DNA of 64,000 bases from Halorutilales archaeon Cl-col2-1. GTDB lineage: Archaea > Halobacteriota > Halobacteria > Halobacteriales > Afararchaeaceae. The stretch lies in NCBI GenBank assembly GCA_041891055.1, contig CP169074.1, forward strand, positions 256,001 through 320,000, given 5' to 3'. The position numbers and the translations under genes are program-made. Below the pieces are notes generated by a model that saw only the letters and a list, made by a program, of their open reading frames with translations, had not been told where the DNA came from and did not search any database. This document shows, piece after piece, positions 1 to 64,000 of the stretch; position 1 is the first letter of the stretch; the number at the start of each line of letters is the position of its first letter.

Positions 1-89
1 TCCATAGTATATAAATTTTTGGTGGAAACTGTCGGCGGTGTTCAGATAAGGATTGAATGAAGAAGAGGCGTGGCGTTTTTTGAGTGTCT

Positions 90-775
90 ATGCCAGAAAA
101 CGCACGCCTCAGCAAGGATATAGACGTTCGTTAATCGTAGATTAACGAGCCTGTAAATCTCCGATTTACAGACACTATCGAGTTAGGGTTTGTGGAACGA
201 GAAGCGACACCCCAATTCGCTATGAAGCTCGGTATTCAGATGCACTTGGCTGGGTTATCGCTCTCGAATACCGTGTCTGTCCTCGAAAGTTTGGGTGTCG
301 AGCGCGTACGTTCGACCGTCCACAACTGGGTTCACAAGGCAGACTTACAGCCCGACGACAATAACAATCCGAATCAAGTTGCCGTTGACGAAACCATGAT
401 TCGGTTCAACGGAAGGTGGCACTGGCTGTACATCGCCGTCGATCCAGACACTAACAATATCCTCCACACGAAGCTTCAACCAACAAGAAACCACTATACA
501 GCGAAGGAATTCATGCTGGAACTAATTGAGAAACACGACTTGGACGAGAGCTTGTTTCTCGTTGATGGACTCCCGTCTCTTCATGATGCCTGTCGGTACC
601 ACTCACTCCGATTTCGGGTCACTAAACAGGGAAATCATCGGAACTCCGTAGAACGTGTCTTCAGAAATTAAAACGCCGTACAAAAGCTTTCTCTAACTCG
701 TTTAGCAACGCTCACCATCAGACAACCGACGACTGGCTCAAATCGTTCGCCTTCGCTTGGAATCATCTTATCTGA
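90..775 (+). pseudogene. IS6-family transposase pseudogene
   Basis: Starts MPENARLSKDID at ATG 90. A 48-bp insert carries an in-frame TAA (132-134). The frame resumes TIELGFVEREATP...STVHNWVHK...VAVDET...FLVDG...RNSVERVFR. A frameshift near 665 is followed by the typical tail LKRRTKAFSNSFS...WLKSFAFAWNHLI* ending at TGA 773-775. Confidence 0.88.
123..170. repeat. Single copy of a ~48-bp double-hairpin element inserted in the IS6 transposase
   Basis: GACGT-TCGTTAATC gta GATTAACGA-GC-CTGTAAATC tcc GATTTACAG. AGAC occurs at both 122-125 and 170-173. Same architecture as the array at 3767-3959. Confidence 0.8.
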
Positions 776-2010
776 ACACTACCTTAGACTCAGTCGTTTC
801 GGCATATTCTTCTCTAGCCTCCGACAGTGTTAACTCAGACGAGTCGGATACAAGACCCGGAGGGTCTACGACGAAAAGAGAAAGACTCGTGGTCGTGCTC
901 ACCGCAGCGGTCGGCTGTCTCTCGCTCGTCACGGGTGTGGTCAACCTCGCCTCAGCATTACGTTTCGTTCCTGTGGCACGGTACGTCCCCGAGTTCGTGA
1001 GAAGAGGGGTGAGTCTCACGGGATCTTTCACGGGATTCGCTCTCCTCGTGAGCGCGTGGGGTCTCGGAAGACGTCTCCGGGTTGCATGGTATATGACTCT
1101 AGTTCTCCTGCCGATAGTTGCTCTCCAAGGTGTCGTCCAGTCGAGCCTTCTTTCGGTTCCTCTGATACTTCTTTCGCTCGCCGCGGTACCGTCAGTCTTC
1201 TTGAGTAGATCGAGTTTCGACAGAAGACACCCGCTCTCCGACACCCAGACAGCTGCCGTCGTTATACTCTCCGTCGTAGTACTCTACGGAACCGTGGGAT
1301 CGTACGTTCTACGTGACGGGTACAGCCAGATAGAGACTCCCCTCGACGCATTCTACTACACCGTTGTAACCATCAGTACCGTAGGATACGGCGACGGAGT
1401 TCCGACTACACAGCTCACACGAACATTTACGTTGTCTCTGATCGTAGTTGGGACAGCGGGCTTCGCGGTCGGCGTGGGTGCGGTACTCACGCCGGCAATA
1501 GAAAAGCGTCTCACGACTGCACTCGGAAGGATGACCACATCAGAACTCGAACTCCTTGAGAACCACGTGATAGTTCTGGGATACGGAGACCTTACCGAGC
1601 CGATACTACGTGAGTTAGACGGAAGGGTTGAGTTCGTAGTTGTTACCGAGGGCTCTGCCGGCGAACTCGGTGAGAGAGGATACAACGTCCTCAAGGCGGA
1701 TCCGAGTAGCGAAGAGGCTATCACGACGGCGAGGATAGACACAGCGTCTGCTGTCGTGGCAGCCACCAACAACGACGCGGAGGACGCCCTCTCAGTCCTA
1801 ACGGCTCGCCAGCTTAACCCTGACGTGAGACTCGTCTCCGCAGCCACCGAACAGGAGAACGTCGAGAAGCTTAGGCGAGCCGGCGCAGACACCGTTATAA
1901 GCCCGGCGAGTATCGTAGGACATCTTCTCGTTGAGTCGGCTCTGAGTGGAAGTGACACCGAGGAGATCGCCGAGAGCATCCTCAAAGACAAGACGCGCTC
2001 CGAGAACTGA
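757..2010 (+). CDS. Potassium channel with N-terminal membrane domain and RCK/TrkA-N NAD-binding domain (start uncertain, possibly GTG 889)
   Basis: Selectivity filter TVGYGD and RCK motif HVIVLGYGDL...AVVAATNNDAED. The ORF-finder start (TTG 757) lies inside the IS6 right end. Confidence 0.85.
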   Translation: MESSYLNTTLDSVVSAYSSLASDSVNSDESDTRPGGSTTKRERLVVVLTAAVGCLSLVTGVVNLASALRFVPVARYVPEFVRRGVSLTGSFTGFALLVSAWGLGRRLRVAWYMTLVLLPIVALQGVVQSSLLSVPLILLSLAAVPSVFLSRSSFDRRHPLSDTQTAAVVILSVVVLYGTVGSYVLRDGYSQIETPLDAFYYTVVTISTVGYGDGVPTTQLTRTFTLSLIVVGTAGFAVGVGAVLTPAIEKRLTTALGRMTTSELELLENHVIVLGYGDLTEPILRELDGRVEFVVVTEGSAGELGERGYNVLKADPSSEEAITTARIDTASAVVAATNNDAEDALSVLTARQLNPDVRLVSAATEQENVEKLRRAGADTVISPASIVGHLLVESALSGSDTEEIAESILKDKTRSEN

Positions 2011-2052
2011 GACAGGCCTAAACTTTTTATAATGGGGATTCGTGAGAGAGTC

Positions 2053-2808
2053 ATGGTCTTTGACCTACACAGGCGGAAGTTCGTGATGGGATCAGTGGCG
2101 GTCGTAGTCGGGAGCATAGCGGGATGTACCGGCGGGGGCAATGGGGGCGAAGAAGACGGTGGGGATGAAGCTGGAGATGGCGATGGCACTGATAATGGAA
2201 ACGGCGAAACCGATGGTAACGGAGACGACGGAACCGCCGACGAGGAGGGGGATGAAGGGGAAGGCGAGGAGGTAATCTTCAGGGACGCCGTACAGATGGG
2301 TGAGTCATTTGCCTTTGAGTCGGAGTTCGAGACAGAAGAAGCTCAGGGAACCGCGACAGGCCGGTACTACGAGGACGACATCTACTACCACGTTGAGACA
2401 CAGGAACAGACGGTCGAGGTCTACGAGATCGACGACGAGACCTACGTCGTCTTTGTCGACGAGGATATGTGTGTCAAGAACCCGGGTGAGGAGATGAAGC
2501 CGGATTCGGGCGGCGAGGGAAAGGCAAATCCCGACGAATACGAGGCAGACGTCAACGACTACCCCGAGATAACACCCAAGGGAACGACGACAATAGACGG
2601 AGAGACTGTCTACATCTTCGAGATAACCGACGAGGACACAGAGATGACTGTGACTTACTACGTGAGCGTCGAGACAGGTTATATACGTAGAGTTGAGACA
2701 CAAGACGGCGTGGTGGATCTACATTCGTGGGACGACGTCGATCCCGTACAGCCTCCTGACATGGACTGCAGGGACATCTCAGATATGCCCTCACCAGGGG
2801 ACTTCTGA
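2053..2808 (+). CDS. Tat-exported acidic lipoprotein of unknown function
   Basis: HRRKF twin-arginine motif, lipobox SIAGC and Gly/Asp/Glu-rich linker. TTTTTATA lies ~25 nt upstream of ATG 2053. Confidence 0.8.
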   Translation: MVFDLHRRKFVMGSVAVVVGSIAGCTGGGNGGEEDGGDEAGDGDGTDNGNGETDGNGDDGTADEEGDEGEGEEVIFRDAVQMGESFAFESEFETEEAQGTATGRYYEDDIYYHVETQEQTVEVYEIDDETYVVFVDEDMCVKNPGEEMKPDSGGEGKANPDEYEADVNDYPEITPKGTTTIDGETVYIFEITDEDTEMTVTYYVSVETGYIRRVETQDGVVDLHSWDDVDPVQPPDMDCRDISDMPSPGDF

Positions 2809-2833
2809 TTCTCGAAGAGGTCGAATTTTATTT

Positions 2834-3712
2834 TTATCCGAGGTACGACGACTGGCAGTCTGGACAGATATCGCCTTCCCTTAGAGACTCCGACGACTCG
2901 AAGGTAGAACCACACGAGGAGCACGACAGCGACGTTTCGGAGACCTCGTCGGACGAACCACCGAAGGATGTCTCGTACGGTGTCTCAGTCTCATCCGTAG
3001 GGGTCTTTACGTCCTTCCCTGCCTGTGTTTCTGTCGTTGAGCCATCTGCATCACCGGAGATGTAGTCGGAAATTGAGCCGTTATCCTCCGAACCGGAGCC
3101 AATTCCCGGTATGTCCTGTTCCACGGAGTCGGACTCCCCATCCGTATCCGATTCGGACGTTGAGGAGCCGGACGAGGACGAGCCGGTCAGTATCTCGACT
3201 CCTTCGTCCTGATCCGCATCAGTCGACTCCTCGGCTGTCTCCTCATCTGTCTGGGTCTGGGAGTCGAGGTCAGAGCTATCCGACTCGAAGACATCTCCTC
3301 CGTCGCTCGTTACTGTATTGGATTCGGTGTGGTCAGTGGCGGTCTCAGAAACTGTTCTGACTCCAGAGGTTGACGAATCCGAGACCGAGGATTCGGTGCT
3401 GTCCTGAGACGGAGACTGTGTCGGTGTCGGAGATCCGGCTGTCTTCTCCTTCTGCTTCTCAGCCGTCTGTTCCCGATCCGGGCTTCGAGGGATTCCCCGG
3501 GAACTACCCCCGGTCTCGTCATCCGTGTCAGCCTCCGTCTCTCCACTCTCGACGACCTCACGTCTCTTCTTCTTGACCTCTCTCTCGCCACATCTCCTGC
3601 ACGTACGGAAGGTCGTAAACAGTATCTCCGTACAGCCGTCGTGCTCCTCCTGTGAGTCCTCCATCTGGTAGGGCTCCCAGTCGTGTCCTGTGAGTCGGCA
3701 GAGAGGTTTCAC
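2834..3712 (-). CDS. Haloarchaeal protein with N- and C-terminal Cys/His Zn-ribbon motifs and an acidic linker (DUF7093-like)
   Basis: LCRLTGHDW...TCRRCG at the N-terminus and CSSCG...LREGDICPDCQSSYL at the C-terminus. GTG 3712 was chosen because TTTTATG lies ~30 nt upstream. The longer ORF-finder start runs into the repeat array. Confidence 0.75.
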   Translation of the reverse strand: MKPLCRLTGHDWEPYQMEDSQEEHDGCTEILFTTFRTCRRCGEREVKKKRREVVESGETEADTDDETGGSSRGIPRSPDREQTAEKQKEKTAGSPTPTQSPSQDSTESSVSDSSTSGVRTVSETATDHTESNTVTSDGGDVFESDSSDLDSQTQTDEETAEESTDADQDEGVEILTGSSSSGSSTSESDTDGESDSVEQDIPGIGSGSEDNGSISDYISGDADGSTTETQAGKDVKTPTDETETPYETSFGGSSDEVSETSLSCSSCGSTFESSESLREGDICPDCQSSYLG

Positions 3713-3766
3713 TCTTGTTAGAGTCTCCGTGCCACCGAGACATAAAACCTCGTCAGACGGACGTGT

Positions 3767-3959
3767 GACGCATTCGGAAATCTCTGATTTCCGAGCCTTC
3801 AAAGCTCTGCTTTGAGACGTTCGTGAATCTCTGATTCACGTGCCATCGAAGCTTCCGCTTCGAGACGTTCGCGAATCTTCGATTCGCGTGCCCACAAGAT
3901 CGGAGATCTTGTGACGTTCGAAAATCTCCGATTTCTGAGCCATCAAATCTCCGATTTGA
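3767..3959. repeat. Tandem array of four 47-49-bp double-hairpin units
   Basis: Units start at 3767, 3816, 3864 and 3913 with GACG(TT)CG. Each has hairpin 1 (..AATC nnn GATT..), a linker (A/T)GCC and hairpin 2. Stems differ in sequence but stay paired. Confidence 0.85.
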
Positions 3960-4007
3960 GAAGCCCGACTCGGAACTCCTAAGGAAGACACGTACGGATA
4001 CGTCTGT

Positions 4008-5129
4008 ATGTACGAGATTCCCGTGATAAAGGGCGACGGAATAGGACCCGAGATCGTCGAGGAGGGACAGCGTGTTCTTGAAGCAGCGAGCGACGTCTGC
4101 AATTTCGGATTAGACTGGAAGGAGTACCCGTACGGAGCCGACCACTACCTTGATACGGGAGAGATACTTCCCGACTCCGCCTTAGACGAGCTATCTAAGT
4201 ACGACGCCATCTACTTCGGGAGCATAGGAGACCCGAGAGTAGAGCCCGGCGTCTTAGAGAAGGGAATAATTCTGAAGCTCCGTTTCGAGTTCGACCAGTA
4301 CGTCAACCTGCGTCCCGTGAAGCTTCTCGAAGGCGTGGAGACACCTCTCAAGGACAAGACACCCGACGACATAGACTTCACGGTAGTGAGGGAGAACACC
4401 GAGGACTTTTACATAGGTCTCGGGGGACGCGCGAAAGGAAAGACTGAGGCTGAGCTTGAGGTTGAGAGGAATCTTTACAAGACGAAGTTCGGTCTTGACA
4501 TAGAGACAGACGCCGAGGAGATCGCCTACCAGATCGGTAGCATCTCGCGCGAAGGGTCGGAGAGGGTCGTCGAGTACGCCTTCGACCACGCTGAGTCGGA
4601 GGGCCACGACCGCGTGACGGGTATCGACAAGGCGAACGTCCTGAGTGACATATACGGCATGTGGAGGGAGGTCATAGAGGAGGTTAGCGAGGACTACTCG
4701 GGTATAGAACACGAGTTCAACTACGTCGACGCCGCGACGATGTGGTTCGTGAAGAACCCCGACCATTACGAGACAGTCGTCACTCCCAACATGTTCGGCG
4801 ACATAGTCACCGACCTAGGCGCTATGATACAGGGAGGTCTCGGTCTCTCGCCCGGAGGTAACATAAATCCCGAGGGGACAAGCATGTTCGAGCCATTACA
4901 CGGAAGTGCGCCGAAGTACGCTGGTGAGAACAGGGCGAACCCCACGGCTACTATCTGGGCGGGTGCTATGCTCCTCGACACTCTCGGAGAGGAAGAGGCG
5001 TCGGAACGCGTAATGGAAGCCTTAGGCGACGTTCTCGCCGAGGGAGAGGTCAGGACGCCCGACATAGGCGGTGACGCCGGAACTGACGACTTTGGAAAAG
5101 CGGTCGCAGAACGCGTCAGACAGGGCTAG
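4008..5129 (+). CDS. leuB: Isocitrate/isopropylmalate dehydrogenase family protein, probably 3-isopropylmalate dehydrogenase
   Basis: Motifs [49 protein letters not shown] and TPDIGG. Confidence 0.75.
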
Positions 5130-6151
5130 AAGGAGTTCGTCTTACTCTTTCCGGTGTAACTTCTACGTAACGCTACCGAGAGACCGCCGAGTCCGACGAC
5201 GGTTATCACGGCTCCGGCGAGCCCTCCAATGATCGGAACCATGCCGAGTATCGACGAGACGAGTAGACCGATGACGAGAGACAGCCATCTGTTCCTGAAG
5301 CCTTCGAGAGAGAGTATCCATGTCCCGAGAGAGAAACTACCGTAGACTGACGACATCCAGAGTGCGACCGCGAATAGTAATCCGAGGACGAGAGCTATTG
5401 GAATTCCTATTACTGTTATACTCACCAAGATTAATCCTATCGGAACACCGACTGCGACGAGGAGTCCCACGCCTCCAGACTCGACGGGTTCGGAGACCAC
5501 CTCGTCGGCTACGGCGTCTGAGAGCCCAGGGAAAACGTATATAAGTATCAGACCTACGACGAGGTTGACGAGGAAGCCGTAGACAGAGAAGACCCACGAC
5601 GGTAGCAAGGAGTCGCTCGACCCCGGCTTAGTCTCTATCTTCTCGGTCTTACCGCCTATCTGTGCTCCCGAGCCACGTGTGTAGTCCTCAGCTGTGTAAC
5701 GCAGGTCGCCTCCTATGACGGCGTTCTCACCGAGACTGAGACTACTCGTCCTGAGTGTCGAAGTTCCGTTTATATGACCTTGAATAAGTGCACTCCCGGC
5801 ACTCGCGTTGAGGCTGCCCGAGATCCTCGCCGACTCGCCCACCAGGACGTTCCCCGTGTTAGCCTCGACGTCGCCCGTGACGTTTCCGTTGATAGCAACG
5901 GTTCCCGAGTACGCCTTGACGTCTCCGTTGACATTCCCGTCGATGGTAACGGTACCCGCGTAGGCTTTGAGGTTGCCGTCGACTGTTCCCCGAACCAGGA
6001 CGGTTCCGCCGTAGGCGTTTATGCTCTCAGTTGTTTCCCCGTCCTCTACTATTACGTTGCCTCCCGTACGTGTCTCCTGTGCCGAGACGGGAGACGTCGC
6101 AAAGACGAGCAGAAGAAAGCCCGCCAGAGCCAAGAGGTACTTCGTCTTCAT
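5126..6151 (-). CDS. Membrane protein with N-terminal signal, bactofilin-like beta-helix repeats and C-terminal TM helices
   Basis: Repeated GTVxIxGxVxGDVxA units followed by 4-5 hydrophobic segments. Confidence 0.75.
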
Positions 6152-6271
6152 GTCGTTAATGCTTCGTTCAAGGGGTTAATAAATACTGGTAAGCTGTCCG
6201 ACGGAAGTCTGACGCCGACGCCGACATGAGATACGAAAGGACTTTTGTAGAGGAGTACCTATCCCCGACGA

Positions 6272-7213
6272 ATGAGCGTAAGGAAGAAGACAGAGGAGCT
6301 TATAAGCGAAGACCCGAGTCTCTCCTCGTCCCTTGAGAGACTCCTTGAGATAGAGGAGTCGGAAGGTGAGATACTCTGGAGTGACGTTAACTCGGAGATT
6401 ACGAGCGGTCAGTGGGGTCGTCTCATAGAGAGAGGGGTACTGACTGAGGCGGACGACGGCGAAGGCTTCGTAATATCCGATACCGAGGCTGTCGAAGATG
6501 TCGTACATGGAGGCTCATCGACCTCTACATCTCTGACGGGATCAGGAGACAGTGGCGGTGACGGTGTAGACACATCGTGGAGCACCGTCGACAAGGCTGT
6601 CGCCGCAGTCGGTGCTTTCTTTATCTTCTTCGGATACTCGAACGCGACAGTACAGGACGCGATAGGAAGTACACTCAACGGAGTATTCGCGCCCCTACAC
6701 ACGTCTCTTGGACTACCGTACTACATCATAATACTCATACTCGCTACTCTGACAGGACTCTACTCAAGCTTCCTCCAGATGTACCTCATGGACTGGGACT
6801 GGGTAAATAAGAAACAGGAGGAGCTGAAGGAGATACAGTCGGAGATGAAGGAGGCTCAGATGGGTGGCGACGACGCCCAGCAGGCACAGCTCCAGGAGGA
6901 GCAGAAGGAGATGTTCTCGGAGCAGATGGACATCATGAAGATGCAGTTCCGTCCCTCGATATGGATAATGGTGATCACGATACCCATCTTCATCTGGCTC
7001 TACTGGAACTTCACGAGCCGGACGGGACAGCCGATGATACTCGAAACCGCGGGCGAGATGCCGACGATAAACACGCCGTTCACCGACGGTGCGATAGAGT
7101 TCAACTCGACACTTATAGGTCCCGTACAGGCGTGGCTCGGATGGTATATACTCTGTTCGTTCGGTCTCGGACAGATAATGAGGAAGGTACTCGGGGTCAA
7201 TCCCTCGACATGA
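6272..7213 (+). CDS. DUF106 / EMC3-Get1-Oxa1-superfamily membrane protein
   Basis: TM helix, Gln/Glu coiled coil, QFRPSIWIMVITIPIFIWL and terminal WLGWYILCSFGLGQIMRKVLGV. Confidence 0.8.
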   Translation: MSVRKKTEELISEDPSLSSSLERLLEIEESEGEILWSDVNSEITSGQWGRLIERGVLTEADDGEGFVISDTEAVEDVVHGGSSTSTSLTGSGDSGGDGVDTSWSTVDKAVAAVGAFFIFFGYSNATVQDAIGSTLNGVFAPLHTSLGLPYYIIILILATLTGLYSSFLQMYLMDWDWVNKKQEELKEIQSEMKEAQMGGDDAQQAQLQEEQKEMFSEQMDIMKMQFRPSIWIMVITIPIFIWLYWNFTSRTGQPMILETAGEMPTINTPFTDGAIEFNSTLIGPVQAWLGWYILCSFGLGQIMRKVLGVNPST

Positions 7214-7218
7214 CATAG

Positions 7219-8055
7219 ATGACCGAGTTCACGAAGGCACACGGAAACGGCAACGACTTTCTGATAGTCAATGAGTGGGACTCCGAAGCCGTCGGGGACA
7301 AGGAGGGCTTCGCGTCTGAGTACTGCGAGAGACGTTTCGGGGTAGGCGGCGACGGCGTCCTCTTCTTACAGAAGCCCGAAAGCCGAGACGCCGAGATACG
7401 TATGTCTCTCTACCAGCCCGACGGCGATGAGGTCGAGATGTGTGGGAACGGAGTGAGATGTCTCGTGGCTTACGCCGTGGAAGAGGGCTTCGTCGATGAG
7501 TCGGATTCGGATGTGACCGTCACGGTGGATGTCGAGACACTCGACGGAGTCAAGGAGACAGTCTACACACGTGAGGACGGCGACCACATGGTAACCGTAG
7601 ATATGGGAGAGCCGTCTTTCGACCCCGAAGACGTCCCCGCCGAGAGACGTATAGTCGAGGAGGAGATCGGCGGCTACCGTCTGACATCGTCTAACACCGG
7701 AGTGCCTCACTCAGTGGTCTTCGTCGATGAGGTTGATGAAATAGATGTCGAGGAAGAGTCTCCCGATATACGCCACGCCGACGTCTTTCCTGAGGGGTCG
7801 AACGTCAACTTCGCGTCTCCGACTCAAGACGGCTACAAGATAAGAACCTTCGAGAGGGGCGTCGAGGGCGAGACGCTTTCGTGTGGCACGGGAAGTGTCG
7901 CAGTCGCGGCGGTAGCGCGCGAACTCGGAAAGACTGACGATGACGACGGAGAACTGCGGATACAGACCCGCGGCGGCGACCTCTGGATAAGCTTCGAGGA
8001 CGGATCGGCGATGATGAAGGGACCCGCCGAGATAGTCTACGAAGGAGAAGTCTGA
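7219..8055 (+). CDS. dapF: Diaminopimelate epimerase
   Basis: Motifs KAHGNGNDF, EMCGNGVRC, TGVPH, NVNF and ERGVEGETLSCGTG. Confidence 0.95.
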   Translation: MTEFTKAHGNGNDFLIVNEWDSEAVGDKEGFASEYCERRFGVGGDGVLFLQKPESRDAEIRMSLYQPDGDEVEMCGNGVRCLVAYAVEEGFVDESDSDVTVTVDVETLDGVKETVYTREDGDHMVTVDMGEPSFDPEDVPAERRIVEEEIGGYRLTSSNTGVPHSVVFVDEVDEIDVEEESPDIRHADVFPEGSNVNFASPTQDGYKIRTFERGVEGETLSCGTGSVAVAAVARELGKTDDDDGELRIQTRGGDLWISFEDGSAMMKGPAEIVYEGEV

Positions 8056-8086
8056 TTACGTCTGCTTTCCTCGGTCAGTATATTAG

Positions 8087-8878
8087 TTACAGGTCGAGCA
8101 CGTCGTCCATTCCGTAGAGACCCGGCTCCTGTCCGGCTAAGAAGACCGCGGCGTCGACCGCACCCGCTGCGAAGGCACGTCTCTCTCCGGCTCTGTGCTT
8201 TATTATGACCGACTCGCCCTCACCGGATATCAGAACCTCGTGTTCGCCGACTATCTCTCCAGCCCTGCGCGCGTGTACTCCTATCTCGTCGCTCCTCGGA
8301 GCCTCGCCCTCTCTTCCGTGGACGTGTTCGCGGTCTCCTATGCCGTTTTCTATCCTCTCTACCGTCGTGAGCGCGGTACCAGAGGGCGCGTCGACTTTGT
8401 GTCTGTGGTGGGTCTCTGTCACCTCGTAGTCGTACCCCGGGAGAAGCGACGCGGCTTCCTCGACTATCTCCCAGAAGGCATTCACCCCCGTCGCGAAGTT
8501 ACTCGACTGGAGCACGGGTATCTCGTCGGCGGCGTCTTCTATTTTCGACTCGGTCTCGTCGGTGAGACCCGTCGTACCCGTCACGAGAGGCGTACGTGTC
8601 GATAAGGCGGCTTCGACGAACCTCTGTGTCCCCTCGGGTGAGGTAAACTCTATAGCTACGTCGGCTTCGTCGAAAGCCTCCTCGGCTTCGTCGGGCGACA
8701 TTATCTCGACGCCGTGTTCACGTATCTCGTCCCCGACGCCGTTCCTGTCGACCGCGCCGATGAGTTCGACTGTGTTCCTCGTCTTTATGACGTCGAGTAT
8801 GAGCCGTCCCATACGTCCACGGACGCCCGCGACTGCGACCTTCGTCTCCGCCTCAGTCCCCGTCTCATCGTCAGTCAT
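8087..8878 (-). CDS. dapB: 4-hydroxy-tetrahydrodipicolinate reductase
   Basis: Motifs GVRGRMG, GTTG and ETHHRHKVDAPSGTA. Overlaps the dapA stop. Confidence 0.95.
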   Translation of the reverse strand: MTDDETGTEAETKVAVAGVRGRMGRLILDVIKTRNTVELIGAVDRNGVGDEIREHGVEIMSPDEAEEAFDEADVAIEFTSPEGTQRFVEAALSTRTPLVTGTTGLTDETESKIEDAADEIPVLQSSNFATGVNAFWEIVEEAASLLPGYDYEVTETHHRHKVDAPSGTALTTVERIENGIGDREHVHGREGEAPRSDEIGVHARRAGEIVGEHEVLISGEGESVIIKHRAGERRAFAAGAVDAAVFLAGQEPGLYGMDDVLDL

Positions 8879-9749
8879 TCTCGAACTCCTCCACGGCGTC
8901 TCTGACGACTTCGGCGTTTTCGTCGCTTATGTCGTCGAGAGGGAGACGTAGACCCGACCCCGAGTAGCCGAGGACTTCCATCGCCTTCTTGACGGGTATC
9001 GGATTTGTCTCGACGAACATCGCGTCGAATACGGGAAGAAGCTCGTGGTGTAGGTCGCGCGCCTCGTCGTAGTTGCCCTCGTCACACGCCGAGACGAGGT
9101 CACACATAGCCTCGGGGAAGATATTGGCGACTACACTTATGACGCCTGAGCCACCGACGCTCATGAGAGGTAGGGTCATGGCGTCGTCTCCCGAGACTAC
9201 CTCGAACTCCTCGTCGCGCGTCCTTCTACACAGCTCGCTGATCTGGTTTATGTCTCCGCTCGCCTCCTTGATCCCGACTATGCTGGGATGGTGGGCGAGC
9301 TCTGCGACGACGTCGGTGGAGATGTTCTGACCCGTCCTACTCGGGACGTTGTAGAGTATCAGAGGTATATCCGTCTCGTCGGCAACCGTCTCGTAATGCT
9401 TCGTCAGACCCGAGTCGTTGGGCTTGTTGTAGTAAGGTGAGATGAGGAGGGCGGCGTCGGCACCCGCTTCCTCGGCGTGTTTGGTGAGTTCGAGTGCCTC
9501 GTGGGTCGAGTTCGACCCTGTGCCCGCTATGACGGGCTTGTCGGCGACCTTGACTGCGGTCTCTACGACCTTCTTGTGTTCTTCGTGGGTGAGTGTCGCA
9601 CTCTCTCCCGTCGATCCACACGGAACTATCCCGTCAACCCCCGCGTCCTCAAGTCTCTTTATATGTGACTCGTAGGCGTCGTAGTCGACGTTCCCCTCGT
9701 CGTCGAAGGGTGTAACTATCGCGGGGAAGACTCCTCGTGTGACATCCAT
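8871..9749 (-). CDS. dapA: 4-hydroxy-tetrahydrodipicolinate synthase
   Basis: Motifs GSTGES, PYYNKP, LYNVPSRTG, GIKEASG and ETNPIPVK. Confidence 0.95.
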   Translation of the reverse strand: MDVTRGVFPAIVTPFDDEGNVDYDAYESHIKRLEDAGVDGIVPCGSTGESATLTHEEHKKVVETAVKVADKPVIAGTGSNSTHEALELTKHAEEAGADAALLISPYYNKPNDSGLTKHYETVADETDIPLILYNVPSRTGQNISTDVVAELAHHPSIVGIKEASGDINQISELCRRTRDEEFEVVSGDDAMTLPLMSVGGSGVISVVANIFPEAMCDLVSACDEGNYDEARDLHHELLPVFDAMFVETNPIPVKKAMEVLGYSGSGLRLPLDDISDENAEVVRDAVEEFEND

Positions 9750-9791
9750 GTCTGGTCTAAGGGCACGAGAGGTATAAGTTGGTTGTGGTGC

Positions 9792-10430
9792 TTACTTCTT
9801 CCTCAGGTACCACCACGCGAAGACGCCGAGTAGAACGACTACTCCCCCAGCGAAGAAGAGGACTCCCGGAGGAACCGTCTGTGACGCCTGCTGTGCTGTC
9901 TCAGCCCCCGCTTCTGTGGACTGTATTCCGAGCCCATCTCCTCCGGTGTCCTCCGTCCGTGGCGCAGGAGCCGAAGTCTGAGACTCGACTACCCACTGGA
10001 CACCGAGACTTACAGCGCCGAGTCCGAGTATGGCGGCGAATATACTTTTTAAGGCGTCCTTGATTCCCGATGTCGATGAGTCCTCCTCGCGCCCCACGAA
10101 GACTAAGAGTGGCTCCTCCGAGGGCGCGTATATACTCATCTCTCTGCCTTTCTCGGAGTACTTGGTGTCGGCGACACGGATCAGGTCGGCGTCCTCTAGC
10201 TTTCCGAGGTGGTAACGTGCGTTCTGCACCGTCGTGTCGGTCTCGGCGGCGATCTCCGACGGCGTAGATGGAGAGTCGTGTATCTCGGCGAGTATCTCAC
10301 GCGAGGTCTCCGACGAGAGTGCGTTTATGAGGGTGTCGGCGTCGTCACTGTCGACGCCCATGACACGCGGCTCTCCGTCCTGTTCTGACGACAGTTCGGT
10401 CTCAGACTCTGACCCGAATATGCTCGACAT
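9792..10430 (-). CDS. ArsR-type HTH regulator with C-terminal membrane anchors
   Basis: ALSSETSREIL...VQNARYHLGKL...YSEKGREM, followed by two hydrophobic segments. Confidence 0.8.
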   Translation of the reverse strand: MSSIFGSESETELSSEQDGEPRVMGVDSDDADTLINALSSETSREILAEIHDSPSTPSEIAAETDTTVQNARYHLGKLEDADLIRVADTKYSEKGREMSIYAPSEEPLLVFVGREEDSSTSGIKDALKSIFAAILGLGAVSLGVQWVVESQTSAPAPRTEDTGGDGLGIQSTEAGAETAQQASQTVPPGVLFFAGGVVVLLGVFAWWYLRKK

Positions 10431-10607
10431 AGGACTTGAATCTCTTCGAATATTACGGAGTCAATCTTAAGAGTTTTACCGTAGGCAGAACGAAATTCTA
10501 CTGGGAATGACTGTCATACATACTTCTACGGATCGGGTACGTGTGCCCGCGAGGATTACACACGCACACGGATGCAAGAACCAGACGGAGGCGGAGGTGG
10601 TTTCAAC

Positions 10608-13600
10608 ATGTCGTTGAACTCGGAGTTCGAGTCGTGTGGGCTCTACGACTCGTCACACGAACACGACAACTGCGGAGTTGGTGTCCTGATGAACCTCTCT
10701 GGCGAGAAGAGCCACGAGATAGTCGAGGACGCTCTCGAGATGCTCGAAAGCCTCGACCACAGAGGCGCGAGAGGCGCTGAGGAGAACACAGGGGACGGAT
10801 CGGGAATCCTGATACAGAAGCCCCACGGATTCTTCGAGTCGGAGGTCGAAGAGATCGAGGATCTTGGCTTCGACTCGTACGGCGTCGGACAGGTCTTCTT
10901 CCCCGACGACGAGGAGAAACAGCCCGAGCTACGTGATCTAATAGAAAACGCCGCCGAGGACGAGGGATTCGAGGTCTTCGCGTGGAGAAACGTACCGACC
11001 GACAACTCCGACCTCGGAGAGACTGCTTTAGAGTCGGAACCCGACGTCAAACAGTTCTTCGTACGTCCTCAGGAAGACGTCGACACGGACGAGATCGACT
11101 CGGGTCTCTACGTACTGAGACGTGTCATAGAGAACAGGGTCGAGGAGGAGAAACCTGCGGGCGAGGAACGTTTCTACATCTGCTCTCTCGACAGGAGAAA
11201 GGTCGTCTACAAGGGTCTTCTCACGAACGCCCAGGTCAGAAGCTACTACCGCGACCTATCCGACGGAGACGTGGTTTCAAGCCTCGCACTCGTCCACTCG
11301 CGTTTCTCGACCAACACGCTCGGAGCGTGGGAGCTCGCACACCCCTACCGTTCTATCGTACACAACGGCGAAATAAACACACTCAGGGGCAACTTCAACT
11401 GGATGAAGGCGCGCGAAGCCGACCTCGAGAGTCCGGCATTCGGCGACGACATAGACAAGCTCAAGCCCGTCACAGAGGAAGGACAGAGCGACACCGCGGT
11501 ACTCGACAATGTCCTCGAACTCCTCGTAGAGAGCGGGAGGTCGCTCCCCGAGAGCCTCAGGATGCTGATACCCGAGGCGTGGGACAAGGACGAGAGCATC
11601 GACGATGACAGAAAAGACTGGTATGACTACCACTCAAGCATAGTCGAGCCGTGGGACGGTCCCGCACTCGTCGCCTTCACCGACGGATACAGCGTGGGTG
11701 CGGTTCTCGACAGAAACGGTCTGAGACCGTGCAGGTACTACGTCACAGAGGACGACCGTCTCGTGATGGCGAGCGAAGCAGGTGTCCTCGACACTCCTCC
11801 CGAGGACGTAGAGGAGAAAGGCAGGCTCCAGCCCGGACAGATGTTCCTTGCGGATGCCGATGAGGGACGTATAATACCCGACGAAGAGGTCTTCGATGAC
11901 CTAACCGACGAGAAGTACTCCGACTGGCTCGATGAGAACCGCGTCAGCCTCGAGGGTCTTGTCGACGAGAAAGATCCCGTTCCAGAGTACGGTCTCGGAG
12001 AGTACGGCGACTACGACATATCGCGTTACCAGAGGACTTTCGGTTACAGCCTCGAACACGTTGAACGTCTGATACAGCCGATGGCTGAGGAAGGCAAAGA
12101 CCCCATAGGAGCTATGGGTAACGACACTCCGCCCTCAGTCCTCTCGGAGAGGAACAAGACGTTGTTCACCTACTTCAAACAGCTCTTCGCTCAGGTCACT
12201 AACCCGCCCCTCGATTACATACGTGAGGAGACTGTCACATCGCTGCGTAGTAACATAGGTCGGCAGAACAACATCTTAGGAGAGACTCCCGAACACTGCC
12301 GTCAGCTCACACTCGACTCTCCGGTTCTGAGGAACGAGGAGCTTGAGGCTGTAAAGCGAATAAACCAGAACGGAATCAAGTCGTACGAGATAGATGTCAC
12401 CTACGAGAAGGGCAAAGACCTCAGGAAGGCTGTCGAGGAGGTCAGACACGAGGCTGTGAGAGCGATTACCGACGGATACGAGCTACTCGTCCTCTCTGAC
12501 AGGAAGACGAGCGAGGACAGGGTTCCGATACCGAGCCTCCTCGTCACAGGTGCGGTACACCACCATCTGATACGTGAGGGTCTCAGAACACGTGTCGGTC
12601 TCGTGCTTGAGACGGGACAGCCGTGTGGAGTCCAGCATTTCTGTACTCTGATAGGCTACGGTGCCGACGCAGTCAACCCCTACCTCGCCTACGACACGAT
12701 ACATGACCTGATACTCGACGGCGACATAGAGTTCGACCCCGACGAGGCGATAGACAAGTACGTTCACGCCGTTGAGGACGGTCTCCTCAAGGTGATGTCT
12801 AAGATGGGTATCTCGACCCTCGAAAGCTACAAGGGAGCCCAGATATTCGAGGCTATAGGTCTCGACTCGGAGTTCGTCGACGAGTACTTCGAGGGCACGA
12901 CAGCGAGAACAGAGGGAATCGGAATCGAGGATCTCGAAGAAGACCTACTCGAACGCCACGAACTCGGCTTCGGCGAGACGGTCGAGGGCAACTTAGAGCT
13001 CGAACAGGGAGGCGAGTTCTACTGGAGACGTGACGGCGAGTTCCACCAGTGGAACCCACAGACGATAGGAAAGCTCCAACACGCCGCACAGTCGGACGAC
13101 TACGAGACCTACAAGGAGTTCTCGTCGATAATCAACCAACAGGAGGAGAACCTCCAGACCCTACGCGGTCTCTTAGAGTTCGACACCGAGAACTCCGACT
13201 CGATACCCATAGAGGAGGTCGAGCCCGTCGAGGAGATCTGTAAGAGGTTCTTCTCGTCGTCGATGTCGTTCGGATCTCTGTCGAAGGAGGTTCACGAGAC
13301 GCTCGCGATAGCGATGAACCGGATAGGCGGAAAAGCAGGATCGGGTGAGGGAGGAGAGCCCGTCGAGAGGTTCAACACCGAGAAGGAGTGTAAGCTCAAG
13401 CAGGTTGCGAGCGGACGGTTCGGCGTGACATCGAACTACCTCAAGAACGCCGAGGGGATCGAGATTAAGATGGCTCAGGGATCGAAGCCCGGAGAGGGCG
13501 GACATCTCCCCGGCGGTAAGGTCAACGAGACGATAGCTGAGACGAGGTACACGACTCCGGGAGTCGACCTAATATCGCCGCCGCCCCACCACGACATCTA

Positions 13601-15161
13601 CTCGATAGAGGATCTCGCACAGCTCATACACGACCTCAAGTGCTCGAACACCGACGCCGATGTCCACGTCAAGCTCGTCTCCGAAGCGGGGATAGGAACC
13701 ATCGCCGCGGGAGTCTCGAAGGCGAAGGCTGATGCCCTCCTCATAAGCGGAGAGTCGGGAGGCACAGGAGCCTCGCCGAAGACGAGTATAAAGAGCGCGG
13801 GACTACCCTGGGAGCTCGGCTTAGCTGAGGCGAACCAGGTTCTCCTCGCAAATGACCTGAGATCACGTATAAAGCTACGTGTCGACGGAGGAATGAAGAC
13901 GGGACGTGACATAGCCGTCGCCGCGCTCTTAGGCGCGGAGGAGTACGGCTTCGGAACCGCTCCCCTCATCACGTGTGGCTGTGTGATGCTCAGGAAGTGC
14001 CACGCCAACACGTGTTCGGTCGGAGTTGCGACACAGGATCCTGACCTGCGTGACAGATTCCCCGGAAGACCCGAGTTCGTCGTCAACTACATGAGGTTCA
14101 TGGCTCAGGAGGTACGTGAGATAATGGCGGATCTCGGCTTCAAGACGATGGAGGAGATGATCGGAAGCGTCGACAAGCTCAAACACAACAACGACGTCGA
14201 GCATCCCAAGGCTCAGAAGGTCGACCTCTCACAGGTTCTCGAACTCCCTGAGTCGGAAGACGAGAAGACAAAGACGGTCGAACAGAACCACAAGATCGAC
14301 GAGAAGCTCGACAACGAGCTCATAGAGGAAGCAAAGCCCGCACTCGAAGACGGAGAGAGTGTCGAGATAGAGAGGAAGATCGAAAACAGGAACAGGACTC
14401 TCGGCACTATGCTGAGTGCCGAAGTCGCCGAGAGGTACGGAGACGACGGACTCCCCGACGACACCATAAAGCTAGACCTCGAAGGCTCGGCGGGACAGAG
14501 CCTCGGTGCGTTCCTCTCACACGGAATGACCATAGACCTCGATGGCGACGCCAACGACTACCTTGGAAAAGGTCTCTCAGGCGGAAAGATAATCGTACGT
14601 ACGCCCGACGAGGCAGAGTACGAGGCTGACGACAACATACTCATAGGAAACGTCGCACTCTACGGCGCGACGAGAGGAGAAGCCTACTTCAACGGAGTCG
14701 CGGGAGAGAGATTCGCCGTCAGAAACTCGGGAGTCAAGACAGTCGTCGAAGGAGTCGGAGACCACGGCTGTGAGTACATGACCGGCGGTATTGCGGTCAT
14801 ACTCGGCGAGACGGGCAAGAACTTCGGCGCAGGAATGAGCGGCGGAGAAGCCTACGTCCTCGACGAGTCGGGCGACTTCGAGTCGAAGGTCAACAAGGGA
14901 ATGGTACATATAGACGAGTTCGACGACAGAGACGAGCACATGGTCAAGCGCATGGTCGAGAACCACCACAGGTACACGGGGAGCGAGAAGGCACGCGAGA
15001 TACTCGACAACTGGGACGAGTACGTCGACTCCTTCGTCAAGGTGATGCCCGACCCCTATGCCGACGCGATAGAGGAGCGTCTCGAGGAGGGCGAAGACAT
15101 ACGTGTCTCGCCACCTCCGAAGCCTCCTCAGACAGCCGAGAGAGGACGAGGTGATGACTGA
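10608..15161 (+). CDS. gltB: Glutamate synthase large subunit
   Basis: HDNCGVG Ntn-amidotransferase start, HSRFSTNT, FMN domain QVASGRFG/GSKPGEGG, [3Fe-4S] CVMLRKCHANTC and GXGXG domain. GGAGGTGG precedes ATG 10608 (alternative start 10572). Confidence 0.96.
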   Translation: MSLNSEFESCGLYDSSHEHDNCGVGVLMNLSGEKSHEIVEDALEMLESLDHRGARGAEENTGDGSGILIQKPHGFFESEVEEIEDLGFDSYGVGQVFFPDDEEKQPELRDLIENAAEDEGFEVFAWRNVPTDNSDLGETALESEPDVKQFFVRPQEDVDTDEIDSGLYVLRRVIENRVEEEKPAGEERFYICSLDRRKVVYKGLLTNAQVRSYYRDLSDGDVVSSLALVHSRFSTNTLGAWELAHPYRSIVHNGEINTLRGNFNWMKAREADLESPAFGDDIDKLKPVTEEGQSDTAVLDNVLELLVESGRSLPESLRMLIPEAWDKDESIDDDRKDWYDYHSSIVEPWDGPALVAFTDGYSVGAVLDRNGLRPCRYYVTEDDRLVMASEAGVLDTPPEDVEEKGRLQPGQMFLADADEGRIIPDEEVFDDLTDEKYSDWLDENRVSLEGLVDEKDPVPEYGLGEYGDYDISRYQRTFGYSLEHVERLIQPMAEEGKDPIGAMGNDTPPSVLSERNKTLFTYFKQLFAQVTNPPLDYIREETVTSLRSNIGRQNNILGETPEHCRQLTLDSPVLRNEELEAVKRINQNGIKSYEIDVTYEKGKDLRKAVEEVRHEAVRAITDGYELLVLSDRKTSEDRVPIPSLLVTGAVHHHLIREGLRTRVGLVLETGQPCGVQHFCTLIGYGADAVNPYLAYDTIHDLILDGDIEFDPDEAIDKYVHAVEDGLLKVMSKMGISTLESYKGAQIFEAIGLDSEFVDEYFEGTTARTEGIGIEDLEEDLLERHELGFGETVEGNLELEQGGEFYWRRDGEFHQWNPQTIGKLQHAAQSDDYETYKEFSSIINQQEENLQTLRGLLEFDTENSDSIPIEEVEPVEEICKRFFSSSMSFGSLSKEVHETLAIAMNRIGGKAGSGEGGEPVERFNTEKECKLKQVASGRFGVTSNYLKNAEGIEIKMAQGSKPGEGGHLPGGKVNETIAETRYTTPGVDLISPPPHHDIYSIEDLAQLIHDLKCSNTDADVHVKLVSEAGIGTIAAGVSKAKADALLISGESGGTGASPKTSIKSAGLPWELGLAEANQVLLANDLRSRIKLRVDGGMKTGRDIAVAALLGAEEYGFGTAPLITCGCVMLRKCHANTCSVGVATQDPDLRDRFPGRPEFVVNYMRFMAQEVREIMADLGFKTMEEMIGSVDKLKHNNDVEHPKAQKVDLSQVLELPESEDEKTKTVEQNHKIDEKLDNELIEEAKPALEDGESVEIERKIENRNRTLGTMLSAEVAERYGDDGLPDDTIKLDLEGSAGQSLGAFLSHGMTIDLDGDANDYLGKGLSGGKIIVRTPDEAEYEADDNILIGNVALYGATRGEAYFNGVAGERFAVRNSGVKTVVEGVGDHGCEYMTGGIAVILGETGKNFGAGMSGGEAYVLDESGDFESKVNKGMVHIDEFDDRDEHMVKRMVENHHRYTGSEKAREILDNWDEYVDSFVKVMPDPYADAIEERLEEGEDIRVSPPPKPPQTAERGRGDD

Positions 15162-16642
15162 TGACTGAAAGACATCCGGATGGATACCAGAGACACAGCC
15201 GGAAGCCGATAGGCAAACGCGACTCCGAAGAGAGAAAAGACGACTACGACGAGGTCTGGGACACCGACTGGGACGAGGACGAGTTGGACGACCAGGGTGA
15301 GAGATGTATGGACTGTGGAGTCCCGACGTGTATGGGAGGCTGTCCCCTCGGGAACATAATCCCCGACTGGAACGACCTCGTGTACAGAGACGACTGGGAG
15401 GAGGCTCTCGAAAGGCTCCACGCCACCAACAACTTCCCCGAGTTCACGGGATACGTCTGTCCCGCGCCGTGTGAGGACGCGTGTACGCTCGCTTACAACG
15501 ACGACGCTGTCACGATAAAGAGCATAGAGCGTGCGATCTCCGACAAGGGCTGGGAGGAAGGCTGGATAGAGCCGAAGCCACCCGAGAAACGCACCGACTA
15601 CGAGGTTGCGGTAGTCGGAAGCGGACCCGCGGGACTCGCCGCCGCACAGCAGTTAAACAGGGCGGGACACAACGTCACCGTCTTTGAGAGAGACGACGAG
15701 ATAGGCGGTCTGATGACCTACGGAATTCCCGACTTTAAGTTCGACAAGGACAGGGTCGCGAGACGTGTCGACCAGCTAAGAGAGGAGGGCATAGAGCTCA
15801 AGACGAACGCTGGTGTCGGAGAAGACGTCGAACCCGAGGAACTAGTCGAGGGATACGACGCATCGTGTATAGCCGTCGGAGCCCAGAAACACCGTGACAT
15901 AACACTACCCGGACGTGCCCTCGACGGCATCCATTTCGCTATGGATTTCCTCACCGACGAGAACAGGAGACAGGCGGGCAAGGAAGCCAAAAACGGCATA
16001 GACGCCGAGGGCAAAAACGTCGTCGTGATGGGTGGCGGAGACACGGGTGCCGACTGTGTAGCTACCGCCCACAGACAGGGAGCCGAACAGGTAGTCCAGA
16101 TAGGCATAAACAAGAAGCCGCCGAAGGAGAGACCCAAGGACAACCCCTGGCCCGAACAGAAGCTCACCTACAAGAAGACCTACGCACAGGAGGAAGACGG
16201 AGTCGAGGAGTTCAGCGTCAACACGACTGGATTCGTCGACGACGACGGAGACGGCGAGGTCGACTACCTCGAAGCCGAGAGGGTCGAGTGGGAGTACGAC
16301 GACGACGGAAACCGCGTCGACAAGGAGGTCATAGACCCCGACCTCGAAATTCCCGCCGACATCGTCCTGATAGCCATAGGATTCACGGGTCCCGACAGTA
16401 ACCCGTTCGACGAGATCGGCGTTGAGATAGGCGATGATGGAACCTTCAAGACGGACGACTCGATGATGACGACCGCCGACGGCGTCTTCGCCGCCGGAGA
16501 CGCCAACATGGGAGCCTCGCTCGTCGTCTGGGCGATAGCCGACGGCAGGGACGCCGCGAGGGAGATAGACGAGTACCTCACCGGAGACACGAATCTGCCC
16601 GAGAGCCTCAGGACGCAGAACGAGCCTCTCAACCGGATGTAG
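15161..16642 (+). CDS. gltD: Glutamate synthase small (NAD(P)H-dependent) subunit
   Basis: RCMDCGVPTC..GCP, TNNFPEFTGYVCPAPCE, VGSGPAG, MGGGDTGADC and SLVVWAIADGR. Coupled to gltB by TGATG. Confidence 0.93.
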   Translation: MTERHPDGYQRHSRKPIGKRDSEERKDDYDEVWDTDWDEDELDDQGERCMDCGVPTCMGGCPLGNIIPDWNDLVYRDDWEEALERLHATNNFPEFTGYVCPAPCEDACTLAYNDDAVTIKSIERAISDKGWEEGWIEPKPPEKRTDYEVAVVGSGPAGLAAAQQLNRAGHNVTVFERDDEIGGLMTYGIPDFKFDKDRVARRVDQLREEGIELKTNAGVGEDVEPEELVEGYDASCIAVGAQKHRDITLPGRALDGIHFAMDFLTDENRRQAGKEAKNGIDAEGKNVVVMGGGDTGADCVATAHRQGAEQVVQIGINKKPPKERPKDNPWPEQKLTYKKTYAQEEDGVEEFSVNTTGFVDDDGDGEVDYLEAERVEWEYDDDGNRVDKEVIDPDLEIPADIVLIAIGFTGPDSNPFDEIGVEIGDDGTFKTDDSMMTTADGVFAAGDANMGASLVVWAIADGRDAAREIDEYLTGDTNLPESLRTQNEPLNRM

Positions 16643-16658
16643 CTAACTAAGTCTGTTC

Positions 16659-17141
16659 TTATTCGTCTTCGCCACTTGTTGCGTCTTTTTCAAGTCTAAC
16701 TACCCTTATGCCGTCTTTCTGCTTGTCTCTCACCTTCTCGAAGCCCTTCGACTCGAAGAACCCGACCGAGTTGAGAGGTGCTTCGGCTGTGATGGAGCCG
16801 TCGTCGTCAGCTATCTCCTCGAACCTCTCAAGTACACGGCTCGCACAGCCGCAGTTCGAGTGGTTGGGCGAGGTGTAGAGACCCTCAACTCGAGTTTGGG
16901 TCTCCGAAGATTCGGCAAGCACGCCGAAACAGACGGGCGTGAGGTCGGTCTCGGCGACTAAGACTACCGAAGACTCTGACTCTATCCTGTCACGAAGCGA
17001 GTCGGAGTCGTGTTCGATCAGGCGTGAGAAGACCGACCTGTCGTACTCGTCGACACGGCTGAATCCTCTTTCGAGAGACTGCTGTCGTATTATCTCAAGA
17101 CTGGGGACGTCAGAAAGTTCGGCTTCACGTAGCTCTAGCAT
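16659..17141 (-). CDS. GNAT family N-acetyltransferase
   Basis: LREAELSD start, LYTSPNHSNCGCASRVL motif A, and NSVGFFESKGF. Confidence 0.7.
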   Translation of the reverse strand: MLELREAELSDVPSLEIIRQQSLERGFSRVDEYDRSVFSRLIEHDSDSLRDRIESESSVVLVAETDLTPVCFGVLAESSETQTRVEGLYTSPNHSNCGCASRVLERFEEIADDDGSITAEAPLNSVGFFESKGFEKVRDKQKDGIRVVRLEKDATSGEDE

Positions 17142-17316
17142 TGCCGTATATTCGAGACGCCGAGAATTATGCGTAACGGAGACAACCGGAGACCGGTGAC
17201 GTTCATCTCACACCTAAGTGGACTTTCGCCTGTGTCGTATAAGAAGACACATCACCGTTATTACCACTCGGTAACATCCGACAGTCTTAAGCCATCCCGG
17301 AGACATCTAAGACTGT

Positions 17317-18336
17317 ATGTCAAGTCTTCTCACAGACGACTTCGGTCGTGAGGTCACCGACATACGTATATCACTCACCGACCGATGTAACTTCGACTGT
17401 TTCTACTGCCACAACGAGGGGTTGGGGGACACGAGGGGTCCTAGAGAGCCACAGGAGAACGAGATGTCGACCGCCGAGGTTCTACGTATAGCACGTGTCG
17501 CACACGAGTTCGGGATACGCAACTTCAAGATAACGGGTGGGGAGCCGATGCTCAGAGACGACTTGGAGGAGATCGTCGGCGGTATAGCCGACCTCGAAGG
17601 AACCGAGGTCAGTATGACGACGAACGGTACGTTTCTCGCGGGTCGCGCTGAGGGACTCGCCGAGAGAGGTCTCGAACGCATAAACGTCTCTATGGACACC
17701 AACGACCCCGAGGAGTTCAGAGACGTCACCAAGGGAGGAATAGAGAGGGTCTACGACGGAATAGACGCCGCTCTTGACGCGGGTCTCGCACCCGTGAAGC
17801 TCAACATGGTGATGGCGAAGCCGATGCGTCCGTACCTCGACGACATGATAGAGTACGTCACCGACAACGACGGTCTGCGTCTCCAGATAATCGAGTACAT
17901 GCCCGAGATAGCCGGAATGCCCGAATTCCACGTCGAGATAGACGAGATCAAGTCCCTCCTCGCACGGAGAGCCGACGGAGTCACGACGCGCGAGATACAC
18001 AACAGATCACGGTACGAGATAGACGGAACAGTCGTCGAGGTCGTCGATCCCGTCGAGAACCCCGAGTTCTGCGCCAACTGCCACCGTATACGTGTCACAC
18101 ACTCGGGCGGTCTCAAGGGCTGTCTCAACAGGAACGACGATGTTGTCTCGACCCTTGGAGCTACCGACGACGAGCTCAGAGATAAGTTCAGAAAGGTCGT
18201 CGCCGACCGTGTCCCCTACTACGGCGAGTACATGGTAAAAGACGACGACGGAAACTGGGTCAAGAACCCCGAGTACGAGGATGATGACGCCGAGGCTGAC
18301 ACCGACGACATACTTAAGCTTCCGGTCATAAACTAA
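17317..18336 (+). CDS. moaA: GTP 3',8-cyclase (molybdenum cofactor biosynthesis)
   Basis: RISLTDRCNFDCFYCH radical SAM motif, TGGEP, and the C-terminal FCANCHRIR...KGCL cluster. Confidence 0.92.
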   Translation: MSSLLTDDFGREVTDIRISLTDRCNFDCFYCHNEGLGDTRGPREPQENEMSTAEVLRIARVAHEFGIRNFKITGGEPMLRDDLEEIVGGIADLEGTEVSMTTNGTFLAGRAEGLAERGLERINVSMDTNDPEEFRDVTKGGIERVYDGIDAALDAGLAPVKLNMVMAKPMRPYLDDMIEYVTDNDGLRLQIIEYMPEIAGMPEFHVEIDEIKSLLARRADGVTTREIHNRSRYEIDGTVVEVVDPVENPEFCANCHRIRVTHSGGLKGCLNRNDDVVSTLGATDDELRDKFRKVVADRVPYYGEYMVKDDDGNWVKNPEYEDDDAEADTDDILKLPVIN

Positions 18337-18340
18337 CTCT

Positions 18341-18901
18341 ATGCGACTCTTCGTGTCAGTCGACCTTCCCGAGAAGCTTGAGGATGCCCTCAGAGATCTT
18401 CAGTCTGATCTCAGAGAGACGGGAGCCGACCTCAGCTTCGTCGATCCAGAGAAGGCACATATCACGATGAAGTTTCTTGGAGACACTGACCCAGACAGGC
18501 TCGACGAAATCAGGCAAATACTCGACGACGCGACCGAGGGATTCTCGTCCTTCGAGGCGACTGTCGAGGGTACCGGCGTCTTCCCGAGCCGTGACTTCAT
18601 AAAGGTAGTCTGGGCTGGTGTCTCGGAGGGGTCGGGGACTCTCACCCGTATACAAGACGAGATCGAGACGGGCTTTGTCTCGGCTGGCTTCGAGGAGGAA
18701 GACCATGATTTCACGCCACATATAACCCTCGCCAGGGTGCAGTCGGGGAAGTCGAAGAGCCAGATACAGTCCTTCGTCGACTCGACACAGGGACGTTCAC
18801 TCGGAAGATTCACAGTCGACTCGGTCAGCCTCACAAAGAGCGAGCTACGTCCTGAGGGTCCAGTCTACGAGACTCTCTACGAGGCGAGACTGGAGTCGTA
18901 G
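18341..18901 (+). CDS. thpR: RNA 2',3'-cyclic phosphodiesterase (2H family)
   Basis: MRLFV start and two HxT motifs (HITMKFLG, PHITLAR). Confidence 0.9.
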   Translation: MRLFVSVDLPEKLEDALRDLQSDLRETGADLSFVDPEKAHITMKFLGDTDPDRLDEIRQILDDATEGFSSFEATVEGTGVFPSRDFIKVVWAGVSEGSGTLTRIQDEIETGFVSAGFEEEDHDFTPHITLARVQSGKSKSQIQSFVDSTQGRSLGRFTVDSVSLTKSELRPEGPVYETLYEARLES

Positions 18902-18971
18902 ACGGAGTAGCTTTTTTCGGCATCTGAAAAGAGTAGCAGACTTTATATGATTCTAGAGACACTCAACTCAT

Positions 18972-19517
18972 ATGAGCAGTGAAACCAAAGCCCGTCAGGG
19001 GATACTCCCTGGCTGGCTCAGAGCGAGAGTCCCGTTCCGTTACTTCATGGGTGTAACCCTCGTAGGAACCTATATACTCATGGTTCTGGGTTCGTACGTC
19101 AAGGCGATAGGCGCGGGGCTCTCGTGCCCCGACTGGCCCACGTGTTACGGGACGTGGATTCCGTTCCTCGACCCGACTATAATAAGTAACTCGCCCTACT
19201 CCGCCTTACAGATATTCGCAGAGTGGGCACACAGAGGGCTCGCCATGGTAATGGGGTTCATGATAATAGGTGCGGCTATCGGGGCGTGGAGGCTCGGATA
19301 CGGACGCACAGCCGTACGGGCTTCGGCAGTCGCGGTACTTCTACTGCCTTTCCAGATAATACTTGGGGGACTCACAGTCACCGAGGATCTCGAACCGTTA
19401 ATAGTCACGGCACATCTCGGTACAGCTACTATAATACTCCTCGGTCTGACTGTGGCTACGGTACTGGTGTGGAAAAATGAGACTCAAGCCAACAACACAG
19501 AAAGACGGACGGCTTAG
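18972..19517 (+). CDS. ctaA: Short heme A synthase (COX15/CtaA family)
   Basis: Motifs AGLSCPDWPTCYG, EWAHR, QIILGGLTV and TAHLGTA. Confidence 0.85.
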   Translation: MSSETKARQGILPGWLRARVPFRYFMGVTLVGTYILMVLGSYVKAIGAGLSCPDWPTCYGTWIPFLDPTIISNSPYSALQIFAEWAHRGLAMVMGFMIIGAAIGAWRLGYGRTAVRASAVAVLLLPFQIILGGLTVTEDLEPLIVTAHLGTATIILLGLTVATVLVWKNETQANNTERRTA

Positions 19518-20922
19518 TACAGCACTCCCGGTGGGTGGGAACCGGAGTCTGACCGATCTTCTGGCTCTCACGACCGTGGCGACATATGTCGTGATAGTCC
19601 TCGGAGCCACGCTTGCTATTACAGATATCGCCTCGGTCTGTCAGACTTGGCCCACGTGTAACGGGAGATGGATAGTGCTTCCGTGGGAGGGGAACCTCTT
19701 TGTGGTCTGGGGCTACAGACTCACCGTCTTAGTCACGGGAACTCTCGTAGCCGCGTCGGCGGCGGCGTCTTGGCTCGTTGAGACACGTCTCCGTGTACGT
19801 GCGGCGCTCGTAATCGCACTTTTCGCTTACCCGGTTCAGTCGGCGATAGGTGGTGCTCTTGCGACTTCGAGCGTGCCCAACCTTCCCGCGGTACATCTCG
19901 GTGTCGCGATGTCGATCTTCACGGCTCTACTACTGAGCCTGACGTGGAGACTCGACGCTAACGTTGACCCCGATGAGATAGACAGCTCCGAGCTGTCGAA
20001 GAGCGACGACGAAGAGGGCTGGGGACATCCCTCAAGCCCCACCGAGAAGATAACGATGACAGCGAAGGCGTACTACAAGCTCACGAAGCCACGTCTGATG
20101 TGGCTTCTGTGCCTCGTCGCGCTCGCGGGTATCGGCTTAGCTGTAGGAGGTTCGGGCGAGTCGGTCAGCACCGTCACGGTCGCCGCAACGCTCTTAGGCG
20201 GAGTCCTGTCGATAGGCTCGAGTGGTACCTTCAACCACGTACTCGAACGAGAGGTCGACCAGAAGATGGACAGGACGTCGGGAAGACCATTGGTTGACGG
20301 CGTCGTCCCCGTACGTAACGCCGTTGCCTTCGGTCTCGTCTTAGGCGTAGCCTCTCTGGGAGTCTTCGTCGTCTATGTCAACATACTCGCTGCAGTCCTC
20401 GACTTCATAGCCATACTCTTCTACACATTCGTCTACACGGTGGTTCTCAAGCCAAACACGACACAGAACATAGTCATAGGCGGTGCAGTCGGAGCGCTTC
20501 CCGCACTCATCGGCTGGTCGGCAGTCACCAACTCCATAGGCGTCCCCGCAGTCGTACTCGGTGCGGTCATATTCCTATGGACGCCCGCTCACTTCTACAA
20601 CCTCGCGCTCGCTTACAAGAAGGACTACGAGAGAGGCGACTTCCCGATGCTTCCCGTCGTCAGGGGAGAGAGAGTCACACTCAGACATATACTCCTCTAC
20701 CTCGGCGCGACCTTACTCTCAGCTGGAGTCTTAGGAGCTGTGGCTCCCGTTGGACTCCTCTATGGAGCTACGACAGTCGTACTCGGCTCCGTCTTCGTCT
20801 GGACAGTACTCCGTCTCTACAGGGAGCAGACGAAGAAAGCCGCCTTCCGATCTTTCCACGCGTCTAACATATACCTCGGAACACTCCTAATATCTATAGT
20901 CGTCGAGACACTGGTGATATAA
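19477..20922 (+). CDS. ctaB: Heme O synthase (protoheme IX farnesyltransferase) with N-terminal CtaA-like domain; true start may be GTG 19531
   Basis: N-terminal CQTWPTCNG; C-terminal YYKLTKPR, FNHVLEREVDQKMDRTSGRPL, NIVIGG and WTPAHF...DY. Confidence 0.88.
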   Translation: MRLKPTTQKDGRLSTALPVGGNRSLTDLLALTTVATYVVIVLGATLAITDIASVCQTWPTCNGRWIVLPWEGNLFVVWGYRLTVLVTGTLVAASAAASWLVETRLRVRAALVIALFAYPVQSAIGGALATSSVPNLPAVHLGVAMSIFTALLLSLTWRLDANVDPDEIDSSELSKSDDEEGWGHPSSPTEKITMTAKAYYKLTKPRLMWLLCLVALAGIGLAVGGSGESVSTVTVAATLLGGVLSIGSSGTFNHVLEREVDQKMDRTSGRPLVDGVVPVRNAVAFGLVLGVASLGVFVVYVNILAAVLDFIAILFYTFVYTVVLKPNTTQNIVIGGAVGALPALIGWSAVTNSIGVPAVVLGAVIFLWTPAHFYNLALAYKKDYERGDFPMLPVVRGERVTLRHILLYLGATLLSAGVLGAVAPVGLLYGATTVVLGSVFVWTVLRLYREQTKKAAFRSFHASNIYLGTLLISIVVETLVI

Positions 20923-20927
20923 TAAAT

Positions 20928-21602
20928 ATGAGCCCTCCAGACTCAAGGAGTGCCACGGGAACTCGGATAGACCTTTCGAGTATGAAGCCTCGGAGGTCGA
21001 CGCTGTCATGGGGTGCTCTGATAGTAGCAGTCGAGATACTCCTCCTTGTGGCATATTACAGCTTACCCGGAAACCGCCTCACGACGGTACGCCACAGCCT
21101 GTATCCTTTCATATGGATAAACGTCGGCGCGTGGGCAGTAATACGGACACAGCCACGTGCGACTGACTCGCGTTTGAGGTACTTCTCTGCGGGAGTCTCA
21201 GTCGTCTACTTCGTCCTCCTCATCTACTTCGGAGGTCTCATGGGCTTCAACGCAGTCGACGACGGATTCAGCATCAAGTGGCTCTCTCCCGGATGGGGTC
21301 CCGCTCTCTACTACTCGGGCGAGACCTTCTGGATAAACCTCATACCCTTCAAGACCTTCGGCTACGCCGCGCTGTCGTACCTCGTATACTCCACTGTACT
21401 CGACGCATCGAAGTCGGTCTTCTCGGGCGTGGTGGGTCTCTTTTCGTGTGTTAGCTGTACTTGGCCCATCTTCACCGCCGCAGTCACGTCGGCTCTTGGA
21501 AGCGGCTCGGCACTCACGACAACTATCTACTCGTGGTCGTACGGTCTGTCGACTCTCGTCTTTCTGACAGCCGTGGCTCTTCTCTACTGGAAACCCTACT
21601 AA
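20928..21602 (+). CDS. Conserved haloarchaeal membrane protein next to the cta genes
   Basis: Several TM segments with YPFIWIN, PGWGP and GLFSCVSCTWP motifs. Confidence 0.7.
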   Translation: MSPPDSRSATGTRIDLSSMKPRRSTLSWGALIVAVEILLLVAYYSLPGNRLTTVRHSLYPFIWINVGAWAVIRTQPRATDSRLRYFSAGVSVVYFVLLIYFGGLMGFNAVDDGFSIKWLSPGWGPALYYSGETFWINLIPFKTFGYAALSYLVYSTVLDASKSVFSGVVGLFSCVSCTWPIFTAAVTSALGSGSALTTTIYSWSYGLSTLVFLTAVALLYWKPY

Positions 21603-21611
21603 ACAACAAGA

Positions 21612-22586
21612 ATGTCGAACTCTAAATCCAAAGCCATAGAAGTCAACGGTCTGTGTAAGTCGTACGGAGAGACGGTCGCCCTTGACGGAGTCTCGTTCTC
21701 GGTCACCGAAGGCGAGATATTCACGCTGATAGGTCCCAATGGCGCGGGAAAGACCACACTCGTGAGATGTCTCACCGGAAGCCTGAGACAGTCGGAGGGA
21801 GAAGCCACCGTACTTGGGGAGTCACCGACTGACGCCGACAAGACACGTATAGGTCTCTTACCCCAGGACTTCAACCCCTCCGACCTACTCACGCCGCGCG
21901 AGATAGTCGAGTACTACTCGGGTCTCTATCCCGAGTCCGAGACGTTAGACACCGACGAGATCCTCGGACAGGTCGGGGTTCTAGACGTAGCGGGTTCGAG
22001 GTACTCGAACCTCTCGGGTGGACAGAAGAGACGAACGTGTGTTGCCTCAGCTCTTGTGAACGACCCCGACCTTCTCTTCCTCGACGAGCCCACGACGGGA
22101 ATCGACCCCGACGGAAGGCGGTCGATGTGGGAGCTAATACGGAGACTCTCCGAAAGAGGTACGACAGTCTTCCTCACGACCCATTACATGGAAGAAGCCG
22201 AGTATCTCGCCGACACAGTTGCTCTGATCGACGACGGGGGGATAGTCGAGATAGACGACCCCGACTCACTCGTGCGTGACTACGGCGGAGAGAGTAGGCT
22301 CGAAGTCAGCCTAGGGACTCAGAGTCGAGACATCTCGGAACTAGAGTCAGACGGTTTTTCCGTCAAGGTCGATCCCAACTCGCAGACGATTCGGTTTGAC
22401 GACATAGACCCGACGAGGATAGGAGACGCCGTCGATATACTTGAGTCGTCGGGAATCGAGTACGACGAACTCGTCTGGAAACAGCCCGATTTGGAGGACG
22501 TCTACCTCAATCTCACGGGTTCGAGATTCGGAACTCAGAGGAGTGATGATGTTGACGTAGACTACGAGAGAGGTGTCGAAGCGTGA
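21612..22586 (+). CDS. ABC-2 type transporter ATP-binding protein
   Basis: Motifs GPNGAGKT, LSGGQ, LLFLDEPT and TTHYMEEA. Confidence 0.92.
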   Translation: MSNSKSKAIEVNGLCKSYGETVALDGVSFSVTEGEIFTLIGPNGAGKTTLVRCLTGSLRQSEGEATVLGESPTDADKTRIGLLPQDFNPSDLLTPREIVEYYSGLYPESETLDTDEILGQVGVLDVAGSRYSNLSGGQKRRTCVASALVNDPDLLFLDEPTTGIDPDGRRSMWELIRRLSERGTTVFLTTHYMEEAEYLADTVALIDDGGIVEIDDPDSLVRDYGGESRLEVSLGTQSRDISELESDGFSVKVDPNSQTIRFDDIDPTRIGDAVDILESSGIEYDELVWKQPDLEDVYLNLTGSRFGTQRSDDVDVDYERGVEA

Positions 22587-23338
22587 TATCCGTACGCCGT
22601 GTCGCCTCGGAGGCTAAGGCATCGTGGAGAACCTTCGTCCGGAAACGTGCTGCTGTCTTCTTTACCTTCATCTTCCCTATAATGCTCGTCGGAGTACTCG
22701 CCGCAGTTGTGAGTACACAGGTCGCCTCGGGGGCAGGGGGTCTTTTCTCACAGCCCGTTGGGTACTACATACCCGGATATCTCGCGATAGTCGTCCTTTT
22801 CACACCGATGGAGAGGATGGCGAGCACCGTCGCGACCTACGACGAGGAGAGGCAGTTCGAGAAGCTGTCGAGCACACCTCTCTCGGCGTTCGAGTGGCTC
22901 TTAGCACATAGCCTTGTAGTCACGGCTCTGGTATCGGGAGCGAGTCTCCTCATACTTGTTGTGATTCTTGTCCTCACTCCGGCGGAGATAGCTGTCTCTC
23001 CCTCTCTCGCGGTCTTCGTACCCGCGGGGGTCTTCGTCTTCTCGGGTATCGGAGCTGTGATAGGACGGCTAGCCGACTCACAGGACGGTGCCATCGCCGC
23101 CGGAAACGCTCTCTCGTTCCCGATGATAGTCCTCTCCGAGACCTTCGTGACTCCCGACCTCGTTCCCGATTCCGTCGAGCCTCTGATAGGTCTCCTGCCG
23201 CTCACCTACTTCTCGCGCGGCGTGAGAGCCGCGACGTACGAGGGCTCGTCTTACTCCGTCAGTCTGGGTGTCCTTCTCGTCCTTGCTGCCGTCGCCTTCG
23301 GAGCGGGAGTCTACTTCCTCCCGTGGCGGGAGGACTGA
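22583..23338 (+). CDS. ABC-2 type transporter permease
   Basis: About six TM segments, FFTFIFP and LPLTYF. Overlaps the ATPase stop (GTGA). Confidence 0.88.
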   Translation: MISVRRVASEAKASWRTFVRKRAAVFFTFIFPIMLVGVLAAVVSTQVASGAGGLFSQPVGYYIPGYLAIVVLFTPMERMASTVATYDEERQFEKLSSTPLSAFEWLLAHSLVVTALVSGASLLILVVILVLTPAEIAVSPSLAVFVPAGVFVFSGIGAVIGRLADSQDGAIAAGNALSFPMIVLSETFVTPDLVPDSVEPLIGLLPLTYFSRGVRAATYEGSSYSVSLGVLLVLAAVAFGAGVYFLPWRED

Positions 23339-23446
23339 GACCAAAGGGAATTTTTATACTTCGGCTTCTGTTATCACAGCCTGTGATGGAAAGATCGGAT
23401 AGCGCAAAAAAGGCGGTATCTGTAACCGGGGGCGGGTGTTGAGCGG

Positions 23447-24811
23447 ATGAGCCAGCCCTCCCGTATCCGAACCCTCGTAGTCGACGACAGCTCTTTTTTC
23501 GCGAACATGCTCTCGGAGGAGCTTGAGGACAAGTACGGAATGGAGACATTCTGCGTGACGAGCGCGAGCGACGCCCTCGACATGATCGAAGAAAAGGACG
23601 TCGACTGTGTCGTGAGTGACTACGACATGCCGGGTATGGACGGGCTCGGACTCCTCCGACGTCTCCGTGAGAAGGGGATAGAGATACCGTTCCTACTTCT
23701 TACAGGACGAGGAGACGAGGAGGTCGCGAGTGAGGCGTTCAGCGGCGGCGCGACCGACTACCTCCTCAAACTCGAAATTATGGAGGACAACGAGTACAGA
23801 CGTCTCGCCAACACGATCGAGAACGCCGTCTCACAGCACCAGACACAGAAGAAGTACGAGCTTCTCGTCAACAACACCCCTGACTACATAGCACAGATAA
23901 GCTACGACGGTGAGCTTCTCGCCGTGAACCCTGCGATGGAGGAAGCCTTCGGTGAAACTGAATCAAGTCTCGTAGGTAAGTCGGTCTGTGATCTGATGCC
24001 CGACGAGGTTGGAGAGAGGAGGCTTGAGAGGGGACGTGAGGTCATAGACGAGAACGAGACGAAGACCGACGAGGACAGCTACGAGGGAAGGTACTTCCAC
24101 AACATATTCGTCCCCGTCGACCTCCACGGGGAGGAAGAGAGCTTTCAGATGATCTCGCGCGACATAACACGTAGGAAGGAGCGCGAGAAAGAGCTAGAGC
24201 TCCAGAACGAGAGGCTCGACGAGTTCGCAAGCGTAGTATCACACGACCTCAGGAACCCTCTCAACGTCGCACAGGGACGTCTAGAGATGGCACGCGAGAC
24301 AGGAGACGAGGACGAGTTCGACGAGGCTGAGGAGGCTCTAGAGAGGGTCGAGAGTATAGTCAACGACGTCCTCGACCTCGCACGTCAGGGTCAGACAGTC
24401 GGAGAGACCGACGAAGTGAGTCTCAAGGAGACCGTCAGGGATGCGTGGAGAAACGTACATACGAAGGACGCCTCTGTCGAGATAGACGACAGGCTCGGAA
24501 CCGTTTCAGCCGATGAGAGCCGTCTGCGTGAGGCTCTCGAAAACCTATTCAGGAACTCCGTTGAGCACGGAGGCGACGACGTCAGCATACACGTTGGAAG
24601 CCTAGAGGACGGATTCTACGTCGAGGACGACGGCGAGGGAATATCGGAGGACGAGAGTGAGAAAATCTTCGACCACGGCTACACGACCACCGACGAGGGT
24701 ACGGGATTCGGTCTGTCGATAGTCGAGAGCATAGTAGAGGCTCATGGATGGGAGATCGATCTCGAAAGCTCGAGTTTCGGCGGCGCGCGTTTCGAGATAC
24801 AAACGCGCTAA
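23447..24811 (+). CDS. Hybrid sensor histidine kinase (REC-PAS-HisKA-HATPase)
   Basis: LVVDD...VSDYDMPGMDG receiver domain, PAS, SHDLRNPL, ENLFRNS, DDGEG and GTGFGL. Confidence 0.92.
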   Translation: MSQPSRIRTLVVDDSSFFANMLSEELEDKYGMETFCVTSASDALDMIEEKDVDCVVSDYDMPGMDGLGLLRRLREKGIEIPFLLLTGRGDEEVASEAFSGGATDYLLKLEIMEDNEYRRLANTIENAVSQHQTQKKYELLVNNTPDYIAQISYDGELLAVNPAMEEAFGETESSLVGKSVCDLMPDEVGERRLERGREVIDENETKTDEDSYEGRYFHNIFVPVDLHGEEESFQMISRDITRRKEREKELELQNERLDEFASVVSHDLRNPLNVAQGRLEMARETGDEDEFDEAEEALERVESIVNDVLDLARQGQTVGETDEVSLKETVRDAWRNVHTKDASVEIDDRLGTVSADESRLREALENLFRNSVEHGGDDVSIHVGSLEDGFYVEDDGEGISEDESEKIFDHGYTTTDEGTGFGLSIVESIVEAHGWEIDLESSSFGGARFEIQTR

Positions 24812-25047
24812 TCCCACACCACCACTCGTGTGTTGTGTGTTTTCTAACTCTTGCGAGTATACGTAGTTATATACTGGGAAAAGTGCTTAAATAATTCATA
24901 TTTACAATTCTTAGACAGATTTGCTACTAAAGTCCCAAACCAAACATCAAATTTGTAAATATTGCGGAGTTTCCACTTTTCTGACTATTTAAAATACCTC
25001 TATTAGAAGGCATTTCTTATTCTTCCTATCACTGTGTTGTAGTAGAC

Positions 25048-26232
25048 ATGGTAGAGACGATAACAGCAGAAGAGCTGAGAGACCTACAGGACAGCGACCA
25101 AGACTACGTCCTCGTCGACACGAGGAACCAGGAGGACTTCGAGAACTGGCACGTCGGCGGAGCCGTAAACGTCGAGTACTCGTACTCTGACAGTGAGCTT
25201 AGGGGAGACTGGGACTCTGTCAAGGAAGAGTACGGCATAGACGAGGACACTCAGATAATCACTATCTGTGCGAAGGGGAAGGCGTCGGAAGCTTTCGCCG
25301 AGTATCTTGAGGACAGAGGCTATGATGACGTGATGAGTGTTGACGGTGGCATGGAAGCGTGGGGAGCCGTCTACGACAAGACGAAGATAGCCACCGACAG
25401 GGACGAGCTGGAGATCATACAGGTACAGAGGAGGTCGAAGGGCTGCCTCGGATACATAGTCGGCTGTAAGGAGACGGGAGAGGCGGCGGCGATAGATGTC
25501 ACGCGTCACAAGAACGAGTATCTCGACGCCGCCTCCGAACACGGCTACAAGATATCGGCGATATTCGAGACCCACATACACGCCGATCATCTCATGAAGG
25601 GCGCGCGCGAGCTACGTGACGAACTCGACGTACCTTACTACCTCGGAAGCGAGGCGGAGACACGCAACCCACAGTTCGAGTACGACCCCGTCGAGCCCAA
25701 CGGAACTGTCGAGGTCGGCAACGTCAGTATAAAGGCGGTACACACCCCGGGTCACACCACGGGATCGACTTCGTGGCTCGTCGAGGACGTCGCACTCATG
25801 ACGGGAGACACACTCTTCGTCGAGTCGGTCGGACGTACCGAGCTCCAGTTTGAGGGTGCCGACGCCGAGGACGCCTCGGGCGTTCTTTACGACACCCTCC
25901 AGAAGATGATGTCACAGCCCGACACGGTCAAGGTACTTCCCGCCCATTTCTCGGTCACAGACGACGGAGAGTTCATAGACGTTACTCCGGGACAGCCGAT
26001 GACGGCGACCATCGGCTACATACGTCAGAACAACGAGATGATAAAGATGGACAAGGACGAGTACGTCGATGCTGCTTTCGAGAACATGCCGTCGAAGCCT
26101 CCCAACTACGAGAACGTCATCGCTACGAACGAGGGTAAGCGAGAGCTTGAGAGCGAGGAGGAGGCAGAGGAGCTAGAGCTCGGACCCAACCGGTGTGCGG
26201 CAACCGAAGAGAGCGTAGTCGCAGACGACTAA
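25048..26232 (+). CDS. Rhodanese plus MBL-fold metallo-hydrolase (persulfide dioxygenase-like)
   Basis: N-terminal rhodanese domain (VDTR, ICAKG, GGMEAW), then ETHIHADH, HTPGHT, TGDTLF and PAH. Confidence 0.88.
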   Translation: MVETITAEELRDLQDSDQDYVLVDTRNQEDFENWHVGGAVNVEYSYSDSELRGDWDSVKEEYGIDEDTQIITICAKGKASEAFAEYLEDRGYDDVMSVDGGMEAWGAVYDKTKIATDRDELEIIQVQRRSKGCLGYIVGCKETGEAAAIDVTRHKNEYLDAASEHGYKISAIFETHIHADHLMKGARELRDELDVPYYLGSEAETRNPQFEYDPVEPNGTVEVGNVSIKAVHTPGHTTGSTSWLVEDVALMTGDTLFVESVGRTELQFEGADAEDASGVLYDTLQKMMSQPDTVKVLPAHFSVTDDGEFIDVTPGQPMTATIGYIRQNNEMIKMDKDEYVDAAFENMPSKPPNYENVIATNEGKRELESEEEAEELELGPNRCAATEESVVADD

Positions 26233-26236
26233 CTAA

Positions 26237-27130
26237 CTAATCCTCTGATCGCGGCTCTTTCTGGTTTATTTCGAGGGTTCCCGAGACCTTCTGAGGCGAG
26301 GGAGGCTGTATCTGTATCCCCACGTCCTCGAACCTCTCCTTGACACGCTGTGAGTACTCCGAGCGCACCTCAACCACGTTCGAACGCTCGGGGCTTTCGA
26401 GCCAGATACGTGACTCCAGAGCGACGTAAGAACCCGCGAACTCCTTCAGGTAGACTCCGGGCTCGGGGCTTTCGAGTATCTCGTCGTGTGCAAACGCCTC
26501 CTGTATGAGTATCTCCCTCGCTGTATCGATGTCGTCGTCGTAGTCTATCCCGAACTCGATTTCGAGACGCAGGTTCTGGTTCACCGAGACATTGGTGACC
26601 TGGTTAGCCACGAGCTGTGAGTTCGGAACCGTGACCTTCTCGTTGTTGAACTTACGTATGCGTGTCGCCCTGTAGCCTATGTCGGTTATCGTCCCTTCAA
26701 CCTCACCGAACTTTATCCAGTCGCCGTAGTTGAGTTCGGTGTCGGCGATTATCACGATGCCGCTTATGAAGTTGGAGGTGACCTCGCGTGCGGCGACACC
26801 TACTGCGACCGTCGTGGCGGCGAGAACCACAGCCGACGCTGCGAGTATCTGACCGAAGTCGGATGCGAGAGTCGACAGAACCAGAGCGACCACGAAGACT
26901 ATGAAGCTACCGAACCTTCTTACTGCGTACTTGAACCGCGTGTCTGCGTCTATGTAGTCGAGGAGCTTCAGAAAAGCCGGCTTTCCGACGTGGACTCCCA
27001 GTGTATAGAGAACTACGAGTGTGGAGATGAGAACCCCTATCTGTTGAGCCAGACCCGTGTACTCCGAGGCTATACTCACGGTGTCTACGGGGAGTATCTG
27101 GCTCGGTGTGGTGAACGCGGACTCTAACAC
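26237..27130 (-). CDS. mscS: Small-conductance mechanosensitive channel
   Basis: Motifs SNFISG, GDWI, GTITDIGYRATRI and VTVPNSQL. Confidence 0.85.
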   Translation of the reverse strand: MLESAFTTPSQILPVDTVSIASEYTGLAQQIGVLISTLVVLYTLGVHVGKPAFLKLLDYIDADTRFKYAVRRFGSFIVFVVALVLSTLASDFGQILAASAVVLAATTVAVGVAAREVTSNFISGIVIIADTELNYGDWIKFGEVEGTITDIGYRATRIRKFNNEKVTVPNSQLVANQVTNVSVNQNLRLEIEFGIDYDDDIDTAREILIQEAFAHDEILESPEPGVYLKEFAGSYVALESRIWLESPERSNVVEVRSEYSQRVKERFEDVGIQIQPPSPQKVSGTLEINQKEPRSED

Positions 27131-27178
27131 ACCGTCCTCCTACCGTCTCAAGGACGAAGAATCCATCGGCTGTAACTC

Positions 27179-28906
27179 TTAAGGTATCTCGACATCGTCG
27201 TCACACGACGGGACTTCGAGGAGCCCGCCGTTCGCGGCACTCGTTGCCATCGCTGCGTAACGTTCTAAGACGCCCGACGCGTCCTTCTCGACGGGAGACC
27301 AGTCCTCGGCGCGTTCTTCGAGGGTCTCGTCGTCGACTTCGAGCGAGAGGACACCCTCGTCGACGTCTATCCTTATCTCGTCGCCCTCCTCGACGAGTCC
27401 TATCAGACCGCCCTCCGCTGCCTCGGGGCTGACGTGTCCTATCGCCGCGCCTCTCGTGCCTCCCGAGAAACGTCCGTCGGTGATCAGAGCGACCTCACCC
27501 GAGAGAGTCGGCGAGCCGGATATCTTCGAGGTGGGCTCGAGCATCTCAGGCATTCCGGGACCTCCCTTCGGACCCTCGTACCGTATGACTATGGCGTCGC
27601 CCTTCTCTATCTCTCCGCCGTCTATGGCGTCGAGTGCTTCCTGCTGTGAGTCGTAGACACGCGCTCGTCCGGTGAACTGTCTCATCGAGTCGTCCATCGC
27701 CGCTGCCTTGACGACAGCACCCTCGGGAGCGAGGTTGCCCTTCAGGACGGCTAAGCCGCCACCGTCGTGTACGGGATCGTCGGCGGACTGGATCACCTTT
27801 CCGACCCTCTCCGCCTCGTCTATCCTCTCTCCTACCGTCTTTCCGTCTACTGTCGGACGGTCAAGATGTAGCTGATCCTGAAGCTGGGTCATCACTCCGG
27901 GGACACCGCCGTCGTCCCTGAGATGCTCCATCCTCCACGTACCTGCGGGGCTCATGTGTGCGAGATGTGGTGTCTTCTGGGCTATCTCGTCGAAGTCTGC
28001 GAGACTTATGTCGACTCCCGCCTCCTGGGCTATAGCGGGGAGATGTAACATAGTGTTGGTACTTCCTCCTAACGCGAGGTCGACAGCGAGTGCGTTCTCG
28101 AACGACTCGTGTGTGAGGAACTCTGAGGGACGTATGTCCTCACGTACCAGACGGAGTATCTCCCTTCCGCTCTTCGTAGCTATGTCGTACTTACGTGTGT
28201 CGGTCGCTCCGTAGGTCGCACATCCCGTCCATGACAGTCCGAGAGTCTCGGTGACACACGCCATCGTGTTCGCCGTGAACATGCCCGCACACGAGCCCTC
28301 GCCGGGACAAGCGTTACACTCTAGTTCGTAGAGTTCGTCCTCCGACATCTCGCCCTCGTTGTACTTACTGACCCCCTCGAAGACGGAGACGAGGTCGGCG
28401 GGCTCTCCCTCGAACTCTCCCGCCTCCATCTGACCCCCGGTAACCATTATCGCGGGTATGTCGAGACGTGCTATCGCCATCAGCATTCCCGGGACAATCT
28501 TGTCACACGACGCAAGTGCCACGATTCCGTCGAACTTGTGAGCGTTAGCCATCAGCTCGACCGAGTCGGCAATTATCTCACGCGACGGAAGGCTCGCCCT
28601 CATGCCGTCGTGTCCCATTGCTATGCCGTCGTCGACGGCTATCGTGTTGAACTCCAAGGGCGTTCCTCCTGCCTCCTCGACACCTTTCTTGACCTCCTGT
28701 GCGAGCTTGTCGAGATGGACGTGTCCCGGGACTATCTCGTTCCACGAGTTGGCGATCCCTATCAGAGGCTTGTGTATGTCCTCGTCATCGAGACCCGCGG
28801 CTCGGAAGAGAGAACGGTGGGGGGCGCGGTCGGCTCCCTCAGTCACCTCCGCGCTACGTAGCTGTGAGTCCTTTTCCGTGTTAGATTCACTGTCAGAGGC
28901 TTCCAT
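27179..28906 (-). CDS. ilvD: Dihydroxy-acid dehydratase
   Basis: Motifs VDDGIAMGH, CDKIVPG, GSCAGMFTANTM, GGSTN, YEGPKGGPGMPEM and TDGRFSG. Confidence 0.95.
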   Translation of the reverse strand: MEASDSESNTEKDSQLRSAEVTEGADRAPHRSLFRAAGLDDEDIHKPLIGIANSWNEIVPGHVHLDKLAQEVKKGVEEAGGTPLEFNTIAVDDGIAMGHDGMRASLPSREIIADSVELMANAHKFDGIVALASCDKIVPGMLMAIARLDIPAIMVTGGQMEAGEFEGEPADLVSVFEGVSKYNEGEMSEDELYELECNACPGEGSCAGMFTANTMACVTETLGLSWTGCATYGATDTRKYDIATKSGREILRLVREDIRPSEFLTHESFENALAVDLALGGSTNTMLHLPAIAQEAGVDISLADFDEIAQKTPHLAHMSPAGTWRMEHLRDDGGVPGVMTQLQDQLHLDRPTVDGKTVGERIDEAERVGKVIQSADDPVHDGGGLAVLKGNLAPEGAVVKAAAMDDSMRQFTGRARVYDSQQEALDAIDGGEIEKGDAIVIRYEGPKGGPGMPEMLEPTSKISGSPTLSGEVALITDGRFSGGTRGAAIGHVSPEAAEGGLIGLVEEGDEIRIDVDEGVLSLEVDDETLEERAEDWSPVEKDASGVLERYAAMATSAANGGLLEVPSCDDDVEIP

Positions 28907-29079
28907 ACGTGGATTTCGTCTGCTTTTCTTATAAGTCCGACCATGTCGGTCTGTAGTGTCTTCACAAACCCAGTCTCAAGTAGAAGGTTTTTACGCGGAA
29001 AGTATCAAGCCACGAACGCATGACACGTAGCAGATCAGACAGTCGTACAGTCGAGGTATACGTATTTAGCTGATCAGAC

Positions 29080-30177
29080 ATGGAGACTCCGTCATACTCT
29101 TACTCCGGCATACAGAAGGCGTTTCTGAGACACCAGCATTTCTTTGTCTTCGCAGCACCCGTGATCTTCGTTGCTGCTGTCTATCTCTTCGCGCCGACTT
29201 CGGCGCAGGCACAGGCGACTCAGGGTAGCTACTGGTTACGTTACTGGTGGCTCTTCCCTTTCTTTGTCCTCGGAGCCACGACGGTCAACACGGTTGGAAT
29301 AAGCGGATCGGCCCTCTTCGTGCCTTTCTTCATATTCATCTTCCCGATCCTGTCGCACCAACTAGAGCCCGAGACACTCGTCAAGGTCGGTCTGATAAGC
29401 GAGGCATTCGGTCTGTCGAGTTCGTCGATTGCCTTCATACGTTACGGACTCGTCGACAGACGTGTCGCACTCGCTCTCGTCGGAGGATCGCTCCCCTTCG
29501 TCGTTGGGGGCGCGCTCCTCTCATTCGTGATACCCGAGGTAGTCTTCCACTCGCTTCTCGGGGTAGCCCTACTCGCTTCGGCTTACCTCCTGTCACGAAC
29601 CGACCTGAGCCACGGACACGGTGACTCCTCCGAGACTTCGTCTGCGACGACCGACGGCGGCACGGCTTCGAGCCTCCCCAACGACCCCGGAATGGTTGGT
29701 GAAGCAGGAGTCGAAACCGACGAGGACGGTACCGTGACACGTGTCGACTGTGAGGGAGACGACTACACCTACGACCGTTCGGGTTATCTCAGACGGTTCG
29801 CCAACTACGGCATAGGTGGCTCGTTCCAGGGACTCGCCGGATTCGGCATAGGTGAACTCGGTATCATATCAATGCTTGGAACACGTGTCCCAATACGTGT
29901 CGCGATAGGCACGAACCACATAGTCGTGGCTCTTACCGCGATACTCGCCTCAGCGGTTCATATATTCGGCGGCGGCTTGGTCGGAGGACACTCGATGAAC
30001 ATCGCTTCGACGCCGTGGAACATGGTAGTCTTCACCGTCCCGGCGACCGTCTTAGGCGGACAGGTAGCCCCCTATGTCTCGAACGCCTTAGAGACCCAGA
30101 CGATAAAGAAGTTCGTCTGCGGACTCTTCTCGGTGATCGCAGTTGCCCTCTTCCTCATGGCGTCTGGCGGGATATAG
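29080..30177 (+). CDS. Sulfite exporter TauE/SafE family protein
   Basis: Two internal TSUP halves (GISGSALFVP; GLAGFGIGELG...AIGTNH) and many TM segments. Confidence 0.82.
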   Translation: METPSYSYSGIQKAFLRHQHFFVFAAPVIFVAAVYLFAPTSAQAQATQGSYWLRYWWLFPFFVLGATTVNTVGISGSALFVPFFIFIFPILSHQLEPETLVKVGLISEAFGLSSSSIAFIRYGLVDRRVALALVGGSLPFVVGGALLSFVIPEVVFHSLLGVALLASAYLLSRTDLSHGHGDSSETSSATTDGGTASSLPNDPGMVGEAGVETDEDGTVTRVDCEGDDYTYDRSGYLRRFANYGIGGSFQGLAGFGIGELGIISMLGTRVPIRVAIGTNHIVVALTAILASAVHIFGGGLVGGHSMNIASTPWNMVVFTVPATVLGGQVAPYVSNALETQTIKKFVCGLFSVIAVALFLMASGGI

Positions 30178-30216
30178 AGAAGAGACACGAGACACGGACA
30201 CGAGCTTTTTTACTCT

Positions 30217-32901
30217 TCAGTCCGGCTTCGGTAGTATGACCCGGACGGTGCTTCCACGGGGCTGTCTCTCGGCTATCTCTATCTTACCTCCTTCCATCTT
30301 CACTAGCCAGTAGACTAGCCAGAGTCCGAGACCACTTCCGTGTTTGAGGTGTGTCTCCTCTCCGTTTCTGAGAACCTCCTTCTCTTCGTCGGGTATTCCG
30401 GGACCGTTATCGGAGACATCAACCTCTATCTCGTCGTCACATTCGACGACATCTATCTCGACTCTCGGATCACGTGTGTCGTTGTGTTCTACTGCGTTGT
30501 CGACTATCTCCTTTATAGCAGTCTTCGTCCTCATCGAGACGGTGTACTCCTCCGAGAGCTCGGAGTCCCATTCTACCTCGGCGTCTTCGTATCGCAGCGA
30601 CATCTTCTGGGCGATATCCGTGAGAACCTCGTCGAGTCCCGCCTTACTGTCCGAGTCATCAGAGACCTCAAGCAGGCTGTTTACTCTCTCGGCTTTCTCG
30701 CTCAGACTCTCTAGCTCGGAGGCTTTCTTCCTTATCATCTCTCCTATGCCTCGGCTCTGGCTCTCGTCGTCTATCATCTCAGAGTATCCGATTATGACGC
30801 TCAAGCCGTTCCTGAGGTTGTGGCGCAGAACCCTGTGCATCACCTGTAACCTCTGCTGCCGGAGCATACGTGAGCTTATGTCTGTCTGTATAGCCACGAA
30901 CTTGGTGGGATCGCCGCCCGAGTCGGTAATGGGTGCTATCGTCTGGTGTGCGGTATAGAGTCTGCCGTCCTTACGTCTGTCGACGACTTCTTCCTCCCAG
31001 ACGTCGCCAGCGAGAATGGTCTCCCATAGCTTCTCGTAGTACTCTTCGTCCTGTTCGCCCGACTTGAGCTTTCTGGGGGTCTCTCCGATCATCTCCTCCG
31101 CCGAGTATCCCGTGATTTCCTCGAACTCCGAGTTGACGTACTCTATCACGCCGTCGGTGTCGGTGATGTATATCGCATGTCCCGCGTGTTCGACAGCCTT
31201 CCTGAACATCTCAAGACGTCTCTGACGCTTCTTCCTCGCGGATATGTCTCTGAAGGTGGCGTAGGCGAACTTCCTGCCGTCGACTTCGATGTTGGTCGAC
31301 CTTATGCTCACGGGCTTCGACTCGCCGCTCTTCGTCTCTATACAGATAGGCGAGCCGTCTTCCCTCTCGGTGATTGTAACAGGACTCCTCTCGACTCTGT
31401 CACGTACCGACTCGAACGCCTCGGCGTACTCCTCCCTCTTATCCTCGGGATGTAAATCGGGCTGTCTCATCTTTCTGAGTTCGTCCTCGGAGTAGCCGAA
31501 TATATCCGACGCCTGGCGGTTGACCTCAAGTATCTCCCCCGTCTCAACGTCGGCTAGAACGACGGCGTCGGGAGAGCCTTCGAATATAGACTCGTACCTC
31601 GTGCGGGCGTTCTCTGCTTCCTCCTTCGCCTCCTCGGCTTCGTCGAGTGCTCTCAGGAGTCTCTGTTTCATCTCACATGCCGACTCCGACATCAGACGCA
31701 TCTCGGAGGTCGGATACGATACCTTTATGCTGTGATCAAGGTCGCCGTCTGCTATCCTCTTGGCGTCCTCGGCAAACTCACGTATCGGCTCCGTCATACG
31801 TCTCGATATGTACAGACCTGCGACGATGACTACAGCCGCTGAGACGACGGCTATCATCTCGACGGCATCCCTTATTCTTATCGCAGGGGCGAATATCTCC
31901 GAGGTCGGAACCGTGGCTACGGCGTAGTAGTCGCCTCCGCTCGGAAGATCGACCTGCTGGTACTCCGCGAACCACTCCTCAGAGCCGCGTGAGTAAGTGA
32001 AGCTACCGTTTTTCTCCTCGAATATGTCGGAGCCGATTATCCTGTACTCGTCGACGGAGGTGTTGAACGAGAGGTTCGGGTTACGTCCGTTTGCGACGTA
32101 TACGGGACCCAGGGACTCCCCCTCGGCGTTCGTGTAGTCTAGGTCGACGAGAGCCGCGTATCCGGTGTCACGTATCCCGAGTTTCGTAATGGGCTGTGTG
32201 ATCTGTTTTGCCTGGTAGTTAATTATGACGAGCCCGACGCGTTCGCCGTTGACCTCGACGGGAGTTGCGTACCGTATTGCGGGCGAGTCGGTCGCTCTTG
32301 CTATGTTGATTGACGAGACGTAGACGCCGTCGGACTCCGTCTCGTCAGGATCCATCACTTTCTCGAACCAGATTTTGTCGCCCTTGTAGTCCTGGGTGTC
32401 TTCCTCACCGAGTTTATAGCCTGTGAGGACGTTACCGTCCTTCCAGAAGACACGTATCATGTCGATGTTGGGGTTGTCCTCACCGACGTCCTCGAAGAAC
32501 TCCTGTGTCTCGTTGTACTCGGGTCGGCTGTCGAGGAGTCTCGGGTACGAAGCGTTCCTTCCCCGTAGACTCGTGTTCGAGTACCTGTAACGTATCAGAC
32601 TCCTGACCGATTCCTGTCTCTCGACCATCCTGACCTGTTTCTTGTAGAGGAGTGATCTCGTCTCGGCGTTCTCGGAGACCGACTCTATCTCGGTGTTCAG
32701 CCTCTCGACCGACTGATCCCTGAGTGCGTCCTGTGTCTGGTTGAGGCTGACGTACGTTGTCAGAAACAGAGGAGTGAGTCCGATAAAGAGAACAGTAACC
32801 GCTATCCTGAACCCGAAGCTGTCTACTATGTCTCTTAGCATCTCTTTTTTGCTACTTCTCGTACTCAGAGACAGGAGTCCCGCGTCCGTCCCTTCTGTCA
32901 C
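30217..32901 (-). CDS. Membrane sensor histidine kinase (Cache-like sensor, HAMP, two PAS domains)
   Basis: TM, extracellular domain, TM, HAMP (TEPIREFAEDAKRIADGDL), two PAS domains, RHNLRN, DNAVEH, DNGPG and GSGLGL. Confidence 0.9.
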   Translation of the reverse strand: MTEGTDAGLLSLSTRSSKKEMLRDIVDSFGFRIAVTVLFIGLTPLFLTTYVSLNQTQDALRDQSVERLNTEIESVSENAETRSLLYKKQVRMVERQESVRSLIRYRYSNTSLRGRNASYPRLLDSRPEYNETQEFFEDVGEDNPNIDMIRVFWKDGNVLTGYKLGEEDTQDYKGDKIWFEKVMDPDETESDGVYVSSINIARATDSPAIRYATPVEVNGERVGLVIINYQAKQITQPITKLGIRDTGYAALVDLDYTNAEGESLGPVYVANGRNPNLSFNTSVDEYRIIGSDIFEEKNGSFTYSRGSEEWFAEYQQVDLPSGGDYYAVATVPTSEIFAPAIRIRDAVEMIAVVSAAVVIVAGLYISRRMTEPIREFAEDAKRIADGDLDHSIKVSYPTSEMRLMSESACEMKQRLLRALDEAEEAKEEAENARTRYESIFEGSPDAVVLADVETGEILEVNRQASDIFGYSEDELRKMRQPDLHPEDKREEYAEAFESVRDRVERSPVTITEREDGSPICIETKSGESKPVSIRSTNIEVDGRKFAYATFRDISARKKRQRRLEMFRKAVEHAGHAIYITDTDGVIEYVNSEFEEITGYSAEEMIGETPRKLKSGEQDEEYYEKLWETILAGDVWEEEVVDRRKDGRLYTAHQTIAPITDSGGDPTKFVAIQTDISSRMLRQQRLQVMHRVLRHNLRNGLSVIIGYSEMIDDESQSRGIGEMIRKKASELESLSEKAERVNSLLEVSDDSDSKAGLDEVLTDIAQKMSLRYEDAEVEWDSELSEEYTVSMRTKTAIKEIVDNAVEHNDTRDPRVEIDVVECDDEIEVDVSDNGPGIPDEEKEVLRNGEETHLKHGSGLGLWLVYWLVKMEGGKIEIAERQPRGSTVRVILPKPD

Positions 32902-33015
32902 GACCCGGTGTAATTTCGGGCTTCGGCTGTCTTACTCGTATCTGCGTCTATGCCAGTATATGTAGAGTCATTTATACGTATATGCTCTTCGTTATAAGTG
33001 TAAGATATCCAAGGG

Positions 33016-34314
33016 TTATACGTAGAAGAGTACCAGCGGTAACAGGAGACTTCCCATACAGTGTACACGTCTCACACGCGTGTGGTTGGGAACCATACCT
33101 ATCGCAGTCGCCGAGACGAGTATCGGGATACCTCGGAACCCCGAAAGGACGAAGGTTAAGACGACGAGGAGAACGACTACGAAGATGGTTACGAGACGGT
33201 AGCTCACCGACCGGGCGGCTCTGAAGACTACGTGTCCGAGAGCCACTGTCGCCCCGAACGCGGCCACCGAGACTACGACGGCGACCCCTACGTAGACGAC
33301 TGTTAGGTCACGGCTTACCGTGACCACGTCGGAGAGTGCGACCATCGCACCGCTCCTCGACCTGTCTATGAAGTAGAGTGCGAGCAAAGCGAAGAGAGCA
33401 TTAGAGGAGTTGACTCCCGAGACGGCGACTATGAACTCACGCGCCGACCTCTCATCGGTGTCTCCGTCAAGTCCTGGCTCCGACCCGGGTATGAAGCTCT
33501 GGACGAAGACGGTAGCTAGGGCGGGACTTATACCGGGAATCCATCCGACGACACCGCCGGCTAAGCTTCCCGATGCGGCACTCGTGAGGGTGCGTCTTCT
33601 GGGTATACGTGGGGACGCGTCGGTTTCCTGTGGGGGTATGTCTGAGTCGGATAATGCACTCGTGGCGACGACAGGCATTCCGAAGAGGCCCGTGAAGAGA
33701 GGCATGAGGAGATTCGATGTCTCGCCCGAGTTGAGTACGTAGTACCCTAAGAGTCCGCTGCTCACGAGGACGAAAGCCGCTGTGAGACTTCTTTGGACAC
33801 CGCCCTCCGTAAAGAGGAGAAAAGCGGCTGTAACTCCGAGGACTAACGCCATCGAGTCCTCTAAGACGGGGTACAGCCTCACCATTCCGACTGTGAGTGG
33901 GAGAGCGACGAAGACGCCGAATCCCACGGCTAAGAGACTCCCGAGAGCTGAGAGACGCAGAGCCTCGTGTCCCCTTCCGTCGAGTACCATGCGGTGACCC
34001 GGGAGTGCGACGAGAGCCATCGAGTCGTCGGGAACCCCGACCACGAGACTCGGAACTATGTCGAGGAACGTATGTGTAACTGCGGCAGCGACTATCGCCA
34101 CGCCGAGGAGTTCGGGAGCGACATTAACCCCTAATCCCGTGGCTGCTGCGGGAACACTCCCGGCGAGGAGTAGAGCGAAGGTGTTGACATGTAGCCCTGG
34201 TGTGAGACCGCTTACGGTTCCGAGAAGAAAGCCCAAGATTCCGAGGACTGCGACCGACGTCGGCGATACCTGTGAAAACGAGAACGAGACTAAGGGTATC
34301 AATCTCAGACCCAA
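33016..34314 (-). CDS. TctA-like (DUF112) membrane protein
   Basis: Duplicated GLTPGLHVN/GWIPGISP motifs, THTFLDIVP and LPGHRMVLDGRG. Confidence 0.8.
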   Translation of the reverse strand: MGLRLIPLVSFSFSQVSPTSVAVLGILGFLLGTVSGLTPGLHVNTFALLLAGSVPAAATGLGVNVAPELLGVAIVAAAVTHTFLDIVPSLVVGVPDDSMALVALPGHRMVLDGRGHEALRLSALGSLLAVGFGVFVALPLTVGMVRLYPVLEDSMALVLGVTAAFLLFTEGGVQRSLTAAFVLVSSGLLGYYVLNSGETSNLLMPLFTGLFGMPVVATSALSDSDIPPQETDASPRIPRRRTLTSAASGSLAGGVVGWIPGISPALATVFVQSFIPGSEPGLDGDTDERSAREFIVAVSGVNSSNALFALLALYFIDRSRSGAMVALSDVVTVSRDLTVVYVGVAVVVSVAAFGATVALGHVVFRAARSVSYRLVTIFVVVLLVVLTFVLSGFRGIPILVSATAIGMVPNHTRVRRVHCMGSLLLPLVLFYV

Positions 34315-34323
34315 CTATAACGT

Positions 34324-34758
34324 CTACTCCTCCCTGTCGAGAACCCTTATGTGGTCTCCCCTGACTGTCACGGGTATCGGAACCGTCGCCTCGTGTAGCT
34401 CCACGGTGACCTCGTCGCTCGACGAGTCTATCCTCTTGACACGCGCTTTCTCGCCCTTGAAGGGTCCGCTTATGATCTCGACGACAGCACCTTCCTCGAC
34501 TCCGGAGACAGACGGCTTCGGAGTCAGGAAATGCTCAACCTCTTCCATGCTCGTGGTTCCCTCGACCATCGTTCGGGCATGAGGGATATCTTCCGCGACG
34601 CGTTTGACTACATCGGGGTTCTCCGCCTCTACGAGGACGTATGCCTTGAGGTCGCTCGGTGCGAGAACCGCGTATATCTCGTCGATGTCACGCTCGGCTA
34701 TCATGTCCGCGACCGTCCTCTCCTGGTTCGCGGTTGTCTTGACTGCGTATATTCCCAT
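34324..34758 (-). CDS. spt5: Transcription elongation factor Spt5 (NusG)
   Basis: [11 protein letters not shown] and KOW motif [15 protein letters not shown]. Confidence 0.95.
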
Positions 34759-34765
34759 GTTTATC

Positions 34766-34939
34766 TTATGTTGCGGGGGGAAGGAATCTCATGACCACGA
34801 ATATCAGGAAGCCGACGAGCCCTATGAAGAGTATTCCGCCTCCTGCTATGTACGACGCCTGTTTGAACTCCTGCCAAGTCGGCGTCCGTGCTAGCTTCAG
34901 AACACGGATGTACTCGTTTAAGCTGAAATCAATATCCAT
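34766..34939 (-). CDS. secE: Protein translocase SecE/Sec61-gamma (57 aa, missed by the ORF track)
   Basis: Manual translation [57 protein letters not shown]. Canonical position between ftsZ and spt5. Confidence 0.93.
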
Positions 34940-34985
34940 CAGAAGCGGTTTGTTTCTGAGTTAACTTGAGTCCTTCTAATCTTAT

Positions 34986-36170
34986 CTAATCTATGTAGTC
35001 TATGTCGCTCTCGGTGGTCTGGGTCTCGTTGGGAGTCTTTCCGTATATCTGGGGACTCTCGACACCCGTGACGACGACCATCGTCCTCATCGAGCCTTCG
35101 AGTTCCTCGTCGACCGAGGTTCCCCAGATTATCCTCGCGTTGGTGTCTATCTTGTCGTAGATCTGTTCGACAACGCCCTCAGCCTCGTCTATGCTCATGT
35201 CGTTTCCACCAGTGACGTTGACGAGTGCGGAGGTCGCTCCCTCTATGTTGACGTCGAGGAGGGGAGACCGCAGAGCGTGTCTCACACTGTCCTCTGCCTT
35301 GCTCTCTGAGTCGCTCTCCCCGAGACCTATCATCGCCACGCCGCCTTTCTCCATCACAGTACGTACGTCGGCGAAGTCGAGGTTGACGAGACCGGGCTTC
35401 GTGATTAGCTCTGTGATGCCCTTCACTGAGCGCATCAGGACTTCGTCAGCGACCTTGAACGCCTTCTTGACGGGCAGACCACCGACTGCGTCAAGAAGCC
35501 TGTCGTTCGGGACGACTATGACGGTGTCGGCGACATCACGCAGACGCTCGAGACCCGCCTCGGCATTCGTCCTTCTGACCTCGCCCTCCGCGGTGAACGG
35601 CGTCGTGACGACGGCTATCGTGAGTGCCCCCTCGTCCTGTGCCGCCTGTGCGACGACCGGGGCACTTCCCGTCCCTGTACCGCCTCCGAGACCAGCAGTC
35701 ACGAATACCATGTCGGAGCCCGAGACTGCGTTGGTTATCTCCTGCTGAGACTCTAGAGCGGCTTCCTCGCCGACTTGCGGTACTGATCCGGCTCCTCGTC
35801 CTCCGGTCTTCTTCTTTCCTATCAGGAGCTTCTTATCCGCCTCAGTCTCTATGAGATGCTGGGCGTCGGTGTTGGCGGCTACTAAGTTGGCTCCGTGTAT
35901 TCCCTCCTTCTCCATTCGGGAGATAGTGTTGCAGCCTGCGCCTCCACATCCGACTACGGTAATGTCTGTTTCGAGCTCCTCAAGTACGTCAAGTAGCTCC
36001 TCGTCGGTCGTCTCAGCGTTGCCTCCCCCGGTACCACCACCCGTCCCCGTTGACTCTGTTCCTCCACTCGTCCCCGTCTCCGATGTACCCGTTTCTATCT
36101 CTCCACTTACGTCGTCGTTCATGTCCTCGTTCTCGGCTTCCTCAAGAGCGTCTTCTATTATCTTGTCCAT
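34986..36170 (-). CDS. ftsZ: Cell division protein FtsZ (FtsZ1 locus)
   Basis: Motifs [17 protein letters not shown] and NLDFAD. Confidence 0.97.
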
Positions 36171-36291
36171 GCTATTACACCGTATGATGGAACTCAGTCT
36201 GATATACTATACGGTACCGTACGTAAACCTCTGAGTCGGTCTATGGACTTCCCGTATATATTATTAAGTCAGACTCACGTCTGACACACAC

Positions 36292-37569
36292 TCAGACCTC
36301 AAACACCTTGGTTTCTGTAACATGAACATCCTCCGGATATATAGTTCTGTCGTCGGTCTCGACCTCCTCACCGTCAGATAGCCTCCCGAAGAGACGCCCC
36401 TCGGGAACACCCATATCCTTAGCCTTCTCGGGACTAAAGACCTGCCTCCGAACGGTTATCTCTCCCTCTGCCTCGTCGTAGACTACGTCGTCGTACTTGT
36501 CTCTGAGTATCTCGACAATTCCCAGTGTGAAGTCCTCAGTCTCGTCGGTCTCCAAGACTACGTCGGCGAGAGACGAGTCGTCGTACTCGGAGTAGCCGAG
36601 ACAGTGTTCTTCGATTAGATCCTCGAAGGCGTCGGGGTCTGTCCTGCGTGCCTCACGTGCCGCCTCGGTACCGCCGTAGACAACGGGATCGACATCGTCT
36701 TTGTGTGACCTCTGAGTCAGGAAGAGACGTTCGCCCGACATGACTGACTCTATCGCCTCTGCGACCTCGTCTTCGACACCTGATCGGCGTCTCAGTACCG
36801 ACTCCGCCCTCGACGGATAGCCACGTAGGTCTTCATCGGAAGCGTCGCCGTCGAGTACGCCGAAGTCGGCTCCCGATATCTCGAAGACTTCGTCAAGGAG
36901 TGGGTCGTTGAGGTCGTCGAGACAGTGGTCGGGGACGACGTGTCCGAAGGCGACGTCAGTTTCGAGGAGAATACGCGTGAACTTCGGCGCGTAATGTCCT
37001 CCTCCTAATCCGACGGCGACCTTGGGGTATGTCTCGGAGGTGTCGAGTTCGAGTAAGCCTCTCGCAACTGCCCTCGCGGCATCCTCACGTTCCCATTCGT
37101 CCTCACCGCTCCCTATCTCGGCGTATAAAGACGGAGTCTCGACAGCCGTAGGACCGTGGTGGGTCGCCTCGAACGAGATGTCGAAGTCGTCGGGAGACTC
37201 GTCCTCGAAGAATCTGAGAAGGGACTTCGCGGCTTGAGGCGCGGGCTTCGCTAACCCTCCTTCTTCGCCGCCGTACTCCGCCTCTCCGAAGTTACCCGTG
37301 AAATGTGCCGTGAGAAGCTCCCCCGTGTCTCCCGAGTGACGCGACGCGAAGACGAGGAGATCGGTGTCGTGTGTCTCGGAGAGACGCGAGTCGACGTCGT
37401 CGTAGTAGAGATGTAGACCTTCTTTCTCCACCATCACGTATCCGTCTCGTGTGTACTCGCGCTCCCAGTCTCCTTCGGGCTCCGTCTCTTCCCAGTCCGC
37501 CTCTTCGAGGAGTCTGTCACGTATGTTGAGACTCGCCTCGTCGTCACGTGAGACTACGATGCCTATCAT
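36292..37569 (-). CDS. dtdA: Archaeal D-aminoacyl-tRNA deacylase
   Basis: Motifs FASRHS, LTAHFTGN, EATHHGPT, EIGS and GGGHYAP. Upstream of ftsZ. Confidence 0.9.
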   Translation of the reverse strand: MIGIVVSRDDEASLNIRDRLLEEADWEETEPEGDWEREYTRDGYVMVEKEGLHLYYDDVDSRLSETHDTDLLVFASRHSGDTGELLTAHFTGNFGEAEYGGEEGGLAKPAPQAAKSLLRFFEDESPDDFDISFEATHHGPTAVETPSLYAEIGSGEDEWEREDAARAVARGLLELDTSETYPKVAVGLGGGHYAPKFTRILLETDVAFGHVVPDHCLDDLNDPLLDEVFEISGADFGVLDGDASDEDLRGYPSRAESVLRRRSGVEDEVAEAIESVMSGERLFLTQRSHKDDVDPVVYGGTEAAREARRTDPDAFEDLIEEHCLGYSEYDDSSLADVVLETDETEDFTLGIVEILRDKYDDVVYDEAEGEITVRRQVFSPEKAKDMGVPEGRLFGRLSDGEEVETDDRTIYPEDVHVTETKVFEV

Positions 37570-37648
37570 ACCTTTACTTCGTCACGTACTTAGACAGTTT
37601 TTTGGATCTCCGGCACGTTTAAGACTTCCAACTACATACGTAGTAGCA

Positions 37649-37831
37649 ATGAACCAGACACAGTTCGTCAGACGTATAGCGGGTGTAGTCATACTCGCGG
37701 GATTCGCCCTCGGATGGTTCGTCGACGACTACTTCTACCTCATAGACGCCTTCGCGGGTCTCAACCTCCTCCAGAGCTCTTTCACGGGTTTCTGTCCTTC
37801 TGAGAAGATATACGCAAGGCTGTTCGACTAA
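37649..37831 (+). CDS. DUF2892/YgaP-like small membrane protein
   Basis: MNQTQFVRRIAG...FAGLNLLQSSFTGFCP, with two TM helices and the FCP signature. Confidence 0.8.
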   Translation: MNQTQFVRRIAGVVILAGFALGWFVDDYFYLIDAFAGLNLLQSSFTGFCPSEKIYARLFD

Positions 37832-37860
37832 TTTTTGTGTCTCCGACGCGTCTTTCGGGC

Positions 37861-38673
37861 ATGGATATCTACGGAATAATAGGCAATCCCGTAGAGCACT
37901 CGCTCTCACCCCCTATGCACGAGGCGGCTTACGACGAGACGGGATACGACGCGCGTTACTGTAAGTTCCCCGTCGAAGACGGAGACGTCGAGACCGCCGT
38001 CAAAGGAGCCGAGGCTCTCGGAATAAAGGGTCTCAACGTGACTATACCACACAAGCAGGCTGTCGCCGAACTCGACGCAGTCGAGAACCATCCTACGGCG
38101 GAGAAGATGGCTGCGGTAAACACTCTCGACCTCGAAGAGATGAGGGGCTACAACACCGACGGCGTCGGTGCGATTAGAGCACTCGAACACCACGGCGTCG
38201 AAGTAGACGGTGCCGAAGTCGTAGTCGTCGGGGCGGGAGGTGCGGCACGTGCTGTCTGTTTCGCGCTCTCGGAACGTGATACCCGGATAAGAATCGCCAA
38301 CAGGACGCCGGAGAAGGCACGTGACCTCGCCGACGAACTCGGTGGGTCGGCGGAGGGATACTCGCTTGATGCCCTCAAGGATACCGTCTCGGACGCCGAC
38401 ATACTTATAAACGCGACGAGCGTCGGCATGGAGGAGGACGAGACGCCAGTGCCCGCGGAGTACCTCGACTCGGATCTCGTCGTCTTCGACGTCGTATACA
38501 GCCCTCTTGAGACACGTCTTCTGAGGGACGCGAAGGAGGTAGGAGCCAAGACAGTAGACGGAGCCTGGATGCTCGTCTTCCAGGGTGTCGAGGCGTTCGA
38601 GATCTGGACGGGGAAGAAGCCGCCCGTCGATGTCATGAACACAGCCGTAAGAAGGAGGCTGAAGGATGACTGA
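37861..38673 (+). CDS. aroE: Shikimate dehydrogenase
   Basis: Motifs GNPVEHSLSPPMH, NVTIPHK, NTDG, GAGGAA and DVVYSP. Confidence 0.95.
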   Translation: MDIYGIIGNPVEHSLSPPMHEAAYDETGYDARYCKFPVEDGDVETAVKGAEALGIKGLNVTIPHKQAVAELDAVENHPTAEKMAAVNTLDLEEMRGYNTDGVGAIRALEHHGVEVDGAEVVVVGAGGAARAVCFALSERDTRIRIANRTPEKARDLADELGGSAEGYSLDALKDTVSDADILINATSVGMEEDETPVPAEYLDSDLVVFDVVYSPLETRLLRDAKEVGAKTVDGAWMLVFQGVEAFEIWTGKKPPVDVMNTAVRRRLKDD

Positions 38674-39058
38674 CGACGAACGTCTCGAACTCTTCTCGGA
38701 GAAGAGCTTCCGTCTCATACTCCGTATACCCGAGGTCGACACAGACGCAGTCACGAACGCTGTACACGAGGCTGCGGAGGTCGACGAACACGACGATGTC
38801 GACGTCTCGGAGTTCTCGGCTCACGCCACACATTCTGAGTTCGAGGGAGAGTTCAGAGGCAACGCCATAGAGGGTGGTGTCTCACGCGATGTCAACGGAA
38901 ACACGGTTCTGACTCTCCGCAGGATAGTATATGTCGACAACTCCGCCGACTTCATCGACGAGATAAACGACCTCCTCAGGATCGAGAGGCTCGAAGACGC
39001 GGCTGAGAGGCTGCGCGAGTACGACGCCGACGAGGTACCTCTTAAGAAGGTTCTGTAA
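38666..39058 (+). CDS. Hypothetical acidic protein
   Basis: Overlaps the aroE stop and abuts the next gene. Composition is host-like and acidic. Confidence 0.7.
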   Translation: MTDDERLELFSEKSFRLILRIPEVDTDAVTNAVHEAAEVDEHDDVDVSEFSAHATHSEFEGEFRGNAIEGGVSRDVNGNTVLTLRRIVYVDNSADFIDEINDLLRIERLEDAAERLREYDADEVPLKKVL

Positions 39059-39059
39059 G

Positions 39060-39956
39060 ATGGCTATGGAACGTTACTCCGAGATAATACCGGAGTTCGA
39101 CAACTTTCTCGATTACCTCGAAAAGCCGCTTCCGAAGACAGCGAGGGTCAACACCGTCAAGTCAGACGTCGAAGAGACCCGAGAGGCTCTGGAGGAAGCA
39201 GGTGTCGGCACAGAGGTCTTCGACTGGTACGATAAGGGTCTACGTCTCGACATACCCGACGGAATGAGCATAGGCAACAGTCTCCCTCATTTCCTCGGCT
39301 GGATACACGTACATGAGGAGGTCAGCATGATCCCTCCGGTTGTTCTCGACCCCGACGAAGACGACCACGTCCTCGATGTCTGTGCCGCGCCGGGGAGTAA
39401 GACTACACAGATAGCCGCGGCTGTCGAGGAAGGCTCCGTTACGGCGAACGACGACAACATAGGCAGGATAGCCGCGCTAAGGAACAACACCGACAGGCTC
39501 GGGCTCACCAACGTCTCTGTGACCAACTACGACGGCAGGAGGATGCCGGGGAGAGACGTCTTCGACTCTGCGGTTGTCGATGTTCCGTGTACGTCGGAGG
39601 GGACTGCGCGGAAGTATCCTCAGCACAGAGAGGGTGCGAGTCTCGATCAGATTAGGAGTCTACAGGGAGTCCAGAAAGGAATACTGTCGAGGACTGTTGA
39701 TCTCGTGAAGCCAGGGGGTACAGTCGTCTACTCGACGTGTACATTCGCCCCCGAGGAGAACGAGGCTGTCGTCGACCACGTTCTCGGGGAGAAAGACGTC
39801 GAAGTCGTCGATTTCTCTTTGGGACTTAACTCCGAAAAGGGTCTGACCGAATGGAAAGGTGAGGGCTTCGATCCTTCTGTCGAGAACTCGAAGCGGTTCT
39901 ACCCCCATGCCAACGACACAGGGGGCTTCTTCGTCGCTAAGCTCAGGGTCGACTGA
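39060..39956 (+). CDS. RsmB/NOL1/NOP2 family RNA m5C methyltransferase
   Basis: Motifs LDVCAAPGSKT, DVPCTSEG, YSTCT...EENE and GFFVAKL. Confidence 0.92.
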   Translation: MAMERYSEIIPEFDNFLDYLEKPLPKTARVNTVKSDVEETREALEEAGVGTEVFDWYDKGLRLDIPDGMSIGNSLPHFLGWIHVHEEVSMIPPVVLDPDEDDHVLDVCAAPGSKTTQIAAAVEEGSVTANDDNIGRIAALRNNTDRLGLTNVSVTNYDGRRMPGRDVFDSAVVDVPCTSEGTARKYPQHREGASLDQIRSLQGVQKGILSRTVDLVKPGGTVVYSTCTFAPEENEAVVDHVLGEKDVEVVDFSLGLNSEKGLTEWKGEGFDPSVENSKRFYPHANDTGGFFVAKLRVD

Positions 39957-39966
39957 TAGCTCTATC

Positions 39967-40509
39967 TTAGCTCTGTTTCTTCTTAGCGGCTCCTTCCTGA
40001 GTAGACATCTCCTCTATCTTACAGATGACTATGTTGTTGGTCTCATCCTTGCCGTCTACTACGCCGTCTATCACTAGCCCCGAGATGGGGGTGGGTCCTA
40101 CCTCTATCTCGTCGCCCTCGTGGAAGTCGTGTACGCTTCCCTGTACGTGTATCTCGGCGCGGCAGAGTGAGGGATGGTGTACGCTAGTGAGGTCTATCTC
40201 GGCGACGTTAGCGCTCTCAACGGGATCTCCGTTCTTGAGAAGAGGTACCGCAGCCTCCTCCTCCATCAGTTCCATGTCTAGCGACTCGTAGGCGTTCGCC
40301 GTGGGCTTGTATCCGCCCTTGGGACCCGGGATTCCCTCTACCAACTGCAACGCCTTCAAAGACTGCATCTGGTTACGTATCGTCCCGGGGTTTCTCCCGA
40401 CCATCTCGGCGATCTCCTCTCCCTTGACTACGTCCTCTTTCTCCCGAAAGAGGTTGACTAGTGCAGAAAGTATCTGCTTCTGACTCGACGAAAGGTCTAT
40501 TTCAGCCAT
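39967..40509 (-). CDS. Archaeal HTH transcriptional regulator (COG2524-like N-terminus, no CBS pair)
   Basis: VKGEEIAEMVGRNPGTIRNQMQSLKALQLVEGIPGPKGGY. Confidence 0.8.
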   Translation of the reverse strand: MAEIDLSSSQKQILSALVNLFREKEDVVKGEEIAEMVGRNPGTIRNQMQSLKALQLVEGIPGPKGGYKPTANAYESLDMELMEEEAAVPLLKNGDPVESANVAEIDLTSVHHPSLCRAEIHVQGSVHDFHEGDEIEVGPTPISGLVIDGVVDGKDETNNIVICKIEEMSTQEGAAKKKQS

Positions 40510-40567
40510 GACTATAATATTAGTTCCGTACAGGTATTAAACTTATCTTTAATCATGGTTCTGGTAT

Positions 40568-41359
40568 TCAGAACCATGTCATACGTTGTCGGTTTTCGTC
40601 ACCACCTTGGACGAGACACGGGGCTGCGGCTAAGACGACTCCGACAGCTAAGACGCTGATGGGAGCGGCTTCGGGGACGACTCCGTAGACCGAAAGTGGA
40701 AGTGTCCCGAGAGACGCTCCGCTCGTGAGTCTGAGAAGCCGCGCGTCGATGAGACGTAACCCGGCTTCGGAGTTCGATCCCCAAAAGCGGGAACGCGCAG
40801 CCACGACGCACAGACCGAAGACCGTAGCGACCCCGCCCGCCAAGACGCCCTTGACGACGAGGGACAGATCGTGGACGACGAGTTCGAAACCCGACGGGTC
40901 GAGGCTGACGACAAGTCCCGCGGCGACTACCGTACGTGGCTTCGGGAGTACGTCGTCGAGTACGTCCGTGGCTACCGAGACGGCGACCGTGAGAACCGTG
41001 GCGACGGCGAAGACATCGAAGATCTGTCTCGACACGAGGCTCTCGAACGTCGGGGCTAATGCAGCCTCTATGCCCGCGACGACAGAGACGCCGGCTCCGA
41101 CGGCTAAGACCTCGCTAGCACCGATGTCGTCCGACGAGACGAGGACACTCGCAGTCGCGGCTCCGCCTAAGACGAGAAGACCCGTCTGTAAGACTCCGAG
41201 CGGGCTACCTAGTCCTCCGGCTAAGACGACTGCGGGGAAGACCCCGTCTATGAGAGGGAGTCCCATCACCGTCGCGAGAAGATGGCTCCCGTCACCACGT
41301 CCGCGTCCGCCTACCAGCGACTCAGCTGCCCTCTTGACACCGTGGACGTGGATGGACAT
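40568..41359 (-). CDS. DUF5794-like haloarchaeal membrane protein
   Basis: LLATVMGLPLIDGVFPAVVLAG signature and multiple TM segments. Confidence 0.7.
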   Translation of the reverse strand: MSIHVHGVKRAAESLVGGRGRGDGSHLLATVMGLPLIDGVFPAVVLAGGLGSPLGVLQTGLLVLGGAATASVLVSSDDIGASEVLAVGAGVSVVAGIEAALAPTFESLVSRQIFDVFAVATVLTVAVSVATDVLDDVLPKPRTVVAAGLVVSLDPSGFELVVHDLSLVVKGVLAGGVATVFGLCVVAARSRFWGSNSEAGLRLIDARLLRLTSGASLGTLPLSVYGVVPEAAPISVLAVGVVLAAAPCLVQGGDENRQRMTWF

Positions 41360-41411
41360 ATCCCTCTTGACCGCCGTAACCTCCGGCGGATCGGTGGTGT
41401 AGGGGTCTGTA

Positions 41412-41522
41412 CCCAGCGACGGAGACGAATGTCTTCGGGGTCTTGGTGGCGTTAATAATAGTATTAGTCCCGGTAAAGACGTCTCTGTTTACGCCACGCA
41501 GTCCGAACGTCTCCGTACTGGG
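41412..41522 (-). other. Long imperfect stem-loop in the leader of the DUF5794-like gene (candidate structured RNA)
   Basis: Nested complementary blocks CCCAG/CTGGG, ACGGAGACG/CGTCTCCGT, TTCGG/CCGAA and GTGGCGT/ACGCCAC. Confidence 0.5.
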
Positions 41523-41621
41523 CATCGAAGACATATATAATACGACGGCTCTGAGAGTATTAAGGCTTCCGCCGGGAGCCGTATGACCTAAGAGGCGAAG
41601 GCGCGTAGACCCCGATACCTG

Positions 41622-44036
41622 ATGAGTCAGACTGACCCCGACGGCGACACTGACACCGACCCGTACGGCTGGGAGAACTACTTCCCGTACGACAAGGCTT
41701 ACGATGACCAGAGAGACGGCATAGAGTCAGCCGTCGATGTCGCACGTCGGAACGGCTTTCTCCTCTTAGAGGGTGCCTGTGGAACCGGAAAGACGCTCCT
41801 CTCACTCGCCGCGGGCTTGAGCCTCGTTAGAGACCCCACGTCGAGCTACAAACGTGTACTCGTACTCACGAGCGTCAAACAGCAGACGAAGCAGTTCGAG
41901 ACCGATCTCGCCGAGATAAACTCTTCTCTTCCCGACTCAGACGCGGTCGACTCGGTGACACTCGTCGGGAAGTCGGACGTCTGTCCCTACTCGCGCGAGG
42001 GAATCATCGAAGACGGTCTCTACTCAAAGTGCGAGGATCTGCGTGACGAGACGAGGAGACGTATCTACTCGTCGTCGCGTGACTCCGAGACTGCGGGAGG
42101 TGACAACGTCTCGAAGGCTATCTCGAACGCGGGTCAGATAATGACTCAACACGAGGCGAGGGTCGAGTCAGCTGGTGCTCCGACTCTCGAAACCGCAGGC
42201 GTCGAGTCGCCTTACTCGGAGGAAGTAGACGATGTCTGTCCCTTCTACGCTAGGTACGTCGCCGACACGGTCGACGACGACGCCGAGGTACTCCAACACG
42301 ACGGCGTCCTCACACCGAAGAGACTCGTCGCCGAGGGCGTCAAGAAAGGGACTTGTCCCCACTCGGCGATGGGCGAGATTCTCGACGAAGCCGAGGTTGT
42401 CGTGGGTAACTACCAGCATGCCTTCGATCCGGTTACGGTAGAAGCCTTCACCCGCGAGATAATCGACTCGTCGACTCTCGTCGTCTGTGACGAGGCTCAC
42501 ACCTTAGTCAACAAGGTACGTGAACAGCTCAGCTCTTCGGTGTCTTACACCCATATAGAGAGGGCGGAGAACGAGATAGACGACGTCATCTCTATGGTCT
42601 CAGACGAGAGCCCGAGACAAGACTCGGAGATACTACAAGCCGACACCGATCTCGCGGGCACTATACTCGACGAGAACGACGTCTCTGTCTCAGACCTCAG
42701 GAAAGCGAGAACCTTCCTCAGAGACCTACGTGCCGAGATAGACTCGGTCGTCACGAGCCATCTCGACTCCGAGATAGGAGGCTGGAGAAACGTCATAAGC
42801 GATCTCACGGTCACGGGCGACGAGTATGAGTACGAGATCCCGCTGAGATCGCCCGAAAAGCCCGACGAGGTCGACGAGATAACCCGGTCACTCGACTCTT
42901 ACGACGAAGGTGACTGGATGACGGTCGGACGTGTCGGCTGGGTCGTCGGAGGTGTCCTCGATAACGTCTACGAGTCACACGACTTCGACTCTATGAGAGC
43001 GGCACCCGTCGTCGGAAACCTCGTCCAGTCGTGGTACGCTAACGGTACGGGCGAGTACTTCCGACAGCTTGAGCTATCACCGAGGGATGACGTCTGGAGA
43101 CAGCCGTCACAGGACTGGAGGCAGGTCTATAAGGGAAGCTTGGTTCTCAGAAACTGTATCCCGAGCGAGGAGATACGTGACCGTCTCTCTGAGTTTGGGG
43201 GAGGCGTTCTGATGTCTGCGACACTCGAACCCATCGATGTCTTCCGTCACGAGATAGGCTTCGACTCCGAGGGCTTCGACAGAGACATAGAGGAAAAGAC
43301 CTACGGCCTCGACTTCCCCGAGGAGAACCGTGAGAGTCTCGCAGTCCGTACGCCCAAGTTCAAACACTCGAACCGAGGACCGCGTTTCGTCGACGGCGAG
43401 CCAAACACCGACACCGACGCGAGACGCGCTTGTGTGAGGACGACGGTCGACGTAGTCTCGAACACTCCCGGAAACGTCATGGTCGGGACGCCGTCTTACG
43501 CCGAGGCGGACTGGATGGCGGAGGTTCTGAGAGACAGAGACGACATCGACGCCGAGATACTCGTCGACGAGAGCACCGACGACGAGACGACACAGCGTCT
43601 CAAGTCGAGATTCTTCCGAGGCGACGACAAAGTCTTAGTCACGAGCGTCCTCGGGACACTCACAGAGGGCGTCGACTACGAGGGCGATAAACTCAGAGGC
43701 ATAGTCGTCTGTGGCGTGCCCCTCGCAGACACGTCGGGCGACTACTCAGAGGCGGTCGAGACGGCATACGGAAGAAGGTTCGGAGACGACTCGGCGTATG
43801 ACTACGCCTACACAGTCCCCGCTGTCAGAAAGGTGCGTCAGGCAGTCGGACGTGTCATAAGAGGTGACGACGAGGTAGGTATACGTGTGATCTGTGACGA
43901 GAGATACACGGAGGAACATCTCTGGGACTCGGTGCGTGAGTACTTCCCCGAGTACGAGAGGGACGAGTTCAAGCCCGTGAGTCCCGACATGGTAGATCTC
44001 GGTGTTAAGAGGTTCTGGGACTCACATGAAAAATGA
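41622..44036 (+). CDS. Rad3/XPD-family ATP-dependent DNA helicase
   Basis: Q motif YDDQ, EGACGTGKT, Fe-S cysteines, CDEAH, MSATL, TEGVDY and RQAVGRVIR. Confidence 0.9.
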   Translation: MSQTDPDGDTDTDPYGWENYFPYDKAYDDQRDGIESAVDVARRNGFLLLEGACGTGKTLLSLAAGLSLVRDPTSSYKRVLVLTSVKQQTKQFETDLAEINSSLPDSDAVDSVTLVGKSDVCPYSREGIIEDGLYSKCEDLRDETRRRIYSSSRDSETAGGDNVSKAISNAGQIMTQHEARVESAGAPTLETAGVESPYSEEVDDVCPFYARYVADTVDDDAEVLQHDGVLTPKRLVAEGVKKGTCPHSAMGEILDEAEVVVGNYQHAFDPVTVEAFTREIIDSSTLVVCDEAHTLVNKVREQLSSSVSYTHIERAENEIDDVISMVSDESPRQDSEILQADTDLAGTILDENDVSVSDLRKARTFLRDLRAEIDSVVTSHLDSEIGGWRNVISDLTVTGDEYEYEIPLRSPEKPDEVDEITRSLDSYDEGDWMTVGRVGWVVGGVLDNVYESHDFDSMRAAPVVGNLVQSWYANGTGEYFRQLELSPRDDVWRQPSQDWRQVYKGSLVLRNCIPSEEIRDRLSEFGGGVLMSATLEPIDVFRHEIGFDSEGFDRDIEEKTYGLDFPEENRESLAVRTPKFKHSNRGPRFVDGEPNTDTDARRACVRTTVDVVSNTPGNVMVGTPSYAEADWMAEVLRDRDDIDAEILVDESTDDETTQRLKSRFFRGDDKVLVTSVLGTLTEGVDYEGDKLRGIVVCGVPLADTSGDYSEAVETAYGRRFGDDSAYDYAYTVPAVRKVRQAVGRVIRGDDEVGIRVICDERYTEEHLWDSVREYFPEYERDEFKPVSPDMVDLGVKRFWDSHEK

Positions 44037-44041
44037 CATGA

Positions 44042-44710
44042 CTATCTACCTCTCTCGTCTCCGTATATGTCGACGTGGAGACGTGGCGAGAGACGGAATC
44101 CGCGTTCCTTACAGATCTCGGCTATCCATCTCGCTCTCTGTCTGACAGTCTCGGAGTCGGTTCCCTCTGGCATTAATACGACCTTCTCGTCGTCTGCTTC
44201 TACGTCTCCGAGTATCCCATCGATCTCCTCTAAGTCGTCCTCGTCGGTCACCACGAACTTGAGCTGGTAGTCGTAGTTCGATATCCATCTCTGTATGACG
44301 TCGGTGTCGATACGTCTCTTGTCGTGTCTCTCGTCCCAGTCGTCTCCGGTCTCAGGCGTCGAGTTCGAGAGCTTCGGAGACAGAGACATCAGGTCGGCGT
44401 CTATCTCCTCGTAGACTGTCGCGTTAGTCTCGACAGTCACGTGTCCGTCGAGCCTCTCACAGAGGACATCTATCTCGTCGTGTATGAGTGGCTCGCCTCC
44501 CGTCACGACGTAATGTGACGCGCCATAGCTCTCCGCCTCCTCGACGACCTCGTCGACCGTCATCTCGTCGCCCTCGGGGTTCCACGACGTGTAGGCGGAG
44601 TCACACCAGCTACACCGGAGGTTACAGCCCGACGTACGTATGAAGACGCTCGGGACTCCGACGAGACGTCCTTCTCCCTGTACCGAGTAGAATATCTCGC
44701 TTATGTACAT
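44042..44710 (-). CDS. queE: 7-carboxy-7-deazaguanine synthase
   Basis: Motifs EIFYSVQGEG, GCNLRCSWCD, TGGEP, ETN and SPRLH. Confidence 0.92.
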   Translation of the reverse strand: MYISEIFYSVQGEGRLVGVPSVFIRTSGCNLRCSWCDSAYTSWNPEGDEMTVDEVVEEAESYGASHYVVTGGEPLIHDEIDVLCERLDGHVTVETNATVYEEIDADLMSLSPKLSNSTPETGDDWDERHDKRRIDTDVIQRWISNYDYQLKFVVTDEDDLEEIDGILGDVEADDEKVVLMPEGTDSETVRQRARWIAEICKERGFRLSPRLHVDIYGDERGR

Positions 44711-45357
44711 GGGTCTTCGACACCCGCTTCCTCGAAGCCTCTCGCGCGTTCTTCACACGACGCACAGACGCCACAGGGCTCGTCGCTCGCCTGGTAACAC
44801 GACCACGTGTGCTCGAAGGGCACGCCGAGTTGGTCGCCTCTGCGTATTATCTCGGGCTTCTCGTACTCGACGACGGGACGTCTGACCTCGAAATCGGCTC
44901 TGTCAGTACCCTCTGAGAGCGCGGTCTCCATCGCGTCGGCGTACTCGTCGCGGCAGTCAGCGTATCCCTCGCGGTCGTCTAAGTTGGGACCGTACCAGAT
45001 ACTTGTCGCACCTTTCTTCTCTGCGACCCCCGCGGCTATCGAGAGAAAGACCGTGTTTCTCATCGGGACATACGACGTCGCGACCCCCTCGTCGTCTATG
45101 TGTTCGGAGAGATCTGTCGAAGACTCGGTGAGCCCCTCGGAGAACTCCGAGAAGACGTCGGTGAGGTCGAACTCGATGAGGTCAACGTCGTAGTAGTCAG
45201 TCAGACGCCGTGCGCAGTCGATCTCCTTCTCCTCCGTAAGCTGTCCGTACGAGAAATGGACTCCGACTGTCTCTCCACCTGCGTCTTCTTCGACCGCCTC
45301 GGCGAGAGTGACACCACTGTCTATACCACCCGAGAGTAAGACGACGTTCTGAGCCAT
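44701..45357 (-). CDS. queC: 7-cyano-7-deazaguanine synthase
   Basis: Motifs LSGGIDS, YVPMRN, YADCR and TWSCY...CGVCASC. Confidence 0.94.
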   Translation of the reverse strand: MAQNVVLLSGGIDSGVTLAEAVEEDAGGETVGVHFSYGQLTEEKEIDCARRLTDYYDVDLIEFDLTDVFSEFSEGLTESSTDLSEHIDDEGVATSYVPMRNTVFLSIAAGVAEKKGATSIWYGPNLDDREGYADCRDEYADAMETALSEGTDRADFEVRRPVVEYEKPEIIRRGDQLGVPFEHTWSCYQASDEPCGVCASCEERARGFEEAGVEDPCT

Positions 45358-45358
45358 C

Positions 45359-45544
45359 TCAGTCGTCCCCCTCGGTCTCGTCTATCCTTCCCCTTCTCCT
45401 GTCGACCTCGTCCATCTGGTCGAGCATCTTCCTCAGAGAGCTCCTGACGGCGTCCGACATAGAGACGAACTTACGGTCGTCTCCGACGTGTTCCTCGACG
45501 TCCTCTAAGAGCTCACGCGGGACGTCGACGCTTATCTTGGGCAT
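45359..45544 (-). CDS. Ribbon-helix-helix (CopG/MetJ) protein
   Basis: MPKISVDVP...SMSDAVRSSLR. First gene of the que operon, with an AT-rich TATA region upstream. Confidence 0.82.
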   Translation of the reverse strand: MPKISVDVPRELLEDVEEHVGDDRKFVSMSDAVRSSLRKMLDQMDEVDRRRGRIDETEGDD

Positions 45545-45593
45545 ACTATTACTAGACGAATACTATTTATAAGAGTATGGATATATGGACTGA

Positions 45594-46289
45594 TCAGTCC
45601 GCGACTGCTGTGACGATATGTACGACCAAGACAACACCGGTCGCAAGGGTAAGCCAGATATGAACTGTGCGCCACTTACTTAGGACGACTTTGTTCGATA
45701 TATCACGTATTCGTCCCACGATCTCGGCGGTCTCGTCTCCTCTTCCGAGACGCATTACGTGTCTGTGTATACGTCTTCCGTATACGCCGCTGATCACCTC
45801 TACTCCCAACAGAATACCTACTAGGAGACCCGTTTCTTCCCACTCCTCGACGAAGACAAAATGAGGGAGAGTCAGAGCCGTTCCGGCGAGCATCGTCCAC
45901 TCGTGAGCCTGTAAAAGATTCCTCCTGTACTTCGACGGGACTACTGAGAGACGTTTTCCCGCCGAGTAGCCCAAGACGCCGACGACGAGTACTGTCACGC
46001 CAATCTCGACTAAGCCAATATACGGTGCTTCGTTAGTCTCACCGCCGAGCCCCCACCAGTCAGGGAGTAGACTCACTCCCTCCTCGCTTTCTTCCTCGAA
46101 CTCCTCACCTTCTTCCTCTCCGAACTCCTGAAGCTGATACTCGTCTACGGAGCCCGAGTCTGTGAACTCCAGTACACTCAGACTGTTCGATCCGTCGGAT
46201 GTATCGACATGACCAGAAACAGACAGTCCAACTGCCAACGCGCTAACGAGTAGACCTGCTACTGCGATCTTTTTTGGTGTAACCTTCAT
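45594..46289 (-). CDS. Membrane protein with cytochrome-b-like His pairs and an acidic N-terminal loop
   Basis: Signal/TM segment, Glu-rich stretch, then TM helices with H-x13-H twice (HEWTMLAGTALTLPH, HIWLTLATGVVLVVH). Confidence 0.7.
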   Translation of the reverse strand: MKVTPKKIAVAGLLVSALAVGLSVSGHVDTSDGSNSLSVLEFTDSGSVDEYQLQEFGEEEGEEFEEESEEGVSLLPDWWGLGGETNEAPYIGLVEIGVTVLVVGVLGYSAGKRLSVVPSKYRRNLLQAHEWTMLAGTALTLPHFVFVEEWEETGLLVGILLGVEVISGVYGRRIHRHVMRLGRGDETAEIVGRIRDISNKVVLSKWRTVHIWLTLATGVVLVVHIVTAVAD

Positions 46290-46325
46290 GTTCTGAATAC
46301 CGGTGTTGTTTGAGAAAAGAATTCA

Positions 46326-46405
46326 CGTACAGAAGTCGAATCTTTCGAGAAAGCCTTTCGATGACTGTACGAAGTTTCGAGCGGTGTACGCGAAGCTGTA
46401 TATTT
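46326..46405. promoter_or_regulatory. Divergent promoter with three TTCGA-N4-TGTACG operator-like sites
   Basis: Minus-strand copy at 46326-46340. Plus-strand copies at 46357-46371 and 46376-46390, directly before GTATATTT. Confidence 0.7.
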
Positions 46406-46429
46406 GGGTACTCCTTCTCGAAGACTGTA

Positions 46430-46780
46430 ATGAGAGTTCCAGTACCCAGGAACAGCCTCGTCGTGATGGCGCTGATAGGCGCAGTTCTGACGGGAGGGAT
46501 AGCCTACGGTCTCGCTACTACAGACTCGGCGAACACAGGAGCCAATGCGGGTCAGACGGTGTCTCAGGAGTCGACAGTCTCAAACGGTACAGTAACGAAG
46601 CTGTCTTCAGGCACTCCTACGCCGAACCAGAACTTCACTCCCAACGTCAAACAGCAGACGGGTTACTCTGAGGAGTATGAGGAAGAATACGATGAAGAAT
46701 ACGAAGAGGAGGAGTATGAAGAGGAAGAGTACGAGGGAGAGCGCAGAGAAGAAAACAGAGAGGGCGAAGAGAGAGACTGA
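46430..46780 (+). CDS. Small exported or membrane-anchored protein with Glu/Tyr-repeat tail
   Basis: ATG 46430 follows a TATA-like box. Hydrophobic N-terminus, Thr/Ser/Asn linker and EEYEEEYDEEYEEEEY tail. Ends 2 bp before apbE. Confidence 0.7.
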   Translation: MRVPVPRNSLVVMALIGAVLTGGIAYGLATTDSANTGANAGQTVSQESTVSNGTVTKLSSGTPTPNQNFTPNVKQQTGYSEEYEEEYDEEYEEEEYEEEEYEGERREENREGEERD

Positions 46781-46782
46781 CA

Positions 46783-47724
46783 ATGTCGATTTCAGCCGCG
46801 TCCTTAGGTTTACGTTCTAAGCTCGGCGAGTCGGAGGTAGTCTTTGAGTGCTGTGATACAGAATTCCGCCTGAGGGCTAAGGGTCTACGTGCGTCGAGAG
46901 CCGTCTCCGAGGCGCGAGGTAAGGCAGAGACACTCGAATCCGAACTCGATGCCTTCGACGAGACGAGTGCTGTCTCGTGTCTCAACTCCGACGGATGGGT
47001 AGAGAGCTACCACGTCCGTAGAGTAGTCGAACGTGGGATAGAGTACTACTGCCTCACGGACGGAGTACTCGACATACGTCACGGCGAGGTCGAGAGACAG
47101 ATCAAGTCCTACATACGCGGTGAGAGATCTGAGGTGGATGTAGGAAGTCTCGACGGGGTCGAGGGGGATATGGAGGATGATGTACTTATTGAGGATGACG
47201 AAGTCAGAGTCTCGCGTGACATTAAACTCGATCTCAACTCTCTCGCAAAGGGATATATAGTCGACGCCGCGCTCGAAGAACTCGACCGGCTCGGTGTCGA
47301 GGGATTCGTCGATGGAGGCGGGGACATAGCCACTACGTATCCGATTAGGGTAGGCATCGAGAGCCCGTACCCCTCCGAGAAGCCGTTGAAGAAAATCAAG
47401 ACTGACTGGAGTATAGCCACGTCGGGAGGGTACAGACGCAGACGTTCAGACGTTGACCACATTTACAGACCTAGATCTGACACCGATACCAATACTGACA
47501 GTGACGCGGGCAAAGTTGAGGTTGGATCGAAGAACAGATCCGTAACGGTCGTGTCTGAACGAGACTGTACCGAAGCCGATGCCCTAGCCACAGCAGTCTC
47601 GGCATTAGACCCCGACGAGGCTATCGAGTTGATCGAGGAACGTGAGGGCACCGAGGCATTTCTCGTCCACTCGGGCGTTTTAAAAAAGACATCCGGGTTC
47701 GAGGAACATGAAGCAGAAACATAG
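46783..47724 (+). CDS. apbE: FAD:protein FMN transferase (ApbE family)
   Basis: Motifs DLNSLAKGYIVD, DGGGDI, IATSGGYRR, DHIYRP and SVTVV...ADALATA. No signal peptide is visible. Confidence 0.88.
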   Translation: MSISAASLGLRSKLGESEVVFECCDTEFRLRAKGLRASRAVSEARGKAETLESELDAFDETSAVSCLNSDGWVESYHVRRVVERGIEYYCLTDGVLDIRHGEVERQIKSYIRGERSEVDVGSLDGVEGDMEDDVLIEDDEVRVSRDIKLDLNSLAKGYIVDAALEELDRLGVEGFVDGGGDIATTYPIRVGIESPYPSEKPLKKIKTDWSIATSGGYRRRRSDVDHIYRPRSDTDTNTDSDAGKVEVGSKNRSVTVVSERDCTEADALATAVSALDPDEAIELIEEREGTEAFLVHSGVLKKTSGFEEHEAET

Positions 47725-47995
47725 GAGAGCTGTGACTTTCGCCGCCGTAGTTGTCCTAATACTATCGGTAGCTGTCACGTGGCAGGTGGGTGGCTACCGG
47801 GAGACACAGGCGGAAGAGTCGAAGACGGCGGATCTGGTCAACAGCCAGGTTGAGGAACGTCACTCCACCAACGACTATGACGGAGACGGAATCCCTGATG
47901 CGTCTGACCGATGTCCGACACGTCCTGAGACACAGAACGGCTTCGAGGACTCCGACGGCTGTCCAGACATAGTCACGACCACGGGGGCGTCTTAA
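47708..47995 (+). CDS. Small anchored protein with a thrombospondin-type-3-like Ca-binding repeat and C-terminal TGAS
   Basis: N-terminus HRRAVTF plus hydrophobic helix, then DYDGDGIPDASDRCP...DSDGCPD, ending DIVTTTGAS. Overlaps both neighbours. Confidence 0.75.
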   Translation: MKQKHRRAVTFAAVVVLILSVAVTWQVGGYRETQAEESKTADLVNSQVEERHSTNDYDGDGIPDASDRCPTRPETQNGFEDSDGCPDIVTTTGAS

Positions 47996-48549
47996 TGAGT
48001 GTTGTGACTTTCGAGACCCTCTGGTATATCGACAGGGCGGCGGGACTCGTCTCGTATGTCTCGCTATATCTCGCCGTACTCACGGGAGTCTTCTATAACA
48101 CGAAGAGGTTCGGAGAGCTACACAGAGCCGCCGACAGGGTACACGTCCCCATCTCAGTCTTTGCCACACTAACCATTCTCGGACACGGAATCGTGGGAGC
48201 CGTCGACACCTTAGCCATCTTAGACGGCGCGGTTCCGTCCCCCAATTACCCTATAAACTTCTTCGTCAACGGAGTCCTCGTCGGGGTCGGAGGTCTACTA
48301 CTCCTCGTGGTCGCAGTCGTTGCCTTCCTCGACCCGAGACGTTTCGACAGACCTTACAGTCCCCGTGTCGTTCACGCCTTCGCGTATGGAGGATATGCCT
48401 TCGCAACGATACATGCTGTCGCAGTCGGAACTGAGATTAGAAGACTACTCCGCGTTTCGATACTGAGTTCGGTGGCTTTCGTGGTCTACCTCTTGATCGT
48501 GAGATCTCTGAGTGCCGAACTCGGTAAAAATGACAAAAGGACGGCTTAA
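47995..48549 (+). CDS. Ferric-reductase-like (MsrQ-like) transmembrane heme b protein
   Basis: LWYIDRAAGLVSY start and His pairs HVPISVFATLTILGH and HAFAYGGYAFATIH..GT. Coupled by TAATG. Confidence 0.8.
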   Translation: MSVVTFETLWYIDRAAGLVSYVSLYLAVLTGVFYNTKRFGELHRAADRVHVPISVFATLTILGHGIVGAVDTLAILDGAVPSPNYPINFFVNGVLVGVGGLLLLVVAVVAFLDPRRFDRPYSPRVVHAFAYGGYAFATIHAVAVGTEIRRLLRVSILSSVAFVVYLLIVRSLSAELGKNDKRTA

Positions 48550-48557
48550 GTATTATA

Positions 48558-49492
48558 GGCTCTGGTGAACCACTAGACTACGTTGGATTAAGCCACTAAT
48601 GCAAAGGAGATGAAGCGGGAAGTTTTCGGTGACATGTCCAAAATCTCCCGCTTCACTGATAGAGTCGTGACATTAGCTAAAAACGCTGTTGGTGGTCGGA
48701 GCGAAGCCGCCGCCCCAGAGCAGGGTGGCGGCTTCGCGGATTACGCCATCGTTTCTCTCCACTGTCTACGGATTTACTTGGAGAAATCTTACAGAGAAGC
48801 ACTCGATCTGTTGAGCGAGATGCCAAGAATCCTTGAGGAGATCGGCCTCGAAGAGGACGATCTCCCTCACCATTCAACCCTAGTCAAAGCATTCGATAGG
48901 ATAGAGATGGGTGTATGGAGAGTACTTCTCCGTCTCTCTTCGGAACTACACGACAACACCGGCCACACTGCTATGGACTCTACTTACTTCGACCGAGAAA
49001 ACGCTAGCAAACACTACTGCCGTAGGACGAATTACCGTGTCCAGACACTCAAAGCTACAGCCCTCGTCGACACAGAAACTCAAGCAGTCCTTGACCTTCA
49101 CTGCACGACTGAGAAACGCCATGATACTCAGCTCGGCTTGCAGGTCGCACTGCGGAACGCAGGCGACCTGCATACCCTCGCTGCCGACAAAGGCTATGAC
49201 TGGATGAAACTACGTGAAAAATTACGAGAAGAAGACGTAAGACCACTCATCAAACACCGGGAGTTCCGACCCATCGATCAGGCGCATAACGCCAGAATCG
49301 ATGGGTCTCTCTATGGTCAAAGATCCATGTCTGAAACCGTCTTCTCAAACATCAAGCGCACGCTCGGCACTGCCGTGCGTGCGCGTGCCTGGTACAGAGA
49401 ATTTCGTGAACTCGTCCTGATCTGCTCTGTCTATAACATCAAACATGCCGTAAAACAGTAAATCAAGTTACGTATGGTGATTCACCAAAGCC
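48558..49492 (+). mobile_element. IS5-family insertion sequence (ISH9-like), 935 bp
   Basis: IRs GGCTCTGGTGAACCAC and GGCTTTGGTGAATCAC (revcomp). Perfect 8-bp TSD GTATTATA at 48550-48557 and 49493-49500. Confidence 0.92.
48634..49461 (+). CDS. IS5-family DDE transposase (intact)
   Basis: MSKISRFT start, PHHSTL, AMDSTYF, ADKGYD and YGQRSMSETVFSNIKR. Confidence 0.92.
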   Translation: MSKISRFTDRVVTLAKNAVGGRSEAAAPEQGGGFADYAIVSLHCLRIYLEKSYREALDLLSEMPRILEEIGLEEDDLPHHSTLVKAFDRIEMGVWRVLLRLSSELHDNTGHTAMDSTYFDRENASKHYCRRTNYRVQTLKATALVDTETQAVLDLHCTTEKRHDTQLGLQVALRNAGDLHTLAADKGYDWMKLREKLREEDVRPLIKHREFRPIDQAHNARIDGSLYGQRSMSETVFSNIKRTLGTAVRARAWYREFRELVLICSVYNIKHAVKQ

Positions 49493-49505
49493 GTATTATA
49501 TCATA

Positions 49506-50024
49506 TCAGTAGCCCTCCCAGAGACCCAGCATCTTATCGACGAGGCGGTCGGAGAAGCTCTTTCTGTGTACTGTGTAGAGACGTCTGATCTTGTCAGGCT
49601 CCTTGAGTGAGTAGAGTACGCTACGACCCTCCCTCTCCTTCTCGACGACGTCTTCTTCTTCGAGACGTGAGAGGTGCCACGATATAGTCGAGCGTGACTT
49701 GTCTATCCTCTCGCTAAGCTCGGAGGTTGAGAGCGCGCCCTCGTCGGCTAGATGTCCTATTATGCGCCGCGAGTACTCACGTCTCAGAGCGTTCATAACT
49801 GCTTTGTCCTCGGATTCGAAAGAATCTGATGTGTAGTAACGCGTGTAGTCGCCATCGTCTGATACTTCTACGAGACCCTCGTCTTCGAGCTGTCTCAGCT
49901 GATACTGGAGAGTACCCTGTGCGTAGTCGAGTTCTCGGAGTAGCTCGCGGAAATGGATGCCGGGAGTTGAGTCTATCTCCATGTATATGTCGCGTCTCGA
50001 CTTCAGATCGGGCTCGTCGTCCAT
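49506..50024 (-). CDS. Double winged-helix (ArsR-like) transcriptional regulator
   Basis: PGIHFRELLREL...GTLQYQL and a second HTH, STSELSERIDKSRSTISWHLSRL. Confidence 0.85.
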   Translation of the reverse strand: MDDEPDLKSRRDIYMEIDSTPGIHFRELLRELDYAQGTLQYQLRQLEDEGLVEVSDDGDYTRYYTSDSFESEDKAVMNALRREYSRRIIGHLADEGALSTSELSERIDKSRSTISWHLSRLEEEDVVEKEREGRSVLYSLKEPDKIRRLYTVHRKSFSDRLVDKMLGLWEGY

Positions 50025-50028
50025 TTTC

Positions 50029-50319
50029 TTACTCCTGAATTATAGCTATGAAGAAGAGGACTAATCCTAAGACTATGAAGAAAGACGATAGATGCTCTAC
50101 TGTTTCTAGAGCGAATGTGGTTCTGAGTGTAGTCTCGACGAAGACAATGAGACCACGGAGTCCGAACGCTAAGTACGCCCCTGTGACGATGAGCATACTC
50201 TTGTCCCTCTCTCTTCTCCAAGTCAGGAAGCTCAGGACTCCGAGAGTTAGAGACAGGAGGAGTATGCCGAAGCTCAGAACCTGTTCTATCTGACCGGGTG
50301 TAATCTGAAGTACTACCAT
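50029..50319 (-). CDS. Small three-TM membrane protein co-transcribed with the regulator
   Basis: Three hydrophobic helices with WRRERD loop and a TM His. Ends 4 bp before the regulator start. Confidence 0.75.
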   Translation of the reverse strand: MVVLQITPGQIEQVLSFGILLLSLTLGVLSFLTWRRERDKSMLIVTGAYLAFGLRGLIVFVETTLRTTFALETVEHLSSFFIVLGLVLFFIAIIQE

Positions 50320-50424
50320 CTTTTCGAGTATTTCTTAGGCAGTCTCAAAAGTATATGGTCGACGAGGACTGGTCTACTGATGCACAGAAATACAGTTTTC
50401 ATCATGTTCTCAAAAGACACGCCT

Positions 50425-50474
50425 AAAGTTACGGCTTCGCGTACATACCTCGAATCCTCGTACAGGAGTCGAAA
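50425..50474 (-). promoter_or_regulatory. Tandem TTCGA-N4-TGTACG sites upstream of the membrane-protein/regulator pair
   Basis: CGTACATACCTCGAA (50440-50454) and CGTACAGGAGTCGAA (50459-50473), with the same 19-bp spacing and downstream CGAAGCYGTA as at 46357-46400. Confidence 0.7.
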
Positions 50475-50504
50475 CTACTCCCCCTCCCCGTATAATCATA
50501 AATC

Positions 50505-53186
50505 TTAGTCGTCGGCTCCGTCACGTCTTCCGAAGATTCCTATGAACTGTCTCTGGAATCCTATCTCAAGGACTGTGAAGACTGCCGTCATTCCTATTAT
50601 GTACATCCAGTGGCTGAGTCCTATTGGAACGACCTCGAATACCGACGCAAGTGGCGTGTAAAGGAGGAGTAGCTGAGCGACGAATGCCACTCCCACGGTA
50701 ACCGAGAGCCAGATGTTAGAGAAGATACTGAGTCCATAGTCCCGCCTTACTATCTGGAACATAACTATCTCGAACATCGCGAGTGATGTGAAGAGAACCG
50801 TCTGTGCGAGACGGAAATCGTCTATATAGGCGAAGAAGAGCTGGAGAAACAGGATCGCGGCTAAGGATCCTGTGAGGAGTACCATCGAGACGATCTTTCT
50901 GTCGATTATTGACGCGTTAGGGTCACGCGGGTCACGGTTCATAACACCCGGAACGCTCTCGTCGGCGGCGAGAGCCATCGCTGGAGGCCCGTCGGTGGCG
51001 AAGTTGACCCAAAGGATCATGACGGCTGTGAGGACTACGGTGTCTGACCCTCTGAAGTACTCGGGAAAGAGGAGCCCTCCTATGATTGAACCCAGAAAGA
51101 CGAACATCACCTCGGCTGAGTTGGTCGAGAGGAGGTAGTTGGTGACCTTACGTATGTTGTCGAATATAGTCCTTCCTTCCTTTATGGCGTCACGTATAGT
51201 CACGAAGTTGTCGTCTAGGAGGACTATGTCGCTGCTCTTCTTCGCGACGTCGGTTCCCTGCTGACCCATAGCCACTCCTACGTCGGCGTTCTTGAGAGCG
51301 GGAGCATCGTTGACACCGTCGCCCGTCATAGCGACGTGGAGCCCGCTGTCCTGAAGAGCCTTGAGTATACGCACCTTATGGCTCGGCGAGACTCTTGCGA
51401 ATATCTCTGTATCGGTGACGGCGTCACGTAGCTCGTCGTCATCCATCGATTCGACCTCGCGTCCCGTGACAGCCTTCTCGGGGTTGAAGCCTAGACTCTC
51501 TCCTATCGCCCTCGCCGTCTTTATGTCGTCCCCCGTAGCCATGACGACATGTATACCCGCGGTTCGGCAGTCCTCGACCGCCTCCTTGACCTCGTCGCGC
51601 GGCGGGTCTATCATAGCCTGTAATCCGAGGAAGACCATGCCCGACTCTATCTCGTCGTCGTCAGCCTCGGGATTGTCGACTTCCTTCACCGCGAATCCAA
51701 GGACTCGGAGTGCGTCACCCGCGTACTCTGAGACCTTCTCCTCGATCTCGTCGTGTCTTTCGTCGTCGAGTTCGACGAACTCGTCGTCTACGAGTACTCG
51801 GTCGCATCTATCGAGTACAGTCTCAGGTGCGCCTTTCATGTAGGCATTCGAGCCGTCTGTGATAGCAGTCATCCGTTTACGGCTCGAAGAGAAGGGTATC
51901 GAACGCTCACGTTCCTCGGGCGCGTCTATGCCTGCCTTCCTCGCGGCTACGAGGAGTGCGGTCTCGGTGGGGTCTCCGTCGAAGCCGTCCTCAGTCTCGT
52001 CGGTGTTGTTCGAGTAGACGCCACATCGGAGTATCTCGCCTATTTCCTCGGGGTCTATCTCGCCGCCGTCTGTGCCGTAGAACTCTCCCTCAGTCTCGGT
52101 TCCGACTCCCGTCACCGAGACCTCACTACCGTTCGAGTAGATTCTACGGACTGTCATAGTTCCCTGTGTCAGAGTCCCCGTTTTGTCGGAGACTATGTAG
52201 TTGACCGATCCGAGCGACTCGACGACAGGGAGACGTCTAACGAGTGCGTTTCTCTCGAACATCCTACGCGAGCCGAGTGCGAGAGAGAAGGTGACTATCG
52301 CCGGGAGTGCCTCGGGAATCGCGGCGACGACGAGTCCGACCGAGAGGAGGAAGAGTGTTATCCAGTCAGTACCTGTTACGAGCCACTGTATTACGGCTAT
52401 GACTGCGATGAATCCCGATACGAGGTATCCGAGCCTCTTTCCCATCTCATCGACTTCTTTCTGGAAGGGCGTCTTCTCGTCTGAGGCAAGCTGGAGTTCG
52501 TCAGCTATCCCGCCTATTTCGGTGTCCATTCCCGTCCGTGTCACAACCGCAACGCCGCGCCCACGTACGACGTCGGTTCCCCTGAAGACTGTGTTTTCGC
52601 GCTCGGCGACCGTGGCGTCGGCATCGACGCGTTCGGTAGTCTTACTGACCTGTTCACTCTCGCCCGTGAGAGCCGACTCGGTGGTTTCGAGGGACTCAGC
52701 TTCGAGGAGACGTGCGTCGGCTGGAACCGAGTCGCCCTGTTCGAGTAGTATTATGTCGCCGGGGACTACCTCTTTCGAGTCTATCTCCTCCGTCTCACCT
52801 CCACGTCTCACCTTCGCAGTCGGCGTGGCTAGCTCCATGAGAGACGAGATAGCCCTCTCAGCACGGTAGTCCTGGTAGAAGCCGAAGAGACCGTTCCCGA
52901 CAAGTATTAGGGAGATGATACCCGCCTCCCCCCATCTCGGACTTTCGTTCGGGAAGAAGCCAACCCCGACTGAGAGCACGACGGCTATCAGGAGTATGTA
53001 GACGAGATAGTCACGGAACTGGTCGACGAGTATCTCGACTGCTGAGGGACCGTCCCCCTCCTCTATCTTGTTCTCACCCTCCTTTTCGAGGCGTTCCTCC
53101 GCCTCCTCCGACGTCAGACCCTCTCTCCGACTCTCCATCTCTGATAGAACTTCTTCTCGGGTACACGCGTGTCCCTCGACCTTCAT
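50505..53186 (-). CDS. P2A-type (Ca2+-transporting-like) P-type ATPase
   Basis: Motifs TGES, IPEALP, DKTGT, KGAPE, GDGVND, TNSAE and LWVNFATDG. Confidence 0.9.
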   Translation of the reverse strand: MKVEGHACTREEVLSEMESRREGLTSEEAEERLEKEGENKIEEGDGPSAVEILVDQFRDYLVYILLIAVVLSVGVGFFPNESPRWGEAGIISLILVGNGLFGFYQDYRAERAISSLMELATPTAKVRRGGETEEIDSKEVVPGDIILLEQGDSVPADARLLEAESLETTESALTGESEQVSKTTERVDADATVAERENTVFRGTDVVRGRGVAVVTRTGMDTEIGGIADELQLASDEKTPFQKEVDEMGKRLGYLVSGFIAVIAVIQWLVTGTDWITLFLLSVGLVVAAIPEALPAIVTFSLALGSRRMFERNALVRRLPVVESLGSVNYIVSDKTGTLTQGTMTVRRIYSNGSEVSVTGVGTETEGEFYGTDGGEIDPEEIGEILRCGVYSNNTDETEDGFDGDPTETALLVAARKAGIDAPEERERSIPFSSSRKRMTAITDGSNAYMKGAPETVLDRCDRVLVDDEFVELDDERHDEIEEKVSEYAGDALRVLGFAVKEVDNPEADDDEIESGMVFLGLQAMIDPPRDEVKEAVEDCRTAGIHVVMATGDDIKTARAIGESLGFNPEKAVTGREVESMDDDELRDAVTDTEIFARVSPSHKVRILKALQDSGLHVAMTGDGVNDAPALKNADVGVAMGQQGTDVAKKSSDIVLLDDNFVTIRDAIKEGRTIFDNIRKVTNYLLSTNSAEVMFVFLGSIIGGLLFPEYFRGSDTVVLTAVMILWVNFATDGPPAMALAADESVPGVMNRDPRDPNASIIDRKIVSMVLLTGSLAAILFLQLFFAYIDDFRLAQTVLFTSLAMFEIVMFQIVRRDYGLSIFSNIWLSVTVGVAFVAQLLLLYTPLASVFEVVPIGLSHWMYIIGMTAVFTVLEIGFQRQFIGIFGRRDGADD

Positions 53187-53349
53187 GTTACACAGTACGT
53201 CTCAGGCAGTCTTCGAAGCTTGAATATCTGCGTAGAATCCGAATCCCCAGAATAGTCGGAGCTTGATCCCATAATCGAAGGTTATACTGGTGGTACAAAT
53301 GAGTTTATATGTTCAGTATTTACAACTAAACAAAATCTCGGATTCCGTC

Positions 53350-53907
53350 TTACAGTATCGCAGATTCGGGGTTCTCAGCTTCGAATACCTCGTCGGCTTT
53401 CTCACGTGCTCTGTCGAGTTCGTCTTCGAGGTTTGAGTACTCCTTGCTGTTGTAGAGCTCCGTAGACGACAGCGAGTTCTCAAGGGTCTTCTTTATCTCC
53501 GAGAGGCTGTAACTTCTCCTCGTGGCGTCGTCGTACGAGTCGAGTGACAGGACGTTCTCAACAGCCTCAGTAAGCTCGTGTCTCTCCACGGGCTTGACGA
53601 CGTAGTCGTCTATATCCATCTCGACGACATCGAGGCTCGGACTCACAGCTGTGACTACGACTACCCGCGTGTCGAGGCAGTTGTCACGTATCTCCTCGAG
53701 TATCTCGTCGCCCGAGATGTCGGGCATACGTCTGTCGAGAACAACGAGATCGATCCCCTCGTCGATCTTTTCGAGGGCTTCAGTTCCCGTGTACGCGACC
53801 CTGACGTCGTAGGAGTCGAGCCAGACGGAGTAGAGATCGACTATCTCCTCCTCGTCGTCGACTATGAGTACAGTAGGCTTGTCACCTCCCTCGCCGTCGG
53901 TGTCCAT
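53350..53907 (-). CDS. Response regulator with HalX-like C-terminus
   Basis: LIVDDE, LDRRMP and DDYVVKPV, with a helical SLSEIKKTLE...YSNLEDEL tail. Confidence 0.85.
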   Translation of the reverse strand: MDTDGEGGDKPTVLIVDDEEEIVDLYSVWLDSYDVRVAYTGTEALEKIDEGIDLVVLDRRMPDISGDEILEEIRDNCLDTRVVVVTAVSPSLDVVEMDIDDYVVKPVERHELTEAVENVLSLDSYDDATRRSYSLSEIKKTLENSLSSTELYNSKEYSNLEDELDRAREKADEVFEAENPESAIL

Positions 53908-53946
53908 GCACGAAGTACTTTGTGTCTCCGAAAATACCTTTCGTTT

Positions 53947-55359
53947 CTACCCGTGTCTCTCGAATATTTCGACGGTCTTCTTCCTCTCCTCATCGTGGTT
54001 GAGTATCGGGGACGGGTAATCGATCTCGTCGAACTTTGGAGACTCGTAGGGACGATGTATGTAGTCGTCGACATCACGTAGCTCCGGAATCCACTGTCTT
54101 ATGTACTCGCCGTCGGGGTCGTACTTCTCGCCCTGTGTCCATGGGTTGAAGACCCTGAAGTAGGGCTGGGCGTCTGTTCCTACCGAGTACGCCCACTGTA
54201 TCCCGCCGACCATCGCGGGAGTGTCGGCGTCGACTAGATGCTTCTTGAGGTGGTCGTGGAGACGTCTCCAGTCGGCGCGAAGATCCTTCGCCGCGAAGCT
54301 CGCTGTCACCATACGTGGACGGTTGTGCATCCATCCCGTCTGCTTAAGCTGACGCATTCCGGCGTCGACAAACGGGAACCCCGTCTCTCCCTCGACAAAT
54401 GCCCCCCAGTCGTCGTCTTCACAGCCCCAGTCTATCGAGCGGTACTTCTCTATGAAAGCCTTCTCGGTCGTCTCGGGGTGGTTCCAGAGCATCTGGAAGT
54501 AGAAGTCTCTCCACGCGAGCTCCTCCTGCCAGACTCTCGCTCCGTCGTCGTCCTTGTCCTCCCCCTCCGCTTCTTCCCTAACCCTCTCCGCCGCCCAGAA
54601 AGCCTCGCGCACCGAGACTGTCCCGAACTTAAGATGGGGCGATAGCTTCGAGGTAGAGTCGAGTGCGGGGTAGTCTCTCTCCTCGTCATACGTGTCTATG
54701 CAGTCTACGAAATCTTCGAGTCTCTTGGTACCTGCCTGTCTTCCACCCTCGAAAACAGAACTGTCTGAATCCGAATCGGAGACTCCGATTTGACCGAGGC
54801 TCGGAAGCTCCGAAGACTCTACTTCGGGGGTCACGAAGCCCTCTGGAGACACGGGCTCGGGCTTCTCGATGTCGAACCACTTGTCACTGTAATACGAGTA
54901 GACTTGGTAGGGATCACCTTTCTGTGTCGTGATCTCGGTCTTTTCTGAGATCACAACGTCCTTGAATCCCTCCGACTCGACTTCGAGTTCGCCGAGTCTG
55001 TCCTCATTACGTCTCGCGTAAGGAGAGTAGTTGTTGTTGTAGTAGACCCTCTCGGCTTCTACCTCGTCACAGACGTCTCCGATCTCCTCGATAGGGTCGC
55101 CGCGTCTCACGACGAGTCTCTCGTCGTCTCTGGCGTCGAATTTATCTTCGAGTTCGGAGAGAGAGTCGTGCCAGAACCTGAGTCTCTTGTCTCGCGTACT
55201 TTCCGAGTTCAGAAGCACGTCGTCGACGACGTAGACAGGGACGACCTCGTCGTGTCTCCGCGCCGCCTCGACGAGTGCAGTGTTGTCGTACCTCCTCAAC
55301 GACCTGCGTATCCAGACGACGCCTGCCGTACCGTCCATGCCGATCCGTGGATCTGACAC
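53947..55359 (-). CDS. phr: Deoxyribodipyrimidine photolyase (class I)
   Basis: Motifs WIRRSLRRYDN, TSKLSPHLKFG, ELAWRDFY, TGFPFVDAGMRQL, WMHNRPRM and FRVFNP. Confidence 0.92.
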   Translation of the reverse strand: MSDPRIGMDGTAGVVWIRRSLRRYDNTALVEAARRHDEVVPVYVVDDVLLNSESTRDKRLRFWHDSLSELEDKFDARDDERLVVRRGDPIEEIGDVCDEVEAERVYYNNNYSPYARRNEDRLGELEVESEGFKDVVISEKTEITTQKGDPYQVYSYYSDKWFDIEKPEPVSPEGFVTPEVESSELPSLGQIGVSDSDSDSSVFEGGRQAGTKRLEDFVDCIDTYDEERDYPALDSTSKLSPHLKFGTVSVREAFWAAERVREEAEGEDKDDDGARVWQEELAWRDFYFQMLWNHPETTEKAFIEKYRSIDWGCEDDDWGAFVEGETGFPFVDAGMRQLKQTGWMHNRPRMVTASFAAKDLRADWRRLHDHLKKHLVDADTPAMVGGIQWAYSVGTDAQPYFRVFNPWTQGEKYDPDGEYIRQWIPELRDVDDYIHRPYESPKFDEIDYPSPILNHDEERKKTVEIFERHG

Positions 55360-55448
55360 AAGTTAGAGCTTTGGAAGGGATATGTATACTATCTGAAACA
55401 AAGTTTATAAGGAATGATGGTGAAGTATGGGCTTGGTGGTGTGAAAAT

Positions 55449-55838
55449 ATGAAATCCGGCAGATGGAACCGAGGACTGGGCTGGCTCTGGCTTATAGTGA
55501 CGTTCGGGTGGGGGCTGTACGTCGCACAGAACATAGGACACTGGATGCAGAACGACATGGGGATGGTGAGGACGATGCACAGACACGCACATACGATGGG
55601 AAGTCTGGGGGCGTACTTCAACATCATGTACGGAAACAGGGTCTCCGAAGCGGGTCTCGGAGACGGGATGAAGAAAGGCGGTGCTACGCTCGCCCTAATA
55701 GGTATGTTCGCGGTCACGCTCGTCTGGCCACTCCAGCTTAGCATTCCCGAGAGTGTGGGCAAGATACTCACGGTTCTGACCTTCGTAGTCCTCGCCGCCG
55801 CGGCGGCTGTGCTCGGATACGGCGAGCTCAAGTCGTAA
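55449..55838 (+). CDS. Small four-TM membrane protein with an HRHAH motif
   Basis: ATG 55449 follows GGTGGTG. Four hydrophobic segments. Fills the gap before the reductase. Confidence 0.65.
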   Translation: MKSGRWNRGLGWLWLIVTFGWGLYVAQNIGHWMQNDMGMVRTMHRHAHTMGSLGAYFNIMYGNRVSEAGLGDGMKKGGATLALIGMFAVTLVWPLQLSIPESVGKILTVLTFVVLAAAAAVLGYGELKS

Positions 55839-55882
55839 CGTAACGAAGCTCCTTTTTTGTATGAAGCCGAGGAGAAAGACGG

Positions 55883-56554
55883 ATGCACGTCTTCATCAAC
55901 TCGGCGATGAGCGCAGACGGTAAGATATCGAACGTGAGACGCGAACAGATCCGTATCTCGGGCTCCGAGGACTTTGAGAGGGTCGACAGTCTCAGAGCCG
56001 AGTCGGACGCGATAGGTGTCGGAGTCGGAACAGTCTTAGCCGACGATCCCTCGCTGACTGTGAAAGACGACAAGGGCGAGAACCCTCTCCGTGTCGTCTT
56101 CGACTCAGACGCCAGGACGCCGACTGACGCCGGGGTGTTCGAGGGAGAGGGCGACGTCGTGGTCTTCGTTAGCCACGACGCCGAGAGTGAGGAAGTCGAC
56201 AGACTATCCGAGAGATGTGAAGTCGTGCGGACGGGTCGAGGTGACGACGGTGACCAAGAGGAAGAGAAAGAAAGAGTCGACCTCGGGGAAGCCGTCGAGA
56301 CTCTCGAAAAGATGGGAGTCGAGAGACTCATGGTCGAGGGCGGCGGCGGTATCAACTACTCGTTGCTGCGTGAGAAGCTCGTGGACGAGATCCTTGTCTA
56401 CGTCGGCGCGTCGGTGATAGGCGGAACAGGCGCGCCGACACTCGTCGACGGCGACGGCTTCGTCGATAAGTATCCACGTCTCGAACTCGGATCTGTCGAA
56501 CGCATTGATGAGGGAGTCCTCCTGAGATGGGTTGTCGATAAGGAAAGTTATTAA
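55883..56554 (+). CDS. 2,5-diamino-6-(ribosylamino)-4(3H)-pyrimidinone 5'-phosphate reductase (archaeal riboflavin pathway)
   Basis: Motifs AMSADGKI, VGVGTVLADDPSLT and LMVEGGG. Confidence 0.9.
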   Translation: MHVFINSAMSADGKISNVRREQIRISGSEDFERVDSLRAESDAIGVGVGTVLADDPSLTVKDDKGENPLRVVFDSDARTPTDAGVFEGEGDVVVFVSHDAESEEVDRLSERCEVVRTGRGDDGDQEEEKERVDLGEAVETLEKMGVERLMVEGGGGINYSLLREKLVDEILVYVGASVIGGTGAPTLVDGDGFVDKYPRLELGSVERIDEGVLLRWVVDKESY

Positions 56555-56642
56555 ATTTATATGACTGCCTCACAGGAGTTGTGAACTTTACACAGTCTAT
56601 TAACAGGAAACTTAATAATATCTCGGAGCCTAATCTGAGACG

Positions 56643-58832
56643 ATGTCTTCGGAGGCTGAAAGCGACGAGGAGTCAGACGAGGACGGCACTAGACAGATCG
56701 AGATGTCTGTTCCAGGGATGGACTGTCCCTCGTGTGTCGGAAAGGTCGAGAGCTCTCTCGACTCGGTAGAGGGTATACATGACAAGGATCCACGTCCGAC
56801 TACCGGAAGGCTCAGAATTAGGTACGACCCCGACTCGACGACACCTGACGACGCAGTCGAGGCTGTCGAGGGTGCGGGCTACGAGGTAGCTTCGGTCTCG
56901 GATGAGACGGGGATCGAGACCGAGTCACGATCCGACGTCTGGTGGTCGTCGCGCGCGAAGAAGACGTGGCTGAGCGGCGTACTTCTTCTCACGGCTCTCG
57001 TGGGCGAGTTCGTCGTGGGTCTCGAAGCCGATGTGGTCGACAGTTTCGTCGTCTTAGGAGTCACCGATCTTCTCCTTCTCGGAGCCGTCGGAGTCAGCGG
57101 TGGCGTGGTTCTCCGGAACGGCTACTACTCGCTGAGAAGTCTGAGCCTCGACATCGATCTCCTGATGTCGCTTGCTATAGTCGGAGCCACGGGGATAGGA
57201 CTCTTCGTCGAGGCGGCTTCACTCGCCTTCCTATTCAACGTAGCCGAGATACTTGAGGAGTACTCGATGGAGAGGGCACGTGACTCACTCAGGCGTCTCG
57301 TCTCGTTATCTCCCGAGACTGCGAGGATCAGAAGAGACACTGAGACAGTTGAAGTCGACGTTGAGGAAGTCGAGGTCGGGGACACCGTAGTCGTCCGTCC
57401 CGGCGAGAAGATTCCGGTCGACGGAAAGGTCGTGAAAGGCACGAGTGCCGTAAACCAGTCGGCTGTCACGGGAGAGAGTGTCCCTGTCGGAAAGGACGTT
57501 GGAGACGAGGTGTTCGCCGGGACGGTCAACGAGGAGGGATATCTGGAGGTCGTCGCTGAGTCCGACTCGACCCACAGCACGCTCTCACAGATAATAAGAC
57601 TCGTCGAGGAAGCCGAGTCGGAGAAGACCCAACGCGAGAAGTTCGTCGACAGGTTCTCGAAGTACTATACCCCCGGAGTCGTTGGCTTAGCCGTCGCAGT
57701 CTTCGTTGTTCCGACGGCTTTAGGCATGAACCCTACGACGTGGTTCGTGAGAAGCCTCACACTCCTCGTCATATCGTGTCCGTGTGCTTTCGTCATAAGC
57801 ACCCCCGTTACGGTCGTCTCGGGGATCACGAGTGCGGCTAAGAACGGCGTCTTAATAAAGGGAGGACGTTACCTCGAAGCTGTCAGCGAGTCGGAGGTCG
57901 TGGCGTTCGACAAGACGGGGACCCTCACACGCGGGGAGCTAGAGGTCACGGACGTAGTTCCTCTCGGAGACACGCAAGCCGAAGATGTCCTCAGGTCAGC
58001 TGCGGCGGTTGAGGAAAGGAGCCAGCATCCCATAGGGGTCGCAGTCGCGGAGTCTGTCGAGGTGGACAGCCAAGTCACGGAGTTCGAGAGTCTGACAGGA
58101 GCCGGAGTAAAGGGGGATATCGAAGGTGTGACTTATTACGTCGGAAAGCCCGAGATCTTCGAAGAAGCCGGGGCTAAGGGTCTCGAAGACGTCCGAGGGG
58201 CTCTCGAATCTCTACGTGACGAGGGAAAGACTGCGGTCGTGGTTGGGACTTCCCACGAAGTTCACGGCGTCATAGGCGTCGCCGACGAACTGCGTCCTGA
58301 GGCGCGTCGAACAGTCGAACGTCTCAGGTCAGTTGGCGTCGAAAAAGTCGTGATGCTAACGGGCGACAGCCCGAAGACTGCACGTGCAGTGGCTGACGAG
58401 ACGGGGATCGACTCGTACTACGCCGGGCTTCTTCCAGAGGACAAGATCGAGGTCTTAGAAGACCTGCGTGAGGAACACGGAGACGTCGTCATGGTCGGTG
58501 ACGGTGTCAACGATGCTCCCGCACTTGCCGCCGCGGACGTCGGAGTAGCTATGGGAGCCGCGGGAACTGACACAGCGATAGAGACCGCCGACGTCGCACT
58601 CATGGGGGATGATCTCTCTAAGATACCCTACCTCTACCGCCTCTCGTTGAGAGCGAATTCAGTGATACGGGGGAACATAGGCGGGAGCCTTGGGATCAAG
58701 TTCCTACTCGCAGCCGGAGCCGTACTCGGCTATGTCAACGTCATAGTCGCCGTACTCGTCGGTGACATGGGGATGACACTCGGCGTCACGGGAAACGCGA
58801 TGCGTCTTTCGAGGATCAGGTCGGAAGACTGA
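56643..58832 (+). CDS. Heavy-metal (Zn/Cd/Pb-type) P1B ATPase
   Basis: GMDCPSC metal-binding domain, TGES, SCPC, DKTGT, HP and GDGVND, with Lys and Asp in the last TM helices. Confidence 0.9.
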   Translation: MSSEAESDEESDEDGTRQIEMSVPGMDCPSCVGKVESSLDSVEGIHDKDPRPTTGRLRIRYDPDSTTPDDAVEAVEGAGYEVASVSDETGIETESRSDVWWSSRAKKTWLSGVLLLTALVGEFVVGLEADVVDSFVVLGVTDLLLLGAVGVSGGVVLRNGYYSLRSLSLDIDLLMSLAIVGATGIGLFVEAASLAFLFNVAEILEEYSMERARDSLRRLVSLSPETARIRRDTETVEVDVEEVEVGDTVVVRPGEKIPVDGKVVKGTSAVNQSAVTGESVPVGKDVGDEVFAGTVNEEGYLEVVAESDSTHSTLSQIIRLVEEAESEKTQREKFVDRFSKYYTPGVVGLAVAVFVVPTALGMNPTTWFVRSLTLLVISCPCAFVISTPVTVVSGITSAAKNGVLIKGGRYLEAVSESEVVAFDKTGTLTRGELEVTDVVPLGDTQAEDVLRSAAAVEERSQHPIGVAVAESVEVDSQVTEFESLTGAGVKGDIEGVTYYVGKPEIFEEAGAKGLEDVRGALESLRDEGKTAVVVGTSHEVHGVIGVADELRPEARRTVERLRSVGVEKVVMLTGDSPKTARAVADETGIDSYYAGLLPEDKIEVLEDLREEHGDVVMVGDGVNDAPALAAADVGVAMGAAGTDTAIETADVALMGDDLSKIPYLYRLSLRANSVIRGNIGGSLGIKFLLAAGAVLGYVNVIVAVLVGDMGMTLGVTGNAMRLSRIRSED

Positions 58833-58893
58833 AGCTGCAGTCCTTGAGTCCGAACCGCACTCTTCAACTTGTCGGAGATGGAACCCGGGAGTA

Positions 58894-60939
58894 ATGACTA
58901 CATCCTCACTATCTGACTCTACTGAGCCGGATTACTCGAAAGTCGGCGTAGGCGTCGATGTCGGCGGAACCTTCACCGACACTGTACTCGTGTTCCCCGG
59001 AGGAGTCGTGACCACGAAGGTTCCCACGACGGAGGATCAGAGCCGAGGCGTCGTAGAAGGAATACGTAAGGCGTGCGAGAAAGCCGGACTGTCTCCCGAG
59101 GAGATAGACGGCTTCAGCCACGCGATGACTGTCTCGGTGAACGCCGTACTTGAAAGGGACGGAGCCGAGACGGCTCTCGTGACCACAGAGGGATTCAGAG
59201 ACGTCCTCGGAATAGGGCGTCAGGATCGACCCGACCTCTACGACCTTGAAGCCGAGAAGACACCGCCTCTCGTGCCGCGAGAAAGGAGGTACGAGATAGA
59301 CGAGAGAGCCACATCCGAGAGAATCGAGAAAGAGGTCGACCCCGACGAGGTCAGGTCGGTCACGTCGGAGATAGAGGATGACGTCGAGGCAGTAGCTGTC
59401 TGTCTCCTCCATTCGTACGCCCATCCCGAGAACGAGACGAGGGTCGCCGAAATAATAAAGGACGAGACCGAGTCAGTACGTGTCTCAACGTCACACGAGG
59501 TTCTCGCCGAGTTCCGTGAGTACGAGAGAGCCTCGACGACAGCCGTCGACGCCTATGTCTCCCCAGTGATGGAGTCGTACCTCTCACGTCTCTCAGAGAG
59601 AGCCTCGGATATCGGCATACCCGACCCTGACGTGATGCAGTCGAACGGGGGAGTTTCGAGCCTTGAAGCTGTCAGACACAAGCCCGTGACAACACTTTTC
59701 TCGGGTCCAGCTGCGGGGGTCGTCGGTGCAAGGACAGTCTCACGTGGAGTCGACGTCGAGGGGGTCGTCACCTTCGACATGGGTGGCACCTCGACTGACG
59801 TCAGCCTCGTGCGCGACGGTGAGATAGAGAGATCCACGAGTAACGAGGTCGGCGGTCATCCCGTCGGAGTACCCATGGCAGACATCGAGACGGTCGGGGC
59901 GGGAGGAGGAAGTATAGCCTGGATCGACGACGGAGGTGCTCTACGTGTGGGTCCCGAGTCGACAGGTGCCTATCCGGGACCAGCGTGTTACGGACGCGGC
60001 GGAGAGGAGCCGACGGTAACCGACGCTGACGCTGTCCTCGGCTACATACGCGGGAGCCTCGGAGGGGAGGTGAAGCTGAGAGACGACAAGGCACGCGAAG
60101 CTGTTGAGAGACTCGCCGATCAGACTCAGATGGACGTCACAGAGACGGCAGCGGGCATCCACAGGGTGGCTAACTCGAACACGGCGAGGGCTGTGAGATC
60201 GGCTACCGTCGAGAGGGGACACGACCCGAGAGAGTTCGGCATAGTAGCCTACGGGGGAGCAGGACCTATGCACGCAGCCCCGGTCGCCGACGAACTCGGC
60301 ATCGAGACAGTCGTAGTTCCGAGAGCCGCGGGGGTTCTGTCGGCTTACGGACTCCTCGCGGCTGACGAGAGACACGACGCTGTGAGGAGCCATCTCGTGG
60401 GACTCGACGAGGTCGACGTCTCGGAAGTCGAGGCAGTCTACGCCGAGATCGAGGACGAGTTATTAGAGGAGACATCAGGTGACAGAGACGAGGTGCGTAT
60501 TCAGAGACACGCCGACCTGAGATACGAGGGACAGAGCTTCGAACTCACTGTCGAGGTCGACGACCCCTTCGACCCCGAGTCAGCGAGACGCAGGTTCGAG
60601 GAGGAACACGAGAAGAGCTACGGCTACTCTCTCGGAGATGGAGAGGATGTCGAAGTAGTCAGCCTCAGAGCCGAGTCGGTCGCCGAGAGACTCCGTCCCG
60701 ATATGGGGGTAGAGGAAGCTGAGGGAGATCCCGTCAAGGATGTCCGTGAGACTTACTTCCCGGGAGACGGATTCGGTGAGACACGGGTCTACGACAGACG
60801 TCTTCTGAGTACTCAGGACGAGGTCTCGGGAAGAGCCGTCATCGAGGACGAGGAAACCACAGTCGTAGTCCCGCCGTCTTGGAAAGCGACTCTCTCAGAG
60901 AACGGTAACATAGCCGTCGAGAAGAAGGAGGTGAGTTAG
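58894..60939 (+). CDS. hyuA: Hydantoinase/oxoprolinase subunit A
   Basis: Motifs GVDVGGTFTD, SGPAAG, DMGGTSTD, GAGGGS and GGAGPMH. Confidence 0.88.
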   Translation: MTTSSLSDSTEPDYSKVGVGVDVGGTFTDTVLVFPGGVVTTKVPTTEDQSRGVVEGIRKACEKAGLSPEEIDGFSHAMTVSVNAVLERDGAETALVTTEGFRDVLGIGRQDRPDLYDLEAEKTPPLVPRERRYEIDERATSERIEKEVDPDEVRSVTSEIEDDVEAVAVCLLHSYAHPENETRVAEIIKDETESVRVSTSHEVLAEFREYERASTTAVDAYVSPVMESYLSRLSERASDIGIPDPDVMQSNGGVSSLEAVRHKPVTTLFSGPAAGVVGARTVSRGVDVEGVVTFDMGGTSTDVSLVRDGEIERSTSNEVGGHPVGVPMADIETVGAGGGSIAWIDDGGALRVGPESTGAYPGPACYGRGGEEPTVTDADAVLGYIRGSLGGEVKLRDDKAREAVERLADQTQMDVTETAAGIHRVANSNTARAVRSATVERGHDPREFGIVAYGGAGPMHAAPVADELGIETVVVPRAAGVLSAYGLLAADERHDAVRSHLVGLDEVDVSEVEAVYAEIEDELLEETSGDRDEVRIQRHADLRYEGQSFELTVEVDDPFDPESARRRFEEEHEKSYGYSLGDGEDVEVVSLRAESVAERLRPDMGVEEAEGDPVKDVRETYFPGDGFGETRVYDRRLLSTQDEVSGRAVIEDEETTVVVPPSWKATLSENGNIAVEKKEVS

Positions 60940-62490
60940 ATGCTCGATCCTGTCGAGACCGAGATACTCCGGAACCGTCTCGAAGCCGTAGCCGACGAGA
61001 TGGGCGACGTCCTCATAAGATCGTCCTACTCCCCCAACATAAAGGAACGTCAGGACTGCTCGACCGCAGTCTTCGACACCGACGGACGTATGGTCGCACA
61101 GGCGGAGCACATACCCGTCCATCTCGGAGCGATGCCCGAAGCGGTCGACGCTGTTCTGGAGATGAAACCGTCGCCGGGAGATGTCTTCGCTCTTAACGAC
61201 CCCTACGCCGGAGGGACACATCTACCCGACATCACTCTCGTCTCTCCCGTAACCTCAGACGACGAAGACGAGATAATCGGATACGCCGTCTCACGTGCCC
61301 ACCACGCTGACGTAGGGGGGTCGACCCCCGGAAGCATGCCAGCGGGTGCGACCGAGATATACGAGGAGGGACTCCGTATACCTCCCGTACGTCTAGTCTC
61401 AGAGGGAGAGACCAACACCGACATACTCGACCTCATACTCTCGAACGTCCGTAACCCCGACGAGAGGGAGTCCGACCTGAGGGCACAGATCGGAGCCAAC
61501 AGACGTGCCGAGGAGAGAGTACGTGAGGTGGTAGAAGGACTCGACGTCTCCGTAGACGAAGCTTTCGACGCCGTGATCGAGTACTCACGACGTCGGACAG
61601 TCTCGGAGATAGAGTCGATAGACGACGGCGAGTACGTCGCTGAGGACGTCTTGGAAGGCGACGGTGTCACCGACGACGACATACGTATACGTGCGACGGT
61701 CACAGTAGACGGAGACGGGATTGAGGTCGACTTCTCGGGGACAGATCCACAGACACGTGGAAACGTCAACGCGCCTCTGTCAGTGGCGAAAAGTGCGGTC
61801 TACTACGTCGTGAGATCTGTCACAGACCCCGACATACCCCCGAACCACGGCTGTTACGAGCCCGTCAGAGTCGAGGCTCCGAAAGGCTGTCTCCTTAATC
61901 CCGAGCCTCCCGCCGGAGTAGTTGGAGGCAACGTCGAGACTAGCCAGCGTATCACCGACGTCGTATTCGACGCATTCGACTACGCGGTCGACGTGCCCGC
62001 ACAGGGTCAGGGGAGTATGAACAGCCTTATAATAGGATCGTCGTCCGCCGAGCCGGAGTTCACCTACTACGAGACTATCGCGGGAGGCTCGGGTGGAAGT
62101 CCCCGAACTGACGGTATGGACGGCGTCCACGTCGGGATGACGAACACACTCAACACTCCGGTCGAGTCGCTCGAAAACGAGTATCCCCTGCGTGTCGAGG
62201 AGTACTCGCTCAGGGACGGAAGCGGCGGCGAGGGAAGACACAGGGGAGGAATGGGTATCGTGAGATCCCTACGTCTTGAAGCCGACTCGACTGTCTCGCT
62301 GATAACCGACAGACGACGACACGCCCCGAGAGGTAGGAACGGCGGAGGGGTCGGTGCTCTTGGCAGGAACCTCATCGACGGGGAAGAGGTCGGAGCGAAG
62401 ACGACAGTCGAAGCCGAAGAGGGATCCGTCGTGACTGTCAAGACCCCGGGAGGCGGTGGCTACGGAGTCCCGGACGACGCCTCTGAGTAG
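60940..62490 (+). CDS. hyuB: Hydantoinase/oxoprolinase subunit B
   Basis: Motifs SPNIKERQDCS, HIPVHLG, NDPYAGGTHLPD, HHADVGG and TPGGGGYG. Confidence 0.88.
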   Translation: MLDPVETEILRNRLEAVADEMGDVLIRSSYSPNIKERQDCSTAVFDTDGRMVAQAEHIPVHLGAMPEAVDAVLEMKPSPGDVFALNDPYAGGTHLPDITLVSPVTSDDEDEIIGYAVSRAHHADVGGSTPGSMPAGATEIYEEGLRIPPVRLVSEGETNTDILDLILSNVRNPDERESDLRAQIGANRRAEERVREVVEGLDVSVDEAFDAVIEYSRRRTVSEIESIDDGEYVAEDVLEGDGVTDDDIRIRATVTVDGDGIEVDFSGTDPQTRGNVNAPLSVAKSAVYYVVRSVTDPDIPPNHGCYEPVRVEAPKGCLLNPEPPAGVVGGNVETSQRITDVVFDAFDYAVDVPAQGQGSMNSLIIGSSSAEPEFTYYETIAGGSGGSPRTDGMDGVHVGMTNTLNTPVESLENEYPLRVEEYSLRDGSGGEGRHRGGMGIVRSLRLEADSTVSLITDRRRHAPRGRNGGGVGALGRNLIDGEEVGAKTTVEAEEGSVVTVKTPGGGGYGVPDDASE

Positions 62491-62580
62491 ACACAGCGTA
62501 TCGCGTCGGCTGACGTAAGCCTTATACCTTTTGCACTACTCTGTACATTAGAAGACATACTTGTACACGAGGGAACATAC

Positions 62581-63579
62581 ATGGAGGAATACATAGAGAA
62601 GACGGTCGACGGCGAGAACCTGAGCTTAGAGGAGGCTAAGGAAGCCGCCGACGCAGTCTTCGAGGACGCGACTGACGCACAGATAGGGGCACTCCTCGCG
62701 GGTCTCAGAGCGAAGGGCGAGACAGAGGAGGAGATAGCGGGCTTTGCGATGGGAATGAGGGACGCTGCCGAGACTATATCGCCCGACGCCGAGCCCCTGA
62801 TAGACACGTGCGGAACCGGAGGCGACGACTACGACACTATAAATGTCTCTACGGCGACATCGGTGGTAGCGGCGTCGGCAGACGTAGCAGTCGCCAAACA
62901 CGGTAACTACTCGGTCTCGTCGAACAGCGGAAGTGCGGATGTCTTCGACGAACTCGGTGTCGAGATAGAAGCCGATCCCGACGAGGTCGAGAGATCGATC
63001 GAGGAGGCAGGAATAGGATTCATGCTCGCGCCCGTCTTCCATCCCGCGATGGGACGTGTGATAGGACCCAGGAAGGAGCTCGGGATGAGGACGGTCTTCA
63101 ACATACTCGGTCCTCTCACCAACCCCGCGGGAGCCGACGCACAGGTCGTGGGAGTCTACGACGAGGATCTCGTGGGCAAGATCGCACGTGTCCTGAGCCT
63201 GATGGAGGTGGAGGACGCGGTAGTCGTCCATGGCTCGGGACTCGACGAGATCTGTCTCCACGGCGAGACGACCGTAGCAGAGACCCACGGCGACGACGTC
63301 GAGGAGTACAGTATAACCCCCGAGGAGATCGGACTCGAAAGGGCTCCAATAGACGAGGTCGCGGGAGGCGGTCCAGAGGAGAACGCACGTGACCTCGAAC
63401 GTATCTTCTCGGGCGAGGAGGACGGTGCGAAACGCGACATAGTCTTAGCCAACTCGGGTGCGGCACTCTATGTCGCCGGAGTCGCGGGATCGTTCGAGGA
63501 GGGTGTCGAGATAGCTGAGAATAGGGTCGAGGAAGGCGATCCACTCGAAAAGCTCCACGACTTCTCGGAGATCCAGTGA
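62581..63579 (+). CDS. trpD: Anthranilate phosphoribosyltransferase
   Basis: Motifs DTCGTGGD, KHGNYSVSSNSGSAD, FNILGPLTNP and GLDE. Confidence 0.95.
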   Translation: MEEYIEKTVDGENLSLEEAKEAADAVFEDATDAQIGALLAGLRAKGETEEEIAGFAMGMRDAAETISPDAEPLIDTCGTGGDDYDTINVSTATSVVAASADVAVAKHGNYSVSSNSGSADVFDELGVEIEADPDEVERSIEEAGIGFMLAPVFHPAMGRVIGPRKELGMRTVFNILGPLTNPAGADAQVVGVYDEDLVGKIARVLSLMEVEDAVVVHGSGLDEICLHGETTVAETHGDDVEEYSITPEEIGLERAPIDEVAGGGPEENARDLERIFSGEEDGAKRDIVLANSGAALYVAGVAGSFEEGVEIAENRVEEGDPLEKLHDFSEIQ

Positions 63580-64000
63580 TGGTACGTGTCAAGATCTGTG
63601 GAGTGACCGACTCCGACGGTCTCGGAAAGGTCGTAAGATCGGGAGCCGACGCAGTCGGATTTATCACTCAGGTTCCCGTCGATACGCCGCGTAACCTCTC
63701 TGTCGAGGAGGTCTCACGCCTCGTCTCAGAGACGCCGCCCTTCGTGACCACCGTCGCTGTCGTGATGCCTGACTCCGCCGACGAGGCTGTCGAGATAGCC
63801 GAGTCGTCGGGAGCCGACGTCCTACAGGTACACAGCCACTTAGAGCCCGACGAAGTCGAGTACCTGAGCCGAGAGACCGACGCAGGTGTCGTCAAGAGGG
63901 TGGAGCCGAATCCCGAACACGCGACGAAGTACTCCGAGACAGCCGACGCTCTCATAGTGGACTCGACCGACGAAGACGGCGCGGGGGGAACCGGAGAGAC
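63579..64000 (+). CDS. trpF: Phosphoribosylanthranilate isomerase (partial, runs off the window)
   Basis: TGATG coupling with trpD. Manual translation MVRVKICGVT...GADAVGFI...LQVH...IVDS...GAGGTG. Confidence 0.9.
   Translation, partial: MVRVKICGVTDSDGLGKVVRSGADAVGFITQVPVDTPRNLSVEEVSRLVSETPPFVTTVAVVMPDSADEAVEIAESSGADVLQVHSHLEPDEVEYLSRETDAGVVKRVEPNPEHATKYSETADALIVDSTDEDGAGGTGE

Follow-up and report, generated by a model that had tools for sequence, protein, structure and literature searches.

Gene content and distribution of the cassette

The window, a 64,000-nucleotide stretch of the Halorutilales archaeon Cl-col2-1 genome, carries a conserved cassette of six genes. These encode an anchored acidic protein rich in Tyr and His, an FAD:protein FMN transferase of the ApbE family, a small single-span protein with a TGAS terminus, a four-His membrane protein of ferric-reductase-domain (FRD) type, a double winged-helix regulator, and a three-TM protein. 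A further membrane protein gene, cytb231, is divergent from the operon. An initial annotation had described a tightly coupled gene cluster, which is what we find, as neighboring ORFs overlap or are separated by short gaps and the gene set recurs far beyond chance.

Among 401 sampled Halobacteriales genomes, ApbE was found in 46, or about 1 in 9, with the protein query and PF02424 in agreement. The FRD membrane protein is also encoded in 44 of these 46 genomes, and the FRD profile matched 45 of the 401, of which 44 are ApbE-positive. The PF02424 search of the order returned 49 ApbE matches, all but one of the cassette type. The gene order is kept in the 43 loci that were fetched, with the acidic protein followed by ApbE, the small protein, and the FRD protein, and with the regulator and three-TM genes convergent. 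Counted by tblastn, with three small proteins taken in addition from ORF listings, these 43 other loci contain ApbE (43), FRD (42), the regulator (42), and the three-TM protein (42), and in 42 of them a small TM protein lies between ApbE and FRD. This neighborhood analysis, which had been proposed together with the initial annotation, found the gene set conserved together. The flanks are heterogeneous across the fetched loci, and the neighboring genes there indicate no donor, acceptor, or transporter.

The FRD-type membrane protein and its single-span partner

The last gene of the operon (47995-48549, + strand), which overlaps the preceding 95-aa ORF by 1 nt, encodes a 184-aa, five-helix, four-His short FRD protein that is predicted to be a di-heme cytochrome b. 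Its earlier description as a ferric-reductase-like di-heme protein is supported by the four-His signature and by STEAP, NOX, and PF01794 being nearest, but not by Pfam alone, since the PF01794 (Ferric_reduct) match scores 17 bits against a cut-off of 28 (E 0.006). The His pairs are conserved, with H50, H64, H127, and H140 invariant in all 43 sequences. The spacings within the pairs, 14 and 13, match those of NOX2 His101/115 and His209/222 (PMC3591440). The AF2 model (pLDDT 78.9) has five helices, not six. The top Foldseek rows for this model were STEAP1, NOX5, and STEAP4 at E values of 0.013-0.2, a VIA comparison with STEAP1 gave a Z of 10.8 that ranked among generic or unrelated helical bundles, and the nearest named ESM Atlas clusters were PF01794 (0.91 by features, TM 0.75-0.80 by structure). 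By each single test, then, FRD family membership is weak. An MsrQ/YedZ-like identity was considered and rejected, as the protein keeps all four histidines and YedZ and STEAP have an Arg in place of the first (PMC3591440).

Structure prediction of the complexes, as suggested with the initial annotation, joined the small protein to the cytochrome with its C-terminal side at the outer-heme side. The ipSAE values were 0.76, 0.77, and 0.79 compared to 0.00 for the best of three controls, at least 67% of the contacts were common to the runs, and the partner pLDDT was at least 59. In calibration, 58 of 80 solved complexes attained the ipSAE mark, as did 2 of 110 mismatched pairs; these counts are only a rough guide here because our own alignments were used and heme was included in the model. 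The contacts of the small protein run parallel to FRD helix 4 (H127 to H140), which places its exit from the membrane at loop 71-88 and the H64/H140 side, where the consensus contains no Lys or Arg. The model supports a small protein that binds the cytochrome with its tail predicted to point outward.

ApbE and its candidate target

The small protein itself (47708-47995, + strand) is 95 aa long, overlaps ApbE by 17 nt, and has the C-terminus T-T-G-A-S. The earlier view of it as an anchored Ca-repeat protein holds for the window copy, which has two thrombospondin-type-3-like Ca-binding repeats (DxDxDGxxDxxDxCP ... DGCPD; TSP_3 24.6 bits, just below the cut-off of 25), but the repeats are dispensable. 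They are lost in the variants L067 (…RTGAS) and L071 (…ETGAS), which have no detectable similarity to the 95-aa protein and still keep the [ST]GAS end. Across 39 sequences, the invariant residues are D56, D58, D60, D67, C69, P70, G84, C85, P86, V89, T91, T92, A94, and S95. The TGAS end, also pointed out in the initial annotation, is present in 120 of the 120 best database relatives, and a GTDB-wide scan found an [ST]GAS terminus in 69 of 78 loci. Of the 8,499 mechanical ORFs in the genome with 60 aa or more, only 4 end in [ST]GA[ST]. The terminal Ser of the 95-aa protein is our proposed FMN acceptor based on this motif.

The ApbE ORF (46783-47724, + strand) starts 2 nt after the stop codon of the acidic protein gene. 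The encoded protein matches PF02424 with 119 bits (cut-off 25.6) and aligns to the solved ApbEs 5mgy (E 1.5e-10) and 6nxi (E 1.6e-8). Conservation among 43 orthologues is at least 90% for the canonical blocks DxNxxAKGY, GGGD, ATSGxYRR, HxYxP, and EADALAT. The cassette ApbE also has a conserved CCDT start, and a genome-wide search revealed a single copy. The absence of Rnf, Nqr, and FMN-bind components noted at first for the locus extends to the genome (99.5% complete), in which no FMN_bind domain and no NqrB/RnfD were found. It is likely from sequence that the target of ApbE is encoded inside the cassette. The minimal ApbE motif is described as seven residues with the modified Ser/Thr last and performs best at a protein terminus; changing its leading Asp to Ala has only a minor effect, while even a Gly to Ala change lowers flavinylation (PMC12052999). 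In the 95-aa protein, position -6 of the terminal motif is Val, not Asp.

It is conceivable, though in our estimation improbable, that the small protein is not a substrate of ApbE, which would instead have an FAD pyrophosphatase or flavin-trafficking role for the FRD protein, or a target encoded elsewhere. The …T-x-A-S end would then have another role, such as contact with the cytochrome or a processing enzyme. Consistent with such a reading, the motif glycine is replaced by His, Arg, Gln, or Ser (T-[H/R/Q/S]-A-S) in 8 of the 78 loci, spread over at least three lineages, and some members of the ApbE family are described as FAD pyrophosphatases and not as transferases (PMC4767422). The full D-x-x-[ST]-G-A-[ST] motif is present in six ORFs at other places in the genome; however, a rough composition estimate over ∼1.28 million ORF residues predicts ∼15 by chance, and none of the six is near ApbE. 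The [ST]GAS end, by comparison, is the sole feature kept in otherwise unlike small-protein variants, the ApbE stop codon lies within the gene that encodes it, and ApbE and the cassette co-occur nearly one to one. These observations argue for flavinylation of the small protein.

Where this flavinylation would occur is a separate question, and the extracytosolic flavinylation implied in the initial annotation was not supported. None of the 44 ApbE copies examined (the window and 43 loci) has a signal peptide, a TM segment, or a Tat motif, and the cassette ApbE is, by its sequence, of the cytoplasmic type. The one canonical haloarchaeal ApbE that was found (G283), encoded beside a NosR-like gene, carries a Tat motif. 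Cytosolic ApbEs exist (PMC12052999). Since the cassette ApbE has no export signal, extracytosolic flavinylation requires that the tag be flavinylated prior to export or that ApbE reach the outside by some other export route. We know of no precedent for flavinylation first and export after.

The acidic protein and the orientation of the module

The first gene of the operon was annotated as an exported Glu/Tyr-rich protein. The full ORF spans 46310-46780 (+ strand), but the orthologues and the promoter position place the real start at 46430 (MRVPVP...), giving a coding region of 46430-46780. The protein consists of a hydrophobic N-terminal helix, a conserved P-x-P-N-x-x-F-x-P-x-V segment, and an acidic tail that, over 32 orthologues, is 50-76% Asp+Glu with many Tyr and, in most of them, His. 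Lys and Arg are confined to the N side of the helix in 32 of 32 orthologues, from which an N-in/C-out topology is predicted for this anchored or exported protein. The gene was detected by tblastn in 35 of 43 loci. In one genus there is no separate acidic gene, and an acidic His/Tyr stretch is found within the small TGAS-type protein instead. This fusion links the acidic stretch to the putatively tagged tail in one polypeptide.

The location of ApbE raises the alternative of an inward-facing flavocytochrome similar to NOX or STEAP, in which the C-terminal domain and FMN tag of the small protein are cytoplasmic and within reach of the signal-less ApbE. NAD(P)H or a flavin reductase would supply electrons to the FMN, which would pass them to the inner heme, and they would exit from the outer heme to an acceptor on the acidic protein. 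The flavin of FRD relatives such as NOX and STEAP is on the cytoplasmic side, and ApbE is cytoplasmic by sequence in each of the 44 copies examined, unlike the Tat-signal ApbE of G283. MsrQ has also been termed a flavohemoprotein (PMC12525009). The small protein's own topology is ambiguous by Lys and Arg alone, as these are balanced around its TM segment (means of 2.1 and 2.15). However, the net charge of +1.8 on the N side and -1.3 on the C side favors N-in, and in the complex model the helix leaves the membrane by loop 71-88 and the H64/H140 side. Furthermore, two invariant Cys and the Ca-type repeats suit an extracytoplasmic domain, and the acidic-stretch fusion puts the tail together with a partner that is predicted N-in/C-out in all orthologues. 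We consider the inward orientation to be as improbable as the absence of flavinylation, and favor an outward-facing tail.

Regulator, three-TM protein, and operators

The regulator gene (49506-50024, - strand) encodes an HVO_0163-type N-terminal HTH (PF24266, 77 bits, cut-off 31) followed by an ArsR/SmtB-type HTH (NF033788, 80 bits, cut-off 55). It is the best-conserved gene of the cassette, with 55-68% identity. The encoded protein contains no Cys and no obvious metal site. Co-transcribed with it is the gene for the 96-aa three-TM protein (50029-50319, - strand), which has no Pfam or NCBIfam match and in which WRRER after TM1, E62, E72, and H76 are conserved. The three-TM protein is possibly a membrane sensor or a partner of the regulator.

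A single motif had been claimed for all three upstream regions, and our scan recovered it as TTCGA-N4-TG[GT]ACG. The divergent promoter region (46326-46390) contains three 15-bp operators, one facing cytb231 (46326-46340, - strand) and two facing the operon (46357-46371 and 46376-46390, + strand), the latter followed by a TATATTT box at about 46400. Two tandem operators (50440-50454 and 50459-50473, - strand) precede the three-TM/regulator operon. These five sites are among only 7 matches in the 2,064,627-bp genome, where ∼1.9 are expected from base composition. Together, 44 loci (642,538 bp) contain 110 strict matches, 105 of which are within 250 bp upstream of cassette genes. Of 36 loci, 35 have the operator ahead of the operon's first gene, and cytb231 is preceded by it in 7 of 7. 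Ahead of the three-TM gene, the strict form occurs in 23 of 43 loci, and many of the others show a TGAACG variant by inspection. The operator is cassette-specific, and the regulator is its likely binder.

A dedicated regulator and three-TM membrane partner, each in 42 of 43 loci, could also be taken to mean that the module is real but serves signaling, redox sensing, or repair, and is not a metal reductase. As a sensor, the flavin and acidic tail would report the external or membrane redox state to the three-TM protein and regulator; as a repair system, electrons would go to a protein substrate as from MsrQ to MsrP. Among the fetched loci, the genes beside the cassette include no conserved transporter for Fe(II) or another metal, and the regulator has neither Cys nor an obvious metal site. 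On the other hand, the cassette has no MsrP-type periplasmic reductase (molybdoenzyme), autoregulated accessory operons commonly bring their own regulator without being sensors, and, by general coordination chemistry, tails rich in Tyr, His, and carboxylates would be suited to hard metal cations. We judge sensing or repair to be slightly less probable still than the two alternatives above.

Proposed mechanism and comparison with known systems

We lean, if only slightly, toward the view that the cassette is an accessory, self-regulated haloarchaeal unit that assembles a small transmembrane electron-transfer module. From the genes present, their conservation and co-occurrence, the motifs, the invariant residues, and the model-level complex, we infer heme binding, flavinylation, the order of export, and the direction, donor, and acceptor of electron flow as follows. 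The 184-aa FRD cytochrome b would hold two stacked b hemes on its four invariant histidines, and the TM helix of the small protein would pack on cytochrome helices 4 and 5 and leave the membrane at the outer-heme side. ApbE would move FMN from FAD onto the C-terminal Ser hydroxyl of the partner (…[S/T]-G-A-S-COOH), placing the flavin on a flexible terminal tag and not inside an FMN-binding domain. Because ApbE lacks an export signal, the tag would most likely be flavinylated in the cytoplasm and the short C-terminal domain translocated afterward. Electrons would enter at the cytoplasmic side from menaquinol or a soluble reductase, and pass over the two hemes to the tethered FMN, which would reduce an external acceptor kept close by the poly-acidic Tyr/His-rich protein; Fe(III) or some other metal cation would be the most plausible acceptor. 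The regulator and three-TM partner would control both operons and the optional cytb231 through the tandem operators beside the TATA box. If true, the cell would have a novel route for passing electrons over the membrane, with a flavin on the last residue of a small partner. Relative to the initial interpretation as a whole, the conservation, His pairs, and TGAS end are retained, the ApbE export and MsrQ identity are not, and the second cytochrome and the Ca repeats become optional. The quinol donor and the purpose in metal uptake that were suggested at first are speculative.

We read the cassette as akin to the bacterial MsrQ-like flavinylation systems without the FMN-binding domain and with a terminal flavin tag only. 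Those systems combine apbE, a heme-binding FRD membrane protein, and a flavinylated membrane partner; transmembrane electron transfer to covalent FMN was proposed for them, with a role in assimilatory iron reduction suggested for a subset (Meheust et al. 2021, eLife, PMC8238504). The cassette likewise clusters apbE with an FRD-type membrane protein and a candidate flavinylated partner. It differs in that this genome has no FMN-bind domain (PF04205), the candidate acceptor being the C-terminal residue of a small TM protein, and in that the FRD protein is below the PF01794 cut-off, lacks an NAD-binding domain, and has five helices. The cassette is also archaeal and has its own regulator, operator, and acidic partner. 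[quoted passage not shown]

The 184-aa protein resembles the FRD superfamily (NOX, FRE, STEAP, YedZ/MsrQ, and short bacterial FRDs; Zhang et al. 2013, PMC3591440) in its four histidines on two helices with NOX2-like spacings. As in short FRDs, only the TM domain is present, and the nearest structures are STEAP and NOX. Unlike most short forms, such as YedZ and STEAP, in which one or two histidines are lost, it keeps all four (PMC3591440), is predicted to have one helix fewer than the superfamily, and is of marginal sequence similarity. The FRD survey included just four archaeal members (PMC3591440). For the tag, the closest analogy is the engineered "flavin-tag", in which a terminal seven-residue motif suffices for full flavinylation without a flavin-binding fold (Tong et al. 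2021, via the review PMC12052999). Unlike the man-made tag, a natural family would here apply the same principle, with Val instead of Asp at -6 and a Gly that varies in ∼1/10 of lineages. The cytoplasmic ApbE of Klebsiella pneumoniae, which serves a soluble fumarate reductase, also has no signal peptide, but its substrate is cytoplasmic and contains an FMN-binding domain, whereas the cassette substrate end is predicted to be extracytoplasmic (PMC12052999).

The divergent membrane protein and the IS5 element

The divergent gene cytb231 (45594-46289, - strand), annotated at first as a second cytochrome-b-like gene, encodes a 231-aa protein with a signal/anchor helix, a disordered acidic stretch, a conserved DWWGLGGE, and four TM helices with two His pairs. 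H129, H143, and H175 are invariant and H210 and H224 at least 90% conserved in 32 rows. No match was found in Pfam or NCBIfam, and the 36 database relatives are all hypothetical haloarchaeal proteins. The AF2 model (pLDDT 70.6) places helices at 88-114, 119-146, 148-183, and 189-230, and its best Foldseek match, cytochrome b6, was not significant (E 0.72). Apart from the window copy, just 6 of the 43 other loci have the gene next to the cassette. It was found in 12 of 401 genomes, of which 10 are ApbE-positive, and its remote copies have no operator. It is an optional accessory of the cassette. Conceptually, it is similar to the DUF4405, PepSY-like, and FezC cytochromes, small multi-His TM proteins from apbE-neighborhood mining that were shown to bind heme b (Huang et al. 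2024, 10.1101/2024.03.13.584918). Unlike these, cytb231 has no Pfam family, its four TM helices follow a disordered acidic stretch, and apbE is only sometimes its neighbor.

The three-TM/regulator pair converges on the operon and is parted from it by an IS5 element only, as first annotated. The IS5-family element is 935 bp long (48558-49492; 48550-49500 with duplications), encodes a transposase (48610-49461, + strand; NF033579, 250 bits, cut-off 140), and has imperfect inverted ends of GGCT(C/T)TGGTGAA. An 8-bp target-site duplication, GTATTATA, flanks it at 48550 and 49493. In the same-genus sister genome G001 the site is empty and the two convergent stop codons are uninterrupted and 6 nt apart. 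The element is a recent insertion between convergent gene ends that leaves both ORFs intact.

Organization and conservation of the cassette

The operon on the (+) strand consists of four genes, the first of which encodes an anchored Glu/Tyr-rich acidic protein. The ORF of this protein opens at 46310, but the real start was placed at 46430 since all orthologues begin with MR(V/I)P(V/L)P. The gene is followed by apbE (46783-47724), by a gene for a 95-aa small protein with the last five residues TTGAS (47708-47995), and by a gene for a 184-aa membrane protein that is a candidate ferric-reductase-domain (FRD) cytochrome (47995-48549). In the ORF map, a gap of 2 nt is followed by overlaps of 17 nt and 1 nt. 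From the common promoter region, a 231-aa membrane protein with no family match, cytb231, is encoded divergently (45594-46289, leftward). Two further genes, encoding a regulator with two winged-helix domains (49506-50024) and a 96-aa three-TM (3-TM) protein found in the ORF map (50029-50319), converge on the operon end. The ORF map and the family scans therefore bear out the gene inventory of the initial annotation.

Between the convergent gene ends lies a 935-bp element of the IS5 family, as indicated by its transposase (NF033579, 250.5 bits versus a cut-off of 140), its imperfect terminal inverted repeats, and an 8-bp target-site duplication, GTATTATA, present on both flanks. In a genome of the same genus (G001) the site is empty and the two stop codons are six bases apart, which argues that the insertion is recent and broke neither ORF. 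The element is thus a later insertion between convergent units, as had been proposed. Upstream (41622-45544), genes for a Rad3/XPD-type helicase (Helicase_C_2 and DEAD_2), a radical-SAM protein, and QueC (190 bits) accompany a 61-aa ORF without a family match; all are conserved in the sister genome and unrelated to the cassette. Downstream (50505-55359) are a P2-type cation ATPase (893 aa; Cation_ATPase_N, Cation_ATPase_C), a receiver-HalX response regulator, and a DNA photolyase. The ATPase adjoins the cassette in the genus of the window and also turns up, at 49% identity, in one further locus, L052.

To determine how widely this arrangement occurs, 401 sampled genomes of the order Halobacteriales were surveyed; the genome of the window itself is 2.06 Mb and 99.5% complete. 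An ApbE protein query found matches in 46 of the 401 genomes (8 of 18 families and 26 of 117 genera), and a search with the Pfam ApbE model returned the identical 46. Only one of 49 ApbE matches was of a non-cassette kind. A profile of the 184-aa protein matched 45 genomes, of which 44 were ApbE-positive, and the remaining two ApbE-positive genomes hold ApbE fragments only. Approximately 15 kb was then fetched around each of 43 loci outside the window and searched with the window proteins by tblastn. ApbE was present at all 43 loci, and the 184-aa protein, the regulator, and the 3-TM protein were each present at 42. The small protein was detected at 39 loci by tblastn and at three more from ORF listings, the acidic protein at 35, and cytb231 at six. 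The gene set is thus kept together in other genomes, and the initial observation is confirmed as conserved and statistically well founded.

Clustering of the ORFs at these loci gave no recurrent extra neighbor: any other family occurs at nine loci or fewer, with unrelated functions. The most frequent of these are an ABC exporter, an acyl-CoA synthetase, heavy-metal and Ca-type P-ATPases, and an SCFA transporter, and a common functional theme in the flanks was rejected as inconsistent. In one genome (L006, 8891-11482) an HMA-domain P1B-type ATPase lies directly 5' of the operon on the same strand; the association is not recurrent and gives a weak hint at a metal link.

A GTDB-wide scan with the ApbE alignment yielded 80 loci, all but two of them labelled haloarchaea. 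The exceptions are MAGs labelled Thermoplasmatota (L158) and "uncultured cyanobacterium" (L084), for which errors in binning or labelling, or else transfer outside the haloarchaea, may account. On its 5-kb contig, L158 has a cassette-type ApbE (41% identity), and the small protein behind it ends in HTGAS. Judged by their labels, many copies of the cassette reside on plasmids or megaplasmids, and some strains have two or three copies (L083, L098, L099, L110, L115, L130, L146, and L160). One strain holds three on two plasmids and another three on two contigs. The L160 plasmid copy, whose small protein ends in RPRGP and lacks the motif, may be decayed. Based on the patchy distribution, the plasmid copies, and the multiple copies, the cassette is a compact six-gene unit that is probably mobile.

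A cassette-specific operator

The motif TTCGA-N4-TG[GT]ACG is common to all three upstream regions, in agreement with the initial annotation. The strict pattern occurs seven times in the whole genome, compared to ∼1.9 expected, and five of the seven are at the cassette. One copy faces cytb231, two tandem copies 19 bp apart face the operon just upstream of a TATATTT box, and two tandem copies lie upstream of the 3-TM/regulator operon. Across the 44 loci (642.5 kb), 105 of 110 strict hits fall within 250 bp upstream of cassette genes. The motif precedes the first operon gene at 35 of 36 loci (26 with two copies), cytb231 at 7 of 7, and the 3-TM gene at 23 of 43; by inspection, many of the remaining 3-TM promoters carry a TGAACG variant. 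The only strict hits outside the cassette, G000:C1:1489257 and window position 38596, are both single and the latter is inside an ORF, and further regulon members were rejected on these grounds. Judged from motif distribution, the operator defines a predicted cassette-specific regulon.

The double winged-helix protein is the natural candidate to bind this operator. It is the best-conserved cassette gene product (55-68% identity across the 43 loci) and matches two profiles above cut-off, NF033788 (ArsR-type, 80.4 bits versus 55) and, in its first domain, PF24266 (77.3 versus 31). The regulator contains no Cys, and no metal-sensing residues were identified in it. A literature search on HVO_0163 found acetylome work only.

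The 184-aa protein as a probable short ferric-reductase-domain protein with four His

The PF01794 (Ferric_reduct) match of the 184-aa protein is below threshold (17 bits versus a cut-off of 28, E 0.0063). However, H50, H64, H127, and H140 are invariant in the alignment of 43 orthologues, so that the His pairs on which the initial annotation relied are conserved. The residues within the two pairs are 14 and 13 positions apart, as in NOX2, whose canonical heme ligands are His101/115 (TM3) and His209/222 (TM5) (PMC3591440). The same source notes that one or two of the four His are gone from the majority of short bacterial forms (YedZ/MsrQ, STEAP), and that YedZ/MsrQ and STEAP carry a conserved Arg in place of the first. 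In the 184-aa protein, by contrast, H50 is invariant and not replaced by Arg. Since all four His are kept, "MsrQ-like" is the wrong label for this protein, which is better described as a putative four-His FRD protein with predicted heme binding.

Structural comparisons were in line with this assignment. An AF2 model has five helices (pLDDT 78.9), and Foldseek ranks 1-9 are STEAP1, NOX5, and STEAP4 at weak E values of 0.013-0.22. VIA returned STEAP1 (Z 10.8, rmsd 4.3, 153 aligned) and STEAP4 (Z 10.2) amid unrelated helical bundles with Z of 10-13. The modelled fold is therefore consistent with FRD membership but not decisive. The nearest named clusters in the ESM Atlas are ∼180-aa PF01794 proteins of Actinomycetota (0.91 by features, TM 0.75-0.80 by structure). 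Taken together, we assign the 184-aa protein with moderate confidence as a short four-His member of the superfamily.

ApbE and the terminal TGAS motif of the small protein

The cassette ApbE is the only ApbE of the genome and matches PF02424 at 119.1 bits versus 25.6, over profile positions 3-265 of 266. Conservation among the 43 orthologues is at least 90% in the blocks AKGY, GGGD, ATSGxYRR, H226, and EADALAT, and these align to the solved ApbEs 5mgy and 6nxi. A secretion or lipoprotein signal is typical of ApbE proteins, though not universal. In the cassette, none of the 44 copies (window and 43 loci) has a signal peptide, a TM helix, or a hydrophobic or twin-arginine N-terminus. The sole non-cassette ApbE found in the survey served as an internal control, and its N-terminus carries the Tat motif RRSFL. 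Given this difference, the cassette ApbE is predicted to be cytoplasmic by every sequence criterion, and the extracytosolic setting assumed for it at first is not upheld. Cytosolic ApbEs are known (PMC12052999). The control gene is on contig 6 of G283 (L075, G283:C6:96000-109000), where ORFs at 3616-5916 and ∼5900-6883 encode a 766-aa NosR-like protein beside ApbE. In the NosR-like protein, a canonical D-A-L-T-G-A-S site occurs along with TM and ferredoxin-like regions rich in Cys, and the same genome also holds two cassette copies.

In the small protein, a TM helix at the N-terminus is followed by two thrombospondin-type-3-like repeats, in which D56, D58, D60, D67, C69, and C85 are invariant, and by an invariant V-x-T-T-x-A-S end. 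TSP_3 (PF02412) is a near-match (24.6 bits versus a cut-off of 25) with its D56, D58, D60, D67 pattern invariant, and many relatives carry a precomputed PF02412 annotation. The named relatives are all haloarchaeal and annotated as hypothetical or "thrombospondin type 3 repeat-containing". The TGAS end, at residues 92-95 in the window, is present in 120 of the 120 best database relatives clustered at 90% identity. Among 78 of the 80 GTDB-wide loci, those with both an ApbE and an FRD match, the C-terminus is [ST]GAS in 69, T-[H/R/Q/S]-A-S in eight, and different in one. In comparison, of the 8,499 mechanical ORFs in the genome that reach 60 aa or more, only 4 end in [ST]GA[ST], one of which overlaps the stop codon of the sole ApbE. 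In the divergent cassettes L067 and L071, a small TM protein at the same position lacks the repeats, the cysteines, and detectable similarity, but still ends in RTGAS and ETGAS, respectively. The Ca repeats are thus dispensable.

A few relatives are longer (153-159 aa, 6 of the 120). At L062 (3889-4350) a 154-aa protein has two Ca-repeat modules with TTGAS on the last only, and in the accompanying acidic protein (5209-5868, 220 aa) the unit DEYDRAGDHD recurs internally. Tat export of the small protein was considered and rejected: the RR pair occurs in the window and one genus, most orthologues have KQR, and some have no basic residue.

The minimal ApbE motif is D-x-x-[S/T]-G-A-[S/T], with FMN on the last residue; seven residues suffice, a terminal position works best, and Asp-to-Ala substitution has little effect (PMC12052999). 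The genome contains no homologue of FMN_bind (PF04205) or NqrB/RnfD (PF03116), which agrees with the earlier remark that canonical FMN-bind, Rnf, and Nqr proteins are lacking. No known acceptor fold (FMN_bind, NqrB/RnfD, DUF2271, and others) was found in the small protein itself, which has only the near-match to TSP_3. Because the TGAS end is kept, the motif is terminal, FMN_bind and NqrB/RnfD are missing, and the ApbE blocks are conserved, the most economical interpretation makes the small protein a substrate of ApbE that would carry FMN on its terminal Ser, as a candidate natural flavin tag without a flavin-binding fold. Two features speak against an FMN tag. The motif Gly is replaced in about a tenth of lineages, and position -6 is an invariant Val (V89) instead of Asp.

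Topology and a possible electron path

To place the tag relative to the membrane, the 184-aa protein with two hemes was modelled together with the small protein. The ipSAE values were 0.76, 0.77, and 0.79, while the best control gave 0.00; the runs have at least 67% of contacts in common and the partner pLDDT is at least 59. The calibration mark is reached by 58 of 80 solved complexes and by 2 of 110 mismatched pairs, counts that hold only roughly here. In the model, the small protein packs parallel to helix 4 (H127 to H140) and antiparallel to helix 5, and its post-TM residues touch loop 84-89 of the 184-aa protein. The family consensus has no K or R in this loop, while the loops by H50 and H127 are basic. 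The net charge of the TM flanks of the small protein favors an N-in orientation, although the K+R counts are balanced. For the acidic protein, all 32 orthologues are predicted to be N-in/C-out, and in one genus that lacks its gene, an acidic His/Tyr stretch is found inside the small protein ahead of TTT[R/Q/H]AS. In addition, two invariant Cys and calcium-type repeats fit an extracytoplasmic domain. Based on the complex model, the net charge, the acidic protein with its fusion, and the Cys and repeats, the tag end seems to face outward.

A cytoplasmic tag that acts as a NOX-like flavin entry site was kept as a rival; it would leave the tag on the side where ApbE is predicted, and the evidence for an outward tag runs against it. 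A cytoplasmic ApbE combined with an outward tag leads us to favor flavinylation followed by export, for which no precedent was found. The C-terminus would be flavinylated in the cytoplasm, and the ∼65-residue tail would then be translocated post-translationally. The terminal tag of a 95-residue protein clears the ribosome only at termination, which would give a chance for cytoplasmic flavinylation before export.

When these elements are combined, the small protein would represent the first class of ApbE substrate that lacks a flavin-binding fold, receiving FMN by esterification of its C-terminal Ser in the cytoplasm before translocation of its tail; the flavin would then sit on a flexible tether above a two-heme cytochrome, in an archaeal device for extracellular electron transfer or metal acquisition. 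We regard this full combination as tentative and rather unlikely to hold in every part. If true, the cassette would be a minimal plasmid-borne device for extracellular electron transfer or reductive metal acquisition that needs no FAD export.

A hint at the electron acceptor comes solely from the acidic protein. Across 32 orthologues, Asp+Glu make up 50-76% of its tail, which also contains 1-9 Tyr and 0-9 His. These side chains offer carboxylate, phenolate, and imidazole groups, which are suitable ligands for Fe(III) and other hard cations.

Relation to known flavinylation systems

Flavinylation by ApbE is a widespread bacterial route that carries electrons beyond the cytoplasm. The bacterial MsrQ-like flavinylation clusters described in PMC8238504 combine apbE, an FMN-bind protein, and a PF01794 cytochrome; 1,797 were counted, mainly in Actinobacteria, and some were proposed to be iron reductases. 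By the definition used there, the PF01794 gene must lie no more than five genes away from an ApbE or FMN-bind protein that is exported; the filters were a signal peptide on either of these and a Pfam E-value of ≤0.001 (PMC8238504). Here the gene is adjacent, but its E value of 0.0063 misses the cut-off and the ApbE lacks a signal peptide, which explains how the cassette would escape that survey. The available text counts 63 archaeal genomes with exported flavinylation components but does not describe them (PMC8238504). By analogy, the cassette is a candidate new variant of these bacterial systems. Our literature search on a haloarchaeal ApbE cassette found none, though the cluster tables of PMC8238504 might list these loci. 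The substrates named in the accessible part of a 2024 preprint are FMN-bind, NqrB/RnfD, DUF2271, flavodoxin, and FMN-reductase, none of which is a bare terminal tag.

What would be new in kind, if confirmed, is a C-terminal flavin tag that occurs in nature and is made by a signal-less ApbE. Should the terminal Ser carry FMN, the range of ApbE substrates would widen to include a bare peptide tag, providing a natural precedent for the engineered flavin-tag and posing the problem of how a cell exports a cofactor that was attached in the cytoplasm. The cassette would also give haloarchaea a candidate surface reductase in brines, in which the solubility of iron is very low. The functional idea of the initial annotation, a heme-to-flavoprotein conduit for electrons, is thus largely backed by comparative genomics and modelling, but with an ApbE that appears cytoplasmic, a cytochrome that is not MsrQ-like, an optional second cytochrome, and dispensable Ca repeats. 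The cassette occurs in cultivable genera, labelled as Haloferax denitrificans and Natrinema and Halorubrum species. Because it is small, often plasmid-borne, and equipped with its own regulator and operator in cultivable hosts, these proposals are directly testable.

The divergent membrane protein cytb231

The second putative cytochrome has a signal or anchor helix, a disordered acidic stretch, an invariant WWGLG core within DWWGLGGE, and four helices. His129 and His143 are invariant and His210 and His224 are present in at least 90% of rows, with both pairs 14 residues apart. No family matched cytb231, the best Foldseek hit had an E of 0.72, and the ESM Atlas returned unnamed clusters only, at chance-level scores of 0.80-0.82. 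Homology to the 184-aa protein was rejected, with none detectable by BLASTP (E 0.45). The gene is found in 12 of the 401 genomes, 10 of them ApbE-positive, and no operator occurs at five remote copies within the 2.6-4.5 kb fetched around each. Since cytb231 is adjacent and operator-linked in only some genomes and the five remote copies lack the operator, it is an optional accessory and not a core part of the cassette. A TGAS in cytb231 was rejected as a conserved flavinylation site, being present in only 9 of 34 family members and replaced by EGVS in the window; in four close orthologues, DETGAS directly precedes DWWGLGGE.
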